Part shown: positions 1 through 64,000 of the stretch, piece by piece
Position numbering within the stretch: position 1 is the first letter of the stretch
How the letters are laid out: each line of letters begins with the position of its first letter
NCBI GenBank assembly: GCA_045606665.1
Contig: JAZUSI010000064.1
Coordinates: forward strand, 7,627 to 71,626
Length of the DNA: 64,000 bases
From: Christensenellaceae bacterium
GTDB taxonomy: Bacteria > Bacillota > Clostridia > Christensenellales > Borkfalkiaceae
Direction: 5' to 3'
Made by a program: the position numbers and the translations under genes
Notes under the pieces: model-generated
Seen by the model: the letters and a program-made list of their open reading frames with translations, nothing else
Databases searched by the model: none
Told to the model about the DNA's origin: nothing

Positions 1-382
1 CACGAATTTCGTGATGAACGGGGTGTGAATAGAATTCACTTTCGGCTTTCATTTTGTCGGCAGGAACGTCGCAAAGTTCGTTGCAGTTTTCCCCACCGCG
101 AATTCCAATATAAGCGTCCATTTCAGCCATTCTAAAACCGTCGTACTTTGCCCTTAACTTTGCTTGTTCTTCGGTTTGCCCTAAAAGGAGCGACCTTGTA
201 ATTCTGTTATCGTAAAGTTCAACGAAAGGAATTGCTCCAACCTTATAGGCTTCGTTAACAAGCGCTGTAACAAGCATATAGTCAATGCCCTTGGCTTCGA
301 TTAAAACCTTTTCGCCTTTTTTTAATGCACACGAATAATTGATTAAGTTTTTTGCTAACTGTAAAATTCTACTATCTTGCAT
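1..382 (-). CDS. M29 (AmpS/PepS-type) aminopeptidase, N-terminal part; the gene runs off the window start
   Basis: My own minus-strand translation from the ATG at 380-382 gives MQDSRILQLAKNLINYSCALKKGEKVLIEAKGIDYML...HPVHHEIR. This resembles M29 aminopeptidase N-termini. A GGTGG RBS lies upstream. The ORF is truncated, so it is absent from the ORF track. Confidence 0.6.
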   Translation of the reverse strand, partial: MQDSRILQLAKNLINYSCALKKGEKVLIEAKGIDYMLVTALVNEAYKVGAIPFVELYDNRITRSLLLGQTEEQAKLRAKYDGFRMAEMDAYIGIRGGENCNELCDVPADKMKAESEFYSHPVHHEIR

Positions 383-585
383 GTTCCACCCGTTTTTTGT
401 TATTTTATATCATTATTATACAACTTTGTAGGTTTTTTATAAAGTATTTTTAATTCAATTTGAAAATTATTTGCTAAATCTTAAAAAAAGTGATATCATA
501 TTAAAGGTTAAGAGTTTGTTTATTTATAAACAAGTTCAAAATTACAAAAAGACAAAAAAATATATATTATTTGGAGGCTATTATT

Positions 586-1581
586 ATGGCATTAGTAAAC
601 TCAAAGAAAATGTTTGAAATGGCTTACAAGAACGGCTATGCAATCGGCGCTTTCAACGTTAACAACATGGAAATCGTTCAAGGTATTACCGAAGCTTGTA
701 AAGAAGTAAACGCACCTGTTATTCTTCAAGTATCAAAGGGCGCAAGAGCATACGCTAACCACACTTACTTGGTTAAACTTGTTGAAGCGGCTGTTTTGGA
801 ATGCCCAGACATTCCTATCGTATTGCACTTAGACCACGGCCCAGACTTCGAAACTTGTAAAGCAGTTATCGACGGTGGCTTTACCTCAGTTATGATTGAC
901 GGCTCACACCTTCCTTTTGAAGAAAATATCGCTTTAACAAAGAAAGTTGTTGACTACGCTCACGACGTTGCTGCTCGTGGCAGATATATCACTGTTGAAG
1001 GCGAACTCGGAACTCTCGCTGGTATTGAAGACGACGTTAAGGTTGAACACGGCGCTGAAAGTTATACAAAGCCTGAACAAGTTATCGAATTCGTTGAAAA
1101 AACGGGTGTTGACAGCTTGGCTATCGCTATCGGTACAAGCCATGGCGCTTATAAATTTAAGCCAGAACAATGCACAAGAAACGAAAAGGGTATCTTAGTT
1201 CCACCTGCACTTCGTTTTGATATCTTGGAAGAAGTTTCAAAGAAACTCCCTGGTTTCCCAATCGTTCTTCACGGCTCATCTTCAGTTCCACAAGATTACG
1301 TTAAGATGGTTAACGATAATGGTGGTAAGATGCCAGACGCTATCGGTGTTCCAGAAGAACAACTCCGTAAGGCTGCAACTCTTTCAGTTTGCAAAATCAA
1401 CATCGACTCTGACTTACGTTTAGCAATGACAGGTACAATCCGTCAATTCTTCAACGAAAAGCCAGACAAGTTCGACCCAAGAGAATACTTAAAACCTGCA
1501 CGTGCAAACATTAAAGAAATCGTTAAACATAAGTTAGAAAACGTTTTAGGTTGCGCTGGCAAAGCAGACGAATGCAAATAG
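586..1581 (+). CDS. fba: class II fructose-1,6-bisphosphate aldolase
   Basis: The ORF track entry starts at 571. I moved the start to the ATG at 586, which sits behind a GGAGG RBS. Motifs LHLDHG, GELG and HGSSSVP are typical of class II FBA. Confidence 0.9.
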   Translation: MALVNSKKMFEMAYKNGYAIGAFNVNNMEIVQGITEACKEVNAPVILQVSKGARAYANHTYLVKLVEAAVLECPDIPIVLHLDHGPDFETCKAVIDGGFTSVMIDGSHLPFEENIALTKKVVDYAHDVAARGRYITVEGELGTLAGIEDDVKVEHGAESYTKPEQVIEFVEKTGVDSLAIAIGTSHGAYKFKPEQCTRNEKGILVPPALRFDILEEVSKKLPGFPIVLHGSSSVPQDYVKMVNDNGGKMPDAIGVPEEQLRKAATLSVCKINIDSDLRLAMTGTIRQFFNEKPDKFDPREYLKPARANIKEIVKHKLENVLGCAGKADECK

Positions 1582-1606
1582 TCTAATAAAACAATTTATA
1601 TATTAT

Positions 1607-1638
1607 AAACGCCTTTGGAAATTCCAAAGGCGTTTTTC
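1607..1638 (+). terminator. intrinsic terminator of fba
   Basis: The stem ACGCCTTTGG/CCAAAGGCGT is followed by a T-run. Confidence 0.8.
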
Positions 1639-1644
1639 TTATAC

Positions 1645-1680
1645 AACAAAAGCCCTTGCATTACGCAAAGGCTTTTGTTG
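1645..1680 (-). terminator. intrinsic terminator of the minus-strand aldolase-like gene
   Basis: The stem AAAAGCCCTTGC/GCAAAGGCTTTT is followed by a U-run when read on the minus strand. Confidence 0.7.
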
Positions 1681-1695
1681 TTTTTTTGTTAATTT

Positions 1696-2658
1696 TTATT
1701 TTGCGAGGTTGCCGTATCCAAAGAGTTCCATCATTTCAACCATAATGTCTGCCGCCTTTTCAACGTTATCTCTCATATATTGCATTGATTCGGTTGATTC
1801 AAAGTCACCAGCCTTAATCTTGTCATATCTGCCAACTAATTTTTCTGCAGCGTATTGACCGGCTTCTCTTGCAATTCTTGTCCACATATTAACTCTTAAA
1901 ACACCGTCAGATGCCAAACCTTGAATTTGTTCTGGTGCAAGACAAGACGTGCCGTGAAGAACAAGCATACTCTTGCCAAGCGCACTTGTCAACTCCCTTG
2001 CTCTTTCCTTGTCGTATTTAGCCTTGCCAACTGAAGAAGATTGTTGTTCTGTACCAAGGTCAGCAACGATAAAGTCTGCACCAGTTGTCTTAACATATTT
2101 AACAGCATTTTCGCAATAATTGTCAATACGTGATACTGCTGAACCCGAAACGTTAAGCCCTTCTAAGGCACCTTCAACCAAAACGTCTTTGCCGTAATTC
2201 TTAACGTATTCAGCAGTAAGACGCATATTTTCTTCAAAAGGATAAACTTGAGCATCAAACATAACGCTTGAAAAATATTCAAGAGCGCAAGTTAAAGCCC
2301 ATCTATCTCTAATAGGGTTTGCGTGGTCAAGGTGTGGAAGAACTGTAACGTTATTATATGGTGAATACTTGCTTCCTGCAAGCACGTTCATTTGTGCAAA
2401 GTGAGAAAGTATGGCTGTCTTTGTGTCTTTACAATGTAAGAAACGTTCACATTGTGACATATGGTCGTAATTACAAGTGGTTGCAATAACGACAGGAACT
2501 TGCTCAAGTTGATATTTATCAGCAATTCTTTGTGCAGCAATCAAGATTGCTTCGGTGTTCCAATAACTTGCAGTACAAAAAATTGCCAAACTTGTGCCTT
2601 TTTGGGCAGCCTTATCAAAAATTTTTAATGATGCCTTTCTTTCTGTGATAATTGACAT
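1696..2658 (-). CDS. class II aldolase family protein (ketose-bisphosphate aldolase-like)
   Basis: 320 aa with an LPHLDH metal motif and an LVLHGTS motif. A GGAG RBS precedes the start. Confidence 0.7.
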   Translation of the reverse strand: MSIITERKASLKIFDKAAQKGTSLAIFCTASYWNTEAILIAAQRIADKYQLEQVPVVIATTCNYDHMSQCERFLHCKDTKTAILSHFAQMNVLAGSKYSPYNNVTVLPHLDHANPIRDRWALTCALEYFSSVMFDAQVYPFEENMRLTAEYVKNYGKDVLVEGALEGLNVSGSAVSRIDNYCENAVKYVKTTGADFIVADLGTEQQSSSVGKAKYDKERARELTSALGKSMLVLHGTSCLAPEQIQGLASDGVLRVNMWTRIAREAGQYAAEKLVGRYDKIKAGDFESTESMQYMRDNVEKAADIMVEMMELFGYGNLAK

Positions 2659-2688
2659 AATTTTATCTCCTTAAAATTCAACTAAAAA

Positions 2689-4083
2689 TTATAACAAATC
2701 GATTTGATATCCCAAGTAATCTCTAAAAGCAATTTCAACTGCCTTGCCCCAATGTCCTTTTGTAATAGCAACGTGGTGGCGATAACCGTTCATTGCCATA
2801 TATTCAAGCAACTTGTCTGCATTTTCCTTTTCGAAAACAGAACCACAACCGAAGAAACAAGATGGAAGTTCATCTTCTGTAAATTTTCCGTCTGCAGCAA
2901 ATGAACAGAGTTTGCCATTTTCAGTTTTGAAACTTCCGATAGTAATATCGCCCGTTAAATATTTACCCTTGTTGATACCAACGCCACTGCCTTCGCCAAA
3001 AGATTTTTTGAACATCAAGTGTTCTTCAATTTCGCCCTTGCCTGCCATAAGTGAAATAGGTGCTGGACCACAGTGGAAGAATATAATCTTATTCTTATCG
3101 TTGTTGTAGTTGTTGTTTACGTCAAGAAGCATTACAGGGTAATCAGCCGCAAGACCGATTGCACGCATCATAACAGCGTTTGTCACGTCTAATTCGCAAG
3201 CAGCAGCAATGCCACGTTCGTTTAATTCGCCCAAAATTAAGCAAGGTGCAATGCCGTATGCTTTTTGAAGTTCATCCCAACAACGAATAGCAACAGCATC
3301 AAGGTCAAGGTCTTCAATAATTTGGTCAATAACAACACCTAACTTTGCAATGTTTTCAAGTTTTTCACTTGGATACTTGCCAAAATTAGAAAGTGAAGCA
3401 TATTTTTCCTTTTTTGCTTGTAATTTGTCAGCATCAACGTTTTCCATTTTTGCAAAAACATTTGCAAGGTCAACGGTTTCCACGTTAATACCTTTAGATT
3501 GAAAAGCAATTTCATCAAATCTAACAGTCTTAAATGCTGTTGTTCTTGCGCCTATTGCACCAACGTTAAACTTCTTCATACCCCTAACGACTCTACACAC
3601 ACCAGCAAAAATTCTTAAGTCTTCGCTGAATTCTTCCGTCAATGGGTGCACGCAGAAACTGTTTGTCAACGTGTATTTAATTCCTATTTGTCTTAAGACG
3701 TTGCACATTGCAAGTTTACCACACATTGCGTCACGTCTGTGTGCAAAATCCATTTTATCCATTTCGTCTGGGAAGGCTTGTACAAGAATAGGAACGTTTA
3801 TATCCTTAAATGCAACAGATGCACCGTTTTCATCACCAAAGTTTGGAAGCGAAAGAATAACGCCGTCATACTTACCCTTGTTTTGTTCTAAAAAGTCAGC
3901 AAACAATTTGCCTTCTGCAATTGTTTCAACTGCTCCGTATCTTGTAAGGCTTTCGTCCATTATGATATAATCATAACCATTGTTATCAAGTGCTTTGCAC
4001 ATTGATTCACGCGCTTCTGCTATTAGTTCCCCCGGGAAAAATCCACGATTACCAAAATAAAGCGCAAAAGTCGTTTTTTTCAT
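2689..4083 (-). CDS. L-fucose/L-arabinose isomerase family protein
   Basis: I trimmed the start to the ATG at 4083 (MKKTTFALYFGNRGFFPGEL), which follows an AGGAG RBS. The N-terminus and overall length resemble FucI-like isomerases. Confidence 0.65.
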   Translation of the reverse strand: MKKTTFALYFGNRGFFPGELIAEARESMCKALDNNGYDYIIMDESLTRYGAVETIAEGKLFADFLEQNKGKYDGVILSLPNFGDENGASVAFKDINVPILVQAFPDEMDKMDFAHRRDAMCGKLAMCNVLRQIGIKYTLTNSFCVHPLTEEFSEDLRIFAGVCRVVRGMKKFNVGAIGARTTAFKTVRFDEIAFQSKGINVETVDLANVFAKMENVDADKLQAKKEKYASLSNFGKYPSEKLENIAKLGVVIDQIIEDLDLDAVAIRCWDELQKAYGIAPCLILGELNERGIAAACELDVTNAVMMRAIGLAADYPVMLLDVNNNYNNDKNKIIFFHCGPAPISLMAGKGEIEEHLMFKKSFGEGSGVGINKGKYLTGDITIGSFKTENGKLCSFAADGKFTEDELPSCFFGCGSVFEKENADKLLEYMAMNGYRHHVAITKGHWGKAVEIAFRDYLGYQIDLL

Positions 4084-4255
4084 AATAATTCTCCTATTTT
4101 TATTTAGTTTTCTTATTGTCAAAATCATTATAGTACATATATAAATAAATTTATAGTAACTATTATCCTTAAAAATAGAAAAATCTTCCCGAAAAAAGCG
4201 AATATAACATTGTATATTCTTAAAAACTATGATATAATCAATAAAAGGTGAAAAG

Positions 4256-5104
4256 ATGTATATTAACTTTAAGATTGATAAATTAGACGAATTATTGTTG
4301 GACTTTTATAGGCTAACAGGGCTTACCATAAGCGTTTGGGACAACAAGATGAATCAACTCAGTTTTCAGCCTAAAGAGATGTGTAGGTTCTGCAAAAAAA
4401 TTAAAAGCAATAAAAAGGGAAAGGAGCGCTGTTACGTTAGCGACAAAGAAATTTTTGCAAAGTGTGCGAAAACGGGCAAAGTGGAAACCCACCGTTGCCA
4501 TGCGGGACTGATTGATACGGCTGTGCCTATAAAGTTTAACGACGTTATTTTGGGGTATCTTATTTTTGGGCAAGCCGTGGATGGAAATGAAACAGATATA
4601 GAAAATAAAATTAAGAGTTTAGGCTTAGACCTTGGCGTGGATAACAAAGAACTATTAGAGCTGTACAACGAATTGAAGCCTTATGATGCAAAAAAAATAC
4701 AAGCCGCAGGCAATATATTAAAGACTGCAGCTAGATATTTATGGCTTTCCGATTATATAGAAATTGGCTATAATACGTTGGCATCGCAAATCGACGATTA
4801 TATTAAGAGTAATCTGTCGGAAAAACTTTCATTGCAAAAAATTTGCTTAGACCTTGGAATTTCTAAAAATAGGCTTTACGAGATTTCCAATAAGCAATTT
4901 AATATGCCTATAGGCTCGTATATCTCCCACCTAAGAGTGTTAGAGGCAAAAAATCTTTTAACTTCCACGTCCCTTTCGGTTAGAGAAATAAGCGAAAAGG
5001 TTGGTTTTGAAGATTATAATTATTTTATTAAGCTATTCAAAAATAACGTGGGTGCAACGCCACTTAAATATAGAAATGGTTTTCCATTTAATTTACACGA
5101 ATAA
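4256..5104 (+). CDS. AraC-family regulator with an N-terminal PocR-like sensor domain
   Basis: The C-terminal HTH region reads SVREISEKVGFEDYNYFIKLFKNNVGATPLKYR. The N-terminal half is Cys/His-containing and PocR-like. The gene is divergent from the isomerase operon. Confidence 0.8.
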   Translation: MYINFKIDKLDELLLDFYRLTGLTISVWDNKMNQLSFQPKEMCRFCKKIKSNKKGKERCYVSDKEIFAKCAKTGKVETHRCHAGLIDTAVPIKFNDVILGYLIFGQAVDGNETDIENKIKSLGLDLGVDNKELLELYNELKPYDAKKIQAAGNILKTAARYLWLSDYIEIGYNTLASQIDDYIKSNLSEKLSLQKICLDLGISKNRLYEISNKQFNMPIGSYISHLRVLEAKNLLTSTSLSVREISEKVGFEDYNYFIKLFKNNVGATPLKYRNGFPFNLHE

Positions 5105-5143
5105 AAAAAGAATTCTCACAAAAGCGTGAGAATTCTTTTTTTC
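5104..5143. terminator. bidirectional terminator
   Basis: The stem AGAATTCTCAC/GTGAGAATTCT is flanked by an A-run and a T-run. Confidence 0.75.
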
Positions 5144-5153
5144 TATATTTTTA

Positions 5154-6407
5154 TTAACAGTTACCCATATCGTAGTTAAGCCACAAGACAGTGTATCTAT
5201 CTTTAAGGTCTTTTGCATAGCGAATAGCATCGTTAATCTTCTTTTCACCATATAATGCATAGAAATCTTTCATATCTATTTGCACAGCGTTAAGCAACTT
5301 TTCAATTTCACTTGCCGATGGCATTTCCTTTAAGACTTCCCTTATTTCTTGTTCTTTTTCTAAATAAGTGCTAATCCTATCTGCATCATACATATTGAGT
5401 TTGGTTTGTAAATCATAACATCCTTTTGCAACCTTGCCATAAACTCTTTCAAGGTTTTTAATTAAATCTTCTTTTTTCTCAACGAATTGAGTTTTTGCAA
5501 AAGGCTTTTCTAAAATTTCTTCCCTAATTTTAGCCGTTATAACTGCAGAATAAGCAACGTCTAAACCGTGGCAAAAATATTTTTCATTAAACACGATACC
5601 CGTTATTTCAAAAAAGTGCGATAAGTGGTGTTCACTGCCAGATGCAGGGCGAGAATTACCAAGATAACTCAATGCAACGCCCACGCCTACGAGTGCTTCC
5701 ATTAACGCCTTAACACTTTGTTTGTCTTTCTTTAATAACCCGTTAGAAAGTTCAAGCGTTCTTTCAAGCATTTCTTTGGTTAAGTCGTAAATATACCCAC
5801 AAAAATATTCATCGTTTACAATTTTAGAGAGTTTCCAATCGTTAAGTGATGAGTATTTGCCGACTATATCGCCATAACCTGCCTTAATCATTTCTTGTGG
5901 AGCGTTTGCCAAAACGTTCGTATCAGCAATGATTGCCGTTGGAACACCTGCAGAAACGGTAACTTTCATACCCCCTAAAATCATTGCAGCACCACTAGAA
6001 GCATATCCGTCCATTGATGGAGCAGTTGCAACGATAAAGTATGGAACTTTTTTATCCAAAGAAACGTATTTGCAAAGGTCTTGAATAACCCCTGAACCAA
6101 TACCTATAATAAGGTCAGCGTCCCCTAAGTTTTCTTCCACCTTTTCAATAGCGTCTTCGTTAGGAATAAGAACTGTTTTGCCACTAAACATAACTATTTC
6201 ATAAGGCTTGCCTATTGCGCTTACAACCTTTTCCCCACTAGCACCGAAAGTATTTTCATCGGCAACGATTAAAACTTTTTTGTAATCTTTGCAAAGTTCT
6301 GTAAGCCTTTTGCAAGCATCTTCTTCTATATAACAATATTTAATATCACAAGTATGCCTTCTTCCACACTCACAATCAATTCCTTTTAACAATGCTTGAA
6401 TATCCAT
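5154..6407 (-). CDS. iron-containing alcohol dehydrogenase superfamily protein (sn-glycerol-1-phosphate dehydrogenase/AraM-like)
   Basis: 417 aa with a GIGSGVIQD nucleotide-binding loop and SGSEHHLSH metal ligands. Confidence 0.7.
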   Translation of the reverse strand: MDIQALLKGIDCECGRRHTCDIKYCYIEEDACKRLTELCKDYKKVLIVADENTFGASGEKVVSAIGKPYEIVMFSGKTVLIPNEDAIEKVEENLGDADLIIGIGSGVIQDLCKYVSLDKKVPYFIVATAPSMDGYASSGAAMILGGMKVTVSAGVPTAIIADTNVLANAPQEMIKAGYGDIVGKYSSLNDWKLSKIVNDEYFCGYIYDLTKEMLERTLELSNGLLKKDKQSVKALMEALVGVGVALSYLGNSRPASGSEHHLSHFFEITGIVFNEKYFCHGLDVAYSAVITAKIREEILEKPFAKTQFVEKKEDLIKNLERVYGKVAKGCYDLQTKLNMYDADRISTYLEKEQEIREVLKEMPSASEIEKLLNAVQIDMKDFYALYGEKKINDAIRYAKDLKDRYTVLWLNYDMGNC

Positions 6408-6442
6408 AATTTTACCTATTGACCTTATTCTTATTTTGTTAT

Positions 6443-6471
6443 ATTATAAATGAATCAAAATCGATTGTCAA
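6443..6471 (-). promoter_or_regulatory. sigma-A type promoter for the dehydrogenase gene
   Basis: On the minus strand: TTGACA, a 17-nt spacer, then TATAAT. Confidence 0.6.
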
Positions 6472-6566
6472 CTCTTGGCTAAAAGATTGATAAACAATCA
6501 AAAGTGTTCAAATATGCTAAATAAAAAACACCGTTAAAAACAGCGTTTTTTATTATTTGACATGTT

Positions 6567-6653
6567 TTAATTTTTCATTTCATATGCACAAAAACCTACT
6601 ACACAAAATAGAGTTAAGAAACTCAATGTAATAATTAATAAAATTTTTTTCAT
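6567..6653 (-). CDS. candidate 28-aa hydrophobic peptide (MKKILLIITLSFLTLFCVVGFCAYEMKN)
   Basis: My own translation. A GGAGG RBS lies 6 nt upstream. The ORF is divergent from the decayed XRE gene and is below the ORF-track size cutoff. Confidence 0.3.
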   Translation of the reverse strand: MKKILLIITLSFLTLFCVVGFCAYEMKN

Positions 6654-6714
6654 AAAACTAGCCTCCGTATAAAAATTACAAATATTATACATCATAATGT
6701 GGTATATTTTTTAT

Positions 6715-6929
6715 ATGAGCTCTGCAAAAATTATAGGCAACAATTTGAAGCAAGCGCGTAGGGACAAACAATTAACACAAAACAAGTTGCCCAAAAATTA
6801 AATATGACACAACAACAATACAGTAGATTTGAAAATGGCGTTTTTGAACTAAATTATGACCAAATACTTTTTTTATGCACACTTCTTGACATTACCCCAA
6901 ACGAACTTTTTTCAAATAACATCTTGTAA
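6715..6929 (+). pseudogene. frameshifted XRE-family HTH regulator
   Basis: Frame 1 reads MSSAKIIGNNLKQARRDKQLTQNKLPKN and then stops. The next frame continues QVAQKLNMTQQQYSRFENGVFELNYDQILFLCTLLDITPNELFSNNIL and then stops. Joined by a single-base shift near 6780, the two parts make a typical XRE domain. Confidence 0.75.
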
Positions 6930-7008
6930 ATATACACAATTAGGCATTAAAAAAGGGAAAAACTTTTTTGTAAAAGTTTTTCCCTTTAATTTTATTGTAA
7001 AATGTATT

Positions 7009-9214
<2,206 letters not shown>

Positions 9215-9248
9215 AATATATCTCCTTTTTTCGTTTTACTTTTTAGAT

Positions 9249-9275
9249 TTAGCACTCTCGTTATTCAAGTGCTAA
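9249..9275. promoter_or_regulatory. CIRCE operator (HrcA binding site)
   Basis: The sequence TTAGCACTC-N9-AAGTGCTAA lies between the groES promoter and its RBS. Confidence 0.9.
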
Positions 9276-9280
9276 CATTT

Positions 9281-9308
9281 ATTATACACGCGCAAATTTA
9301 TTTGTCAA
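9281..9308 (-). promoter_or_regulatory. sigma-A promoter of groES-groEL
   Basis: On the minus strand: TTGACA, a 17-nt spacer, then TATAAT, directly upstream of CIRCE. Confidence 0.8.
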
Positions 9309-9452
9309 TAGAATATGACGGAAATTATTAAATTTAAATAAATAATTTCGTTAAGGTTGTCGATTTTGAAAAAAACCTTTTTTTTTATCAATTTCCTTTC
9401 ATATATAATATATTGTATATTTTTTGCGATATGCTTTTATGTCAAATTTATA

Positions 9453-11741
9453 CTAACGGCCGAATTTTCTCATAAGATAAGCTTTCATTTCCTCGTTTGA
9501 CATTTGCTTTTTCTCTTCTTTTTTCTTGTTTGCGTTAATTCTGCCTTCTTTTCTTTCCCTATCGGTTTTTTGGTTCGTAACGGCTATGCCATTTGGCATA
9601 TCGGCAGTTTTCATAGTGAGAGAAATTTTCTTCTTTACAGTATCAACACCCAACACTTTAACCTTAACTAAATCGCCCACTTTCAAAACGTCTGACGGGT
9701 GCTTAATATATCCATCACTTATTTGAGAGATGTGAACGAGACCATCTTGATGCACGCCTATATCCACGAACACACCGAAGTCAATAACGTTTCTAACCGT
9801 ACCATTTATTTCCATACCTTCTTTCAAATCGTTTAAGTCCATAAGGTCGCTTCTTAAAATTGGTTTTGGCAAGCTGTCACGGATATCTCTGCCCGGTTTT
9901 AAGAGTTCTGCCACTATATCCTTTAAGGTTGGAACGCCTATTTCACAAGTTTCTGCAGTCTTTTCCCAACTCTTTTTTTCAATTCTTTCTCTAATATCGG
10001 TTATTTTACCGTCTGCAACGTCAGAAAGCGCGTATCCCGTAAAGTCTAAAAGTTTTTCAACTGCGCCATAACTTTCTGGGTGAACACCCGTATTATCCAA
10101 TACGTTTCCACCGACAATTCTTAAAAAACCTGCGCATTGTAAAAACGCCTTTTCGCCTAGCTTTTTAACCGATAACAACTCTTCTCTTTTCTTAAAAGGC
10201 TTTTCTGCCCTATATTTAACAATCTCTTTTGCTATTCCCTTATTTAAACCTGCAACGTATGAAAGTAAGCTTGGCGATGCCGTGTTTAAGTCAACGCCAA
10301 CGCTGTTAACGCAATTTTCAACAACGCCACCCAAAACTTCTTCAAGTCTATTTTCTGGCATATCGTGTTGGTATTGCCCTACACCGATTGACTTAACGTC
10401 TATCTTAATAAGTTCAGCAAGTGGGTCTTGAAGTCTTCTTGCAATAGACACAGCGCTTCTTTGAGCTGGTTCAAAGTCTGGGAATTCTTCAGCTCCCAAC
10501 TTACTTGCACTATATACTGATGCACCTGCTTCGTTTACAACGGCATATTGAATATCAAGTCCATTTTCTTTTATCATATTTGCAACAAAGATTTCCGACT
10601 CTTTACTTGCAGTACCGTTACCTATAGATACGATTGAGACGTTGTGTTTTTTAATAAGTTTAATTAAAGTTTCACTTGCTTCAGCGATTTTATTTTGTGG
10701 TGGGGTTGGGAATACCACAGCCGTGTCTAAAACGTTACCCTCTGCATCGATGACAGCAATTTTGCAGCCCGTTCTATACGCTGGGTCAAGCCCCAAAATA
10801 GTCTTTCCCTTTAGTGGTGGTTGAAGCAACAATGGGCGAAGATTAACTTCAAACATTTTGATTGCTTGTTCGCTTGCCTTTTCGGTAAGTTCGCTTCTAA
10901 CTTCCCTTTCAAGTGATGGGAATATAAGCCTTGAATAAGCATCTGCACAAGCATTTTTAACGATATTAGAACACTCGTTATCACCCTTGACGTATCCACT
11001 CGTTATAATTTCAACGAATGCTTCAGTTTCAACAACAACGTTTACCTTTAAGCACTCTTCCTTTTCGCCACGGTTAATCGCCAAAATCCTATGTGGTGGC
11101 ATCTTTTCTATTTTTTCGTTATATTCAGCGTACATATCGTACGTTTTGGCATTTTCATTTTCCAAAAGTTTGCAAGTGATTGCACCCACTTCAAAGATTT
11201 TCTTTCTTAAAACCTTTCTTAGTTCTGCATCATCAGAAACCTTTTCAGCAATAATATCGCTTGCGCCTGCAATTGCACTCTCTATACTATCCACGCCCTT
11301 TTCTTCGCTTATAAATTCAGTTGCCTTTGCGTTTAAGTCTAAAGATTTATCTTGCTCTAAAATAAATTCAGCAAGTGGCAAAAGTCCCTTTTCAGTTGCA
11401 ACTGATGCCCTTGTCTTTCTCTTTTGCTTAAATGGACGGTAAACGTCCTCAGCTTCGGTCAAAGTTTCAGCTCCTGCAAGAGCGACCATAATCTCATCAG
11501 TCATCTTGCCTTGCTCGGTAATAGCGTCTGCTATCTCTTGTTTTCTCTTATCTAAATTTCTTAAATATTTAAGTCTATCTGCAAACTCTCTTAAAACTTG
11601 GTCATCACAAGAACCTGTCATTTCCTTACGATATCTCGCAATAAAAGGTATAGTATTCCCTTCGTCAATAAGATTGATAATGTTATTAGAGTGATCTGCC
11701 CTTAGGTTAAATTCTTTGCTTAATTTTAATGCATAGTCCAT
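9453..11741 (-). CDS. tex: Tex-like transcription accessory protein with a C-terminal S1 domain
   Basis: 762 aa. The N-terminal motif is IPFIARYRKE and the C-terminal S1 motif is GTVRNVIDFGVFVDIG. Confidence 0.9.
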   Translation of the reverse strand: MDYALKLSKEFNLRADHSNNIINLIDEGNTIPFIARYRKEMTGSCDDQVLREFADRLKYLRNLDKRKQEIADAITEQGKMTDEIMVALAGAETLTEAEDVYRPFKQKRKTRASVATEKGLLPLAEFILEQDKSLDLNAKATEFISEEKGVDSIESAIAGASDIIAEKVSDDAELRKVLRKKIFEVGAITCKLLENENAKTYDMYAEYNEKIEKMPPHRILAINRGEKEECLKVNVVVETEAFVEIITSGYVKGDNECSNIVKNACADAYSRLIFPSLEREVRSELTEKASEQAIKMFEVNLRPLLLQPPLKGKTILGLDPAYRTGCKIAVIDAEGNVLDTAVVFPTPPQNKIAEASETLIKLIKKHNVSIVSIGNGTASKESEIFVANMIKENGLDIQYAVVNEAGASVYSASKLGAEEFPDFEPAQRSAVSIARRLQDPLAELIKIDVKSIGVGQYQHDMPENRLEEVLGGVVENCVNSVGVDLNTASPSLLSYVAGLNKGIAKEIVKYRAEKPFKKREELLSVKKLGEKAFLQCAGFLRIVGGNVLDNTGVHPESYGAVEKLLDFTGYALSDVADGKITDIRERIEKKSWEKTAETCEIGVPTLKDIVAELLKPGRDIRDSLPKPILRSDLMDLNDLKEGMEINGTVRNVIDFGVFVDIGVHQDGLVHISQISDGYIKHPSDVLKVGDLVKVKVLGVDTVKKKISLTMKTADMPNGIAVTNQKTDRERKEGRINANKKKEEKKQMSNEEMKAYLMRKFGR

Positions 11742-11742
11742 T

Positions 11743-13050
11743 TTATTTAATTTTTCCTTTTCTTTTTCTAATTTCCTTTATGGTGTTTTCATATCCGTTT
11801 GACTTAGGGATATAATAAACTTTATCTTTTAATTTATTTGGCAAATATTGTTGTTCGACATATCCACCGTAATTATGAGGATATTTATACATACCTTTTA
11901 GTTTTTTTTCTTCATTTGAAGCAAACTCATAGTTTTTAAGGTGCGCTGGAATATCGTCATCTTTCACGTTTAACGCATCATCTTTAGCAGAATACATTGC
12001 CTCAACAACGCTGTTTGATTTTTCTGCCTCACAAACGTAAATTATCGCTTCAGATAGAGGTATAAGCCCTTCTGGAAGCCCCAGCTTTTCAAATGCAATG
12101 AGAGCGTTTGTTGCAATAACCAGTGCGTTAGGGTCTGCAAGCCCCACGTCCTCAGCCGAGTGAACGACCAATCTTCTTGCAAGCAAGAGTGGATCGCACC
12201 CACCCTGAATAAGCCTTTGCATATAATATAGAGCAGCGTTTGCATCACTGCCACGAAGACTTTTACAAAATGCCGATAAGATGTCATAATACAAATTCTC
12301 ATCAAAGGACATTGCCTTTTGTTGAATTGACTCTTCAGCGTCTTTTAAGGTTACAACGATCTTTCCATCTTGATTTGGATTAGTTGTTAGACACGCAAGT
12401 TCAAGTGCATTATAAGCCACCCTCATATCGCCAGCCGATGCCCTTGCAATATGTTCTATCGCCTCATCTAAAACTTCTAAATCATAATTTCCAAGTCCGT
12501 TTTCTTTATCCTTAATTGCCTTTCTTAAAGCCTTTTCTATATCGCTTTCTTTGAGTTTTTTAAGCTCAAAAACCCTGCATCTTGAAACGATAGCAGGCGT
12601 CATCGACGCATAGGGATTTTCGGTGGTTGAGCCGATGAAAATGATATCGCCTTTTTCAATGGCAGGAAGTAAACTATCACTTTGAGTTTTATTGAACCTA
12701 TGGCATTCATCAAGCAACAAATAGGTCTTCTTACCGTAAAGTTTTGCCGTGGCTTGTGCTTCTTCTATAACCTTCTTAACGTCTGCCACACCACTATTAA
12801 CGGCGTTTAACTTAACAAAATTATTATCCGTGCCGTTTGCTATAACGTTTGCAAGCGTAGTTTTACCACAGCCTGGAGGTCCCCAAAAGATGCAACTGCC
12901 AAGTCTATCGAGTTTAATGGCACGACGTAAAAGCCCCGTTTCAGACACGATATGTTCTTGCCCCAAAAAGTCGTTTAAAGTTTTTGCGCGCATGCGTTCT
13001 GCTAGTGGAATATTCTTGTTATTATCTTTCATTAAATCAAATAAATCCAT
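11743..13050 (-). CDS. rarA: replication-associated recombination protein A (AAA+ ATPase)
   Basis: Walker A GPPGCGKTT, LLLDECHRFNK, and a MgsA-like C-terminal region. Confidence 0.9.
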   Translation of the reverse strand: MDLFDLMKDNNKNIPLAERMRAKTLNDFLGQEHIVSETGLLRRAIKLDRLGSCIFWGPPGCGKTTLANVIANGTDNNFVKLNAVNSGVADVKKVIEEAQATAKLYGKKTYLLLDECHRFNKTQSDSLLPAIEKGDIIFIGSTTENPYASMTPAIVSRCRVFELKKLKESDIEKALRKAIKDKENGLGNYDLEVLDEAIEHIARASAGDMRVAYNALELACLTTNPNQDGKIVVTLKDAEESIQQKAMSFDENLYYDILSAFCKSLRGSDANAALYYMQRLIQGGCDPLLLARRLVVHSAEDVGLADPNALVIATNALIAFEKLGLPEGLIPLSEAIIYVCEAEKSNSVVEAMYSAKDDALNVKDDDIPAHLKNYEFASNEEKKLKGMYKYPHNYGGYVEQQYLPNKLKDKVYYIPKSNGYENTIKEIRKRKGKIK

Positions 13051-13103
13051 AAAAATATTTTATCATATCCTATATTTTTTTTCAAGTTATAATACAATAT
13101 ATT

Positions 13104-14081
13104 ATGGTTAAAAATTTAAACTCTTTTTTCTCTAAAGCTTTATTTTTGTTTTTAATAGCCTTTTCCCTTATCCTTGCCTTTGGAAAGGGATATTCAGCCC
13201 TTGTTTTAGACGGGTTAAACCTTTATTTAGCCTGTGTTGTGCCATCGTTATTGCCTTACTTTTTTATAACGGCAATACTCTCTTCAATGCAAATAACAAG
13301 CAAGATTTCAAATAAGTTCTCCTTTTTAACAAGGCGAATTTTTAACGTTGGTGGCGCTGTGGGATACGCCTTTTTTATGAGCCTCATTTCAGGCTATCCG
13401 GTGGGTGCAAAAATTGTTTCCGACCTAAAAGAAAGAGGACTTATTTCTAAAGCAGAAAGCGTTAGAGCAAGTGCCTTATGTTCAACGTCATCTCCAATGT
13501 TTTTAATCAACAGCGTGGGTGTAATAATGTTTAATAGCGTACGATTTGGCTTAACTCTATTTTTATGCCACTTTATCTCTAGCATAATTATAGGCATAAT
13601 TTTTTCATTTTATCATAAAAAAGATAAGCCACTTTCTCTGACATTTATAAACGCAAGTAAAGTGGATAACGTTCTGTATGAAAGCGCGTATTCATCAGTT
13701 GTTTCAATTTTAGTAGTCGGAGCAATTATAACCATATTTTATCTTTTTACCAACGTATTGTTTTCACTTAAAATTCTATCACCTATCGTAAACTTGTTTT
13801 CCCTTATGTTTAGCGATGAAATTTTAGGCAAAGGCTTAACCTTTGGGCTTTTTGAATGTACTCAAGGCCTTAAAATCTTGTCAACGCTAAATGGCAGTTT
13901 TTTTGCACTTCCTTTATGTTCATTGATATGTGGATTTGGTGGACTTTCAGTTATAATGCAGTCGATTGCTTACTTAAAAAAAGCAAAAATAAAAACGGCA
14001 CCATTTATCCTTGCAAAGATAATTTGCGCCGTTATAAACTTCCTTCTGTCAATTATTATTTGCCTTGTTTGTCCTTTATAA
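13104..14081 (+). CDS. ylbJ: sporulation integral membrane protein YlbJ-like (nucleoside-recognition-type membrane protein)
   Basis: A polytopic membrane protein. It is convergent with coaD-rsmD, as in Bacillus. Confidence 0.55.
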   Translation: MVKNLNSFFSKALFLFLIAFSLILAFGKGYSALVLDGLNLYLACVVPSLLPYFFITAILSSMQITSKISNKFSFLTRRIFNVGGAVGYAFFMSLISGYPVGAKIVSDLKERGLISKAESVRASALCSTSSPMFLINSVGVIMFNSVRFGLTLFLCHFISSIIIGIIFSFYHKKDKPLSLTFINASKVDNVLYESAYSSVVSILVVGAIITIFYLFTNVLFSLKILSPIVNLFSLMFSDEILGKGLTFGLFECTQGLKILSTLNGSFFALPLCSLICGFGGLSVIMQSIAYLKKAKIKTAPFILAKIICAVINFLLSIIICLVCPL

Positions 14082-14535
14082 ACTCTAAAATCCCATTTGG
14101 CAAATAATCACTCGCATTGCCCTTTAACTCTAAGATGTTTCGCATTGCAGTTGAACTGATATGCACTAATTCCTTTGGAGTTGGAATATAGATAGTGGTC
14201 ATTTCAGGATACATATCACGATTATATCTTTCCATAGTGGTTTCATATTTATAATCATCTATATCCCTTATTCCACGAACGTTGACCTTTATGTCGTTTT
14301 CCTTCATAAAATCAACTAACATACCCGTAAAAGCTCTAATTTCCACTCTCTTTTCGCCCTTAAAAGCAAGTGTTATCATTTGTTTTCTATCATCTAAAGA
14401 AAACATTGGTTTTTTGTCGGTGTTAACGCCTATTGCGATAACCACCTTGTCAAAAACTTCTAAGCACTTATTTACAACAAAAGCATGCCCTTTGGTAAAT
14501 GGGTCAAACGTACCTGCAAACACACAAACTTTCAT
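14056..14535 (-). CDS. coaD: phosphopantetheine adenylyltransferase
   Basis: 159 aa with the motif GTFDPFTKGH. Confidence 0.93.
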   Translation of the reverse strand: MKVCVFAGTFDPFTKGHAFVVNKCLEVFDKVVIAIGVNTDKKPMFSLDDRKQMITLAFKGEKRVEIRAFTGMLVDFMKENDIKVNVRGIRDIDDYKYETTMERYNRDMYPEMTTIYIPTPKELVHISSTAMRNILELKGNASDYLPNGILEFIKDKQGK

Positions 14536-15071
14536 TATTTATTCTCCTTCTTAAAAAAGGTTAGATGCACTCTACCATATTTTCTCTTATCGTAAGAGAC
14601 AAGCCCTTCTATCTCGCCCAACCACTCTTTTTCATCTTCTAAAACGGCTATTCCGTCATCTTCAAGGACTGAACTTACAAAAGGCAAACTCTTTAAGCCT
14701 AGTTCAGTTTTGTAAGGTGGGTCTAAAAATATAATATCAAACTTTTTGCTGGTATTTTTTAATAAATTCACAGCGTCGAAGTTTAAGATCTCATAATCGT
14801 CTTCCACCTTGATTTTATCCAAGTTTTTTTTGAGCAGAGTTAAACTTTCTCTTGAAAGGTCGTTAAACACAACCTTTTCTGCACCACGGGAAAGGGCTTC
14901 TATCCCCATTGCGCCCGTTCCACAAAATAAGTCCAAAAACTTAGAGTTTGTAATTTTCATTTGTAAAATGTTAAAAAGGCTTTCCCTGACCTTATCGGCA
15001 GTTGGGCGAATTTTATCGCCATCAAATGCCAAAAGCGTTCTACCCCTATATTTTCCAGAAACTATTCTCAA
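14535..15071 (-). CDS. rsmD: 16S rRNA (guanine966-N2)-methyltransferase
   Basis: 178 aa with the motifs DLFCGTGAMGIEALSRGA and DPPY. Confidence 0.9.
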   Translation of the reverse strand: MRIVSGKYRGRTLLAFDGDKIRPTADKVRESLFNILQMKITNSKFLDLFCGTGAMGIEALSRGAEKVVFNDLSRESLTLLKKNLDKIKVEDDYEILNFDAVNLLKNTSKKFDIIFLDPPYKTELGLKSLPFVSSVLEDDGIAVLEDEKEWLGEIEGLVSYDKRKYGRVHLTFFKKENK

Positions 15072-15073
15072 AA

Positions 15074-15670
15074 TTATTCACCGTGAATCATTCTGTGTTT
15101 TTCTCTAATCATTTCTTGTTGAAGTTCAATTTTTCTTCCACCCAAATAAAACATGATGCCTTGAACCAAAACTATTACAGGTATTGCAAGAAGTGACCAA
15201 TATGGTGAAACCACTGCAAAGAGTGAATCTACTTTAACGCCTACCCCAGCAAAAGCAAAAGCCATTAAATAGATAAAACTTGCAGTTGTTCCATAATCTT
15301 GGTTTGATGGATTATTAGTTGAAACGATAGCGTGAATTATCAACAAGACAATAAGTGGAATACAAATTACCAAACCAATAATAAAGCCTTTGTAAGCTTT
15401 GTACTCTTTTTGAGTATCAAGAGGGATATCTTCACCGGTTAAAACGATTTGCTTTCTGTTTAAATCATTTGCCATACGTATCTTATAAGCCGCTTGTCCA
15501 TCTTGAAAAGCTGTTGACCCTAAAACGTAAGAATAAAGTCCAAGATTTAAAACCAACAAAATGACCTTTAGCCAAGTTAACCCTGGTATAAACAAAACAC
15601 CATAAGCAGTCACTGCTGAAAAAATTAAATAGACTAAACCTATAATTGCCTTCTTTAAGTAATATTTCAT
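15074..15670 (-). CDS. hypothetical membrane protein
   Basis: A 198-aa ORF with several hydrophobic spans. It sits in an operon-like position. Confidence 0.6.
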   Translation of the reverse strand: MKYYLKKAIIGLVYLIFSAVTAYGVLFIPGLTWLKVILLVLNLGLYSYVLGSTAFQDGQAAYKIRMANDLNRKQIVLTGEDIPLDTQKEYKAYKGFIIGLVICIPLIVLLIIHAIVSTNNPSNQDYGTTASFIYLMAFAFAGVGVKVDSLFAVVSPYWSLLAIPVIVLVQGIMFYLGGRKIELQQEMIREKHRMIHGE

Positions 15671-15678
15671 TTTTGCAC

Positions 15679-16698
15679 CTAATTTAAGTATATTTTTTCT
15701 GCACGTATTGCAGATTTTGTCAAAATTTCATAACTAATCGTGTCGTATTGTTTACCTAAAAGGTCTGCGTTATCCATAATTAACACGCCTTTGTTTGTTA
15801 CTTTAGGTTTTTTTATGGCAGTAATATCCATACAGCGATTGTTAACTTGCCCCAAAATATTTTTGCGCATAAACCCATCTGCATAGCCAACTCTGACAAG
15901 ACCTATGCTAGCATCTTGTTCTAGCCTAAAACTCCCATAAAGACAGCTTTCTCCCTTCTTGAGTTCGCGAGATTTTAATAACGGCGCATAAATTTTCATA
16001 ATGGGCAAAACTTTTATATATTGGCTTTCAAACGGTTTATAGCCGTACAGCAAAATACCAATCCTTGCCATATCACTCTTTAACCCCAACAAAAAACCAC
16101 TACTTGCAGATATGTGACATACTGCTTTATTATTATAACCTTTAATCAAATTATTTGCAAGTAAAAATTTATTTTGCACAGATTTAAGTTGTTTTTTATC
16201 TACAAAATCACCTATATGCGTAAACATTCCATCTAAAGTAAGATATTTTGAATTAAATACGTATTTTGCAAGGGCATTTAATTCTTTTAAATTATCCACC
16301 CCTAGCCTATTCATTCCCGTATTGAACTTCAGATGGATTTTTGCTTTTCTATTTTGGTTTCGACACGCTTTTTCAATATTTTTTAAGGTAGAAAACCGGC
16401 TTGCGCTTAAAGTTAAACCATAAAAAACTGCGCTTTCTATATCAAGTGCAAAAGGTGGATTTAAAACCAAAATATCTTTCTTTATTCCACAAAGTCTTAG
16501 CGATATTCCCTCCTCAACCAGTGCCACGGCATATGAATCGCAATAAGGGTAAAGTGCTGAGGCTATTTTTTCAGCGCCATGCCCGTAAGCATCAGCTTTA
16601 ACAACAGCACAAAATTTTGTGTTTTTATTTAATTTTTTCTTAATCTCAGTAGCATTAAATCGCAATTTTTTTAAATCTATATAAGCTTTGTTTAACAT
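15679..16698 (-). CDS. alr: alanine racemase
   Basis: The PLP-lysine motif AVVKADAYGHG is present. Confidence 0.85.
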   Translation of the reverse strand: MLNKAYIDLKKLRFNATEIKKKLNKNTKFCAVVKADAYGHGAEKIASALYPYCDSYAVALVEEGISLRLCGIKKDILVLNPPFALDIESAVFYGLTLSASRFSTLKNIEKACRNQNRKAKIHLKFNTGMNRLGVDNLKELNALAKYVFNSKYLTLDGMFTHIGDFVDKKQLKSVQNKFLLANNLIKGYNNKAVCHISASSGFLLGLKSDMARIGILLYGYKPFESQYIKVLPIMKIYAPLLKSRELKKGESCLYGSFRLEQDASIGLVRVGYADGFMRKNILGQVNNRCMDITAIKKPKVTNKGVLIMDNADLLGKQYDTISYEILTKSAIRAEKIYLN

Positions 16699-16806
16699 AT
16701 TTATATTTTATGAAAAAAACAAGCCGTTTAGTGCAAATAAAAAATAAGACTATACCACAAAAAAAAGGCGCATGCAAAATGCACACGCCAATCTGTTTAT
16801 TTGTTT

Positions 16807-19737
16807 TTAGTCTTTTCTAATTAATGCCACCGGTTTTTCCTTAACAATTCTAATAATAGGTATTAACGATGCCAAGAAGCCAGTAGCTAAACTTGAGGCA
16901 ACTATTATAGCAATTTGTCTTCCACCGAATAAGACGAACTTAATTGTCAAGTTCATAACTTCCAAAATATAATCGTTTACAAATATACAAGCGATATATG
17001 AAGTCAAAGATGCCAAAAGTCCACCTATAAGTGAAATTGCTATGCCCTCTAACAAGAACATTAAGAAAATGCTCTTTCCACCCGTACCAAGCGCTCTCAA
17101 TACACCGATTGACTGACGTTTTGAAACGATACTGGTAGAAATATAGTTGAACAACATAAATATTGAGAAAGTTATCATTGCAATTGCAATATATAAGAAC
17201 AAGTCTAAGAACTGCCCAATAAATTCAGAGTTGTCTTCAAGTATTTCTAAAATTCCGTTTTGATACCAAACTAGTTTAAATCCAGATTGGTTAGACATCA
17301 TCGAACTCAATTTGTTTGCACCAATCTTGCTTGTACTAATGGTTGAAATTGCCCTTGAATAAATACCTTGATCGGTGTTGACGTTTAAATTTTTAAGCCC
17401 ACTCGTAGATAAAACTATCGGCTCGATTTCCTCATCTAGTCTGGAATAACCTCTGTCAATATTTACGTCAAAATATACACCAACCACTTTAAGTTCTTTA
17501 TTTAGCAATTCCTTTTCTCTATCCCATTCAGCCGTTGACTTTATGACAAGCTTCTTTACTGGATTGAAATTGTCTATATTGGTTTTTAATATATTTAAGA
17601 TTTCCTTGACTGCAAGTCGCCTATCCTGAGAAGTTTTTTCTGGATCTTCTAACGTTTTAAAGTGTAATTCTGTTTGGTTGATAACAGTTCCATTTATAAG
17701 GTCTTTTTCAAAAAGTGCGTTCTTTATATTTCTTGCACTTATCAAAACTTCGTTATTGGCTAGGGTTGGAGCAACGCCGTCCTCAGAATCGTCGTTAAAC
17801 ATTACCGTGTTTTCATTGGTAAATTCGTTTACGTTATAGAACACAGGCGTATTATACATTTTATCGCCGCCATCTATAAAGCAGTCGTAAACGGCACCAT
17901 TATAGTCGCCTATATAACTTACGACACGATTGTTTTTAGCCCTATATTGTTCAACAAAACCGTTTGGCACAAAAACTGATAGATTACAGCTTGAATTTAA
18001 ATAAGTGGTAAAATCTTGTGTCAATGCAGGTGGGGCATCTTTTGTGGTAACCGTTTTCAACTTTTCGTATTTTTCAGGAACTTCTCCACAATCGATAATT
18101 GCTGAAATGCAATATTCAACGTCATTAATTATGAGCGTTTGACCATACAAATCTTCGATATTCTTAACGTCTATATCGTTAAATTTTTTATCTTTGTTGT
18201 GCTTTGACCAAAATCTTATGCTTTCAGCAAGATATTTTGAAATACCAACACCTTGAAGCCCTGAATCGTTTTCCATAAGTTCTGGATAAGTTGGCACAAA
18301 ACCATTGCCCCCCTCAGCATCACTTATGTTTGGAATTATTTTATAGTTATATCCTTTTATGGTCGTTCCATCGTTAGAAATATCTCCCCAACCAAATTCC
18401 ACGAACCCGTTTACGTATTGAGTATAATATTCTCTGCCGACAACAGTATATGAAACTGCAGAAATTTGTTTTAACTTATGGTCTTTGTTGAAGAAATCTC
18501 TTCTTTCCATATAGTTATTAGGTCTTATGTTTTCTTCATCGACTATTTCATATATTCCACGGAAAGAATAGCCCGTATCTTTGTTTAGTTTGTTTAGATA
18601 ACTTTGCGACATCTTAAAACTTGCTTCATCATAACTACTACCGTTATAGCTGTTATATATAGATACAGAATTATATTCCCCACTACTTAAAAGCTTTGAA
18701 AGTGCACGCTCACCATTATATGACGCAACCGAGTCAAAAATACCGAATACTGCAAATGCAATCACTGATAAAAGTATAGTGATTATAAGTCTAAAAGGCT
18801 TAACCACCAAAGACTTCATACCAAGTCCTGCTATACTTTTAAATTTCATTCTACTCTTAATGAAAACTGCTGGTTCTTGGTTTTCTTTGCCTTCGATTTT
18901 TTCAGTTTTCTTTCTTTGTCGAACTGTTATTTTTTCTGTTAAACGAATCTTTTTCTTTTCTTCAATAGCAGTAACAAGCGTTTTTGTTTCGCTTTCGTTT
19001 AGTTTTGCGCCCGACTTAACAATTATTTCTTGTTCACTATCAAAAACGTTATCGTTAACGGCAACGTCGCTTAAAGAAACGTCCTCAACAACTTGTCCGT
19101 CAACTATTCTAATAATTCTATCAGCATATTTTTCTGCAAAAGAGTTTTCATGAGAAACTACGATTACCAATTTTTCTTTAGACAATTCTTTAAGCAAGTC
19201 CATAACTTGAATACCCGTTGCGCTATCCAAAGCACCCGTTGGTTCATCAGCCAAGATTATCTTAGGATTTTTAATGAGCGCTCTTACTATAGCAACCCTT
19301 TGCTTTTGTCCACCTGAGAGTTGGTTTGGCTTACGTTTTTCATAGTCTGCTATTTCAAACTTTTTCAAAAGTTCTCTAAGCTTATCATTATCGGTTTTTC
19401 TGCCTTGCAATTCATCGGCAATATTTATATTTTTTTCAATGCTATATTCGTTAAGAAGATTATATTCTTGAAAAACGAAACCTACCATAGTGTTTCTATA
19501 ACTATCGTAATCGGCTGGTGTAAATTCAGAAAACTTCTTTCCGTCAACAATAATCTCCCCACCATCAATCTTGTCAAGTCCACCTATGCTATTAAGAAGG
19601 GTTGTTTTACCACAACCACTTTTACCAGAAATAAACACCATACCCTTGTCGGCAAACTTTATGCTAACGCCTTTAAGAGCAATGGTATCTCCTGCTTTAG
19701 TCGTATAAACTTTTCTTACGTCAATTAATTCTAACAT
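16807..19737 (-). CDS. fused ABC transporter ATPase/FtsX-type permease (MacB-like)
   Basis: 976 aa with Walker A GKSGCGKTT, signature LSGGQKQR, a long extracytoplasmic middle region and a C-terminal FtsX-like TM bundle. Confidence 0.9.
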   Translation of the reverse strand: MLELIDVRKVYTTKAGDTIALKGVSIKFADKGMVFISGKSGCGKTTLLNSIGGLDKIDGGEIIVDGKKFSEFTPADYDSYRNTMVGFVFQEYNLLNEYSIEKNINIADELQGRKTDNDKLRELLKKFEIADYEKRKPNQLSGGQKQRVAIVRALIKNPKIILADEPTGALDSATGIQVMDLLKELSKEKLVIVVSHENSFAEKYADRIIRIVDGQVVEDVSLSDVAVNDNVFDSEQEIIVKSGAKLNESETKTLVTAIEEKKKIRLTEKITVRQRKKTEKIEGKENQEPAVFIKSRMKFKSIAGLGMKSLVVKPFRLIITILLSVIAFAVFGIFDSVASYNGERALSKLLSSGEYNSVSIYNSYNGSSYDEASFKMSQSYLNKLNKDTGYSFRGIYEIVDEENIRPNNYMERRDFFNKDHKLKQISAVSYTVVGREYYTQYVNGFVEFGWGDISNDGTTIKGYNYKIIPNISDAEGGNGFVPTYPELMENDSGLQGVGISKYLAESIRFWSKHNKDKKFNDIDVKNIEDLYGQTLIINDVEYCISAIIDCGEVPEKYEKLKTVTTKDAPPALTQDFTTYLNSSCNLSVFVPNGFVEQYRAKNNRVVSYIGDYNGAVYDCFIDGGDKMYNTPVFYNVNEFTNENTVMFNDDSEDGVAPTLANNEVLISARNIKNALFEKDLINGTVINQTELHFKTLEDPEKTSQDRRLAVKEILNILKTNIDNFNPVKKLVIKSTAEWDREKELLNKELKVVGVYFDVNIDRGYSRLDEEIEPIVLSTSGLKNLNVNTDQGIYSRAISTISTSKIGANKLSSMMSNQSGFKLVWYQNGILEILEDNSEFIGQFLDLFLYIAIAMITFSIFMLFNYISTSIVSKRQSIGVLRALGTGGKSIFLMFLLEGIAISLIGGLLASLTSYIACIFVNDYILEVMNLTIKFVLFGGRQIAIIVASSLATGFLASLIPIIRIVKEKPVALIRKD

Positions 19738-19961
19738 ACATTTTCTCCATCAATTTCCAACCGACAATAAACTTTTCACAATCTTATTTATTTTATCATA
19801 TCAATAAGTTTTGTGTCAACGATATGAAAAAATTTTTTAAATCTAATATATAAACATATGTATTAGTAATTTTATTATACATAAAAGACACTAAAAAACA
19901 TAGCAATTATAATCCTTAAAAATAGTAAAATCTTCCTTAAAAAAACGGATAAAATACATAC

Positions 19962-19997
19962 AAAAAAACTCAACTTGTCTAGTTGAGTTTTTTTAAT
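19962..19997 (-). terminator. intrinsic terminator after the C69 peptidase gene
   Basis: The stem AAACTCAACT/AGTTGAGTTT has flanking A and T runs. Confidence 0.75.
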
Positions 19998-20022
19998 AAA
20001 TTATTAAAGTTAATAACGCTTG

Positions 20023-21398
20023 TTAAATATCTAAAATTGGTATTTGCGCATACTCACAATATTTTTCAATCGCTTCTTTTTGACGGCCATATAAACCGCC
20101 CTTATCCTTTATAACCTTAGACAAACGTTTGCTTTCTGTTTTTGCGAAATCGTATAAACTTTCTACACATTCATCAGTAAGAGAGAATAATTTTTCTTTA
20201 GCAAGGTCTTGTTTTCCATCTAAAATAAGATTTTTTGCCTCTTGCTCAACTTCCTCTGCCTTTTGTTCAAACTCTTTCTCAATCTTTGCAAGTTTTTCTC
20301 TTATATCTCTTGCAAACGACTCTTCATCAACGGTCACAAGCAAGCTTAGCCTTTTTACTTGCCACCATAACGATTTTTCATCGAACAACTTATCTGCCCT
20401 TTGCATTTTTTCAGGAAGTTTACACGTCATATACACCGGAATATATGCTGATAAACATGGTTGCACAGGCGCATAACGTGCAATAACACCTATTTTATCA
20501 TCAATTCTTGCCAAAAGCGAAGCAGACGTTTCACTTTCTGCCCAATCGCGCATATGCATACAAATGCTCATAAAAGTTCCAGCAGTTTCGGCAAAACGTG
20601 GAGATATAATTTCATCATCAAAATGGTCTCGCAAAATATCCGCAAGAGAATTAAAATCATGGATATCTTTTTGCGACAACAACTTGTTCAATCTACGATA
20701 TCTTGGCACTCCAAAAGGTTGTCCAACCAATCTCCCCGTATATGCTTTTGCAAAATTAAATTGTTCGTCAGGCGCGAGCCAACGTTTATCTCTTGCAATC
20801 TTTTCAACGTTTTCAGACCTTAAATCTATATCCTTTTCAATAGAATAGCAATTTGAAATTCCTTGCATTGTTTTAACTTGCTTTGCCACCCATTCACGCC
20901 CAGCCGTTTCTAGTATCCAGCATTCATTTTTATCAACAATAAGAAAGGTGTTTTCATATGTACGATATGTCAAAGATTAGCATTTGCCTTTTGACCATAT
21001 TGTTTTAGCAAATCCGTAATAACGTTAATTGCCTCTCTTGCCGTAGCCGCGCGTTCTAAAGCAAGGCGCAACATATCCATTCCTATAAGGCCCTCTTCCT
21101 CTTCAGGCTCCATTCGAGAACCTTCTGCTTCATTTCCAATTATAACGCCTTTTTCATTAAAACCCATTTCAAAACCATATATCCAATATGGTCTAGAGCC
21201 TACAACAGAATAAGTTTTTCGTACTTGAGGAATAGTTAAATGCGTTGTTTTTATCATTTCACCTTCTTTATATTCCTTTCCTTCATAAAAACAAAAAGGT
21301 TGTGGTTCTCCTGTTGGCCTATCGCTGTTTTTTGCTAAAATATTACTTTTATAACGTGAACAAGAAGCATTTACTAACATTGTGTCGCAAGAAAACAT
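20023..21398 (-). pseudogene. C69-family (secernin-like) dipeptidase split into two frames
   Basis: The upstream ORF (MFSCDTMLV...ILAKNSDRPTGEPQ) carries the N-terminal Cys nucleophile motif. The downstream ORF (TYRTYENTFLIVDKNECWILETAGREWVAK) is the expected continuation. The frames switch at CTTTGACA (20970-20973). Confidence 0.6.
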
Positions 21399-21429
21399 AT
21401 ATATCCTCCTTTCTATATTTGTTTAATTT

Positions 21430-22476
21430 CTAAATTAGCACGTAAACGATATTAAATACGAAGTATGCTAAATATATTGCCATCATAAGTGCACCTTGCC
21501 ACCTTGAAAATTTTTTAGATATAAGGGTTGGGATTATGCCGATTGCAATTATAAGTAAAGTGGTTGGCATGGTTACAAATAAGTGAACGAAAGAAACGGG
21601 AACGCCTGCGCCACCAACTATAAGCGTACAGAGGGGAAGTATTAACGCAAGGTCAATGGTATTTGCGCCGATAATGTTACCGATACTTAAACTTGCTTGA
21701 CCTTTTTTAACTGCAATAATCATTGTAACGAGTTCTGGAAGCGAAGTGCCAATTGCCAACACCGTTACTCCGATTAACACTTCAGAAACGCCAAACACTC
21801 TGCAGAGTTCAACAGCATTGTCTTTAAGTAAAATCGCGCCACCACCAATGCCTATTGCGCCACCAATAAGTTTGATGAGATTTATTATTACGCTCTTTTT
21901 AGTCGCAACAGGTTTTTCTTGGACTTCTGTTTCCTTTTCAACGTTTTCGTTTAGGTCGCCTTGTTTTAACTGAGCGTTTTCAAGTGCGTTTCTTTTTGCA
22001 GATATAACATTTTCCACAATAAACACGATAAATGCCACTATTAAGACGATAGAACCAACAATATTGAACATACCTTCAGTTTTAGTGGTTATCCTCCAAT
22101 CTTGAACACCTACAAGAGAAAAGAGAAACAATAAGCCCATAACTGCCGTTAATAATATACCCTTAAACGCATAGTCTTTTCTCTTTATTAAAAATGGTTG
22201 GGCCATGAGCGCCAATGCCATTATTACTCCTGAATTAAAAACAACCGAGCCAACTGCGTTGCCGATTGCCATATCTGGGCTTGCTTTTACAGAAATTAAG
22301 GAAACTACTATTTCAGGCAACGTCGTTGCAACGCTGACGATTGTCGCGCCGACTATAAATTTAGGTATGCCACTGACTTCAGCAAGCCAACTTGCTCCGT
22401 CCACGAAATAATCGCCACCTTTAATAATCAAAACTAATCCCACGATTAGTAAAACACAAATTATAAATATTTCCAT
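21430..22476 (-). CDS. CaCA-family sodium/calcium exchanger (YrbG-like)
   Basis: 348 aa with two internal repeats carrying GTSLPE/ATTLPE alpha-repeat motifs. Confidence 0.85.
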   Translation of the reverse strand: MEIFIICVLLIVGLVLIIKGGDYFVDGASWLAEVSGIPKFIVGATIVSVATTLPEIVVSLISVKASPDMAIGNAVGSVVFNSGVIMALALMAQPFLIKRKDYAFKGILLTAVMGLLFLFSLVGVQDWRITTKTEGMFNIVGSIVLIVAFIVFIVENVISAKRNALENAQLKQGDLNENVEKETEVQEKPVATKKSVIINLIKLIGGAIGIGGGAILLKDNAVELCRVFGVSEVLIGVTVLAIGTSLPELVTMIIAVKKGQASLSIGNIIGANTIDLALILPLCTLIVGGAGVPVSFVHLFVTMPTTLLIIAIGIIPTLISKKFSRWQGALMMAIYLAYFVFNIVYVLI

Positions 22477-22554
22477 TGCATCCTCTCGTAAATTTTTTTA
22501 ACAAAAATAGTATATAATTTTTTACCCAATTTGTCAACAGTGTATAACTTCTTA

Positions 22555-22594
22555 AAAAGAAATAGGGACTTTTCTCGTAAAAGAAAAGTCCCTA
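22555..22594 (-). terminator. intrinsic terminator of the feo operon
   Basis: The stem TAGGGACTTTTC/GAAAAGTCCCTA is followed by a U-rich tract on the minus strand. Confidence 0.8.
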
Positions 22595-22598
22595 TTTT

Positions 22599-22766
22599 TT
22601 ATTTGTCTGCTTTATTACGTGAACTGCAACTTGAACAGCACCCACAAGACGAGCAGTCGCACCCGCAAGAAGTTTTGCCTTTTTTCTTTCTTATTATAGA
22701 CGTCACTATAACAGACACGACAACTGCCACGCAGAATACTATTAAAATAATTTCAAGAGGTCCCAT
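22599..22766 (-). CDS. FeoB-associated Cys-rich membrane peptide (55 aa)
   Basis: My own translation: MGPLEIILIVFCVAVVVSVIVTSIIRKKKGKTSCGCDCSSCGCCSSCSSRNKADK. It starts 3 nt after the feoB stop. It has one TM helix plus a Cys-rich tail. It is below the ORF-track cutoff. Confidence 0.8.
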   Translation of the reverse strand: MGPLEIILIVFCVAVVVSVIVTSIIRKKKGKTSCGCDCSSCGCCSSCSSRNKADK

Positions 22767-22768
22767 AA

Positions 22769-25072
22769 TTATACCCTTTTATTTTCTTTTTTCTTATTGA
22801 TTAACTTAATCACACACGCCACGACAATAAACACGCCAACCCATATGAACGCCATCCACCACCAACTGCCAATCGTGTAAACGGCAGCAGCTACAATGTA
22901 AGAAGTTAACAACCAGAAGATAAGCGTATTTACAAAAGTTTTATTCCCAAGTTCGGCTTTAGCCGTTGCAACGGCTGCAAAACAAGGAATCGTGGTCATA
23001 TTAAATGCGATGAAAGAGATTAACGCTGGAACTGATATTCCGGTTGCCATAATCATTGCTTGAACGGCGTCAACACCTTCTTCTGCCATAATGTCAAGCC
23101 CACCGACTTCCAAATTAGCAATTGCTATTAAACAAGCACCGAGAGTTGAGAAGGTTGCTATAACGTTTTCTTTTGCGATCAAGCCCGTTATTGCCGCAAC
23201 TGCAAACACCCAACCGAATTGACCTAATTGAGAACCAAAGCCAAGTGGCGTGCATATAGGTTGAATCAATTGGCCAATGCCAGCGAGAATACTTTGGTTA
23301 ATTTGCTCGTCGTTAAGGAATTTCCAACTAAAACTAAAGTGTGTGAATACCCAAATAACGATTGTTGATGCAAGGATAATAGTGAACGCCTTTTTAATAA
23401 AGTGTTTTGCCTTATCCCAAAGTAACATCATCAAACTCTTAAAGCGTGGCATACGATAGGTTGGCAATTCCATAATAAACGGTGGAGTTTCGCCCTTAAG
23501 CGAAGTTGAACGCATTAAAAATACGCTAATAATCGCAGTTATAATGCCAAGCAAATACATTCCGTAAGTTATAAGGTCTGCGTTGCCCACGTTAAAGTAC
23601 GCAACTATACCACCTGCTATAGCCGTGAGAATTGGAAGTTTTGCACCACAAGAGAAGAAAGGAATAACCCTTACCGTTGCGATTTTTTCCTTTTCGTCTG
23701 CGAGCGTTCTCGTGTTTATCATTGCAGGAACAGAACAGCCAAAGCCCATAATCATAGGCATAAAAGCTCTGCCCGAAAGCCCGAATTTTCTAAACAATCT
23801 GTCAAGGATAAAGGCAACGCGCGCCATATATCCCGTATCTTCTAATATTGAGAAGAACAAGAACAACACCAAAATCCAAGGCAAGAACGATAACACACCA
23901 GCAATACCATCAATGATACCGTTGTTGATTAAACCAACAGCCCACTCACTCATGCCACTATTTTCAACAAGTCCTTGAACAAACCCAAACAATTCGCCGA
24001 CAATTACTTCGTTCCAAAGATTATTGACTATGCAACCTGGGGAGAAAACTGCCCCGTCGTAAAAACATGACAAAAGTTTTACGCCAAAGTTCATAAATTC
24101 GCCGTCTGCATTGATCAAGCCTAACTCTTCAAGCGTTGGCAAGCTAAATATCGAGCCAAAGAACAAGAAGTTTTCAGAGAACGTTAAGTGGAATATAGAG
24201 AACAAAATCAACAAGAAAATTGGAATACTCCATATTTTGTGTGTTAAAACCTTGTCTATCTTATCCGATTTGGTGGTTTTGAATTTGTCAATTACTTTGT
24301 GCTTAACGACAGGTGAAAAATGTTTGGTTATGTATTTATATCTTCCATCAGCAACGATTGCTTCAAAGTCGGTGCCAAAGAGTTCGTCACTGAAAGTTTC
24401 CTTAAATTCTTCAACCATCGCAACCGTTTCTTTGTGCATTGTAACTTCTAAGTTATCGTCTTCCACAAGTTTGATTGCGTGGAATAGTGGATTTTGAACG
24501 TTTTGCCCTTTTAACGCAATTCTAACGTCACTTATCAAATGCCCCAAAGCCGTTTCTTTCAAAACGGTTGTTGCACTTCTTTGTTCCTTGCACGCCTTAT
24601 AAGCCCTTTGCATAAGTTCGTCTTCGCCCGTTTCTTTGAGCGCTGATATCTTTATTACAGGAAAACCTATCCTTTTTTCAAGTTCCTTTTCATCAATGGT
24701 ATCCCCAGCCTTTTCAACTGCGTCCATCATATTTAAGGCAATAACCATAGGAACGTCTATTTCCATAATTTGAGTGGTCAAGTATAGGTTTCTTTCCAAA
24801 TTGGTTGCATCAACGATATTGATAACACAATCTGGCTTTTCTTCAATAATGTAATTTCTTGCAATAACTTCTTCAGGAGTATATGGAGAAAGTGAATATA
24901 TACCAGGAAGGTCTATAATTTGTATAGGCTCTGCTAATTTCTTATAAACACCTTCTTTTTTATCAACGGTAACGCCCGGCCAGTTTCCCACATGTGCCGT
25001 TGAGCCCGTCAATCCATTAAACAAGGTGGTCTTACCACTGTTTGGATTACCTGCCAACGCAAATTTAAGCAT
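22769..25072 (-). CDS. feoB: ferrous iron transporter FeoB
   Basis: 767 aa with an N-terminal G domain (GNPNSGKTTLFN) and a polytopic permease. Confidence 0.95.
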   Translation of the reverse strand: MLKFALAGNPNSGKTTLFNGLTGSTAHVGNWPGVTVDKKEGVYKKLAEPIQIIDLPGIYSLSPYTPEEVIARNYIIEEKPDCVINIVDATNLERNLYLTTQIMEIDVPMVIALNMMDAVEKAGDTIDEKELEKRIGFPVIKISALKETGEDELMQRAYKACKEQRSATTVLKETALGHLISDVRIALKGQNVQNPLFHAIKLVEDDNLEVTMHKETVAMVEEFKETFSDELFGTDFEAIVADGRYKYITKHFSPVVKHKVIDKFKTTKSDKIDKVLTHKIWSIPIFLLILFSIFHLTFSENFLFFGSIFSLPTLEELGLINADGEFMNFGVKLLSCFYDGAVFSPGCIVNNLWNEVIVGELFGFVQGLVENSGMSEWAVGLINNGIIDGIAGVLSFLPWILVLFLFFSILEDTGYMARVAFILDRLFRKFGLSGRAFMPMIMGFGCSVPAMINTRTLADEKEKIATVRVIPFFSCGAKLPILTAIAGGIVAYFNVGNADLITYGMYLLGIITAIISVFLMRSTSLKGETPPFIMELPTYRMPRFKSLMMLLWDKAKHFIKKAFTIILASTIVIWVFTHFSFSWKFLNDEQINQSILAGIGQLIQPICTPLGFGSQLGQFGWVFAVAAITGLIAKENVIATFSTLGACLIAIANLEVGGLDIMAEEGVDAVQAMIMATGISVPALISFIAFNMTTIPCFAAVATAKAELGNKTFVNTLIFWLLTSYIVAAAVYTIGSWWWMAFIWVGVFIVVACVIKLINKKKENKRV

Positions 25073-25301
25073 TTTTTACCTCCATCAACACGTAATTCGC
25101 CTCTGCTTTACGAAGGGTTAGTTCATAACCCCTTAACGTAATCTCTATAGGGTCGCCAAGCGGTGCTTTTTTTCTAAGCATTATCTCAACACCTGGGGTT
25201 ATCCCCATGTCAAAAAGTCTTCTCTTAATTTTGCGTTCGCCCGTCACGATTTTGACAACGCCCTTTTCGCCAATCGCAAAAGTGTCTAACTTTCTTTCCA
25301 T
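25065..25301 (-). CDS. feoA: FeoA family protein
   Basis: 78 aa. It overlaps the feoB start. Confidence 0.9.
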   Translation of the reverse strand: MERKLDTFAIGEKGVVKIVTGERKIKRRLFDMGITPGVEIMLRKKAPLGDPIEITLRGYELTLRKAEANYVLMEVKNA

Positions 25302-25343
25302 TTTTTCTCCTTTATATAGATATTTTTCTTACTTGTTAAAATG

Positions 25344-25357
25344 TGAACTTGATTTCA
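25344..25357. promoter_or_regulatory. candidate operator, copy 1 (TGAAATCAAGTTCA on the minus strand)
   Basis: An imperfect palindrome lies just downstream of the feoA -10 element. A near-identical copy lies at 25403-25416. Confidence 0.35.
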
Positions 25358-25365
25358 CTTTCATA

Positions 25366-25394
25366 ATTTTAGCAAAAAAAATTTTGTTTGTCAA
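25366..25394 (-). promoter_or_regulatory. sigma-A promoter of feoAB
   Basis: On the minus strand: TTGACA, a 17-nt spacer, then TAAAAT. Confidence 0.6.
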
Positions 25395-25402
25395 CTAAAA
25401 AA

Positions 25403-25416
25403 TGAATGTGATTTCA
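25403..25416. promoter_or_regulatory. candidate operator, copy 2 (TGAAATCACATTCA on the minus strand)
   Basis: The same 14-nt motif lies just upstream of the feoA -35 element. Confidence 0.35.
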
Positions 25417-25491
25417 GGTTTATTTAAAATTTATTGATTTTTTTTTGGAAATATGATACAATATATAAAAATAAAAATTGGTATATTGATA

Positions 25492-26094
25492 ATGGAAAGA
25501 AAAGTTAGAGAGCCGAAACAATCGCGTTCGGTTGAAAAGAAAAATAGAATAGTTCAAGCGGGATATGAACTTTTTGCAGAAAAGGGATATATCAACACCA
25601 ACACTGCCGAGATTGCAAAAAAGGCTGGAGTTTCGGTTGGGCTTGTCTATGGATATTTTACTGACAAAAAAGATATATTATTGGAAGTTTTAGATATATA
25701 TATAAATAATGTTTTTGCGCCTGTATTGGACACGTTTGAAGGGCTATCTGCCCCACTCGATATTGAAAAAATTATAAATTTAATCGTGGACAAAACGGTG
25801 GAGTTGCACAAAAACAACGCGCTTATCCATGAAACCTTGCACTCTATGACCTATATTGATGAAGGCATAAAAAATAAATTCCTTTTGCTTGAAGATAATA
25901 TGACCGAGAAAATTGTTTTATCTCTTAAAAAGGCGGGATATAACCCAGCCGACCTAAAGGAAAAGGTGCATTTAGCGATTGAAACTATTCAGTCATACGC
26001 CCACGAATGTATATACGATAAGCATAACTATCTTAATTATTCAGCAATGCGAGAGAACGTTATCAATATGATGCTTGCATTGTTTAAAATATAG
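25492..26094 (+). CDS. TetR/AcrR-family transcriptional regulator
   Basis: I trimmed the start to MERKVREPKQ. The N-terminal HTH reads GYINTNTAEIAKKAGVSVGLVYGYF. Confidence 0.85.
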   Translation: MERKVREPKQSRSVEKKNRIVQAGYELFAEKGYINTNTAEIAKKAGVSVGLVYGYFTDKKDILLEVLDIYINNVFAPVLDTFEGLSAPLDIEKIINLIVDKTVELHKNNALIHETLHSMTYIDEGIKNKFLLLEDNMTEKIVLSLKKAGYNPADLKEKVHLAIETIQSYAHECIYDKHNYLNYSAMRENVINMMLALFKI

Positions 26095-26127
26095 AATATA
26101 AAATTAGCGACAAATTAAATATATTGT

Positions 26128-26156
26128 AAACGAGCTCGGCTTTTTGCCGAGCTCGT
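26128..26156. terminator. bidirectional terminator
   Basis: The stem is AACGAGCTCGGC/GCCGAGCTCGTT. Confidence 0.75.
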
Positions 26157-26194
26157 TATCGATTTTAATAATATTTTCATTATTTATTAGCCGT

Positions 26195-26914
26195 TTAATT
26201 TTCTTTCCTTAATTTATTTAAACAACAAATAAATTCTTGTTCGGTTAGAATCGTTGCTCTTTTTCTTTGCTTGCCTTCCGTATAAACGAGTTTATAATCC
26301 TTTGTACAGCTTAGTCCAAGTTTTAAATCTTCACTTTGTTCATAAAGCGTTTTATAGGCTTTTAATATTAAGTTGTCAAAGTCTTTACTTTTTCTTTTAA
26401 TTTTTTGACCTTTCCAATATAGATTACCGGTCAATTTCCAAAGAATCTTTTTGTTTCCCTTTTCCCTAGATTCTTGACCATTAAGTAAAGCTATCTTTTC
26501 TTGTTCATCCTTATTTCTAAACTTTAATGACTGTAAAAAACTTTCCATACTAGAACACTTTACAGCATCAAAAACAAATTCATTATCTCTCAAATTAGAC
26601 AATAAATTAGATGGATTCCATAAATTTATGTTAATATCTAACACTTTATCCATCAAAGTAAGGCAAAACCCATCATCAACGTTATTTAAGCCAAAAGATG
26701 CATACCAGCCAGTTTGCCTTTCCATTTCGCACATAATTTCATCAAACGCTTGGGTATCAAAACAATATTTTTTTGTAAGTTTTATTTTAAACTCAACCAC
26801 TTTAGAAGATTTTACTTTTACATTTTCAATATAACCAACCATAAACAATTCTTTCATGGCTATATCTATTTGATTTTTTAAAAATCTCAATTTTTTCCCA
26901 CTGATTTTTTTCAT
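26195..26914 (-). CDS. hypothetical protein (239 aa)
   Basis: This is the last gene of a three-gene AT-rich operon. I could assign no confident domain. The C-terminal half vaguely recalls NADAR/YbiA-type patterns (SMESFLQSLKF). Confidence 0.6.
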   Translation of the reverse strand: MKKISGKKLRFLKNQIDIAMKELFMVGYIENVKVKSSKVVEFKIKLTKKYCFDTQAFDEIMCEMERQTGWYASFGLNNVDDGFCLTLMDKVLDININLWNPSNLLSNLRDNEFVFDAVKCSSMESFLQSLKFRNKDEQEKIALLNGQESREKGNKKILWKLTGNLYWKGQKIKRKSKDFDNLILKAYKTLYEQSEDLKLGLSCTKDYKLVYTEGKQRKRATILTEQEFICCLNKLRKEN

Positions 26915-26918
26915 ACTA

Positions 26919-27551
26919 TTAAATAATATATTTTTTTAATTCTTCTATCCACAATTTTGAAATTAAAGAATGTCCCTCTTTGTTAGGGTGAGTATAATCA
27001 TTGGCAGAATAAACTTTTTTATATTTTAACAAGTCTATAACCTGCACTTGATTATCTTTACATGCTTTCTGTATTGCGTTGCTGTGTGATTTTAATAAGA
27101 AATAAATATTTTCATTCATTTCCCCTTCTTGTATAGCACCCATAGTTAAAGTGGCACAAAACACTTTGGCTTTTTTATACCTTTCTTTAATACGCTTTAA
27201 CATCTTGTCATAGTCGTTAAAAAAAGTGGCAATAGAAATTTTTGCAAGACAATCGTTTGTCCCAGCGTAAACCAAAATCACGTCAGGCTCGATATCGCTT
27301 GTGTGAAGTGCTTGACAGCGTTCTTTTGCAGAAATTGAAAATTCGCTAAATTCATAAACAGTCGAGCCTGAAAAAGAGTTATTAACACACAACTCTCCTT
27401 TAAGTCCGTTAATTACTTTCATCCACCACGTATCGTTGACGTCTGTTAAATGGTATTCAGCAATTCTTTCTGCATTATAAAAAACGTTGTAGCCTACTGG
27501 ATTGTACCCCTCGTAAGTGCTAATAGAATCCCCTAAAATACTAACTCTCAT
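26919..27551 (-). CDS. SGNH/GDSL hydrolase family protein
   Basis: The N-terminal block I motif is ILGDSIS. GTND and DYTHPN blocks are also present. Confidence 0.8.
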   Translation of the reverse strand: MRVSILGDSISTYEGYNPVGYNVFYNAERIAEYHLTDVNDTWWMKVINGLKGELCVNNSFSGSTVYEFSEFSISAKERCQALHTSDIEPDVILVYAGTNDCLAKISIATFFNDYDKMLKRIKERYKKAKVFCATLTMGAIQEGEMNENIYFLLKSHSNAIQKACKDNQVQVIDLLKYKKVYSANDYTHPNKEGHSLISKLWIEELKKYII

Positions 27552-27558
27552 GCTTCCC

Positions 27559-28359
27559 CTATTCTTTATTGCAAACCACCTTAATGATACGCATTCCTTT
27601 AATACCTAACGACAACGATTCTTCTAAAGTAGATATCACTCCATTTTCTTCTAAATGGTCAATTATACTTGCTGCACGGGAATATCCCATGTTTAACTTG
27701 CGTTGTATCCAACTAATACTGATAGTTTTACATTCGTTTTCAATAGCCACTTTTAAGGCTTCATATGCGCTTTCATGCAATATGGAAAAATCAAAATCTT
27801 TTATTGCATTGGTTTTTAACCAATCATTAATAGTTTTATCTGTTTTATTGATTCTTGCAATTCGTTCTTCTTTCAATTTTAACTCATATTGCTTGCGTTC
27901 ACTTTCTTGCTCTTCCATTTCAACCTTATACGCCTCTATGTCCTTTAAAGAAAAATGATTTTCTCTTTCAAAACAGTGTCCTAAACTTAAAACTTTAATC
28001 AAATTGTGCATAGACTCAAGCACGTATCCATGTTTATCTGGATCTTTTTTACGCATGTGCTCATGATTCTTTATTGCACACGTTAAGTCAGATAAAGAAA
28101 CTGCAATTCTTGTAACAGCTATAGGCATAGTGTTTTCTGGAGCGTCAACACATGCATACACTAATTCGATTGTGTTTTGCAAGACCCCCATAAACTTATC
28201 AAACTTATCAAAAACTTCATTGCCTCCGTTTAGGGTTTTCTTTTCAAAGTCTTTAATCAAATCAAGTGTTTTAGAAGTTATATGTTTTAATAATTTATCA
28301 TCAACTGCGTCTATAACTTCTTGGTCTATTTCCCCTAACTCAAATATAAATTCTTCCAT
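27559..28359 (-). CDS. protein with a C-terminal FtsK-gamma-like winged-helix domain
   Basis: The C-terminus (ISISWIQRKLNMGYSRAASIIDHLEENGVIS) matches the FtsK gamma (KOPS-reading) motif pattern. I could not recognise the roughly 200-aa N-terminal region. Confidence 0.6.
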   Translation of the reverse strand: MEEFIFELGEIDQEVIDAVDDKLLKHITSKTLDLIKDFEKKTLNGGNEVFDKFDKFMGVLQNTIELVYACVDAPENTMPIAVTRIAVSLSDLTCAIKNHEHMRKKDPDKHGYVLESMHNLIKVLSLGHCFERENHFSLKDIEAYKVEMEEQESERKQYELKLKEERIARINKTDKTINDWLKTNAIKDFDFSILHESAYEALKVAIENECKTISISWIQRKLNMGYSRAASIIDHLEENGVISTLEESLSLGIKGMRIIKVVCNKE

Positions 28360-28416
28360 AACTTCACCTCGTATTTTTAGTAAATTATAACAAATTCAAA
28401 CAACAATATCGTTCAT

Positions 28417-28445
28417 ATTATATCAAACATTTGGTATTATTGCAA
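28417..28445 (-). promoter_or_regulatory. sigma-A promoter of the FtsK-gamma/SGNH operon
   Basis: On the minus strand: TTGCAA, a 17-nt spacer, then TATAAT. Confidence 0.55.
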
Positions 28446-28548
28446 TAGCTATTTTTAAACATCTTCTTTTTATATTCCTACTTTTAATTTCAAAATTTCT
28501 ACTTAATTGCTAATACGTTATATTATTCTGATTAAACACTAATCAAAC

Positions 28549-28583
28549 AAAAAAGAACCTATTTTGCAATAGGTTCTTTTTTT
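28549..28583. terminator. terminator downstream of ppdK
   Basis: The stem AAGAACCTAT/ATAGGTTCTT has A and T runs on both sides. Confidence 0.8.
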
Positions 28584-28603
28584 AAGTTTAGCTTAATTAA
28601 AAA

Positions 28604-31231
28604 CTATTTTGCGTTTTTAAGATTTGCTTGTGCAGCAGCAAGTCTTGCAATAGGAACTCTGAATGGTGAGCATGATACGTATGAAAGACCAATTTGATGG
28701 CAGAATTCAATAGTATATGGATCGCCACCATGTTCACCACAGATACCACAGTGCATATCTGGACGAACTTTTCTACCAAGTGAAACAGCCATATCCATCA
28801 ACTTACCAACACCGTTTCTGTCGATTTTAGCAAATGGATCGTTTTCGAAAATCTTAGCATCATAGTAAGCATTTAAGAACTTACCAGCATCGTCACGAGA
28901 GAAGCCGTATGTCATTTGTGTTAAGTCGTTTGTACCGAAGCAGAAGAATTCAGCTTCTTTAGCGATTTCATCAGCAGTGATACATGCTCTTGGAATTTCA
29001 ATCATAGTACCAACTTCGTAAGCGATCTTAACGTTTGCCTTTGCAACTTCTTCTTCAGCAACCTTAACTACAACGTCCTTAACGTTCTTAAGTTCCTTAA
29101 CTTCACCAACAAGTGGGATCATGATTTCTGGAACAACTTTCCAATCTGGGTGTTTTGTTTGAACGTTGATTGCAGCACGGATAATTGCCCTCGTTTGCAT
29201 TACAGCGATTTCTGGATAAGTAACAGCTAATCTACAACCACGGTGACCCATCATTGGGTTAAATTCGTGGAGTGAAGCACAAATTTGTCTAATTTGAGCA
29301 GAAGTCTTGCCTTTCTTTGCAGCGAGTGCATCGATATCTGCGCCAAGTGTTGGGATAAATTCGTGTAGAGGTGGATCTAAGAAACGAATTGTAACAGGGT
29401 TGCCTTCGAGTGCTTCGTAAAGTTGTTCGAAGTCGCTTTGTTGCATTGGAAGAATCTTATCTAAAGCTTCTTCTCTTTCTTCCTTAGTTTCAGAACAAAT
29501 CATTTCACGGAAGATTTCAATTCTGCCTGGACCGAAGAACATGTGTTCTGTTCTGCAGAGTCCAATACCTTCAGCACCGAGTTCACGAGCTTTAGCAGCA
29601 TCCTTAGGAGTGTCGGCATTTGTACGAACACCTAAAGTTCTATATTTGTCTGCCCACGCCATAATTCTACCGAAATCGCCAGAAATAGTTGCGTCAACAG
29701 TTGGGATTTTACCATCGTAAATATTACCTGTTGAACCGTCGATAGAAATGATATCGCCTTCTTTATAAGTTTTACCAGCGAGAACGAAAGTCTTAGCATC
29801 TTCGTTAAAGTCTGTGATGTCTGAGCAACCAGAAACACAGCAAGTACCCATACCACGAGCAACAACGGCTGCGTGAGAGGTCATACCACCACGAGCAGTT
29901 AAGATACCTTGAGAAGCTTTCATACCTTCGATATCTTCTGGAGAAGTTTCAAGTCTTACGAGGATAACCTTTTCGCCTCTTGCTTTCCATTCTTTAGCGT
30001 CTTCTGCGCTGAACACGATTTTACCACATGCAGCACCTGGAGAAGCGCCTAAAGCTCTAGCAGCAGGTTTAGCGTCTTTCAATGCCTTAGCATCGAATTG
30101 TGGGTGTAAAAGTGTGTCGAGGTTTCTTGGGTCAATCATTAAAACTGCTTGCTTTTCATCAATCATGCCTTCGTCAACGAGATCGCATGCGATTTTAAGA
30201 GCAGCGGCAGCAGTACGCTTACCGTTTCTTGTTTGAAGCATATAGAGTTTGCCGTGTTCAACGGTAAATTCCATATCTTGCATATCTCTATAGTGGTCTT
30301 CAAGAATTTGACAAACTTTCTTGAATTGTTCAAAAGCTTCTGGGAATTTTTCAGCCATTTGAGCAATAGGCATTGGTGTACGAACACCAGCAACAACGTC
30401 TTCGCCTTGTGCATTTGTTAAGAATTCACCCATAAGTTTCTTTTCACCTGTAGCAGGGTCACGAGTGAACGCAACACCAGTACCACAGTCATCACCCATG
30501 TTACCGAAAGCCATTGCTTGAACGTTAACAGCAGTACCCCAGCTATATGGGATATCGTTATCACGACGGTAAACGTTTGCTCTTGGGTTGTCCCATGAAC
30601 GGAAAACGGCTTTGATTGCGCCGATAAGTTGTTCTTTTGGATCTTGTGGGAAATCTTTACCAATCTTGTTCTTATATTCAGCTTTAAATTGTTCAGCGAG
30701 TGCCTTTAAGTCGTCAGCTGTAAGTTCTGTATCGAGCTTAACACCCTTTTCTTCTTTCATTTTGTCGATAAGTTGTTCAAAATACTTCTTACCAACTTCC
30801 ATAACTACGTCTGAATACATTTGAATAAATCTTCTGTAGCAGTCGTAAGCCCATCTAGCGTTACCACTCTTTTCAGCCATAACTTCAACAACTTGTTCGT
30901 TTAAGCCAAGGTTAAGAATGGTGTCCATCATACCAGGCATTGATGCTCTTGCACCAGAACGAACTGATACTAAAAGTGGGTTTTCCAAATCGCCGAACTT
31001 CTTGCCGGTGATTTCTTCCATCTTTTCAACGTTAACCATAATTTCAGCCATTATGTCGTCGTTGATTTGTCTTCCATCTTCATAGTATTTAGTACATGCT
31101 TCAGTAGAAATTGTGAAACCTTGTGGAACAGGTAAACCAATCTTAGTCATTTCAGCAAGGTTAGCACCCTTACCACCGAGAAGTTCTCTCATTTTACCAT
31201 TGCCTTCACTAAATAAGTAAACATACTTCAT
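28604..31231 (-). CDS. ppdK: pyruvate, phosphate dikinase
   Basis: 875 aa with the phosphohistidine motif GGMTSHAAVVARG and a PEP-utilizing C-terminal domain. Confidence 0.97.
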   Translation of the reverse strand: MKYVYLFSEGNGKMRELLGGKGANLAEMTKIGLPVPQGFTISTEACTKYYEDGRQINDDIMAEIMVNVEKMEEITGKKFGDLENPLLVSVRSGARASMPGMMDTILNLGLNEQVVEVMAEKSGNARWAYDCYRRFIQMYSDVVMEVGKKYFEQLIDKMKEEKGVKLDTELTADDLKALAEQFKAEYKNKIGKDFPQDPKEQLIGAIKAVFRSWDNPRANVYRRDNDIPYSWGTAVNVQAMAFGNMGDDCGTGVAFTRDPATGEKKLMGEFLTNAQGEDVVAGVRTPMPIAQMAEKFPEAFEQFKKVCQILEDHYRDMQDMEFTVEHGKLYMLQTRNGKRTAAAALKIACDLVDEGMIDEKQAVLMIDPRNLDTLLHPQFDAKALKDAKPAARALGASPGAACGKIVFSAEDAKEWKARGEKVILVRLETSPEDIEGMKASQGILTARGGMTSHAAVVARGMGTCCVSGCSDITDFNEDAKTFVLAGKTYKEGDIISIDGSTGNIYDGKIPTVDATISGDFGRIMAWADKYRTLGVRTNADTPKDAAKARELGAEGIGLCRTEHMFFGPGRIEIFREMICSETKEEREEALDKILPMQQSDFEQLYEALEGNPVTIRFLDPPLHEFIPTLGADIDALAAKKGKTSAQIRQICASLHEFNPMMGHRGCRLAVTYPEIAVMQTRAIIRAAINVQTKHPDWKVVPEIMIPLVGEVKELKNVKDVVVKVAEEEVAKANVKIAYEVGTMIEIPRACITADEIAKEAEFFCFGTNDLTQMTYGFSRDDAGKFLNAYYDAKIFENDPFAKIDRNGVGKLMDMAVSLGRKVRPDMHCGICGEHGGDPYTIEFCHQIGLSYVSCSPFRVPIARLAAAQANLKNAK

Positions 31232-31388
31232 CTATAATGTCCTCCAATAATTTTTCTAAAATAATAAAATTAATTGCTTAATTTTTAACTCACTTATTTT
31301 ACTATAATTTTGTATTTTAATCAACTGTTCTAGCACATTTTTTTGTTTTGTTTAAAAAAAATAAATTTTTTTAAGTAAATTTTAACTT

Positions 31389-32102
31389 TTAAAAGATTTT
31401 TATTAACTCTTTTAAAGAATTTAAATTTTCTTCTACTCTATTGGTAATATAGTAGTCAAGTAGTCTTAATGCTTTTTTTGAACCCTCATCACTATCCTTG
31501 AGAGTTCCTTCGGTTGCACTTTGCATTGCGTGATAGGTTGTAATGCTAACTTCCCTACCCTCGCCATTGAAACAATCTGCACATAAAAACGCACCGTTTC
31601 TATAATCGAAGAAAATTCTTCCATCTATTTGTTTTTCACAACAAAAACATCGGTCGAGCGTGATTTTATAGCCAAAGTTTTCAAGAGCCAATATTAAAAA
31701 CTTAACCAAAGCAGTTAGATAATTTTCAGTATAAGCAATCTCTTTTAGAGCGTTAATACAAATAACAAACTCTTGTTCGTCGATAAGTTCTTCCTTGTAG
31801 AAACGCTTAATAAACTCAACCACAGCCCCTGCGCAAAAATATTTATGAATGTTTTCACGTATAGGATAAAAACTATCGATAAGGCTTGCCCCAATAACCG
31901 TTCTTTTATCAGCGTTTTTAGAAAAAATATACTCGGCAAAACAAAAAGGCTCGGCGGCAAATTTTAATTTTGCCCCTGCCTTTTTAACGCCTTTTATTCT
32001 AGCACAAATAACACCTTTTCCCAAGGTGAAAATATTAAGTATTTTGTCATTTTCCGAAAAGTTTACAGCACCCAGCACTATACCACTTTCTTTTTCTTCC
32101 AT
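31389..32102 (-). CDS. recO: DNA repair protein RecO
   Basis: 237 aa with a C-terminal Cys-x2-Cys pair zinc motif. It follows era-yqzL, matching Bacillus synteny. Confidence 0.85.
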   Translation of the reverse strand: MEEKESGIVLGAVNFSENDKILNIFTLGKGVICARIKGVKKAGAKLKFAAEPFCFAEYIFSKNADKRTVIGASLIDSFYPIRENIHKYFCAGAVVEFIKRFYKEELIDEQEFVICINALKEIAYTENYLTALVKFLILALENFGYKITLDRCFCCEKQIDGRIFFDYRNGAFLCADCFNGEGREVSITTYHAMQSATEGTLKDSDEGSKKALRLLDYYITNRVEENLNSLKELIKIF

Positions 32103-32105
32103 ATG

Positions 32106-32225
32106 CTATTTTTTACCTAATTCTTTATAAAAAAGATAGTGTGACACCACGCCCGTCGTTCTAAACAGATTCCACGCAACGTCTTGAAACATATCTTTTT
32201 TTTCTTTACTTTTTTTCTTTTCCAT
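32106..32225 (-). CDS. yqzL: YqzL-like small protein (39 aa)
   Basis: My own translation: MEKKKSKEKKDMFQDVAWNLFRTTGVVSHYLFYKELGKK. It lies between era and recO, as yqzL does in Bacillus. It is below the ORF-track cutoff. Confidence 0.65.
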   Translation of the reverse strand: MEKKKSKEKKDMFQDVAWNLFRTTGVVSHYLFYKELGKK

Positions 32226-32281
32226 ATTTCCCCCTTTAATCTATTATGTGGAGAAATATTTAACTTATTCTTTTGTTATTA

Positions 32282-33166
32282 TTAATTGTCTTGAGAGTAC
32301 CCGTATTCTTTCATAAGCCCAGCCGAATTTCTCCAGTCTTCTTTCACCTTGATATAAGTGGTTAAGAAAACCTTTTTTCCCAAAAACTTTTCCATATCTT
32401 GACGGGCAAATGACGAAACTTCCTTTATCGCCTTTCCACCTTTGCCTATTAAAATGGCTTTGTGGTTAAGTTTTTCACATACGATATCAAGATTAACTTC
32501 GTAAGTTCTTCCATTTTCTCTAAGTTCAAATTTGTTGATTATTATAGCGACTCCGTGTGGAATTTCCTTGTCGAACTTTAGTAAAATCTTTTCACGCATA
32601 ATTTCGGCAAGCATAAACTTTTCAGACCTATCTGAAACAATTTCTTGTTCAAAAAGTTTTCCACCCTCTGGAAGTTTTGAAACAATAACCTTCAATAATT
32701 CCTTTAAGTTTTTATTCTTTCTTGCTGAAACGGGAACTATTTCAATATTTTCTTCATCAAGTTCTTTTAACTCTGAAATCAAAAGGCTTTCACTCATAAT
32801 ATCAGTCTTTGTCAAGACTAAAATGGTCGGCACTTTTAATGACGAATATTTTTTTAAGAGCGCCCTATCCGTGTCACTTATACCTTCATGCGCGTCCATA
32901 GTAAATAAGACTAAGTCAACGTCTTGACTTGCATCATTCGTGGTCTTTTGCATAACTGAATTAAGGAGGTTGTCCGCCTTATATATCCCTGGCGTATCAA
33001 CGAACGCTATTTGATAATCTTCAGTTGTTAATACACCCAAAATTCTATCTCTCGTCGTCTGTGGTTTTGGGGAAACGATAGCAACTTTTTCCCCAACAAG
33101 CACGTTTATAAGCGTACTTTTCCCAGCATTAGCCCTGCCTACAACTGCAACAAATCCACTTCTCAT
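32282..33166 (-). CDS. era: GTPase Era
   Basis: G1 motif GRANAGKST, DTPG, TKTD, and a C-terminal KH domain. Confidence 0.95.
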   Translation of the reverse strand: MRSGFVAVVGRANAGKSTLINVLVGEKVAIVSPKPQTTRDRILGVLTTEDYQIAFVDTPGIYKADNLLNSVMQKTTNDASQDVDLVLFTMDAHEGISDTDRALLKKYSSLKVPTILVLTKTDIMSESLLISELKELDEENIEIVPVSARKNKNLKELLKVIVSKLPEGGKLFEQEIVSDRSEKFMLAEIMREKILLKFDKEIPHGVAIIINKFELRENGRTYEVNLDIVCEKLNHKAILIGKGGKAIKEVSSFARQDMEKFLGKKVFLTTYIKVKEDWRNSAGLMKEYGYSQDN

Positions 33167-33636
33167 TGTTCTTCCTTTGGATAAAGTATTTTCATAATCT
33201 GTTTTTCTTTTTCACGCATTTCTTTTTTGTCCGTATCGGTTAAATGATCGTAATCAAAAAGGTGCAAAAGTCCGTGCACCACAAGATATTCTCTTTCCCT
33301 CTTTTCATTATGCCCATATTCCAAAGCCTGTTCTCGAATTTTTTCATCACAAAGCACAATCGAACCTAAAAATATGTATTTCCCTTCAAGTTCGGTCTTG
33401 CAATCGTTTGGGGTTAGGATTTTACCTCTAATCCCACCCATACTTGGATAAGACAAAACGTCTGTAACGTTATCCACGCCACGAGTGGTTTTGTTTAACA
33501 TTTGCATATTATCGCCATCTTGAAAAACCACTTCCACCTTAAAACAAGCTTTTTGTCCGAGCGTTTTATAAACTGCCCTAGCAATCTTTCTTAAATTAAT
33601 TCTTCTGTCTAAACATTCTAACTTTATTCTGCCCAT
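33163..33636 (-). CDS. ybeY: rRNA maturation RNase YbeY
   Basis: The zinc motif is HGLLHLFDYDH. Confidence 0.93.
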   Translation of the reverse strand: MGRIKLECLDRRINLRKIARAVYKTLGQKACFKVEVVFQDGDNMQMLNKTTRGVDNVTDVLSYPSMGGIRGKILTPNDCKTELEGKYIFLGSIVLCDEKIREQALEYGHNEKREREYLVVHGLLHLFDYDHLTDTDKKEMREKEKQIMKILYPKEEQ

Positions 33637-33644
33637 ATCTCTCC

Positions 33645-35114
33645 TTATAGTTCCATACCATCAAGGCTAACCTTTGGATATTCTACTCTGCTGTGATATA
33701 CACCTGTTAAATGGTTTACAACGGTGTGTATAATTATGTTTAATTCTTTAAGCGTGATTTCACAATCTTCAAATTGACCGAGTTGCATTCTTTCATTTAC
33801 TATTTGCCTAACGACCTTTTTAACGTTTTCTCTAGAACGATCTTGCAAACTTCTAGCCGCCGCCTCGCACCCGTCTGCAATCATGATAATCGCTGCAATC
33901 TTTGTGCTAGGTTTTGGACCTGGATAACAGAATTGCGCAAGATCAACCTCACCATCAGTATATTTTTGAGCCTTACCATAAAAGTAAAGTATAGGCAAAG
34001 TGCCGTGGTGTTCTAAACAAACGTCTGCAATTACCTTTGGCAAACGATTTTTCATAACCAATTCATAACCATCTTGCGCGTGCGCTTTAATGATGTTTGT
34101 AGAAAGTTCTGGTGTTAAATCATCGTGTGGGTTTTCGCCATCTACTTGGTTTTCTTTGAAAAATTCTGGACGGCGCAATTTTCCTATATCGTGATAATAT
34201 GCACAAGTTCTAGCAAGTAATCCGTCTTCTTCAATAGCCAAAGCACAAGCCTCTGCAATGTTTGAAACAACGATTGAGTGATTAAACGTGCCCGGCGCTT
34301 GTTGAATAAGTTTCTTTATGAGTTTTGAGTTGTGTTCGATAAGTTCAGAGAACTTAAAGCAAGACACTTTCTTAAATATCGCCTCAAAAATTGGCAATAA
34401 AATTATGAGCAATGCTGAAGATAATGGTCCTGACGCTGCACCTGAAATCAAATCCACTACAACGGTGTTTGTTGAAACCTTGTGTTCAAGAAGGGTCATG
34501 GCAACGCAAACGAGTGATGGAAGGGCAACCAAGAAACTCATAATTAAGAGTTTTAGTCTTGAATATACCTTGTCCATACAAAGTATCGCCAACACGCCCG
34601 AAGTAAAGCCCATTATAAGCGATGGATATTTGCCCGTTTCAACGTTTTCGGTAAACGAGTCGAACAAGAAAATTATTATACAGAACACTATGTTCATAAA
34701 AAACGCTTTCTTTCTATCTGCCAAAAATAAGGTTAAAAGCGCAACGAGTGCAAGTGGACGAAGATAAATATCCACGTATTTTCCGCTTACAAAACAAGCG
34801 ATTATTGATATTTCTATAATCAAAAAAAGCATTTCTGAGTTTGCAGAATTTCTTAAGAAATTTTTATCGTCGTATAACAAATAAAAGAACATAATCACGC
34901 AAATCAAAAATAGCATGGTTAAAAAACGGAGTGGACTTGCAACGTTTTTGATAAAGTTTACCAAACCCGTGCCCTTACCCGTCGTTCCGTCGGTATGAAT
35001 AATAAGCAAAAACAACGCGCTTATAATAAAAACGTTTAAGATATAAACCAAAACGTTAAGCGCAATATCTTTTTTGCTCCATTGCTGAATTTTTTCTGAT
35101 TTTGTTTTTAACAT
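33645..35114 (-). CDS. 7TM-HD phosphohydrolase (PgpH/YqfF-like)
   Basis: An N-terminal multi-TM region is followed by an HD domain (YYHDIGK). Its synteny position upstream of ybeY fits. Confidence 0.8.
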   Translation of the reverse strand: MLKTKSEKIQQWSKKDIALNVLVYILNVFIISALFLLIIHTDGTTGKGTGLVNFIKNVASPLRFLTMLFLICVIMFFYLLYDDKNFLRNSANSEMLFLIIEISIIACFVSGKYVDIYLRPLALVALLTLFLADRKKAFFMNIVFCIIIFLFDSFTENVETGKYPSLIMGFTSGVLAILCMDKVYSRLKLLIMSFLVALPSLVCVAMTLLEHKVSTNTVVVDLISGAASGPLSSALLIILLPIFEAIFKKVSCFKFSELIEHNSKLIKKLIQQAPGTFNHSIVVSNIAEACALAIEEDGLLARTCAYYHDIGKLRRPEFFKENQVDGENPHDDLTPELSTNIIKAHAQDGYELVMKNRLPKVIADVCLEHHGTLPILYFYGKAQKYTDGEVDLAQFCYPGPKPSTKIAAIIMIADGCEAAARSLQDRSRENVKKVVRQIVNERMQLGQFEDCEITLKELNIIIHTVVNHLTGVYHSRVEYPKVSLDGMEL

Positions 35115-35156
35115 AATTTTATCCTTTGACTTTTATTGTTTATTAAAAGTCTTTCC

Positions 35157-36089
35157 TTATCCCACGTATATTATGTATCTGTATTTTACCATAGTTTTAT
35201 AAATAAAACCATTATTTCCCTCTTCTTTTGTCGTTATGCACTCTAAAATTTCCTTATCGGTAAAATTCGCACATGCCAAAAGTTCGGCTTTTTCTTGCTC
35301 GTTGTCTGCTTCTGAAAAATAAACAAATTGTTCTTCAGCAATGATTGAAAGGCTTGCTAAAACGTTTATTTTAACGACTTGCTCCTTTATGGTCATATAT
35401 CCATCGACAAGAAGGTCACCTTTTTTTACGTAATCGCCCTTTTTAACGAGCGCCGTTCCACGATAGACGTTTATTTTTTCTATCGTGCCAAACACGTCTG
35501 AAGTTAAAAAGTAAACGTTTCCATTGAGCCTGTCGATTTTATCGGTTGCAATCGCAGAATCAATGACTAAAGTGTTCCCATGCTTTTCTATAGAGACAAA
35601 TGATAGGTTTTGATTGTCTGCCAAAACTTCATCTTCAATTTTTTCAAAATCAAACTTTGAAAAACGTTGATATTCTTTTACACCAATGCTGTTTAGGTAT
35701 GAAAGAACCTCTCGCTTATAAACACTTCCACTGCCCACAAAAGAAAATTCATATATAAAATCGTTAAAGAAAAAGGTTGAAAGTGAAAAAATAATCATTC
35801 CCACAAAAATCCCTAAACCTTTCCACATCTTAACAAGTGGCAAAGATTTACCCTTTTCTTTAATCTTTTTTATATTATAACACAATTCTTTTGCATTTGC
35901 AAAAAATTTTTTACTATCATAGTAAGAAACGCTTACAATTAACTGTTTATTGGAAATTTTTTTAGCATTATAAAGTGTTATCCCCTTGTTTTTTACGCTG
36001 TTTATAAACCTATCAAGATTAAGCCCTTCAATTAGATAGGTAAATTTTAGGTCTATTAAACCCTTTCTACCTTTTTTATCTTTCCACAA
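35157..36089 (-). CDS. yqfD: sporulation protein YqfD
   Basis: 310 aa with a central TM segment. It follows the yqfC-like gene. Confidence 0.7.
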   Translation of the reverse strand: MWKDKKGRKGLIDLKFTYLIEGLNLDRFINSVKNKGITLYNAKKISNKQLIVSVSYYDSKKFFANAKELCYNIKKIKEKGKSLPLVKMWKGLGIFVGMIIFSLSTFFFNDFIYEFSFVGSGSVYKREVLSYLNSIGVKEYQRFSKFDFEKIEDEVLADNQNLSFVSIEKHGNTLVIDSAIATDKIDRLNGNVYFLTSDVFGTIEKINVYRGTALVKKGDYVKKGDLLVDGYMTIKEQVVKINVLASLSIIAEEQFVYFSEADNEQEKAELLACANFTDKEILECITTKEEGNNGFIYKTMVKYRYIIYVG

Positions 36090-36328
36090 ATCACAACGTC
36101 CCCCATGCAGTATTTTTTAATGTATAAATTTATACCGTTAATCTTTAACCCACCGTTTGATAAGGCTAAAAGCACTTCTTCTTGTGAGTAACTCACTATG
36201 CTTTTTATATTTTCAAAATATCCTGCACTTTCGCCGAATAAAACAGCCCTAAATATAGGCTCTTTTGGAATTTCATTTTGACAAAAACTATCCCTTATAT
36301 TATCAATTAAACTCATACTTTCCCCCAT
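36056..36328 (-). CDS. yqfC: YabP/YqfC-family sporulation protein
   Basis: 90 aa. The size and its position before yqfD fit. Confidence 0.7.
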   Translation of the reverse strand: MGESMSLIDNIRDSFCQNEIPKEPIFRAVLFGESAGYFENIKSIVSYSQEEVLLALSNGGLKINGINLYIKKYCMGDVVICGKIKKVERV

Positions 36329-36457
36329 ATAATTTCATTATATATATTTATGCAAGCGTAAATAAAAATAGAAAAGAACGTTTCGTTCTTTACTGACAAA
36401 TATTTCTTGTTTTTTGTTAGTATATAAAAAACAAACTCCGTTAGTTGCCACAAAAAC

Positions 36458-36647
36458 AAAAAAAGTGTGTAATTCGTTTTGAGTTACACACTTTTGTTTT
36501 CATATAATTTATTAACCTCTGTAATAATTAATCAAACAGCCTTTTAGAATAATTTGCTTTTCAGCATCTGTTAAAGCATCCATTTTAAGAGTGATTTCTC
36601 TTTGTGTTTGGCCGATAACTGTTGCCTTAAATTCTTTTACACCACTT
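36458..36647. repeat. left copy of a ~190-bp direct repeat: a relic of the aconitase 3' end (last ~45 codons) plus its terminator
   Basis: It aligns base-for-base with 37260-37449 at an offset of 802, with about nine mismatches by eye. The relic still reads in frame: ...[41 protein letters not shown]. Confidence 0.9.
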
Positions 36648-36955
36648 TATTCCATTTCCAAAATTTCTTTTTCTAACTCTCCTAAAAATTCTTTAAATCT
36701 TCTTATAGCAAAAAGTAAAACTCTTTTCTCTTTACTATCCTTGCAATAAACGTCTTCGCTTTTCTTAACCACCTTTAAATCTGGTCGTTTGCTTGCAGGT
36801 CTTCCTTTTTTGCTAAAATATGGCTCAACCTCTCCTCGTTCAACCTGTTTTATCTTTTTAATTAAAAGGTCTTTTTTGTATAAACTTGGCGATTTTACCC
36901 CTATTTCCCTTGCATATGCTCTTAAATAATGTAAATCTACTTTTCTATAATCCAC
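36647..36955 (-). CDS. small protein with an N-terminal Rho_N/SAP-like helix-extension-helix motif (102 aa)
   Basis: LHYLRAYAREIGVKSPSLYKKDLLIKKIKQV resembles the Rho N-terminal domain pattern. A paralog lies at 42817-43116. Confidence 0.6.
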   Translation of the reverse strand: MDYRKVDLHYLRAYAREIGVKSPSLYKKDLLIKKIKQVERGEVEPYFSKKGRPASKRPDLKVVKKSEDVYCKDSKEKRVLLFAIRRFKEFLGELEKEILEME

Positions 36956-37057
36956 TACTTTTCTCCCTGAATAAAAATTTATAATACGCCCAAATTATAT
37001 CAAGAAGATTTCTTCTTGTCAAGCACGCTTTAGAAGTTTTCTTCTATAATGTTAGGT

Positions 37058-37258
37058 ATGAAAATAGGCGAAAAGATAAAAGAATTAAGAATAGAAAACA
37101 ATCTATCGCAAAGCAAACTTGCAAATGCAATAGAGGTGAGCCAAAAGGCAATTGATTTTTGGGAAAGATCGATTAATGAACCAAAAGCAAGTTATATAAT
37201 AAAACTTGTCAAGTTTTTTAATTTAACTTTTAATGAATTTTTTGAAGATGTTGAATAA
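37058..37258 (+). CDS. XRE-family HTH regulator
   Basis: The sequence begins MKIGEKIKELRIENNLSQSKLANAIEVSQKAIDFWE. I prefer the ATG at 37058 because a TATAAT hexamer at 37045-37050 overlaps the ORF-track start. Confidence 0.8.
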   Translation: MKIGEKIKELRIENNLSQSKLANAIEVSQKAIDFWERSINEPKASYIIKLVKFFNLTFNEFFEDVE

Positions 37259-37259
37259 T

Positions 37260-37449
37260 AAAAAAAGTGTGTAATTCGTTTTGAGTTACACACTTTTGTT
37301 TTTATATAATTTATTAACCTCTGTAATAATTAATCAAACAGCCTTTTAGAATAATTTGCTTTTCAGCATCTGTTAAAGCGTCCATTTTAAGAGTGATTTC
37401 TCTTTGTGTTTCGCCAATAACCGTTGCCTTAAATTCTTTTGCGCCGTTT
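37260..37449. repeat. right copy of the ~190-bp direct repeat (the functional aconitase 3' end plus terminator)
   Basis: See 36458-36647. Confidence 0.9.
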
Positions 37450-39482
37450 TCAATGCCTTTCTTAACGTCCTTAATCAAGATATATTCATCAACGTTAAAG
37501 TCATTTTTGTCAGCAAGAAGTGGGAGCATGCCCCAGTTGATAAGGTTACTGCGATATCTCTTGGTTGCATATTCATAAGCAATATTTGCTACCCCTCCTA
37601 AAACTCTTTGGCAAGATGCCGCTTGTTCCCTTGCAGAGCCGTCACCCGGTTTAATCGAGCAAACTACACTGCCGTATGAAGTCTTGCTTTCATCAAGTCC
37701 TAAATGAGCTGGGAACTCTCCGTCACGAACAGCCTTTGCTCTGCCCACGTACATTGGGTCTTTTCTTGAAAGGGCAAATTCTGCAAGTTTAAGTGGGTTT
37801 GAACGATATGATGACGTTTCGCCTGATGGAATAAGTTCATCAGTTGTAGTTACAGGATCATTAATAACTGAAACAACTTTCAATAATAGGTCGTCTTTAA
37901 GCGCTTGCATTTTTGGCCAGTCGGCAATGTTTGGTCCATAAACGAGTGGTTTTTCTTGTTCGCCATTGCCTACAGCATTAAACACTCTCGCCCTATAAAT
38001 CTTATTGTCGAAACGATATTTTTTAACCTTATTTGAATAGATTTCATCCATAGCAGAAGTGATTGCGCCACCGTTTTTAGCAGTTGCAGCAATACTTCTT
38101 GCATCCATAAGTGCAACTGCAGAAAGTTGTCCGTTTGCAGGTTTGCTACCTTCTCTACTTTCAAAGTTTCTGGTTGTGTGGCGAATTGATAGACCGTTAT
38201 TTTGTGGAACGTCGCCTGCACCAAAGCAAGGACCACAAAAAGCTGTCTTTATAACCGTGCCGTTATCGATGAGTTTTGAGATATATCCACTGTCAACAAG
38301 TCCTTTATAAACAGGTTGGCTTGATGGGTAAACGTCAAGCGTAAAGTCATTATTGTTGATATCCACGTCACCCAAGATATTTGATGCTTCAGCTATATTT
38401 TCATACATACCACCAGCACAGCCAGCGATAACGCCTTGTTCAACGTAAACCTTTCCATCACGAATTTTATCGGTGAGTTTGAATTCACCTTTTCCTTCAG
38501 GAAGAAGTTTTTGACCTGCGATTTCACACTCTCTCAAGAGTTCGTATGGGCGAGATAAAAATTCACGGATAGTATATGCGTTTGATGGGTGGAAAGGAAG
38601 GGCTATCATTGGTTCAACCTTTGACAAGTCGATTACAATTCCCCTATCGTAATAAGCGCCGTCTTCTGGATTCATTTCCTTGTATTCTTCTGGTCTGCCG
38701 TGTTCAACATAATAACTTCTAGTTTTTTCATCAGTTTGCCAAATAGAAGATAGACAGGTCGTTTCGGTAGTCATAACGTCAATGCCGTTTCTAAAGTCCA
38801 TAGATAAACCTTTGATACCGTTACCAACGAATTCCAAAATTCTATTCTTAACAAAACCTTGCTTAAAGGTTGCCTTAACGAGAGCAAGCGCAACGTCGTG
38901 TGGGCCAACGCCCTTTCTCAATCTGCCCTTTAAGTTAACTGCAACTATTTCAGGCATATCAAGGTCATAAGTTCTATTTAAGAGTTGCTTAACGAGTTCT
39001 GGACCACCTTCACCAACAGCAAGAGTGCCGAGCGCCCCGTATCTTGTGTGTGAGTCAGAGCCCAAAATCATTGCGCCACAAAATGCGCGCATTTCTCTCA
39101 TATATTGGTGGATAACTGCTAGGTGTGGTGGAACGAATGCCCCACCGTATTTTTTTGCAGCAGAAAGACCAAACACGTGGTCGTCCTCATTTATAGTTCC
39201 CCCAACTGCGCAGAGTGAGTTGTGGCAGTTTGTAAGCGTATAAGGAATAGGGAATTTTTCTAGTCCCGATGCCTTTGCCGTTTGGATAATACCAACGTAA
39301 GTTATATCGTTTGAAGTGATTTCATCAAATTTAACGTTAAGTTTCGTATCGTCACCACTAACGTTGTGCGCTGATAAAATCTTATAAGCCATTGTGCCTT
39401 TTTGCGCGTTTTTATCTATTTTTTTTGCCTTTACTAATTTGCCGTTTTGATAATATACGCCTTTTTCAATAAGTTTAATCAT
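37314..39482 (-). CDS. aconitase-family Fe-S hydro-lyase (aconitate hydratase-like)
   Basis: 722 aa with GSDSHT, GCAGG and CGPCFGAGD cluster-ligand motifs and a C-terminal swivel-like domain. Confidence 0.8.
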
Positions 39483-39635
39483 TTAAGTTCTCCAAAAATG
39501 TTTTTATTCTTATAGATTATATAATATAATGTAAAATTTAGCAAGCGATATAAAACACATTATCCTCTAAAAAATTTCAAATTGCCCCTTGATTTTTGCT
39601 TTACTTTGTAATACAATGATTAAAAAGGAGCAATT

Positions 39636-40097
39636 ATGAAAAAATTTCGCTTTAAATACGCGCCGTCCGTTTGGATATTATTGATTATGGTTTTATTGCT
39701 TTCTACGGGTGGACTTGTTTGGAACATCTTTAATTTTATTGAATATTATTCTCTGAATAATATTTTTAAGCTCATTTCCTATGCGCTTATTATCATTATT
39801 TCTTTATTTTTAACCATTTTCGTTTTATCGGTTATTTTTTATGGAAATTACGTGGTAAAGGGCGAATATATTTATACTTGTTTTGGCTTTTTTAGAGCAA
39901 AATATAAAATTCACGACGTCGTTTGCATTTCACTTTTTAAGAAAAGTAGTAAATTGGTGGCTTACTTTAAGGATCAGACTTACACGGTTATCGTTATAGA
40001 CCAAAGTTTTTACGATGATTTTGTGCTTTCTATTAGAAAAATTAACCCACAAATTATTTACGATACAAAGATTGACGGCGAAGATATAGCAAATTAG
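39636..40097 (+). CDS. hypothetical membrane protein (two N-terminal TM helices)
   Basis: A 153-aa ORF with an AGGAG RBS. Confidence 0.6.
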   Translation: MKKFRFKYAPSVWILLIMVLLLSTGGLVWNIFNFIEYYSLNNIFKLISYALIIIISLFLTIFVLSVIFYGNYVVKGEYIYTCFGFFRAKYKIHDVVCISLFKKSSKLVAYFKDQTYTVIVIDQSFYDDFVLSIRKINPQIIYDTKIDGEDIAN

Positions 40098-40137
40098 AAT
40101 AAAATTTCGCTTATAAAAAATTTTTATATAAAAACTA

Positions 40138-40166
40138 TTGACAAGTCTTATTTTTGTGAGTAAACT
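40138..40166 (+). promoter_or_regulatory. sigma-A promoter of the mgtE leader
   Basis: TTGACA, a 17-nt spacer, then TAAACT. Confidence 0.55.
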
Positions 40167-40205
40167 ATAGTTGTAATTTAAAACAAGTCTTTTATCTATG
40201 AAAAT

Positions 40206-40340
40206 AATTGATTAGTTTAAAACGGTTTAATGATAAAAACACAAGAAAGACTAGTGTTCTTGTAAGGGCGCATACCTGTAAGGTATGAAACCGAACAAAA
40301 CACGAAGTATTTTGAAGCGTTTTTCCATTAAAAATCAATT
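40206..40340 (+). ncRNA. unclassified ~135-nt structured element, copy A
   Basis: It shares the TTGTAAGGG and AACCGAACAAAACACGAAGTA blocks, at identical 29-nt spacing, with 48125-48261. A 9-bp closing helix covaries between the copies. Confidence 0.45.
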
Positions 40341-40359
40341 AGGTGAAGAGATAAAAGAC

Positions 40360-40515
40360 AATATACAATCCGGTAGGTAAGGCTACCATAGGGATACGGA
40401 CTACTGCCGCAAAATAGTGGAGACACTACTAGATGGTATGAACAGACCACGTCGAAACCAAGGCGTGATTTAACGTAGTTTTCATCGCCCTACGGTGCTA
40501 AAGCCAGCATGGTTA
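40360..40515 (+). promoter_or_regulatory. M-box (ykoK) magnesium riboswitch
   Basis: The signature GGTAGGTAAGGCTACC...GATACGGACTACTGCCGCAAAATAGTGGAGACAC...GGTGCTAAAGCC matches the M-box core. Terminator-like hairpins with T-runs follow at about 40514-40537 and about 40542-40572, and mgtE lies downstream. Confidence 0.85.
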
Positions 40516-40603
40516 ATCGTTAAAAGCGATTTTTTGTATTTCCTGCCGAATTATTTTCAGCGGGATTTTTTATTGTAAAAAATTAGAAAAAGGAGAATTT
40601 ATT

Positions 40604-41965
40604 ATGACGGAAGAAATGAAAGTATTTTACGAAAGATTATCTTTTTGTTTTGAAACGCGAAAGTATGCCGACTTAAGAATTCTTCTTCTCGACATGGAAC
40701 CGGTAGATATCGCACACTACCTTGAAAACAATTTAGATGATAAAGAGCAGTTAATGTTCTTTAGAATTTTACCAAAAGAACTCGCCAGTGACGTTTTCGT
40801 TGAAATTGATAGCGATTTACAAGAAACGCTTATCAAGGCGTTTACCGATAAGGAACTTAAAGCCGTTATTGACGATATGTATCTTGACGATACGGTTGAC
40901 ATCATTGAAGAAATGCCTGCAAACGTGGTTAAAAGAATTCTTAAAAACTCCACTCCAGAGGATAGAAAACAAATAAACCAACTTTTAGAATACCCTGAAG
41001 ATTCGGCTGGATCTATTATGACCACCGAGTATATATCTTTCTCGCCATCTACCACCATTGAAAGTGCGTTTGATAAAATTAGGCGCACGGGCGTTAACAA
41101 AGAAACCATTTACACTTGTTACGTTGTGGACAGAAAGAAGCGCTTGGTCGGTGCTGTGTCCGTTAAAGATATGCTTTTGGCAGAAAAAAGCGCTATTATT
41201 GCCGACGTTATGGACTCAAATGCTGTGGTTGTTAACACGCTTGACGATAAGGAAAACGTTGCTTTAATGTTCTCTAAGTACGATAAACTTGCCCTCCCTG
41301 TTATCGACAAGGAAGGGTGCTTAGTCGGTATAATCACGGTTGATGACGCTGTGGACGTTATCCAAGAAGAAGCAACCGAAGATATCCAAAAACTCGCAGC
41401 TGTGTTGCCAAGCGAAAAACCTTATTTGAAACAATCGGTATTTTCCATTTGTAAAGCGAGATTGCCTTGGCTTATTTTACTATTAATAACTTCTACCTTT
41501 ACCAGCTTGATTTTGGCAAGTTATGAAAGTAAACTCTCGACAATCTTACTTGCTTTCGTGCCTATGCTTATGGGTACTGCCGGTAACGCAGGTGGTCAAA
41601 CTTCGGTTACAATCGTGCGCGCAATCGCCGTTGGCGACGTGGAATTTAAGGATATATTTAGAGTTATCTTAAAAGAACTTTTAGTTTCTTTGGCAATCGG
41701 CTTAATCGTGGGACTTATTTGTTTTGGCAAAATTATGCTCATAGATAGGATATATAGCGAAATTGCATTGAACGAAGCATTTGTTATCTCGCTCGTTTGT
41801 ACCATAACTTTGATAATGGCAAAGTTGGTCGGCTGTATCTTGCCACTTCTTGCTAAAAAAATTAAACTTGACCCTGCTGCCGTTGCAAGTCCACTTATGA
41901 CGACTATTGTCGATGCTTTGGCGCTTATAATTTACTGCACCATTTCAATAGCAATTTTAGTTTAA
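40604..41965 (+). CDS. mgtE: magnesium transporter MgtE
   Basis: 453 aa with an N domain, tandem CBS domains and a C-terminal TM domain carrying GNAGGQ. Confidence 0.95.
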   Translation: MTEEMKVFYERLSFCFETRKYADLRILLLDMEPVDIAHYLENNLDDKEQLMFFRILPKELASDVFVEIDSDLQETLIKAFTDKELKAVIDDMYLDDTVDIIEEMPANVVKRILKNSTPEDRKQINQLLEYPEDSAGSIMTTEYISFSPSTTIESAFDKIRRTGVNKETIYTCYVVDRKKRLVGAVSVKDMLLAEKSAIIADVMDSNAVVVNTLDDKENVALMFSKYDKLALPVIDKEGCLVGIITVDDAVDVIQEEATEDIQKLAAVLPSEKPYLKQSVFSICKARLPWLILLLITSTFTSLILASYESKLSTILLAFVPMLMGTAGNAGGQTSVTIVRAIAVGDVEFKDIFRVILKELLVSLAIGLIVGLICFGKIMLIDRIYSEIALNEAFVISLVCTITLIMAKLVGCILPLLAKKIKLDPAAVASPLMTTIVDALALIIYCTISIAILV

Positions 41966-41980
41966 TAATGAATAAAGTAT

Positions 41981-42005
41981 AAAGCCACCGTTTCGGTGGC
42001 TTTTT
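41981..42005 (+). terminator. intrinsic terminator of mgtE
   Basis: The stem AAAGCCACCG/CGGTGGCTTT is followed by a T-run. Confidence 0.85.
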
Positions 42006-42049
42006 CATTTCCTTTTAACCTTTTGTAAATTATATCAATATTATATAGT

Positions 42050-42502
42050 ATGTATAATCCATCACTTGCCATAGCCTATGCTGAAAAATGGGCGCTATCT
42101 TTCAACCCCAATTATTATAACTTTACCAATATCGGTGGAGACTGCACAAACTTTGTTTCCCAATGCTTGCACTTTGGAAATATCCCCATGAATTATAAAG
42201 AGTACGGCTGGTTTTACACTAGCTTATATAACCGTGCGCCTGCGTGGACGGGTGTAAACGAGTTTTGGGATTTTGGCGTAAAAAATACCAGTGTCGGCTT
42301 AAAACTGTTGCCGTGTGATAAGCAAGATTTACGCGTTGGCGACATAATTCAACTATTTAACGGAGACAGGTATTACCATAACTTACTCGTTACAAGCATT
42401 GATAGCGACATAAAAGTTTCTGCCCATGATAACAGCGCCTTTAATATCCCCCTCTTTCATTATTACTATAAAGATTTAAGATGCGCCCACGTTTCTTCTT
42501 AA
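42050..42502 (+). CDS. putative amidase-domain protein (Amidase_6-like)
   Basis: 150 aa with a GGDCTNFVSQCLHFG catalytic-Cys motif. Confidence 0.65.
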   Translation: MYNPSLAIAYAEKWALSFNPNYYNFTNIGGDCTNFVSQCLHFGNIPMNYKEYGWFYTSLYNRAPAWTGVNEFWDFGVKNTSVGLKLLPCDKQDLRVGDIIQLFNGDRYYHNLLVTSIDSDIKVSAHDNSAFNIPLFHYYYKDLRCAHVSS

Positions 42503-42535
42503 AAATAAAAAAACGACTAAATTTAGTCGTTCAAA

Positions 42536-42736
42536 TTATCCATTTATTAAATCATCAATAGATATGCCCAAAATTAAAGAAAGTTGGCGCAAAAATGAAA
42601 TATTCGGCTCAGTTCTTCCCTGCTCCCAATTAGCATAACAACTTTCTACAACATTCAGTTCACTTGCAATTTGCTTTTGAGTTAATCCCAATTCTTTTCT
42701 TGTACTTTTAAGATTTTCACAAAATTTTTTATCCAT
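42536..42736 (-). CDS. XRE-family HTH regulator
   Basis: 66 aa containing LGLTQKQIASELNVVESCYANWEQG. Confidence 0.85.
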   Translation of the reverse strand: MDKKFCENLKSTRKELGLTQKQIASELNVVESCYANWEQGRTEPNISFLRQLSLILGISIDDLING

Positions 42737-42769
42737 AACCTTAGTTTACATAAAACTACACAAAATATC

Positions 42770-42798
42770 TTGACACTAGATAATTTATCTAGTAAAAT
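42770..42798 (+). promoter_or_regulatory. promoter with an embedded palindromic operator
   Basis: TTGACA, then CTAGATAATTTATCTAG (a 17-nt perfect palindrome that fills the spacer), then TAAAAT. Confidence 0.7.
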
Positions 42799-42816
42799 AT
42801 TGTGAAGGGGTAGATT

Positions 42817-43116
42817 ATGGATTATACAAAAGTAAATATACATTATTTAAGAGCGTATGCAAGGGAAATAGGCGTTAAGTCGCCAACTTCTTACAAGAAA
42901 GACGTTTTAATTCAAAAAATTAAGCAAGTTGAACGTGGTGAAATTGAACCATTTTTTTCTAAAATAGGTAGACCATCAAACGAAAAAACTATTTGCAAAC
43001 CAATGCTACAAAAGGTTAAAACTGAAAGTCACGATAAATCGTTACTGCTATTTGTGGTAGATAGATTTAAAGAATTTTTAGACAAATTAGAAAAGGAAAT
43101 AGAAGATAAATTTTAG
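42817..43116 (+). CDS. small Rho_N/SAP-like protein (99 aa), paralog of 36647-36955
   Basis: Its first ~50 residues (MDYTKVNIHYLRAYAREIGVKSPTSYKKDVLIQKIKQVERGEIEPFFSK) are near-identical to the N-terminus of the other copy. Confidence 0.65.
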   Translation: MDYTKVNIHYLRAYAREIGVKSPTSYKKDVLIQKIKQVERGEIEPFFSKIGRPSNEKTICKPMLQKVKTESHDKSLLLFVVDRFKEFLDKLEKEIEDKF

Positions 43117-43151
43117 TTTTTTCAAAAACAAAAGCACTTTGCGTTTTGAAA

Positions 43152-43190
43152 TGCACCCCAAAAGTTTTTCTAACTTTTGGGGCGCATTTT
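43152..43190 (+). terminator. intrinsic terminator
   Basis: The stem TGCACCCCAAAAGTT/AACTTTTGGGGCGCA is followed by a T-run. Confidence 0.8.
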
Positions 43191-43202
43191 AGTTTGTATA
43201 AT

Positions 43203-44000
43203 TTAAAACCAATATTTATTAATCACAGCTCTTAAGCAGTCTTTTAAATAATCATCTAAAAAACCCATAGCGACTTGTTTAATGTATAATGGAATACCAT
43301 AATATGCTTCTGCAATGCCACCGGTAATCGCAGCCAGCGTATCGCCATCTCCTCCTAACGAAACGGCGTTTCTTATCGAATCTTCATAATCACACGATTC
43401 AAAAAAACACGTTAGAGCCTGTGGGACCGTTCCTTGACAAGTTACATCATATACGTAATCCTTTCTTATATTGTCGCAACTCATGTTAATAAGCTCAGGA
43501 TAATATTCTTTTGCAAGTCTGTTCTTGATATCTTCTTTATACCAACCTTGTTTTGCCAGATAAACTGCTAATGCCGTAGCTTCAGCACCTTTTATCGCTT
43601 CTTGATGAGTATGTGAAACTTCTGTAATTATTTTTGAAACTTTTTTTACTTCGTTTTCTGTTTTGCAAAACAACCCCACAGGGCTTACTCTCATTGCCGC
43701 ACCATTTCCAAAACTATCATATGGCTTAATTTCTTCAAAAATCCATTGTTGAAAAAATGTCCCATATCCACAGTGTGGATATTTTTGCCCAATTTCCTTC
43801 ATACATTTAATTGCTGTTTGTTTTAATTTCTGCTCATCATTAAAATCGTCAACTAAACTTAAAGCATATGCCACAGCAATAGTCATGACACTATCATCAG
43901 TAAAACTACACTTTTTATCAAAAAAACTGAATACTTTAGATTTGTATTCTAAATACTCAAACCTACTTCCTACTATATCACCTATAATTGCGCCTAACAT
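43203..44000 (-). CDS. ADP-ribosylglycohydrolase (DraG/ARH) family protein
   Basis: 265 aa with an N-terminal MLGAIIGDIVGSRFE motif and a C-terminal GGDGDTLAAITGGIAEAYYG metal-site motif. Confidence 0.85.
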   Translation of the reverse strand: MLGAIIGDIVGSRFEYLEYKSKVFSFFDKKCSFTDDSVMTIAVAYALSLVDDFNDEQKLKQTAIKCMKEIGQKYPHCGYGTFFQQWIFEEIKPYDSFGNGAAMRVSPVGLFCKTENEVKKVSKIITEVSHTHQEAIKGAEATALAVYLAKQGWYKEDIKNRLAKEYYPELINMSCDNIRKDYVYDVTCQGTVPQALTCFFESCDYEDSIRNAVSLGGDGDTLAAITGGIAEAYYGIPLYIKQVAMGFLDDYLKDCLRAVINKYWF

Positions 44001-44077
44001 TTTGTCTCCTTTTTTTATAATTGGTTTTTATAATATTCTAAACATTATAAGTGACAATTATTGTCATATTAAAAAAT

Positions 44078-44413
44078 TTAAACTAAGCATTTTAACTGTC
44101 TATAAAGTTCAGGTATAGAATTTGTAATAGTATCGTAAACAATGGTCATATCTATAAAGCCATAATCGTGAACGATACGATTTCTCATACCCTTTATGGC
44201 TTTCCATTTAATTTCTTTATGGTCTTCTTTAAAAGCACTTGTCAACTTTTCGCCATTTTCAGCTATTTGCACCAAACGAAACATAATCGAGTCCATAAGT
44301 AATGCATTACCCTCAATTTCATCAGAGGTTTTTCCTTTCGTCTGCTCCATCATAAATTCAAGGTCAGCAACCATTTTATTTAAATAATAATTATTGTTTT
44401 TTACGTTATCCAT
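44078..44413 (-). CDS. hepT: HepT-like (DUF86) RNase toxin
   Basis: 111 aa with an RNRIVHDY (R-x4-H-x-Y) motif. It overlaps the upstream nucleotidyltransferase gene by 8 nt. Confidence 0.85.
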   Translation of the reverse strand: MDNVKNNNYYLNKMVADLEFMMEQTKGKTSDEIEGNALLMDSIMFRLVQIAENGEKLTSAFKEDHKEIKWKAIKGMRNRIVHDYGFIDMTIVYDTITNSIPELYRQLKCLV

Positions 44414-44876
44414 AAATCTTCACCCCATCTCTTAAAATTTCTTGTACAAGCTGTGGATTATTATTTAACTGTCCTATATCTAACAAATCCACTTTCTTTT
44501 TTAATTTCTCTCTTAAAGTCTCTATAAGCTCATAAAATGCAAGTCCGTTAACAGGCATTGAGACAAGCAAATCTATGTCACTAAATTCGGTAGCCACGCC
44601 TTTTGCATAAGAGCCGAAAAGATACGCATATTCCACGTTATACTCGTTTAAAACATCATTACAAATTTTCTTTATAGCCTCTAAAGTCAAAATACCGTGA
44701 GTTTCATCAATAACGCCATATTTTTTAAGAGTATGCAAAAAAAACTCCAATTTCATAGGGGAAATTTTGCTTTCGTCTTTTTCATAAGTAAGGTAAGTTT
44801 TTCTACTAACACCTAATATTTGCGACGCCTTTTCTTGCGTAAGACCTTTTTCTAATCTAAGATTTTTGAGTTTCAT
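44406..44876 (-). CDS. mntA: MntA-like minimal nucleotidyltransferase antitoxin fused to an N-terminal XRE HTH
   Basis: The N-terminus reads LRLEKGLTQEKASQILGVSRKTYLTYE. The C-terminus carries the GS-x10-DxD motif as LFGSYAKGVATEFSDIDLLV. Confidence 0.85.
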   Translation of the reverse strand: MKLKNLRLEKGLTQEKASQILGVSRKTYLTYEKDESKISPMKLEFFLHTLKKYGVIDETHGILTLEAIKKICNDVLNEYNVEYAYLFGSYAKGVATEFSDIDLLVSMPVNGLAFYELIETLREKLKKKVDLLDIGQLNNNPQLVQEILRDGVKIYG

Positions 44877-44893
44877 TTTTTCACCTCAATAGC

Positions 44894-44967
44894 ATTATAC
44901 CACTTTACACTTTAATATGCAAGTGTTTGAGTAAAATTTACACATTGCATAAAAATAAAATGTGTAA
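44894..44967 (-). promoter_or_regulatory. promoter (TTGCAT, 17-nt spacer, TATAAT) plus an upstream 9-bp inverted repeat TTACACATT/AATGTGTAA
   Basis: The hexamers lie at 44917-44922 and 44894-44899. The inverted repeat lies at 44938-44946 and 44959-44967. GTGTAAA-like words recur inside the promoter spacer. Confidence 0.5.
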
Positions 44968-45003
44968 TTTTTTTACTTTTTAATAAACAATTATTCTTTT
45001 TAA

Positions 45004-45041
45004 TATTAAAAAAGCACTTTGCGTTTTTGCAAAGTGCTTTT
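45004..45041 (-). terminator. intrinsic terminator of uppP
   Basis: The stem AAAAGCACTTTGC/GCAAAGTGCTTTT is followed by a U-run on the minus strand. Confidence 0.8.
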
Positions 45042-45054
45042 AGTTTACTTGTTT

Positions 45055-45834
45055 TTATGCTAAATATACTATCAAGTTTGCAATGCTGATTAAAATTAAA
45101 TATACGCTAAACCATTTATAGTTTGCTTTCTTTATAATCTTAAGCATAAAGTTTATTGCTATGTACCCGGAAATCATTGCCGTTAAAACGCCCAAAGCGA
45201 GTGGCAAAAAGTCTATTCCAACGCCACCACCTGCTTGAACGAAGTCAAGCCCTTCCATAAGTACCGCCGCCAAAATGATTGGAATACTCATTAAGAAAGT
45301 GAAATTTGCGTTATGAGTTTTATCAACTTTTGCCAAGTTCCCTGCCGTTAGCGTTGAGCCACTTCTTGAAATCCCTGGAAATACGCCAACTGCTTGACCA
45401 CAGCCCATAATAAATGCAGTTTTTGTGTTTATCTCGTTTGCCATTTGGTGTTTTTTTGCCCAAATTTCCGAAAAAACCATCTCCCCTGCCGTAAACAAAA
45501 AGGAAATTGAAAGAAGCCAGATGTTGTTTGCAAACAAGGTGTCAAGGTCTATCTCTTTTGAAAAGATTATGCCTATTATCCCTGCAGGTATGGTTGCCAA
45601 AACCAAACAGCCGAATAACTTAAACGGCTTTTTAAAAACGTCCAAAATCTGTTTCCACAAAACGATTATAACGGGAACTAGTGTTCCTAAATGAAGCATG
45701 ACGCTATAAAAAATAACGTTGTCTTCTATACCAAACCAATTAGACAATAAAATCAAATGCCCACTCGACGAGATAGGCAAAAACTCTGCAAAGCCCTGTA
45801 CAAGTCCAAGGACTATCGCTTGCCAAATTTCCAT
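45055..45834 (-). CDS. uppP: undecaprenyl-diphosphate phosphatase
   Basis: 259 aa, polytopic, with LPISSSGH and PGISRSG motifs. Confidence 0.93.
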   Translation of the reverse strand: MEIWQAIVLGLVQGFAEFLPISSSGHLILLSNWFGIEDNVIFYSVMLHLGTLVPVIIVLWKQILDVFKKPFKLFGCLVLATIPAGIIGIIFSKEIDLDTLFANNIWLLSISFLFTAGEMVFSEIWAKKHQMANEINTKTAFIMGCGQAVGVFPGISRSGSTLTAGNLAKVDKTHNANFTFLMSIPIILAAVLMEGLDFVQAGGGVGIDFLPLALGVLTAMISGYIAINFMLKIIKKANYKWFSVYLILISIANLIVYLA

Positions 45835-45848
45835 ATTCCCCCCTACTT

Positions 45849-46745
45849 TTACTTACCGTCTTTTCCTATAAGCTTTATAAACTCTTTAACAGCAAAAGTC
45901 ATATTTTCCTTTTTAGGAAGTGCCAAACCTATCGCCCTTGTTGGCAAGGTTGGATTAGTTTTAATTTCAACTAAACTCTTTTCTTCATTTAATTCGTGCA
46001 ACACGAATTCTCTTGGAATACACGCAATACCTATGCCGTTTTTAGCAAGTTGAACCATAAGTTCTAAACTTGCAAGTTCAATTTCAGGGTGCAAGTGTAT
46101 GCCTTGAGAGTGGGCAAAACTAACTATTGCTTGCCTTGTTGCCGTGGATAGTTCAAGCATTAAAAGTGGATAATCTTGCAATCTCTTTAAGTCAATTACC
46201 ACGTCCGTTAATTCTTTAAAATTCTCGCTCGCAACAAAGGTGTCGTGCAGTTGCATAATGGTATTTGAAAGGTTAATATCCGTATCGTCTATAGGCAAGT
46301 TTACAAAACCAATGTCGCCTTTGTTGTTCTTTAACAAATCTATAGTTTCACTCGAAGTACAGTTCTGTAAAATCAAGTTTACGTTTGGATATTTTTGGTG
46401 ATATTCTTTTATGTAAGGCAACAAAAAGTGGGTGCTGACCGTATCCGATGCACAAATTCTAACAATTCCAGTTGCCGTGTCCTTAAGTTCAGAATATTTA
46501 CTCTCTGCATCTTCAAAAAGTTTAAGAGCCTTTTCAACCGTATCGAAAATTTGTTTGCCACCCGTTTCAGTGAGTTCCATGCCCTTATGCGTTCTATTAA
46601 AAAGCTTTCCACCAAGTTGGCTTTCAAGTTGTTTTATAGCCTGTGAAACAGCTGGCTGAGAAATATATAATTCTTCAGCTGCCTTAGTTAAACTTCCACA
46701 TTTTGCAACAACGTAAAACACCCTATATAATTCAAGGTTTACCAT
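45849..46745 (-). CDS. LysR-family transcriptional regulator
   Basis: The N-terminal HTH is GSLTKAAEELYISQPAVSQAIKQLE. Confidence 0.9.
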   Translation of the reverse strand: MVNLELYRVFYVVAKCGSLTKAAEELYISQPAVSQAIKQLESQLGGKLFNRTHKGMELTETGGKQIFDTVEKALKLFEDAESKYSELKDTATGIVRICASDTVSTHFLLPYIKEYHQKYPNVNLILQNCTSSETIDLLKNNKGDIGFVNLPIDDTDINLSNTIMQLHDTFVASENFKELTDVVIDLKRLQDYPLLMLELSTATRQAIVSFAHSQGIHLHPEIELASLELMVQLAKNGIGIACIPREFVLHELNEEKSLVEIKTNPTLPTRAIGLALPKKENMTFAVKEFIKLIGKDGK

Positions 46746-46754
46746 TTTATCCCC

Positions 46755-48092
46755 CTATTTTCCCACACAAAACTTTGAGAAAATATTGTTTATAATATCT
46801 TCGGTTGCAGTCTTTCCCGAAATTTCGCCAAGCGCATCCCAACCATCTTTAACGTCGATAGACAAAATATCAAGTGGCACAATATCGATGTTAGAAAGTG
46901 CTTGTCTAAACTTATCATTTGCTTTAGAGAGTGCATCAAAGTGCCTTTCTTCACACAAAAAGTCTCCGTTTAAATCTATGCCACCACCAATGGTTTTTTG
47001 ATATAAAAGATCTTTTAACTCATCTAAATTTTGTCTTGTCAACGCAGAAATGCAAATATCTGCCCTTTTATCAACCATATTCGTCTTATCACACTTGTTT
47101 TGAGCAACGATAAGGTTTTCATTTTTTACAACTTCATAAATTTTATCATCTTCAAAATTAATATCGTTTCCGTCAAAAACCAAAAGTATAACGTCACTTT
47201 GCTTTAACACGCGCTTAGAGAGTTCCACGCCAAGTTCTTCAATTTTATCGTCGCTCTCACGAATACCAGCAGTATCAAAAAAGTTAAAGGTAACGCAGTT
47301 AATGTCAATGCTACCTTCAACTATATCACGCGTTGTTCCTGCAATATCCGAAACAATTGCCTTTTCATAGTTTAAAAGTGCGTTGAGAAGCGAACTTTTA
47401 CCCGTGTTTGGCTTTCCAACGATTCCCACCTTAACCCCGTCTTTAAGCGTTCTACCAAGCCTATAAGTGCCTTTTAATTTTTCAACTCTGTCAATTACTT
47501 CGATAAGCGCATTCCTAACGTTAATTGTAGAAACTATTTGTAAATCTTCTTCAGGGAAGTCCATATCAGCATCGATTTCACTCAATGCGTCGGTAATTTT
47601 GTCTTGAAGTTCGGTTATTTCCTTTGTTAACTTTTCTCTATAAAGATAATATCCTGCCTTAACCCCACTAACGCTTTCACTGTTTATCATATCGATAAGC
47701 CCTTCTGCAGAGGATAAAGATAATTTTCCGTTCATGAAAGCGCGCTTAGTGAACTCGCCGTTATTGGCAAGCCTTGCGCCAAGCGACAAGGTTTTCCTTA
47801 ATATACCCTTTGCAATGGCAACCCCACCGTGCGAGTGGAATTCCACAACGTCTTCGCCAGTAAAACTCTTTGGTCCTTTAAAAAAGACCATCAAGCCGTG
47901 GTCAGAAAAACCATCGGCTTGTATTTCACCAACGTACATCTTATTTGGTTCAAAGTCTTTTACGTTGACCTTGCCAGCAGGTAAAAACATTTTACCTGCG
48001 ATTTCTTTTGATTTAGTTCCACTAATTCTTATAACTGCAACCCCACTTGCAACAAGAGCTGTGGATATTGCAGAGATTGTGTCTAAAGGCAT
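46755..48092 (-). CDS. mnmE: tRNA modification GTPase MnmE
   Basis: I trimmed the start to MPLDTISAISTA, which follows an AAGGAAAG RBS. The G domain carries GKPNTGKSSLLN and the C-terminal tail is FCVGK. Confidence 0.93.
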   Translation of the reverse strand: MPLDTISAISTALVASGVAVIRISGTKSKEIAGKMFLPAGKVNVKDFEPNKMYVGEIQADGFSDHGLMVFFKGPKSFTGEDVVEFHSHGGVAIAKGILRKTLSLGARLANNGEFTKRAFMNGKLSLSSAEGLIDMINSESVSGVKAGYYLYREKLTKEITELQDKITDALSEIDADMDFPEEDLQIVSTINVRNALIEVIDRVEKLKGTYRLGRTLKDGVKVGIVGKPNTGKSSLLNALLNYEKAIVSDIAGTTRDIVEGSIDINCVTFNFFDTAGIRESDDKIEELGVELSKRVLKQSDVILLVFDGNDINFEDDKIYEVVKNENLIVAQNKCDKTNMVDKRADICISALTRQNLDELKDLLYQKTIGGGIDLNGDFLCEERHFDALSKANDKFRQALSNIDIVPLDILSIDVKDGWDALGEISGKTATEDIINNIFSKFCVGK

Positions 48093-48124
48093 AATAACTT
48101 TCCTTAGGCTTTTGAACAAAAAAT

Positions 48125-48261
48125 GACTGATTAGTAATCTTTACGTTTTGGTGAGAAAAATACAAAAAGAACAAACGATTTTGTAAGGGACATACCCCCC
48201 GTGATCTGTAACCGAACAAAACACGAAGTAATTTGCAATATTTTTCCTCCAAAAATTAGTC
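48125..48261 (+). ncRNA. unclassified ~135-nt structured element, copy B
   Basis: See 40206-40340. The strand is assigned by analogy with copy A. Confidence 0.4.
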
Positions 48262-48285
48262 AGAGTTTGTGGCATAAGCCTTTAT

Positions 48286-49212
48286 TTAATTTCTATTATC
48301 AAACTCATCAAATGGGTCTGTATTTTTATTGTTATCAAATTCATTAAATGGTTCGCCTGGATTGGCGTCACCCTTTTGGTCAAACTCACTAAATGGACTT
48401 TCAGGTTGCTTTGGCGCTTGATTTGGTCGATTATAACCACCTTGATTATATGGATTGTTATAAGGATTCTGGTATGGATTTTGATAACCTTGATATCTTG
48501 AACGAATATATTCGTTATAATCTATCGCGTCTTTATTCCTACAAGCAAATATGAATATTGCAAGCGCAGGTGTAATAAATATAGACAATAAACTTGCGAG
48601 CATAAAGTGTTGTGGCAAATATTTTCTAAAGAACGCAAAGTAGGCAGAAATTGTAATGACCACACTTGCAAGACCAAAAATGGCTGAGAATATATCTATA
48701 ACTTCTAAAATCTTGTTGACTTTAGCCACCGGCAATCCAAATGGAAGAATACGTTTTGCAACGTAAATACCCATCAGTTCATCTATAGATGAATATAAAA
48801 GTAATTCTTCGCCTATTTGTTCAATCGAACCAATGTAAATTGTTCCACCTTCGATAAGCGAATATTGAAACAATGGAAAATAAACTATAAAGTTTGCGAC
48901 TATAGTCAACAATTGCGACACTGCAAAAACAACGCACAGCCAAATTGCGACCTTTTCATAAACCATATTAAATAGCCTTGCTTTGCCTATCAATTTACAT
49001 AAAACGTAAAACCAGACAAGTGGTATCCAAGCCAAGAACGCTTTTTGTACGTTTTGTCTTTTAGCAAGCATGAATAGCCCGATTGAACGCAACACGTAAA
49101 GCGTGATTATAACTGCAAGGCTTATGCCAAGCCCTGCCCAAATATGTCCGTTAGTTATTGACATTGTGGTAAACGTTCCCGTTGATACGTCCATATCAAA
49201 AGTTGTTGCCAT
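48286..49212 (-). CDS. hypothetical polytopic membrane protein with a low-complexity Y/N/P-rich tail
   Basis: 308 aa. The C-terminal tail reads YQGYQNPYQNPYNNPYNQGGYNRP and carries three PFxEFD motifs. Confidence 0.65.
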   Translation of the reverse strand: MATTFDMDVSTGTFTTMSITNGHIWAGLGISLAVIITLYVLRSIGLFMLAKRQNVQKAFLAWIPLVWFYVLCKLIGKARLFNMVYEKVAIWLCVVFAVSQLLTIVANFIVYFPLFQYSLIEGGTIYIGSIEQIGEELLLYSSIDELMGIYVAKRILPFGLPVAKVNKILEVIDIFSAIFGLASVVITISAYFAFFRKYLPQHFMLASLLSIFITPALAIFIFACRNKDAIDYNEYIRSRYQGYQNPYQNPYNNPYNQGGYNRPNQAPKQPESPFSEFDQKGDANPGEPFNEFDNNKNTDPFDEFDNRN

Positions 49213-49273
49213 AAAATCTCCTTTCCTACTCTAACTTGTTTTCTTTTTCCATTATTAACTGTTTTTTAACAAA

Positions 49274-50704
49274 TTAATACGCGCGAGCAAATATAACTTT
49301 GTGAGTTGCTTTTTTGCCACAGATTGCGCAAGTTTCAGGAACGCCTTCTTCATCGCACATAACTCTTGCAGTTGCTGAAGCCACTTCCTTAACTTTATCT
49401 TCACATTCACGGCAACCACACCAGCCAGCCTTAACAAAGTTTTTATTTTCAACGCCTTGTAAAATTTCTTCCAAACTATTTGCTTCAACCACTCTCTTGT
49501 CGCGATTTGCTTTAGACTTAGTAAACATATCCTTTTGAACAACGTCTAAAAGTGCTAAGATTTCGCTTGAAATATTATCAAGTGGCATAGCGTTCTTTTC
49601 AAAATTATCACGGCGAGCAATCATACATTGATTGTTTTCAATATCTCTTGGTCCGATTTCAATACGAAGTGGCACACCCTTCATTTCCCATTCGTTGAAC
49701 TTCCAACCAGGGCTCATATCACGGGTGTCAACTTCAGCTCTAATACCTGCCTTAACAAGTGCGTCTTGAAGTTCGGTTGCCTTTTCGATAACCCCACCTT
49801 TATGCGTTGCGATCGGAACGATAATAACTTGAATTGGAGCAACCTTTGGTGGCAATACCAACCCCCTTTGGTCGCCGTGCGCCATAATGATAGCGCCTAT
49901 CATACGCGTTGAAGTTCCCCAAGAAGTCGTATAGCCGTGTTTTTGCGTGCTGTCCTTATCCAAGAATTTAATATCAAACGCCTTTGCAAAGTTTTGACCT
50001 AAATAGTGGCTTGTTCCAGATTGTAAAGACTTGCCGTCAAGCATCATTGCTTCTAAGCCAAAGGTCGCAACTGCACCAGCAAACTTTTCCTTGTCGGTCT
50101 TTCTGCCTGTGAAAACAGGAAGCGCAAGAGTTTCTTCCATGAACTCTTTATAAACTTGAAGCATCTTCATAGTTTCTTCCATTGCTTCTTCTTCGGTTGC
50201 GTGAACGGTGTGACCTTCTTGCCACAAGAATTCACTCGTACGAAGGAAAGGACGCGTTGTCTTTTCCCAACGCATAACGTTGCACCATTGATTCATAATT
50301 ACAGGTAAATCTCTATATGATTGTATCCATTTAGCGTACATCGTGCCGATAACCGTTTCGCTGGTTGGACGAATAGCAAGTGGTTCTTCAAGTTTGGCGC
50401 CACCAGCGTGGGTAACGACTGCAACTTCAGGAGCAAACCCTTCAACGTGTTCTGCTTCTTTTGTAAAATAACTCATAGGAATAAGAAGTGGGAAGTAAGC
50501 GTTTTTAGAGCCTGCCTCTTTAAATCTTCTATCCATATCTTTTTGTATATTTTCCCAAATTGCATAACCATAAGGACGAATAACCATAGTTCCTTTAACC
50601 GGACCATAGTCAACGAGTTCGGTTTTTAAAACCACGTCCGTGTACCATTGTGCGAAGTCTTCATTGATGTCTGCGATTTGTTTAACGAATTGTTTTTCAC
50701 TCAT
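49274..50704 (-). CDS. proS: proline--tRNA ligase (archaeal/eukaryote-like short form)
   Basis: I trimmed the start to MSEKQFVKQI, which follows a GGAG RBS. Class II motifs and a C-terminal zinc-type Cys cluster are present. Confidence 0.92.
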   Translation of the reverse strand: MSEKQFVKQIADINEDFAQWYTDVVLKTELVDYGPVKGTMVIRPYGYAIWENIQKDMDRRFKEAGSKNAYFPLLIPMSYFTKEAEHVEGFAPEVAVVTHAGGAKLEEPLAIRPTSETVIGTMYAKWIQSYRDLPVIMNQWCNVMRWEKTTRPFLRTSEFLWQEGHTVHATEEEAMEETMKMLQVYKEFMEETLALPVFTGRKTDKEKFAGAVATFGLEAMMLDGKSLQSGTSHYLGQNFAKAFDIKFLDKDSTQKHGYTTSWGTSTRMIGAIIMAHGDQRGLVLPPKVAPIQVIIVPIATHKGGVIEKATELQDALVKAGIRAEVDTRDMSPGWKFNEWEMKGVPLRIEIGPRDIENNQCMIARRDNFEKNAMPLDNISSEILALLDVVQKDMFTKSKANRDKRVVEANSLEEILQGVENKNFVKAGWCGCRECEDKVKEVASATARVMCDEEGVPETCAICGKKATHKVIFARAY

Positions 50705-50747
50705 AATATTATCTCCGTGCATACTTTTCCATAATAATGTACTTAAT

Positions 50748-50776
50748 ATTATAGCAACAACGGGCAAATTTATCAA
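50748..50776 (-). promoter_or_regulatory. sigma-A promoter of proS
   Basis: On the minus strand: TTGATA, a 17-nt spacer, then TATAAT. Confidence 0.65.
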
Positions 50777-50805
50777 GTTTTTTCTTCAATAATACAGAAA
50801 AAGGC

Positions 50806-50834
50806 TTGAAAAACAATTGAAGTTCAGTTATAAT
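50806..50834 (+). promoter_or_regulatory. sigma-A promoter of tkt
   Basis: TTGAAA, a 17-nt spacer, then TATAAT. Confidence 0.65.
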
Positions 50835-50910
50835 ATATATTGTATCACGAAGGCTAAGCTCATTTTTTGAGCAAAAAATAAAAAGCCACTCGTATTTTGG
50901 AGGTTTTACT

Positions 50911-52881
50911 ATGCAAGACACAAAACAACTTACCGTTAACGCTATAAGAGTGCTTTCTGCAGAAGCAATCCAAAAAGCTAATTCAGGTCACCCTGGTTTG
51001 CCACTTGGTGCAGCACCTATCGGCTATGCGGCATTTACTAACATGACTTTTAACCCAAAGGATACCACTTTTGATAATAGAGATAGATTCGTTCTTTCTG
51101 CTGGTCACGGTTCTATGCTTGATTATGCACTTTATTATCTCTTTGGCTTTGGTTTAACAAAAGAAGATATTATGAATTTCCGTCAACTCGGTTCAATCAC
51201 AGCTGGCCACCCAGAATATGGCGTATGCCCAGGCGTTGAAACAAGTACCGGTCCACTCGGTCAAGGTATTGCCAACGCAGTTGGTATGGCTATCGCTGAA
51301 GATTACCTTGCTAATAAGTTCAACAGAGAAGGCTTCCCTATCGTTGACCACTACACCATCGCTCTTTGTGGTGACGGTTGTATGCAAGAAGGTATCGAAA
51401 ACGAAGCAGCATCACTCGCTGGCTCACTTAAACTCGGCAAACTCATCGTTTTATACGATGACAACGATATCACTATCGAAGGCGACACGGACATCACCTT
51501 TACTGAAAACGTTGGCAAACGTCACGAAGCTATGGGTTGGCAAGTTATAAACGTTAAGGACGCTAACGATTTAGGCGCTCTTAATCGTGCCATCAAAAAA
51601 GCAAAGGCTGAAAAGGAAAAACCATCACTTATTATCATCAAATCACAAATCGGTTATGGCTCACACCTTGTTGGCAAGGCTTCTTGCCACGGCGCTCCTC
51701 TCGGTGAAGAAGGCGTTGCAACCTTAAAGAATAACCTCGGTTGGACAAGCGCTCCATTTGAAGTTCCTGAAGAAGTATTTAAACACTGCAAGAAGTTCGG
51801 CGCTAAGGGTAGAAGAGCTCAAAAGGCTTGGAAGGCAATGTTCAAGGCTTATAGCGAACAATATCCAGAACTTGCAAAAGAATATATCGCATGGAAGAAG
51901 AAAGAACTTCCTGACCTCAAGGCTATCGAAGAATTATGGCAATTTGAAAAGGACGATGCTTCAAGAGGCTACAGCCACACCGTTCTAAATAAGCTTGCTA
52001 ATTACGTTCCAAGTTTAATCGGTGGTTCTGCTGACCTTGGTCCTGCAAACAAATCTAACATGAAGTCAAGAGGCGACTATTTGCCAACTGATAAGTCTGG
52101 TTCAAATATGCACTTCGGTATTCGTGAACACGCAATGGCTGCTATCGTTAACGGTATGTATTTACACGGTGGTCTTATCCCATACTGCGCAACTTTCGCT
52201 GTTTTCTCAGATTATATGAAAAATGCTATGCGTATGTCTGCAATTATGGAATTGCCTGTTATCTATATCTTGTCACACGACTCTATCGGTGTTGGCGAAG
52301 ACGGACCTACACACCAACCTGTTGAACACCTCGCAGGACTTCGTGCAATGCCAAACATGAAAGTTTATCGTCCAGCAGACGGCAGAGAAACAACTGCTGC
52401 TTGGATTGATGCTTTAACTGGCAAAGAACCATCTTGTATCGTTGTATCACGTCAAACTCTCCCAATGCTTGAAGGAACTGGCGAAAAAGCATTCAAGGGT
52501 GGTTATATCCTTGCTGATAGCAACAAGAAAGTTCCAGATGCTATCCTTATCGCAACTGGTAGTGAAGTTAACCTTGCTGTTAGCGCTAAGAAAGTTCTCG
52601 CCGAACAAGGCGTTGACGTTAGAGTCGTTTCTATGCCTTGCGTTGAAGTATTTGAAAAGCAAAGCGAAAAATACAAACAAAGCGTTCTTCCAAACGGCGT
52701 TCGTGCAAGAGTTGCAATCGAAGCAGGCTCTCCAATGTGCTGGTATAAATACGTTGGCTTAGACGGAAAGATTATCGGTATGGAAACGTTTGGTGAATCA
52801 GCACCTGCTGGTAAACTCTTTGCTAAATACGGCTTTACCGTTGATAAAGTTGTTGAAGCAGTTAACGAAATCGTTAAATAG
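50911..52881 (+). CDS. tkt: transketolase
   Basis: 656 aa with SGHPG, GDGCMQEG (ThDP motif) and EDGPTHQP. Confidence 0.97.
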   Translation: MQDTKQLTVNAIRVLSAEAIQKANSGHPGLPLGAAPIGYAAFTNMTFNPKDTTFDNRDRFVLSAGHGSMLDYALYYLFGFGLTKEDIMNFRQLGSITAGHPEYGVCPGVETSTGPLGQGIANAVGMAIAEDYLANKFNREGFPIVDHYTIALCGDGCMQEGIENEAASLAGSLKLGKLIVLYDDNDITIEGDTDITFTENVGKRHEAMGWQVINVKDANDLGALNRAIKKAKAEKEKPSLIIIKSQIGYGSHLVGKASCHGAPLGEEGVATLKNNLGWTSAPFEVPEEVFKHCKKFGAKGRRAQKAWKAMFKAYSEQYPELAKEYIAWKKKELPDLKAIEELWQFEKDDASRGYSHTVLNKLANYVPSLIGGSADLGPANKSNMKSRGDYLPTDKSGSNMHFGIREHAMAAIVNGMYLHGGLIPYCATFAVFSDYMKNAMRMSAIMELPVIYILSHDSIGVGEDGPTHQPVEHLAGLRAMPNMKVYRPADGRETTAAWIDALTGKEPSCIVVSRQTLPMLEGTGEKAFKGGYILADSNKKVPDAILIATGSEVNLAVSAKKVLAEQGVDVRVVSMPCVEVFEKQSEKYKQSVLPNGVRARVAIEAGSPMCWYKYVGLDGKIIGMETFGESAPAGKLFAKYGFTVDKVVEAVNEIVK

Positions 52882-52898
52882 TTTAACCTAAAGCAAAT

Positions 52899-52932
52899 CA
52901 AACGCTCGCTTATTGTTAAGCGAGCGTTTTTA
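52899..52932 (+). terminator. intrinsic terminator of tkt
   Basis: The stem AAACGCTCGCTTA/TAAGCGAGCGTTT is followed by a T-run. Confidence 0.85.
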
Positions 52933-52990
52933 TTTTGTCATTATAATTTTTCAAAGAAAAAGCAAGGCGATTTGCCTTGCTTTATTTGAT

Positions 52991-54874
52991 TTATCCGAGC
53001 GCTTGTTCGGCTTGCCTTAGGCTAATTTCGTTTAGTTGTTTTAACTGATAGAACTTGCCTTTCTTCGCCATAAGTTCACCATAAGTTCCACACTCAACCA
53101 TTTCACCCTGTTCCATAACCACAATCCTATCAGCATCGCGAATAGTTGAAAGTCTGTGAGCAACGATAAAGGTCGTTCTTCCCTTTATTGAAGAAGATAT
53201 TGCTTTTTGCACGTGGTATTCGGAAATATTGTCAAGCGCGCTGGTCGCTTCATCTAAAACGAGAATTTTTGGGTTTCTAATAAGTGCTCTTGCAATGGTT
53301 ATTCTCTGACGTTGCCCACCAGAAAGTTTTACACCGTGCTCGCCGACTTCTGTGTCAAGTCCGTTTGGCAAATCTTTTATAAACTCTGTTATATTTGCCA
53401 TTTCCACAACTCTATTCAAATCTTGTTCAGTATATCTATCAAGCCCATAGGTTATGTTTTCGCGAATAGTCCCAGGGAAAAGCACGCTCATTTGTGGAAC
53501 GACTGATATGTGATGCCTATATTCTGAAAGATTAAGGTCAGTGATTGCGTTTCCATCAATTGAAAGTTTTCCACTATTCGGCATCATAAAACCGATGATT
53601 AAATTCATAAGCGTGGATTTACCAGACCCCGATGCACCCACAACCGCAATGCACTCACCTTGTCTTACGTCAAGCGTGAAGTTGTGAACAACGTCTTGTT
53701 CAGACTTTGGATAACGATAGCACACGTTTTCAAACCTGACGTCACCATTAATTGATGGAATATTTTTCTTGCCTATACTAATTTCAACGTCAGACGCGTT
53801 CATTACTTCAGAAATAGAGTCTAGCGATTCTGCCCCCGATGCTATTGTCGGAGCAATATTGGTTAACGCCATAATAGAACTGCTTATTTGTGAAAACATC
53901 GTTTGATAAAGAATTATATCGCCCACACCGATTATTTTATTAAGCGCCAAAAACACACAAAAAATAACGCAAACACTTTTCAACAACTCGTTTACCACCC
54001 AAACGGCAGAGCCAAATACTGAAAGCCTTTTGTCAATGCGTAGCCCCGCGCCTGTAAGGTCTCGAATTTTCTTATTGAAGGAACTTATTTCAGAGCTTTC
54101 CAAGCCATGAGATTTAGTGACCGGAATCATTTCAAGCATAGTGTTCATCTTTGCGCCCATTGCTTCGTTCTTCAAGCGATATTCTCTATACCCTGCACGC
54201 AATTTTTTGTTAAATGCCTTGCTTATAAGCACGTTCATCGGTATAACGATTACAAAGAAGATGGAAACTATCCACCCTTTTTCGTTGCTGAAAATGGTAA
54301 TTCCCGTCGAAACGATTATCCCTATTACGCACGGAATTAAACTGAACATAATGGTGTGCATAAGCGTGTCAATCGATTCAACGTCCTTTAAAAATTTAGA
54401 CTGAATTCTACCCGATTGCATATCGTTATGATAGGTAATAGATAAATGCTGAAGTTTTCTAACAACCGAAGATTTAATCGCAGCACTAGTTTGCCTATTC
54501 ATTTTACTGACCACACGCCACCTTAACATAGTGCCGGGGATATTTAACATTATGCACGCAAATATTACAACGGCGTTTATCACAATGGTTTGAATAACTT
54601 GAGCCGTCACGCCCGCCCCACTACTTATTACCAGAGTTATAACGTTTATAATGTTTGCCGTCAGCAATGGTGTAATCCAAACAGGTAAGTTTTGAAAAAT
54701 CAATAAAAACGAAGATGTAATGATAGGTTTTCTATTAATTCTTAAAACTTTTTTAAAAAAACCTTTTTTCCGTTTAGATTTTTTAGCCACGTTTTGCTCG
54801 TTAAAAAGGTGGTCGTAATCGGGGATTATAAAGTCGCTTCGCTTAATGGTCTCCTTTCCTTCAGTGTTTTTCAT
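52991..54874 (-). CDS. ABC exporter, fused permease/ATPase (MsbA/multidrug type)
   Basis: 627 aa with an N-terminal 6-TM domain, Walker A GASGSGKST, signature LSGGQRQR and LVLDEATS. Confidence 0.9.
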   Translation of the reverse strand: MKNTEGKETIKRSDFIIPDYDHLFNEQNVAKKSKRKKGFFKKVLRINRKPIITSSFLLIFQNLPVWITPLLTANIINVITLVISSGAGVTAQVIQTIVINAVVIFACIMLNIPGTMLRWRVVSKMNRQTSAAIKSSVVRKLQHLSITYHNDMQSGRIQSKFLKDVESIDTLMHTIMFSLIPCVIGIIVSTGITIFSNEKGWIVSIFFVIVIPMNVLISKAFNKKLRAGYREYRLKNEAMGAKMNTMLEMIPVTKSHGLESSEISSFNKKIRDLTGAGLRIDKRLSVFGSAVWVVNELLKSVCVIFCVFLALNKIIGVGDIILYQTMFSQISSSIMALTNIAPTIASGAESLDSISEVMNASDVEISIGKKNIPSINGDVRFENVCYRYPKSEQDVVHNFTLDVRQGECIAVVGASGSGKSTLMNLIIGFMMPNSGKLSIDGNAITDLNLSEYRHHISVVPQMSVLFPGTIRENITYGLDRYTEQDLNRVVEMANITEFIKDLPNGLDTEVGEHGVKLSGGQRQRITIARALIRNPKILVLDEATSALDNISEYHVQKAISSSIKGRTTFIVAHRLSTIRDADRIVVMEQGEMVECGTYGELMAKKGKFYQLKQLNEISLRQAEQALG

Positions 54875-54989
54875 TTTTCTATCCGCCTATAATATTAAAG
54901 ACCTTAACTATAAGTTAAAGTCTTTTGGTTGCGTTAAATATAGCATTTAAAAAATGCCTTGTCAAGCCTTTTTTTAAATTTTCTTTTAA

Positions 54990-55448
54990 TTATTTTTTGT
55001 TCTCCAAAAACTCGTAAAGTGCGTTCACACCTTGCTCCACGTCAAATAACGTTGCATTAAAATCTCCTGTCCAATAAGGGTCGGCAACGTCACGTGGAAA
55101 ATCAGTAAAATCCAAAAGTTTACTGCACTTATTGTCTTTATCCACACCAAAAATACGCATCATATTAACAAAGTTTCTTTGATCCATACAAATGAAATAA
55201 TCATACTTATCGTAATCGGCTTTCTTTAAGGTAACTGCGTACTTCTCACTGCAATCTATCCCTCTTTGGTTTAAGATTTTTCTCGTTCCATAATGCACAG
55301 GGTTTCCAAGTTCTTCACTGCTCGTTCCAGATGATGCAATGATATATTCATTTTGCTTGTTATTCTTTTTAACAAGGTCTTTCATTAAAAATTCAGCCAT
55401 AGTCGAACGGCAAATATTACCGTGACAAACAAACATTATTCTATGCAT
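54990..55448 (-). CDS. low-molecular-weight protein-tyrosine phosphatase
   Basis: The P-loop is CHGNICRS (C-x5-R-S) and a DP motif lies near the C-terminus. Confidence 0.9.
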   Translation of the reverse strand: MHRIMFVCHGNICRSTMAEFLMKDLVKKNNKQNEYIIASSGTSSEELGNPVHYGTRKILNQRGIDCSEKYAVTLKKADYDKYDYFICMDQRNFVNMMRIFGVDKDNKCSKLLDFTDFPRDVADPYWTGDFNATLFDVEQGVNALYEFLENKK

Positions 55449-55460
55449 TTTTATTTCCTT

Positions 55461-55799
55461 TTAAGAATCATAATCGTATGGTATTCTGTTTTTCCTTTCG
55501 CCTTTCAAATTCAATATATATCCATCTTCCACCTTGCACCACCAATCTGGATTCTTCTTAGGCAAACCCTCCAAAATCATATCGTCGGTTGCTTTTCCAT
55601 CTTCAACAACCTCCATATCTCGTATGTCAACAATAGCATGTTTATACCACTCGTTTTCATCATGATTGTCGAATATAACCTCAAAAGCATTTTCTCTAAT
55701 TTCGGCGCTCCAAATTGTGCCTATTTCGCCTTTGTGAATGTTCTCCTCTAAATACTCTTTTTTATTACAAAGTATTTTTACTTTATCATATATTTTCAT
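55461..55799 (-). CDS. hypothetical protein with a DUF4926-like N-terminal half (candidate immunity/antitoxin partner)
   Basis: 112 aa. Its start shares a base with the stop of the upstream gene. The pattern IHKGEIGTIWSAEI...FEVIFDN resembles small SH3-like DUF4926 proteins. Confidence 0.5.
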   Translation of the reverse strand: MKIYDKVKILCNKKEYLEENIHKGEIGTIWSAEIRENAFEVIFDNHDENEWYKHAIVDIRDMEVVEDGKATDDMILEGLPKKNPDWWCKVEDGYILNLKGERKNRIPYDYDS

Positions 55800-56431
55800 T
55801 AAGCCTTTCCTCCAACAAGCGTATTCACTTTTAATTTCCCGTTAGGAAAAATCATACAAGAAGATTTTAAATTAAAGATTTCGCCTTGATGGTCTTTTAT
55901 CCCTTTTAGTTTTATATATAATGTAATTTTGAATCCGAATTTATTATGTATTTTTCTCTTATACTTTCCTAAAACATAGGCTTCTCTCATCGCAAACTGC
56001 AGTTCATTTAATAATAAACCTATATCTTCATCTTTGTAACCCCAACTGTGAATCCAATGAATCTTGTCTTTCAACAACCACCATATTTTGCCCTGTTCTA
56101 TAATAAAACTTATTTCATCATAATTAGGTTTGCTAACTGCGATTTTTTTGCAATGACAATGTGGATGATAAAGCCCACGATTTAGTAACGGTATTTCTTG
56201 CAAACTATATTTCCCATAATCAAACTCAACAGGTTTTTTGTCTTCTTCATTCTTAAAACAACAATTGTTTACGCTTACACACAAAGCACAATGTGTTTTG
56301 GTTATTTCTTCATCAACACCCGTTTCATAAGGAAAATCTTCTATAGTAAATCCCGATTTGTTGTCGTTTATTTTTATCCAATCGCTAAACTTCGCTGTCA
56401 ACCTTTCTTGGATATTATCAAATATACCCAT
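55799..56431 (-). CDS. hypothetical protein carrying a phage MuF/SPP1-gp7-type Cys...HPxCxC motif and an unassigned C-terminal domain
   Basis: 210 aa. The motif reads THCALCVSVNNCCF...LYHPHCHCKKI. No prophage context is visible. Confidence 0.5.
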   Translation of the reverse strand: MGIFDNIQERLTAKFSDWIKINDNKSGFTIEDFPYETGVDEEITKTHCALCVSVNNCCFKNEEDKKPVEFDYGKYSLQEIPLLNRGLYHPHCHCKKIAVSKPNYDEISFIIEQGKIWWLLKDKIHWIHSWGYKDEDIGLLLNELQFAMREAYVLGKYKRKIHNKFGFKITLYIKLKGIKDHQGEIFNLKSSCMIFPNGKLKVNTLVGGKA

Positions 56432-56557
56432 ATTTTTCTCCTTTATTTTATCATATATTTTAATTTTTTCTATAATTTATCATCTAAATTTTGCAAAATC
56501 AAGGAGATATTACATAGATACAGTAAAATTTTCTCAACAACTTTATCGAAAGCCTTT

Positions 56558-56986
56558 TTATTTTTTATTTTTTCTTGCCTTTTCAATTTCCTTAACCTTT
56601 TTCCAAAGTTTAAGGCTTTCTTCAGGGGTAGAAGGTCTATCTTCTTCCCCAAAAACGTGTGGGTGACGGCGAATAAGTTTATCGGTTAAACCTTGAATAA
56701 CGTTGTTAAAATTAAACGCGCCCCTTTCTTTGGCAACTTGTGCGTTCATCAAAACCTGCAATAAAAGGTCACCTAGTTCTTCACATAAATTTTCATCATC
56801 TTTCTTGTCTATGGCATCAATTACTTCTTGACTTTCGTCAATTAAACATCTTTTTAATGTTTCGTGCGTTTGCGCTCTATCCCACTCGCAACCATTTTCG
56901 CTCCTTAAAATTTCCACAACTTCTAAAAGTTCATCTATATTATGTTTTTGTCCTTCAATAAAAATCTCTCCGTTATGTTCTTTCAT
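56558..56986 (-). CDS. mazG: MazG-family nucleoside triphosphate pyrophosphohydrolase
   Basis: I trimmed the start to MKEHNGEIF, which follows an AGGAG RBS. The sequence contains CEWDRAQTHETLKRCLIDESQEVIDAI and EELGDLLLQV. Confidence 0.85.
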   Translation of the reverse strand: MKEHNGEIFIEGQKHNIDELLEVVEILRSENGCEWDRAQTHETLKRCLIDESQEVIDAIDKKDDENLCEELGDLLLQVLMNAQVAKERGAFNFNNVIQGLTDKLIRRHPHVFGEEDRPSTPEESLKLWKKVKEIEKARKNKK

Positions 56987-57086
56987 TTCGTGCTCCTTTT
57001 TCAAATATATTTTAACATATATGCTTGCTTTTTGCAAGATAAAAGGGCAAACGAAAAATCGTTCGCCCCTATTTAATTTTTTATAT

Positions 57087-58427
57087 TTATTCAGCAACCG
57101 CAATATTTTCTTGTACCTTTTGTTGTTCTATTGCATCTAAAATCTTCTTTTTATCACGATGCGCCGAGTTAATGCAAAGGTTCATCACCACTATTGCAAA
57201 AAGCATAAAGAAGGCAAACACGATGAACGCAACGCTATACCCACCGAAAAGGTCAAAACACATATTTGCAAAAGGTGCGCCGAGTGCAAGCCCTGCAGTA
57301 TTTACCGCCGAGAACACGCCTACAACCTTAATGAAACTTTTATCCCCAAACATCTCACTTGCAAAGAGTGGAAGCATAACCGTCTCTAACGGCAATGCAA
57401 TTGTTCCCGCAACCCCTCTAACGTACGCCAAAATTCTACCCATAACACTGTTGTCGAGTATTGCCAAAGCGCCCAAAGATAAAAACGCACAAACAAAGCA
57501 AAGGTTCATTGTAATTTTAATCCCTGTTCTATCATACATAAAGCCCGTAAAAATTTTCGTACCCATAAGACATAGGCTTGTGACAGTTCCTAAATTTGCA
57601 ACAAATTGCTTGTCAAACCCCAAATCGTACATATGCGGGGTGGCAATTCCACCTAAACCTTGTAGGGACATTCCCGCAAGGAAAATGCAAATCATTGCCA
57701 AGTAATAATAAGGCTTTTTTGCAGTTTCTTTATATTCCATACCAATCCAGCCCGTGCCACGAGCTTTCTTTTTCTTGCCGACCACAAGTTCTTTTTTATC
57801 CACACCTTTTGGTCGTTCCTTAAACAATAATATAACTAGTAAAAGCACAACTGCCAAAATAAGCGCCACAAGTTTATAGGAATTTCTATAACCAAATGGT
57901 TCGTATCCCAATGGGTGATTGCTTGGCTTAAATATTATTGGCGAAATAATTTGAACAGCAACCGCGCCACCAAGTCCGTTTGCAGAAAGAATTAACCCTG
58001 TTATAGTGCCTTTGTTTTTCTTGCACCATACCCCAACAACAGCACTCATCATAGCCGTGCTTGTCCAAGATAAGCCTATGCCAAGTAAAACCGCACCGAT
58101 ATAAAAACCCCACAAGGTCTCTGAGATTGCGCTTACGTATGCAAAACCTATTAAACAGACAAAGCCTGCGATTATGAGTTTTTTAATGCCAAACTTTGCA
58201 ATTAAAAAACCCAAGCAGAGATTTAACATCGTGGTTATCCCATAACGAATAGTATCGGTTAAGGAATATAGACTTCTCTTTATATCTAGCGCCTCGGTTA
58301 TTGCCGTTAGATAATAGGTTTTTCCACTTGAACAAAAACCCAAACTTGTGCAAACGACTAAAAAACTTACGGCAATTATAACCCAAGCATAATCAAAATT
58401 TTTCTTTTTTCCCTTTAACTCTTCCAT
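57087..58427 (-). CDS. MFS transporter
   Basis: 446 aa with about 12 hydrophobic spans and a central basic loop. Confidence 0.8.
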   Translation of the reverse strand: MEELKGKKKNFDYAWVIIAVSFLVVCTSLGFCSSGKTYYLTAITEALDIKRSLYSLTDTIRYGITTMLNLCLGFLIAKFGIKKLIIAGFVCLIGFAYVSAISETLWGFYIGAVLLGIGLSWTSTAMMSAVVGVWCKKNKGTITGLILSANGLGGAVAVQIISPIIFKPSNHPLGYEPFGYRNSYKLVALILAVVLLLVILLFKERPKGVDKKELVVGKKKKARGTGWIGMEYKETAKKPYYYLAMICIFLAGMSLQGLGGIATPHMYDLGFDKQFVANLGTVTSLCLMGTKIFTGFMYDRTGIKITMNLCFVCAFLSLGALAILDNSVMGRILAYVRGVAGTIALPLETVMLPLFASEMFGDKSFIKVVGVFSAVNTAGLALGAPFANMCFDLFGGYSVAFIVFAFFMLFAIVVMNLCINSAHRDKKKILDAIEQQKVQENIAVAE

Positions 58428-58596
58428 TTTGCTTTTCCTCTTTTTTTGAAATTATACTGCTATAAACACAAAAAGTAAAATAAACAAAATAGACTTATCC
58501 ACACAACATGGAAAAAACCGAACAAATTTGTTGAAAAGTTTAGTTGCAAATGCTATAATATTATTGAAATATAGAAAAAACAAGGAAATATTTGGT

Positions 58597-59352
58597 ATGT
58601 TTAACTTTATTGAAGACGCTAATATCACTTCTTCTTTTCATTTACAAACTAAACCATATGGAAAAATCCAAAATAGAAAAACACACGGCTTTATTTTTAG
58701 AATAAGTGGAGAAACTGAATATGATTTTGGCGATAAAAAACTTTATCTAAAACCTAATAACGTCATTTTCTTGCCACAAGGCGCATCTTACGAGTACAGA
58801 CCTTTGCAAAACGATGCTTTTTATACTTCTATAAATTTTACTGCCACCATTGATAACCCCACCCCAGCAATCTTTTCATTAGACGATTTTTATGAAAAGA
58901 ATTTTATATATGAAAGTTTTGCTGACCTTTGGAAATTTGGCGCAACTCACGATAGATATAAATGCCTTTCGGTCTTTTATAATTTTCTTTCTTATCTTTC
59001 AAGAATAGAACACTTAAATCATTTGGATAAAAATAAACATTATATGATTGAGCCTGCGATAGAATATCTAAGGTCACATTTGTTTGATTGCCACCTAAAA
59101 ATAGACAATCTCTCAAAACTATGTTGCATTTCGGACACTTATTTTAGAAAAATTTTTCTTTCAAGATTTGGCGTAAGCCCAAAAGAATACGTGCTTAATC
59201 AACGCATATCCCACGCAAAAGCCATCATAGAAAGTGGCGAGGTCGATAGCATTAGCGAAGCCTCTAAAATGGTGGGCTATAAAGATGCTCTATATTTTAG
59301 TAAAGCTTTCAAAAAAATCTATGGTTTTTCACCATCAACTGTCAATCAGTAA
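58597..59352 (+). CDS. AraC-family transcriptional regulator (cupin plus HTH)
   Basis: The C-terminal HTH region reads ISEASKMVGYKDALYFSKAFKKIYGFSP. The gene is divergent from the MFS gene. Confidence 0.85.
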   Translation: MFNFIEDANITSSFHLQTKPYGKIQNRKTHGFIFRISGETEYDFGDKKLYLKPNNVIFLPQGASYEYRPLQNDAFYTSINFTATIDNPTPAIFSLDDFYEKNFIYESFADLWKFGATHDRYKCLSVFYNFLSYLSRIEHLNHLDKNKHYMIEPAIEYLRSHLFDCHLKIDNLSKLCCISDTYFRKIFLSRFGVSPKEYVLNQRISHAKAIIESGEVDSISEASKMVGYKDALYFSKAFKKIYGFSPSTVNQ

Positions 59353-59354
59353 TT

Positions 59355-59387
59355 AAAAAAGCATAACTAAAAAAGTTATGCTTTTTC
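59355..59387 (+). terminator. intrinsic terminator
   Basis: The stem AAAAGCATAACT/AGTTATGCTTTT is followed by a T-run. Confidence 0.8.
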
Positions 59388-59439
59388 AAGTTTAAAACCT
59401 ATAATAAAAATTCGGTAAAATTTTAACTGAATTATTTAA

Positions 59440-60660
59440 TTAGAATTTATAATCTTTATAAGGGATTTTTGCAATTTCTCTCTTGCCATTATGAATAGTG
59501 TCAAACGTTATGTATTTGCCGTCCCTCGTAAATCTCATATGTAGGTCGCATCTAATATCGCTGTCGTCATTTTCTAAAGGTTCAGAATAAACGTCCATAA
59601 GCTTTCTACATTCGCCAGTTGTTGGATTCATGGCAAAAATTGGGCGATAGTCAGGAAATTCTCTTGGATATCCGTCACCCATAATATATTTTCCGTCTGG
59701 AGCAACCGAACAGTGAATGTCTTTCTTTTGAAGAGAAACGTTTTCTGGTCCTAAATCAACGCCAACTGGTTGATGTTCTTTAATCGTTCCATCCCAGAAG
59801 AAAGAAATTACACCAGCATTGCTATATGAACCAGGTTTTCCAATAGGGTCTGCGTGTGCAATGATTTCATCGTTATTTACCCACCAATAGTGTGAGCAAT
59901 ATTTGTCTTGAAGCAATGACTTAATATTGCCATTCAAATCGCCAACTGCAAGCGTCGTCGTCCAAGGCCAAATACCTTTTCTTGGGAAACGGCGAAGAAG
60001 AATGTTGTATCTGTCTGAATTAGGACTAAAGGTAATGTGGTTAACCAAAATTTTATCTTCAGGTTCATAGCCACTAATCTTTAACATTTCTTCATAATTA
60101 ACCAAAAGTTTTGACTTCCCTGTTTGCATATCAATTAGGAAAATACCATCTTCTTTTGGGCAACCTACGTCATAGAACTTGTCTTTAAAACCAGGGTAGC
60201 CATAACCAGCACGATAGTCAAAAATTCTACTAAAGTTAACAGCCAAACCATATTTACCATCAGGAGAAATGGTTGCAGCTGCCCTATCGGTATATCTAAC
60301 TTCACCGGTCTTTAAGTTATGTATAGCAGTAGCGTAATCGTCTTTTGTCCTAACGTTATAATAAACGATATCATCGTTATCTCTTGAATATTGTAAAAGA
60401 GCGCCTTGTTGAAAGTTCCAAGCCGTTGTCTTTGCAAATGGCGTAAACTTTCTGTTATTTAAAATACCAAGTTCAACTTCATCTTCTGCAACGTTGTCCC
60501 TGTCCATAAAGCTAACTCTGTGGCAAAGATGATTTTGTCCCTTGCTGTCAGTTGCTCTTAGATCATAATAAGCAAAAAAGTAATGATAATCATCATCAGG
60601 TGTTATTATTTCTACTTCATCTGCAGTATAATACTTAGGATTTACATTTATTAGTGCCAT
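59440..60660 (-). CDS. beta-propeller protein (TolB/oligogalacturonate-lyase-like)
   Basis: 406 aa with repeated SPDGKY/TRDGKY blade motifs. The family assignment is tentative. Confidence 0.45.
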   Translation of the reverse strand: MALINVNPKYYTADEVEIITPDDDYHYFFAYYDLRATDSKGQNHLCHRVSFMDRDNVAEDEVELGILNNRKFTPFAKTTAWNFQQGALLQYSRDNDDIVYYNVRTKDDYATAIHNLKTGEVRYTDRAAATISPDGKYGLAVNFSRIFDYRAGYGYPGFKDKFYDVGCPKEDGIFLIDMQTGKSKLLVNYEEMLKISGYEPEDKILVNHITFSPNSDRYNILLRRFPRKGIWPWTTTLAVGDLNGNIKSLLQDKYCSHYWWVNNDEIIAHADPIGKPGSYSNAGVISFFWDGTIKEHQPVGVDLGPENVSLQKKDIHCSVAPDGKYIMGDGYPREFPDYRPIFAMNPTTGECRKLMDVYSEPLENDDSDIRCDLHMRFTRDGKYITFDTIHNGKREIAKIPYKDYKF

Positions 60661-60833
60661 CGTTTTGTTCTCCTATAAAACTTTAAGATTTTTAATTTGA
60701 TAATAATCAGTATTAACCTATTATTTCTTCAATTATATCATGCCAAATTCAGGTTGTCAATAATAAAATCATTTATTAAATACTCATTGTCTCTTTTTTC
60801 TGTTTATCTTAAATCTCACAAATAAAAAGTAAT

Positions 60834-60912
60834 ATCAAACTAACTGCGACTTCTTCCCGTGACCGTCCTAATCGTTCACGATTAGCGGTCTGGGATATGG
60901 TTGTTGCTTACA
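60834..60912 (+). ncRNA. 5S-rRNA-like mini element, copy 1
   Basis: The sequence is ATCAAACTAACTGCG...GACCG-hairpin-CGGTCTGGGATATGGTTGTTGCT. Its 3' part nearly matches the 3' end of the true 5S gene. A second copy lies at 63021-63093. Confidence 0.45.
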
Positions 60913-60914
60913 AA

Positions 60915-60950
60915 AGAAAAGCACCCATATTAAAGGATGCGTTCTTTTTG
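60915..60950 (-). terminator. terminator of the 81-aa repeat-protein gene
   Basis: On the minus strand: the stem GCATCC/GGGTGC followed by a U-rich run. Confidence 0.55.
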
Positions 60951-60987
60951 TCTTACACTCATATAATAGTTGTTATCATTTCTTAAT

Positions 60988-61233
60988 TTAATCCTTTATA
61001 TATCCTACAATTGACCAACTTGAATTATATACTGTATCTCCTTTTATATACCCCTCAATCGACCAGTTGGAATTATATATTGTTCCTCCTTGTAGGTACC
61101 CAATAATCGACCAGCTTGAATTATATATCGTTCCGTTTCTTAAATATCCTATAATTGACCAATTTGAACTATATATTGTATCACCTTGTATATAACCAAA
61201 ATTAGACCAATTAGAACCAAATAATGTTGCCAT
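60988..61233 (-). CDS. small repeat protein: five tandem ~16-aa GxTIYxSNWSIIGY units (beta-flower-like)
   Basis: The sequence is MATLFGSNWSNFGYIQGDTIYSSNWSIIGYLRNGTIYNSSWSIIGYLQGGTIYNSNWSIEGYIKGDTVYNSSWSIVGYIKD, with a GGAG RBS. Confidence 0.7.
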   Translation of the reverse strand: MATLFGSNWSNFGYIQGDTIYSSNWSIIGYLRNGTIYNSSWSIIGYLQGGTIYNSNWSIEGYIKGDTVYNSSWSIVGYIKD

Positions 61234-61355
61234 TTTATTTCTCCTTTTTTATTTTGTACTTTTTTTATTACATTTAACCGTAATATCAATGCAATCTGTT
61301 CTACCATCCTTGCATTTAAACTTTAACTTGATATTTTTCCCTTCAAAATATTGCT

Positions 61356-61811
61356 TTAAGCTATTGCAAAATTTTTTGCCAGTTTTTGTAAGAAAATGGT
61401 TTGCAAAAAAACTGTCCATTTCTCCTTTATAAAACTTAAAAGCATAAAAATGTATTCCGTGTTTTTTGAAGAAAAAACATATAAATCATATTTTTTTGAA
61501 AAAGCATTAAATGCCATTAAATCATCTGTCCATCTACCTGAAGCCTCTACGTAAGCCCAAGTTAATTCCTCATTCATTATAATCGGTAACGTTGCAGAGC
61601 GCAAGTTTAAAAAATTAATATAACCGCTTACAACAAATTTATCTCTTTTGATTTTGCCTAACTTTATTTTTTTAATAGCAGAAGTTGATTTTTCTTCTAT
61701 ATCATTTCTAATTTTTTCAATTGTTTTTTCAAATTCTATATCTAAGAGTTCGTCTATTCTCTTCATCCACTTTTCTCTATCTGCTCTTGATACTTTTCTT
61801 ATGTAAGACAC
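61356..61811 (-). CDS. hypothetical protein, paralog of 62176-62688; the C-terminus appears to be frameshifted
   Basis: The N-terminal pattern and the KKYD..F motif are shared with the paralog. The expected C-terminal segment is readable in another frame down to 61249. Confidence 0.5.
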   Translation of the reverse strand: MSYIRKVSRADREKWMKRIDELLDIEFEKTIEKIRNDIEEKSTSAIKKIKLGKIKRDKFVVSGYINFLNLRSATLPIIMNEELTWAYVEASGRWTDDLMAFNAFSKKYDLYVFSSKNTEYIFMLLSFIKEKWTVFLQTIFLQKLAKNFAIA

Positions 61812-61858
61812 ATTTCTTCCCCTTTATTTTTTAATCAACTTCACACATAAAATATTTA

Positions 61859-62137
61859 TCACGGCCAAATAGTTTCCCAATTTGTCCCACCTAAGTGCCT
61901 TAATTCGCAAACTTTATATGAACCTCTTTTTAAATACCATTCATTATATTGAGTTTCTTTTTCTATCGAATATTCGCTATAACTATAATTAGTAAATTTA
62001 TATTCTGTTTTCGGTTCTCCCCATCCAAAAGAAATTAAACTTCCATCCCAATCAAGCACCGTACAACCAAACCTATCTAAAATTTTACCATCTTTGAATT
62101 TAAGTCCTTCTTTTGCCAACTTTTCCAAATCAAGCAT
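61859..62137 (-). CDS. hypothetical protein (92 aa)
   Basis: An ORF with a GGAG RBS. I recognise no domain. Confidence 0.55.
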   Translation of the reverse strand: MLDLEKLAKEGLKFKDGKILDRFGCTVLDWDGSLISFGWGEPKTEYKFTNYSYSEYSIEKETQYNEWYLKRGSYKVCELRHLGGTNWETIWP

Positions 62138-62175
62138 TTTATTTCTCCTTTAATTGATGGTTTTTCTCGCGAAGT

Positions 62176-62688
62176 TTATCTTTTAATAGAACACGAAAAA
62201 ACTATCTTAAACTGCGTCACCAAGCCATTCCAAGAACATTTAATCTTCATTCCTGAACCTGCAAGCTTTTCATTTAGTTTGGAAACAAACAATTTCCCTG
62301 TGTTTGTTTTAGACCACGGCAACCAACCAGTAAAAAACTTAAGAGCAAATGTACAATATTTATCATAGTGCCAACAAAAAACGTCATATTTTTTTGGATA
62401 CTTTTCAAGCGTTTTTAAACTTGCTCTTCTACCACCTAAAGTATCTGACCATAATTGCACAATTTCATTTTTGTCAATATCAAATACGATATCTTCACTG
62501 TCACTAGCAAACGGATTAAATCCCACAATAAGAATCCCTTTTATTTTTTTCTTTCCAGCACGAGCATTTTCATTAAGTATCTGAATAAGTTCATTATATG
62601 TGGCTTGTACACACAAATTAAACTGTTCTTCAAGTATAGCATCAATTCTTGCTCTTGCTTCTTTTTTTGTTAATTGTATTCTTGACAT
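62176..62688 (-). CDS. hypothetical protein (170 aa)
   Basis: I trimmed the start to MSRIQLTKKEARARIDAILEE, which follows an AGGAG RBS. The gene is divergent from an XRE gene. Confidence 0.6.
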   Translation of the reverse strand: MSRIQLTKKEARARIDAILEEQFNLCVQATYNELIQILNENARAGKKKIKGILIVGFNPFASDSEDIVFDIDKNEIVQLWSDTLGGRRASLKTLEKYPKKYDVFCWHYDKYCTFALKFFTGWLPWSKTNTGKLFVSKLNEKLAGSGMKIKCSWNGLVTQFKIVFSCSIKR

Positions 62689-62798
62689 ACTTGTTATTCT
62701 CCTTTGTTTTTGATGTGCTTTTTCTTTAATTTGTTTAATTATATCACATTTTGAGATATATGTCAATATCTCAACGCGAGATATCATATAATGTTTAT

Positions 62799-62987
62799 AT
62801 GAAATTAAAAGAATTAAGAGAAGAGAACAACGTCTCACAAAAAGAAATAGCTGATTTTTTAAATATTAAACAAAATACCTATTCGCAATATGAAACAGGG
62901 AAGCGACAATTACCTGTTGATGTTTTGATTAAACTTTCAAAGTTTTATAAAATATCAACCGATTATATTTTAGGGCTAGAAGATTAA
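62799..62987 (+). CDS. XRE-family HTH regulator
   Basis: I trimmed the start to MKLKELREENNVSQKEIADFLNIKQNTYSQYETG. A TATAAT hexamer lies 6 nt upstream of the ATG. Confidence 0.8.
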   Translation: MKLKELREENNVSQKEIADFLNIKQNTYSQYETGKRQLPVDVLIKLSKFYKISTDYILGLED

Positions 62988-63020
62988 AACCACTAACTTT
63001 TTGTTAGTGGTTTTATTTTT
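62986..63020 (+). terminator. intrinsic terminator of the XRE gene
   Basis: The stem AAACCACTAAC/GTTAGTGGTTT is followed by a T-run. Confidence 0.8.
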
Positions 63021-63093
63021 ATCAAACTAACTGCGGCTTTTTCACGAACACAATCATTTATGATTGTCGGTTCGGGATATGGTTGTTACTGCA
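63021..63093 (+). ncRNA. 5S-rRNA-like mini element, copy 2
   Basis: The sequence is ATCAAACTAACTGCGG...GAAC-hairpin-GTTCGGGATATGGTTGTTACTGCA. It is convergent with the real 5S gene across a shared terminator. Confidence 0.45.
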
Positions 63094-63095
63094 AC

Positions 63096-63128
63096 AAAAA
63101 AAGAACCACTTTTGTGGTTCTCTTTTTT
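63096..63128. terminator. bidirectional terminator shared by the 5S rRNA gene and mini element 2
   Basis: The stem AGAACCAC/GTGGTTCT has an A-run and a T-run on either side. Confidence 0.8.
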
Positions 63129-63135
63129 GTTTGGA

Positions 63136-63252
63136 TGCAGCAACAACCTATTTTCCCGGACCGTCGCCAGTCAAGTATTTTCGGCGCTAGTGAGCTTAAC
63201 TTCTGTGTTCGGTATGAGAACAGGTGGGACCTCACCGCTATCGTCACCGCAA
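63136..63252 (-). rRNA. rrf: 5S ribosomal RNA
   Basis: The minus strand reads TGCGGTGACGATAGCGGTGAGGTCCCACCTGTTCTCATACCGAACACAGAAGTTAAGCTC...GGTTGTTGCTGCA. It has the canonical CCGAAC and AGTTAAGC blocks, and helix I closes. Confidence 0.93.
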
Positions 63253-63464
63253 TGGTATATCTCGGAATTCCTTCCGTTAATATCTCTTCTCAGGTGGATA
63301 TATTCTATCACACCCTCTATCTCTCCGTCAATTTTTTTTCACGGTAGATTCACAACTACATAGATTTTTTTCTCTTCCATTAAGTTCTTTTTTAGCTCGG
63401 CTAAAATATCTTAATATAGTTAGTTTCGTATACTTTAATTCGCTCTTCTTTCTCAATCTCTTGA

Positions 63465-64000
<536 letters not shown>

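Follow-up and report, generated by a model that had tools for sequence, protein, structure and literature searches.

ISSag10 (MTnSag1) is an insertion sequence of the IS1595 family found in streptococci and enterococci, in which it carries lnu(C). It is reported to make 8-bp AT-rich direct repeats (PMC6233522), and TTCTTATT and TTATTTTT are the examples in the literature. A MITE of the same family is also on record: the ISHwa6-associated element of Haloquadratum walsbyi is 165 bp long, has inverted repeats of 25 bp and direct repeats of 8 bp, and was reported in 7 copies per genome (PMC3852290). Other structured bacterial MITEs, such as bcr1 of the Bacillus cereus group and ERIC, Correia/NEMIS, RUP and BOX, are non-coding repeats of about 100–170 bp that form long RNA hairpins. 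According to a review, the bcr1 repeats are transcribed and their structure is kept by compensatory base changes (PMC3184786).

In this study, we analysed a stretch of DNA of 64,000 nucleotides (hereafter the window) in which the 5' leader of the magnesium transporter gene mgtE contains an element that occurs again beside mnmE. Our results indicate that this element is very probably a MITE, that is, a non-coding and non-autonomous DNA transposon of about 170–185 bp, with ends derived from an ISSag10-like member of the IS1595 family. The features of the two sites are as follows.

40138 to 40166, plus strand: sigma-70-like promoter for the mgtE leader, TTGACA-17-TAAACT, kept in relatives whether or not they have the putative MITE
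40187 to 40359, plus strand: putative MITE copy A, 173 bp, in the mgtE 5' leader, with the promoter on one side and the M-box on the other
40187 to 40197, plus strand: left terminal inverted repeat of copy A, perfect 11-bp pairing with 40349 to 40359
40205 to 40213, plus strand: inner inverted repeat of copy A with an xxxTGATT motif, part of an IS1595-type end, pairing with 40333 to 40341
40289 to 40314, plus strand: 26-nt block in the apical part, common to copies A and B, AACCGAACAAAACACGAAGTAWTTTG
40349 to 40359, plus strand: right terminal inverted repeat of copy A, partner of 40187 to 40197
40362 to 40520, plus strand: M-box (magnesium) riboswitch aptamer, RF00380, 90.7 bits, beginning 2 nt past the putative MITE
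40604 to 41965, plus strand: mgtE magnesium transporter gene, with MgtE_N, CBS and MgtE domains
46755 to 48092, minus strand: mnmE (trmE), start codon 14 nt from the left end of copy B
48099 to 48106, no strand: left 8-bp target-site duplication of copy B, TTTCCTTA, overlapping the ribosome-binding region of mnmE
48107 to 48280, plus strand: putative MITE copy B, 174 bp, between mnmE and an upstream gene of 308 aa, antisense to both
48281 to 48288, no strand: right target-site duplication of copy B, TTTATTTA in the window and TTTACTTA in the relatives L015 and L008

The first-pass annotation of this DNA had described a structured element of about 135 nt. The element is longer, as copies A and B extend over the full intervals listed above, and the 10 copies compared span 170–185 bp with arms that pair from the very termini in all of them. 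The shared sequence blocks on which that annotation was based were all found in both copies and in the same order, with starts in A and B at 40209 and 48128 for TGATTAG, 40232 and 48153 for GAKAAAAAYACA, 40260 and 48181 for TTGTAAGGG, 40289 and 48210 for the 26-nt block, and 40320 and 48241 for TTTTTCC. The two long blocks are 29 nt apart, start to start, in copy A and copy B alike, and the window contains the 21-nt core AACCGAACAAAACACGAAGTA at exactly two places, where 0.01 occurrences would be expected. The perfect 11-bp inverted repeat that had been noted around copy A is real. So is the 9-bp closing helix, although its coordinates had been placed one base off: it is formed by TAATTGATT/AATCAATTA at 40205–40213/40333–40341 in copy A and by TGACTGATT/AATTAGTCA at 48124–48132/48254–48262 in copy B, where it shows two compensatory changes and one G.U pair. 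The predicted shape is a long imperfect hairpin, a rod of about 57 pairs containing neither a multi-helix junction nor a conserved pocket-like loop. Copy A folds with −49.7 kcal/mol (z = −7.5 against shuffles), and the fold of copy B is weaker (z = −2.0 against shuffles).

A conserved open reading frame was not found in any of the six frames across the copies, and promoter and terminator scans gave no promoter-like or terminator-like site inside either copy. The impression that the element belongs to no familiar RNA class was borne out by a search of Rfam 15, in which neither copy matched a family even at E<=10. A small protein or toxin encoded on the minus strand was considered for the 48-aa and 44-aa reading frames of the window and was rejected, because frames and stops are not conserved across copies. 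An integron attC site was also rejected; by eye, the GCCTAA-like motifs are wrongly oriented, and the centre is conserved where that of attC varies.

The termini of the family, GGCTCTGTCACAA…TGATTTTTGACG, match the left end of ISSag10, which is 1725 bp long. A blastn search of plasmids with the L004 copy, one of the homologues described below, returned one match, located exactly at the left terminus of ISSag10 in pL8 of Enterococcus faecalis. Its E value is only 0.01 on its own, and it carries weight because of its position exactly at the IS terminus. ISSag10 in pL8 has TTATAAAA on each side, and is annotated as an IS1595-like ISSag10-family transposase together with lnu(C); this transposase has the DDE_Tnp_IS1595 and Zn_ribbon_IS1595 domains. 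The left end of ISSag10 reads GGCTCTGTCACAACAAATGGTTGATTTTTGACGAGAAATA, and the reverse-complemented right arms of L004 (GGCTCTGTCACAAACTCTGACTGATTTTTGACGGAAAAAT) and L001 (GGCGCTGTCACATCATCTGGTTGATTTTTAACGGACAAAATA) are close to it. The first 14 terminal bases agree with ISSag10 at 13 positions in L002 and L004, while L001 agrees at 24 of 28 positions and the similarity runs on through TGATTTTTGACG. The likeness covers the terminal ~40 nt, where ISSag10 has GGCTCTGTCACAAC AAATGGTTGATT TTTGACGAGAAATA. Both arms of the element resemble the left end of the IS, and for this reason the whole element is quasi-palindromic. With such ends, it is to be read as an ordinary mobile insertion and not as a second sensor.

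The element differs from ISSag10 in several respects. It is about 173 bp long and has no open reading frame, whereas ISSag10 encodes a transposase and lnu(C); both of its arms resemble the left end of the IS; its central ~70 nt have no ISSag10 counterpart; and its hosts are uncultured Clostridia, whereas those of ISSag10 are Lactobacillales. The size class, the 8-bp duplication, the repeats of about 25 bp and the IS family are shared with the MITE of Haloquadratum walsbyi. That element has an archaeal host and an unrelated sequence, and against its copy number per genome we saw one or two copies per sampled region. With bcr1 and the other structured bacterial MITEs, the element has in common its size range, its non-coding hairpin nature, its flanking direct repeats and a genomic distribution that is not conserved, and with bcr1 also the compensatory base changes. 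It differs from bcr1 in that bcr1 has 5-bp direct repeats, a two-stem-loop cruciform and no assigned parent IS, whereas the element here forms one rod, has 8-bp duplications and can be assigned to a parent IS family.

IS6/IS26 and ISL3 elements have GG(C/T)TCTGT... ends and 8-bp duplications. A parentage in these families was considered and was superseded by the match to the ISSag10 terminus. Searches with the ISSag10 transposase (tblastn) detected no IS1595-type transposase in the window or in 21 fetched loci, and a search of the window and the fetched loci for the terminal repeat pattern of a parent IS gave chance-level matches only. The termini of copy B are GGCTTTTGAAC...GGCATAAGCC, and those of copy A are of a diverged form, GTCTTTTATCT...AGATAAAAGAC. 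To judge by these termini, copy A, its orthologues and partly also L003 and L013 look like a separate or decayed subfamily.

Target-site duplications were assessed by comparing 8 bp on each side, with the termini set as GGC…GCC. The clearest cases are the following.

L001: AAAAAATT on the left and AAAAAATT on the right, 8 of 8 positions
L004: TTTTATAT on the left and TTTTATAT on the right, 8 of 8
L002: TAATTAAT on the left and TAATTATT on the right, 7 of 8
Copy B in L015: TTTCCTTA on the left and TTTACTTA on the right, 7 of 8
Second copy of L001, about 60 bp and deleted: ATTTATAA on the left and ATTTGTAA on the right, 7 of 8

Over eight insertions, the flanks agree at 50 of 64 positions, whereas permuting the right flanks among loci gives a mean of 25.1; the maximum in 14,833 such derangements was 40 of 64, and none reached 50. 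The duplications are AT-rich and 8 bp long, as are those of ISSag10. The duplication of copy A is poor (3 of 8 in the window and 6 of 8 in L020), and L013 also shows no convincing one; the termini of both have diverged from the ISSag10-like consensus.

Homologues were scanned for by exact match to a 19-mer from the shared block. The GTDB species genomes contained five true homologues (L001–L005), in Candidatus Scatosoma, Christensenellaceae and Clostridia MAGs, as well as two chance matches in Bacteroidota; the metagenome contigs contained one (L013), and the viral contigs contained none. A blastn search of phages gave only a spurious 33-nt match. The hosts are thus six other uncultured Clostridia (Christensenellales-like MAGs). 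Scans of this kind over-select the invariant core, and searching with the 26-nt block accounts in part for its apparent invariance; copies found by synteny, which are free of this bias (copy A of L020 and copy B of L015), carry 2–4 changes in the block. Copy number appears to be low because each GTDB genome matched gave one exact 19-mer match. Neither nhmmer nor a covariance model built from nine copies detected any additional copy when applied to the window and to 225 kb of related loci. A weak and gapped covariance-model match at 63057–63177 on the minus strand of the window (25 bits) is probably only a generic hairpin.

Within single regions, there are two copies in the 64-kb window and two, one of them deleted, within 400 bp in L001. 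This second L001 copy (4370–4428, minus strand) is a mini-copy of about 60 bp in which an internal deletion has joined the arms. It lies directly after a terminator hairpin and about 100 nt upstream of the full copy at 4073–4264. A promoter-like TTGACT-17-TATAAT stands between the two, and the full copy thus also lies in a 5' leader, that of an MFS transporter gene.

The neighbours of the homologues all differ: an MFS transporter, nucleotidyl transferase/upp, Mur ligase/ddl, GNAT/coaE and ruvX/DUF1292, compared with mgtE for copy A and mnmE for copy B. A common class of downstream gene, as a leader element would have, did not emerge, and unrelated genes lie beside each copy. The orientation relative to the neighbours in eight contexts is sense in three, antisense in four and divergent in one. 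Neither a cis-regulatory RNA nor an sRNA gene at a syntenic locus would be expected to show differing neighbours and mixed orientation.

Relatives of the window were found through MgtE homologues, with proteins 88–98% identical to that of the window and mgtE DNA identities of 88–90% for L008, L015 and L020. The occupancy of the two sites in these relatives is as follows.

L008: MgtE 98%; copy A present; copy B with an internal deletion of ~125 nt, only the ends remaining
L020: MgtE 97%; copy A present; copy B site cleanly empty
L015/L016: MgtE 95%; copy A absent (empty site); copy B present
L017/L018: MgtE 95%; copy A absent (empty site); contig ends before the copy B site
L019: MgtE 90%; copy A absent (empty site); contig ends before the copy B site
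L009: MgtE 88%; copies A and B both absent, both sites empty

Copies A and B are thus present or absent independently of each other. The empty copy B site of L020 reads TTTCCTTA|ATTTTTAT, which is a single TTTCCTTA followed by the sequence that comes after the right repeat in filled sites. In L008, positions 15926–15980 hold copy B minus about 125 internal nucleotides, and a short hairpin of the two ends is left, which is an example of in-place decay of the element.

At the mgtE site, the promoter that the first-pass annotation had recognised was found as a promoter-like sequence, and the M-box downstream of the element was recovered by Rfam. The M-box is nearly invariant across all relatives compared. 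Where copy A is missing, the same promoter lies about 25 nt upstream of the same M-box, and therefore copy A has entered a promoter/M-box/mgtE unit that already existed, and it is dispensable, in agreement with the earlier proposal that the element was inserted between promoter and riboswitch. The same observation leaves the reading as a tandem ligand sensor unsupported. All three lineages with the insertion have an intact and conserved M-box and mgtE, so that the insertion is at least tolerated. A C-rich insertion, CACCCACCCCCCCAC, was seen at 9950–9975 of L008, between the M-box terminator region and the ribosome-binding site of mgtE, in this relative only.

These observations agree with the view that the element is a mobile insertion, as the first-pass annotation had offered among its options, considering the scattered contexts, the empty sites, the 8-bp target duplications and the termini homologous to an IS1595-family IS. 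We propose that an IS1595-type DDE transposase encoded elsewhere would bind the terminal repeats of about 25–40 bp (GGCTCTGTCACAA-N-TGATT-TTTGACG), mobilise the element in trans and insert it into AT-rich intergenic DNA, duplicating 8 bp of the target. With both arms resembling the left end of the IS, the product would be a quasi-palindrome able to fold into the ~57-pair rod. Copy A would have landed about 12–15 nt past the mgtE transcription start, just 5' of the M-box, in an ancestor common to L008 and L020, and copy B would have entered the gap between mnmE and the gene upstream of it. Should the promoter be active, the mgtE transcript would begin about a dozen nucleotides before the MITE, which would give the 5' end of the leader a self-contained 173-nt hairpin by co-transcription. 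Such a hairpin may alter the stability or processing of the mgtE mRNA.

The arms of the hairpin covary. RNAalifold predicted 57 pairs along the whole rod, 23 of them changed on both sides; shuffles gave 13.1 such pairs and slid controls no more than 10. In the count on the named structure, 91% of the cells are paired, compared with 83.7% in shuffles and 37–45% with the partners slid. For the whole family, the covariation score reaches 0.278, whereas shuffles give 0.147 and slid partners no more than 0.092. The orthologous copies A of the window and L020 differ in 32 columns: 14 are unpaired, and the others comprise seven full pairs with compensatory changes, one one-sided change and three that break pairs. 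Copy A of the window is 97.7% identical to that of L008 (9560–9736), while the flanking non-coding DNA is only 72–78% identical and the mgtE DNA 90%; recombination, conversion or selection could be behind this. The first-pass annotation had pictured a plain MITE as having target-site duplications and lacking helix covariation. The duplications are present, but strong covariation is present too, and arm covariation and copy A identity exceed the neutral decay of a dead MITE.

These patterns raise the possibility that the MITE arrived by transposition and was then exapted, with its hairpin now kept by selection at the RNA level, although we consider this unlikely. The mgtE leader could be an example: as a stabiliser of the 5' end or as a site of RNase III processing, the hairpin would tune the expression of the transporter together with the M-box. 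This idea draws on the covariation scores, on the predominance of compensatory over broken pairs between the window and L020, and on the high identity of copy A in L008 relative to its surroundings. It also agrees with the fold predicted for the whole leader, where the 173-nt hairpin forms a domain of its own and leaves the M-box undisturbed, with the full copy of L001, which likewise lies between a promoter-like site and a downstream gene, and with the transcribed and compensated bcr1 repeats described above (PMC3184786). On the plus strand, G.U pairs outnumber A.C pairs by 18 to 10, which points the same way, but this asymmetry is too weak to decide.

On the other hand, equal covariation is found in antisense copies and in copies that are undergoing deletion, such as copy B of L008 and the mini-copy of L001. 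Relatives with MgtE 88–95% identical (mgtE DNA ~88% for L015) keep the same promoter and M-box in the absence of copy A, so it is dispensable. In addition, the variant states of copy A in L020 coincide with those of L003 at another locus, which fits conversion between copies or subfamily differences and not local selection. Template-switch correction of quasi-palindromes can also give rise to paired changes without selection. The covariation could thus come from selection at the RNA level or from correction of the palindrome in DNA, and selection on an RNA or DNA hairpin, conversion between copies or template-switch correction may account for these patterns. The fuller proposal, that the hairpin is under RNA-level purifying selection, that the MITE was exapted as a portable 5' stabiliser or processing module reshaping mgtE expression, and that the apical block is a recognition site for a protein or RNase, appears quite improbable to us.

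A free-standing sRNA gene that moves by horizontal transfer, for instance a divergent 6S-like rod RNA with two paralogues, is a very unlikely reading of these data. The rod-like shape, the length of about 175 nt, the covarying closing stems and the failure of any Rfam family to account for the element would suit such a gene, and a possible −35/−10 pair was seen by eye just 5' of copy B (TTGCAG-17-ATAATA at 48068–48096). However, the promoter and terminator scans were negative at copy B, and copy A has no terminator ahead of the M-box, so that the suggestion of an sRNA in the first-pass annotation found no transcription signals of the element's own. Close relatives lack the element or have it in deleted form, which is unlike a housekeeping RNA, and its insertions occupy, in one orientation or the other, tight intergenic gaps within operon-like series of genes. 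An sRNA gene would not be expected to have ends homologous to those of ISSag10 or to be flanked by 8-bp duplications. A 6S-like or other rod-shaped sRNA was rejected on these transposon ends, on the loss in close relatives and on the Rfam result, in which 6S did not match even at E<=10.

A second cis-regulatory sensor (a tandem riboswitch or leader element) that controls mgtE together with the M-box, as the first-pass annotation had suggested, can be dismissed as most improbable: the element does lie on the sense strand between the promoter-like site and the M-box with a stable and covarying fold, but seven other contexts link it neither to mgtE nor to any class of genes, half of its copies are antisense to their neighbours, copy B stands between two minus-strand genes, the M-box and mgtE occur in relatives that do not have it, its termini are those of a transposon and are accompanied by target duplications, and it is a plain rod with no junction or pocket-like loop. 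Its likeness to tandem riboswitch arrangements is positional only, in that it shares a 5' leader with a validated riboswitch class, and it differs from them in having no conserved downstream gene, no aptamer-like architecture and no indispensable role in relatives. The M-box is the only recognisable sensor in the mgtE leader, and nothing shows that the MITE hairpin senses anything.

Other small variable segments were seen in the window and its relatives. A two-gene cassette of about 800 bp lies just 3' of the aconitase gene (36647–36955, minus strand, and 37049–37258, plus strand) and encodes a protein of 102 aa, whose counterparts in relatives are Rho_N-like, and a divergent XRE-type HTH protein of 69 aa. 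Direct repeats of 197 nt (36452–36648 and 37254–37450, 94% identical) enclose the cassette, and the second of them is the 3' end of the aconitase gene itself. The cassette is missing from L008 and L009 and is present once in L015, and it looks like another small mobile insertion. A second pair of an HTH gene and a gene of about 99 aa lies downstream of mgtE (42536–42736, minus strand, and 42817–43116, plus strand). Extra 222-aa, 129-aa and HTH genes, which the window does not have, are found between mgtE and the Amidase_6 gene in L015 (11439–13393) and L020 (11454–12849), and this region is a hotspot of small variable cassettes. At 61001–61240 of the window there are at least four tandem 48-nt units, 72–73% identical to the first, which are possibly a repeat within a coding region and lie about 2 kb from the 5S/23S rRNA genes at 63135–64000 (minus strand). 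A 56-nt repeat at 60870–60925 and 63052–63107 is 75% identical, with one copy adjoining the 5S rRNA gene. Two intergenic repeat pairs, at 4114–4207 and 19861–19954 (94 nt, 70% identity) and at 7037–7080 and 7164–7207 (44 nt, 84% identity), may represent additional families of small repeats or else shared regulatory regions.

Taken together, the identification of the element as a very probable MITE removes a false lead, as the mgtE leader does not contain a new riboswitch or a tandem sensor. Moreover, it illustrates that compensatory changes in a quasi-palindromic mobile element are, by themselves, no evidence of a functional RNA. The relatives with and without copy A provide a natural comparison, in which a 173-nt hairpin is present or absent between promoter and M-box, for the effects of 5' leader insertions on riboswitch-controlled genes. 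With this finding, the mobilome of uncultured gut Clostridia (Christensenellales-like) would gain a MITE family that is undescribed, low in copy number and tied to the ISSag10 branch of IS1595; in streptococci and enterococci, that branch is otherwise known as a carrier of lincosamide resistance.

Follow-up and report, generated by a model that had tools for sequence, protein, structure and literature searches.

Just past the end of its rRNA operon (rrn), the window (the whole stretch of 64,000 nucleotides analysed) carries two copies of a short repeat, element E, in direct orientation around a five-gene segment (60913–63020; Table 1). The initial annotation of this DNA had claimed two such direct copies, and both were found where Table 1 places them. 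On the far side of copy 1 lies a backbone gene of 406 aa, whose homology to the ortholog of a relative ends at 60762, about 70 nt short of the repeat.

Table 1. Features of the locus past the rRNA operon, in order of position
Feature	Position	Strand	Remarks
Backbone gene, 406 aa	59440-60762	-	no known family; perfect promoter at 60760..60732
Element E copy 1, distal	60834-60912	+	5' block 60834-60848; hairpin 60846-60907
Terminator hairpin GCATCC...GGGTGC with T-run	60921-60940	-	ends the minus-strand island operon; found on the minus strand only
Island operon, four small genes	60988-62688	-	
81-aa gene, 5-fold beta-flower repeat protein	60988-61233	-	PF21785, E-value 6e-19
151-aa gene	61356-61811	-	no known family
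92-aa gene	61859-62137	-	no known family
170-aa gene	62176-62688	-	no known family
Divergent promoter region with 22-nt palindrome	62738-62787		promoter match 12/12; inverted repeat
XRE-family helix-turn-helix regulator, 62 aa	62799-62987	+	HTH_3, E-value 1e-17
XRE gene terminator CCACTAAC...GTTAGTGG	62985-63015	+	abuts the 5' block of copy 2
Element E copy 2, 5S-adjacent	63021-63093	+	same 5' and 3' blocks; hairpin 63033-63089
Perfect bidirectional terminator, common to the rrn operon (5S) and copy 2	63102-63121	both	terminator scan; fold of read-through transcript
True 5S rRNA gene	63135-63251	-	RF00001, 92.7 bits
23S rRNA gene, 3' part	63463-64000	-	rrn operon read right to left

The minus-strand operon of the island has a perfect promoter (TTGACA-17-TATAAT, 62766..62738), and the XRE gene a weaker plus-strand promoter in the same divergent region; the 22-nt palindrome there is likely to be the operator of the XRE regulator. 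Among the island proteins only the 81-aa protein and the regulator have Pfam matches. The operon proteins gave no informative PHROG match (three weak matches to families of unknown function) and no match to PADLOC; the 151-, 92- and 62-aa proteins form single-member clusters in the genome collection, and the exact 81- and 170-aa sequences do not occur in it. Neither Pfam, PHROG nor PADLOC identified an integrase, excisionase or other recombinase in the island. A BLAST search with the locus as a whole against phage and plasmid records returned AT-rich matches of 50–90 nt only, and a scan for tRNA and tmRNA genes found none in the window.

Each E copy is framed by a 5' block, ATCAAACTAACTGCG, present in the window only at 60834 and 63021, and a 3' block, GGGATATGGTTGTTRC, present only at 60892 and 63074, in agreement with the initial annotation; for the 3' block 0.22 matches per window are expected by chance, and two or more occurred in 3 of 100 shuffles. 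A 9-mer, AAACTAACT, also lies in the 23S–5S spacer (63418–63426, minus strand), a match that is not significant with about 1.5 chance matches expected per window. Copy 1 folds into one long plus-strand hairpin (−29.9 kcal/mol, z −5.8) with an outer stem GCGAC/GUUGC, inner stems and a central stem-loop CCUAAUCG-UUCA-CGAUUAG; copy 2 likewise forms one long plus-strand hairpin (−18.6 kcal/mol, z −2.7), with the central stem-loop ACAAUCAU-UUAU-GAUUGU. The hairpin totals about 62 nt. The 5' block, AAACTAACTGCG, is invariant in four copies and lies outside the hairpin apart from three bases at its end, with which the outer stem starts. Scores with the covariance model R1 were 97.5 bits for copy 1 and 95.1 bits for copy 2.

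Copies 1 and 2 differ across their central ~45 nt, and each is a complete unit. The central hairpins, described earlier as wholly different, are in fact alignable: four of the seven stem pairs are identical, and the other three show double compensatory changes (C-G to A-U, U-A to C-G and G-C to A-U). An alignment of six copies, relatives included, bears out the proposal that E is structured with pairing-preserving changes; 91.8% of its cells are paired, as against 22–52% in shifted registers, and both-sided changes occur at 4 of 24 pairs with few disruptions. The E-sense strand folded better than the opposite strand in all six copies tested, and the outer stem forms on the E-sense strand only, because its conserved pairs are G-U.

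The 3' arm of E aligns to positions 88–116 of the 5S gene (CGGTCYGGG-ATAT-GGTTGTTRCTGCA), and the resemblance to the 5S 3' end that had been claimed is significant in every copy. The score of copy 1 (arm at 60886–60908) was equalled or exceeded by 0/2000 and 1/1000 shuffles, that of copy 2 by 0/2000 and 0/1000; for no copy did more than 5 of 1000 shuffles reach the observed score (none for five copies, 1 for copy 1 and 5 for the short copy of L057). This arm has its source in the true 5S gene, at the 3' end (63135–63163); the copy 2 arm, CGGTTCGGGATATGGTTGTTACTGCA, repeats that sequence in inverted form. Reverse-complemented, the 5' arm of copy 1 also matches 5S (GACGGTC-CGGGAA), and the first arm of the terminator at 60921–60940, GCATCC, is identical to the 6 nt with which the 5S region ends. 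The proposed shared terminator between the convergent copy 2 and 5S gene is present and is a perfect bidirectional one. The match of TGCGG to 5S helix I that had also been proposed holds for copy 2 but not for the other copies; the register kept in all of them is GCGAC/GUUGC, an outer stem corresponding to 5S GUGAC/GUUGC in helix I (positions 5–9 and 108–112). The CCC..GAC/GUC.GGG stem corresponds to helix IV. In contrast to 5S rRNA (RF00001), E has no helix II/III domain (loops B and C), the 5' strand of helix I running almost straight into the helix V/IV strand; the loop E strands, as read against the Rfam 5S alignment, are shortened; and a stem-loop is inserted in loop D. The initial annotation had suggested a search with RF00001; cmscan at an E-value of up to 10 over 60700–63300 matched the true 5S gene alone and neither E copy, on either strand. 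No Rfam family fits E when the locus is scanned at a permissive threshold, the weak matches being terminators or chance. The possibility that the reverse complement of E is a same-orientation remnant of the 5S core (CCATATCCCGAAC against loop C, CATACCGAAC) was rejected as inconsistent across copies and not significant.

Every copy detected with R1 lies near a 5S gene, or near a contig end that adjoins one, at a distance of no more than about 2.5 kb, and R1 run over 271,395 bases (the window and Christensenellales DNA) found no E elsewhere. A scan of the genome collection with both blocks, using a strict pattern that leaves absence elsewhere unproven, found one true relative (L002); a second match (L001) is a chance match inside an archaeal coding region. 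A metagenome scan with the 5' block gave 22 loci, none with the 3' block and all of them chance or coding matches, and viral contigs contained no match to the 5' block. The orthologue of the 406-aa gene in a metagenome-assembled genome has neither an adjoining rrn operon nor E, and creatininase homologues at 82–91% identity stand in other contexts, without E.

The comparison set consists of four loci from one Christensenellaceae lineage: the window, L002, L046 and L057. In the window the order is 406-aa gene, E, island, E, 5S; in L046, 316-aa gene, E, creatininase gene, partial E and contig end, the 5S lying beyond; in L057, creatininase gene, truncated E, 5S fragment, short E, 5S; and in L002, creatininase gene, 5S fragment, short E, 5S fragment, long E, 5S. 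The claim that E copies bracket accessory DNA is borne out: L002, L046 and L057 are without this island, and the bracketed segment has been replaced. Each of the three nevertheless has two E copies, in tandem or around the creatininase gene. These are interleaved with terminators and with degenerate 5S 3' fragments in the orientation of the real 5S; for the L002 fragment GGATGCAGCAACAAGCATTC, none of 1000 shuffles scored as high. In L057 the 3' arm of E directly abuts a 5S fragment, giving the palindrome ATGGTTGTTACTGCAACAACCAT. Decayed forms include 5'-truncated copies and short copies without the centre, and L057 has no intact long copy at the locus.

The copies are also mosaic. The 5S-proximal E of L002 is identical to window copy 1 over 71 nt (60837–60907), and its downstream flank is that of window copy 2, as expected if the island and copy 2 had entered, or been exchanged, by recombination at E. 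The first copy of L046 (e1) has the centre of copy 2 and the downstream terminator module of copy 1; in an alignment of the flanks the E-plus-terminator module of copy 1 likewise resembles that of e1. The genomes that carry the 71-nt identity are only 85–89% identical in matched neighbouring segments, and exact identity at such divergence would need either constraint or recent exchange.

These comparisons largely refute the idea of a single integrated mobile island (60913–63020), with the two copies as its attL and attR and its target duplicated on insertion; we consider this explanation very improbable. Direct repeats do bracket DNA absent from relatives, with an XRE regulator at one end, but the repeats are complete copies with differing centres and no identical duplicated core. 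The single copy that the initial annotation suggested looking for in island-free relatives is not what is left there: with two E copies in each, they offer no single unoccupied site. Integrase and excisionase genes are lacking, and the island matches phage or plasmid records only over short stretches. Of the earlier view that the copies are recombination targets or scars, the attL/attR form is not supported, and the hybrid pattern of the L002 proximal copy fits recombination at E itself. Ends of IS200/IS605-type elements, or their non-autonomous derivatives (PATEs), were considered because the hairpins are direct-oriented and strand-asymmetric; the locus has neither a transposase nor end hairpins that match as left and right.

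E could also be a structured site for a site-specific recombinase encoded elsewhere, comparable to attC, with the genes between E copies as cassettes; we regard this as quite unlikely. The conserved 5' and 3' blocks around a variable or missing centre, the strand-asymmetric hairpin and the direct orientation, with each minus-strand unit ending in a terminator and E, would fit such a site, as would cargo that differs by strain (the island or the creatininase gene). The L002 proximal copy set against copies 1 and 2 is consistent with a crossover in or just after GGTTGTTRC. Against this, no recombinase domain was found in the island or among the annotated neighbours on the non-rrn side in L046, L057 and L025, the far side of the rrn operon lying beyond the window; tandem copies with nothing but a 5S fragment and a terminator between them have the look of flank duplication and not of cassette capture; and the supposed cassettes have their own promoters, the window unit comprising five genes.

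Integron attC sites carry R'' (RYYYAAC) and R' (GTTRRRY) boxes at their ends, paired with each other. Read from its sequence, E departs from both: AACTAAC has one mismatch to R'', and GTTGTTG, GTTGCTT and GTTACTG have two to three mismatches to R'. Its paired outer stem is GCGAC/GTTGC. The likeness to attC sites and CALINs (attC clusters without an integrase) is one of working only, and comprises conserved ends, variable terminal structure, strand-specific folding and a placement in direct orientation where one gene unit after another has its 3' end; unlike those arrays, E has no integron integrase in view, multi-gene units with promoters of their own, and 5S fragments between copies.

The signals around E bear on whether it is transcribed. 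A hairpin with a T-run follows every complete copy within about 10–45 nt, and most copies have a TAnnAT-like hexamer 7–10 nt upstream of ACTGCG, but there is no conserved promoter, with these −10-like hexamers only and no −35 box. The XRE gene's terminator stands immediately before copy 2, and the DNA upstream of the same-position copies in the window and L046 is unrelated. The terminators after copy 1 and after the short copy of L002 pair better on the opposite strand. What looked like a plus-strand promoter upstream of copy 1 (TTGTCA-17-TAAATA) was discounted, since it is the 406-aa gene's perfect minus-strand promoter read from the other strand.

It is rather unlikely that E is the gene for a small structured plus-strand RNA of about 75–120 nt, a "mini-5S". 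In such an RNA, with its start expected at AAACUAAC, the 5' tail (AAACUAACU) would be single-stranded and would lead into a long irregular hairpin, followed by a terminator; the RNA might act through its tail or bind a factor that recognises the helix I/helix IV end of 5S. The compensatory changes and extensive pairing across the alignment, the better E-sense fold with its strand-specific outer stem, the invariant 5' block, the 71 nt identical between species and the recurrent hexamer and downstream hairpin with T-run all argue for it. Speaking against it are the absence of a −35 box or upstream conservation, the position of copy 2 behind another terminator, the unrelated DNA upstream of same-position copies, the strand preference of two of the terminators, the truncated and centre-less copies (with no intact long copy at L057), and the lack of any Rfam family match, 5S included. 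Mimicry of 5S as a protein ligand is doubtful because the loop E strands are shortened. The 5S derivation and the structure claimed in the initial annotation are supported; its expressed 5S-like RNA or decoy is not supported as stated, with no Rfam 5S match, no conserved promoter and shortened loop E strands.

The closest precedent is a class of 5S pseudogene remnants found where rrn operons end (Stepanov and Fox 2021, RNA 27:133, PMC7812874). These occur in Clostridia just downstream of the normal 5S gene, in several copies and associated with terminators; they are described as having a 5S-like core with large insertions and as lacking one or both terminal parts, and their authors think transcription improbable and see in them potential donors for recombination. 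E resembles them in its significant similarity to the resident 5S gene and in its several copies downstream of the normal 5S, with terminators; this placement at the rrn end applies to the window, to L002 and to L057 save its truncated copy, the 5S of L046 lying beyond the contig end. The same-orientation 5S fragments of L002 and L057 are also like the remnants, if the orientation that we assume for the published ones is right. Unlike them, E is without the helix II/III core but retains sequence of the 5S termini and of helix IV/V. It also runs opposite to 5S (a contrast that again depends on the assumed orientation of the remnants), is self-complementary, forming a hairpin that shows compensatory changes, and lies on either side of protein-coding genes.

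Our analysis favours, at a probability of about 0.5, the reading that E is a lineage-restricted repeat which arose from the 3' end of 5S by inverted and tandem duplication at terminator hairpins and now provides movable homology, and a boundary, for segment replacement. The last ~28 nt of the 5S gene would have been copied, inverted, across the rrn terminator hairpin, and a second fold-back would have produced a 5' arm complementary to the inverted copy; fold-back copying would therefore leave the 5S 3' segment three times on the plus strand in alternating orientation, as the E 5' arm, the E 3' arm and the real 5S. The module of 5S 3' end, terminator and E may then have been multiplied and reshuffled past the rrn operon, leaving the degenerate 5S fragments behind. 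Dispersed E copies, together with the rrn operon, would supply short shared patches for ordinary recombination within or between strains, through which bracketed DNA could be replaced, here by an XRE-controlled four-gene operon and in relatives by the creatininase gene or almost nothing. Under this scheme E itself need not be functional.

Tandem inversion duplications seeded by quasi-palindromes have been described in Salmonella. E is like them in its three segment copies in alternating orientation, with junctions at short hairpins, which would be the rrn terminator and the central stem-loop of E. It differs in that the segment is only about 25–35 nt, old, diverged and multiplied, and the mechanism is inferred. 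E also differs from dispersed REP- or BIME-like repeats in its restriction to the rrn end within the 271,395 bases searched with R1.

Three observations weigh against the duplication reading. The compensatory changes and strand-biased fold look like selection on a single-stranded structure, although template switching that corrects palindromes, together with an excess of transitions, could be an alternative source of such changes; the invariant 5' block is not explained by duplication; and the 71-nt identity across genomes has the need for constraint or recent exchange set out above. A reading compatible with these features and with the strand asymmetry is that E is a functional single-stranded structure. 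It would be either a recombination site on which a cassette array is built with the 5S gene as its anchor, an attC-like system unconnected with integrons, or an expressed mini-5S RNA that retains helices I and IV and has a part in the biology of the ribosome or of 5S; the features fit either version, and we judge this reading unlikely.

If the hairpin is transcribed or serves a recombinase as its site, an rRNA fragment would, as rarely happens, have been recruited to a new function. If recombination at E is the correct reading, it would offer accessory genes a simple route to the rRNA operons of gut Clostridia, and would caution annotators not to take sequence pattern alone as grounds for naming such elements small RNAs or att sites. 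The sequence beyond the end of an rRNA operon is commonly taken to be featureless. Here it is a structured, fast-changing zone in which the DNA between repeats differs between close relatives, and assemblies are prone to break there, as at the contig ends of L002, L046 and L057.

The right-hand end of the window carries the 3′ end of an rRNA operon (see table); a tRNA scan found no tRNA genes in the window. Two copies of a ~75-nt hairpin element (E) lie beside the operon at the positions proposed in the initial annotation, and their end blocks (5′, 15 nt; 3′, 17 nt) each occur exactly twice in the 64 kb, at these two places. The island between them comprises four minus-strand genes with a perfect consensus promoter (TTGACA-17-TATAAT) and a divergent gene for an XRE (helix-turn-helix) regulator, whose own terminator runs up to the start of copy 2. 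Three of the minus-strand genes (170, 92, and 151 aa) have no known family; the fourth encodes an 81-aa beta-flower repeat protein (PF21785). The four 48-nt tandem DNA repeats here are the coding repeats of that protein (16-aa unit, GxxIYNSxWSIxGY-like) rather than a noncoding array. A 22-nt palindrome (ATTATATCACATTTTGAGATAT / ATATCTCAACGCGAGATATCAT) overlaps the perfect promoter and the divergent XRE promoter, and likely serves the XRE repressor as its operator. The XRE terminator hairpin (CCACTAAC...GTTAGTGG) has CTAAC in common with the E 5′ block; a near-copy with small changes is the terminator between a creatininase gene and a 287-aa gene in a related contig (L057). Between copy 2 and the 5S gene, which face each other, lies one perfect bidirectional terminator common to both.

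Coordinates of features in the window and in related loci
Feature	Sequence	Position	Strand	Remark
M-box riboswitch	window	40362-40520	+	90.7 bits
453-aa ORF	window	40604-41965		
406-aa gene and promoter	window	59440-60762		
406-aa gene and promoter	L025	9905-11226		
E copy 1 (distal)	window	60834-60912	+	
Island	window	60913-63020		five genes
Beta-flower repeats	window	60996-61228		
Segment with 92-aa gene	window	61812-62154		
Promoter region with 22-nt palindrome	window	62738-62787		
XRE terminator hairpin	window	62985-63015		
Near-copy of XRE terminator	L057	~1225-1260	-	
E copy 2 (5S-proximal)	window	63021-63093	+	
Segment folded as one RNA	window	63015-63251	-	
5S rRNA gene	window	63135-63251	-	92.7 bits
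9-mer in 23S-5S spacer	window	63418-63426	-	pre-rRNA strand
23S rRNA gene, 3′ part	window	from 63463	-	window right end
Degenerate 5S 3′-half fragments	L002	255-365, 445-560		orientation as real 5S
Degenerate 5S 3′-half fragment	L057	225-330		orientation as real 5S
Segment with creatininase gene	L046	35-917		
Segment with creatininase gene	L002	520-1401		

E is derived from 5S rRNA, but is not a 5S. The 3′ arm aligns to 5S positions 88-116 in every copy, with at most 5 of 1000 shuffles scoring as high (none for five copies, one for copy 1, and five for the short copy of L057). The conserved outer stem is the counterpart of 5S helix I (positions 5-9 and 108-112), and the stem CCC..GAC / GUC.GGG that of helix IV; no helix II/III domain is present, and the strands of 5S loop E are shortened in our own reading of the Rfam alignment. 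The Rfam 5S_rRNA model, suggested with the initial annotation as a check on both copies, matched neither strand at an E-value of 10 or below. The 5′ arm is an imperfect complement of the 3′ arm, and its reverse complement matches 5S GACGGTC-CGGGAA; the 3′ segment of 5S is therefore present three times on the plus strand in alternating orientation (5′ arm, 3′ arm, real 5S gene), with the central stem-loop and the rrn terminator as junctions. When the minus strand from the 5S gene through copy 2 is folded as one RNA, the 5S 3′ end pairs with the reverse complement of E, extending the terminator stem and breaking helix I, so that transcripts reading through the rrn terminator would be predicted to misfold the 5S. 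The 23S-5S spacer also contains the 9-mer AAACTAACT from the E 5′ block, probably by coincidence, given a chance expectation of about 1.5 matches per window.

The nearest published parallel is a group of 5S pseudogene remnants known from Peptococcaceae and Pseudoalteromonas. Multiple copies of these, accompanied by terminators, follow normal 5S genes where rrn operons end, and they have been proposed as recombination donors (PMC7812874). E is likewise a 5S-derived remnant at an rrn end; unlike those remnants, it is inverted relative to 5S (the orientation of the remnants being assumed), is self-complementary, and keeps the terminal 5S sequence rather than the core.

Screening a single genome for each species against a strict two-block pattern, which diverged copies could escape, yielded one true relative, a Christensenellaceae metagenome-assembled genome (GCA_045633745.1; L002) with matched segments 85-89% identical to the window. 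Protein look-ups added a Logan contig (L046; 91-94% identical to window 50001-59359) and the ENA contig L057; the comparison covers four loci of one lineage. No further copy was found with a covariance model of E (R1) in the 271,395 bases searched, which comprise the window and Christensenellales DNA, and searches of metagenome, viral, phage, and plasmid sequences for the E locus found nothing.

Toward the 5S gene, the window reads AraC, 406-aa gene, E (type 1), terminator, island, E (type 2), terminator, 5S. L046 reads AraC, 316-aa gene (its protein unrelated to the 406-aa protein), E (type 2 centre), terminator, creatininase, partial E, contig end. L057 has creatininase, a 5′-truncated E directly against a degenerate 5S 3′ fragment, then spacer, a short E lacking the central stem-loop, terminator, and 5S; its fragment meets the E 3′ arm without an intervening terminator, giving a perfect palindrome (ATGGTTGTTACTGCAACAACCAT). 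L002 begins with creatininase, followed by a 5S fragment, a spacer, a short E, and a terminator; a second 5S fragment and spacer then lead to the long E (type 1), a terminator, and 5S. The island is in none of these three relatives, and the window genome lacks creatininase at this locus. The long E of L002 is identical to copy 1 over 71 nt (60837-60907), yet is followed by the copy 2 terminator and then the 5S gene, with 3 of 117 positions differing in the 5S gene; the first E of L046 (e1) is a mosaic of copy 2's centre and copy 1's downstream terminator module. The creatininases of L046 and L002 differ at 1 of 245 residues while their DNA is 86.9% identical, which indicates strong purifying selection.

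The comparison reveals a repeated module consisting of the 5S 3′ end, a terminator, and an inverted copy of the 5S 3′ end. Immediately beyond the rrn operon this module has undergone duplication, truncation, and recombination; among close relatives, replacement has changed the DNA between distal and proximal E (island versus creatininase). We put at roughly 0.5 the probability that E is debris of 5S-end duplication, now giving short homology and boundaries for segment exchange. The alternating orientation and the L057 palindrome suggest that E may have originated by a fold-back, tandem-inversion-like event. Of the initial interpretation, descent from 5S is upheld by the 3′ arm alignment, whereas attL/attR sites of a single island insertion do not fit the duplicated, truncated, and recombined arrays of the relatives.

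Each copy of E forms one long irregular hairpin on the plus strand (copy 1, -29.9 kcal/mol, z -5.8; copy 2, -18.6 kcal/mol, z -2.7), and the reverse complements fold more weakly. In an alignment of six copies (A2; two from the window, four from relatives), standard pairs fill 91.8% of the counted cells, against 22-52% when the partner strand is offset by 1-3 columns. In four pairs both partners have changed. Three of these pairs belong to the central stem, so that this stem can be aligned between copies, contrary to the initial claim that it differs completely. The outer stem GCGAC/GUUGC holds one invariant G-U pair and more recur in the adjoining stems, so that in all six copies tested the E-sense strand alone forms the outer stems. 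This covariation comes from only ~three independent sequence types and is thus suggestive rather than conclusive.

Duplication debris does not account for the compensatory changes combined with the strand asymmetry due to G-U pairs, for the invariance of the 5′ block (AAACTAACTGCG), or for identity over 71 nt between genomes that differ by 11-15% in their matched neighbouring segments. These features keep two alternatives alive, although a functional hairpin, whether RNA or recombination site, seems quite unlikely. That E is a gene for an E-sense small RNA is improbable: copies at corresponding positions have unrelated upstream sequences, copy 2 begins at the foot of another terminator, and the opposite strand gives better pairing for the terminators adjoining copy 1 and the short copy of L002; the array pattern offers no positive evidence for transcription. 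A structured recombination site working like attC is very doubtful, since E lacks the attC consensus boxes, neither the island nor the neighbouring genes on the non-rrn side encode a recombinase, and tandem copies with only 5S fragments between them argue for flank duplication.

Elsewhere in the window, an M-box (magnesium) riboswitch lies upstream of the 453-aa ORF, presumably a Mg transporter. The 406-aa protein has no Pfam domain and belongs to no known family; its homologues in Clostridia metagenomes number in the hundreds, at about 50% identity. The gene itself may be a relocated unit, because in a related MAG (L025) it and its promoter have an entirely different setting, distant from any rrn operon. 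Two short ENA gut-metagenome contigs (L044 and L045) carry the 92-aa island gene at 99.4% identity. In L044 it stands behind a 58-aa gene and a different XRE (68 aa), which shares a 90% cluster with the L002 XRE; XRE-plus-small-gene modules are themselves reshuffled.
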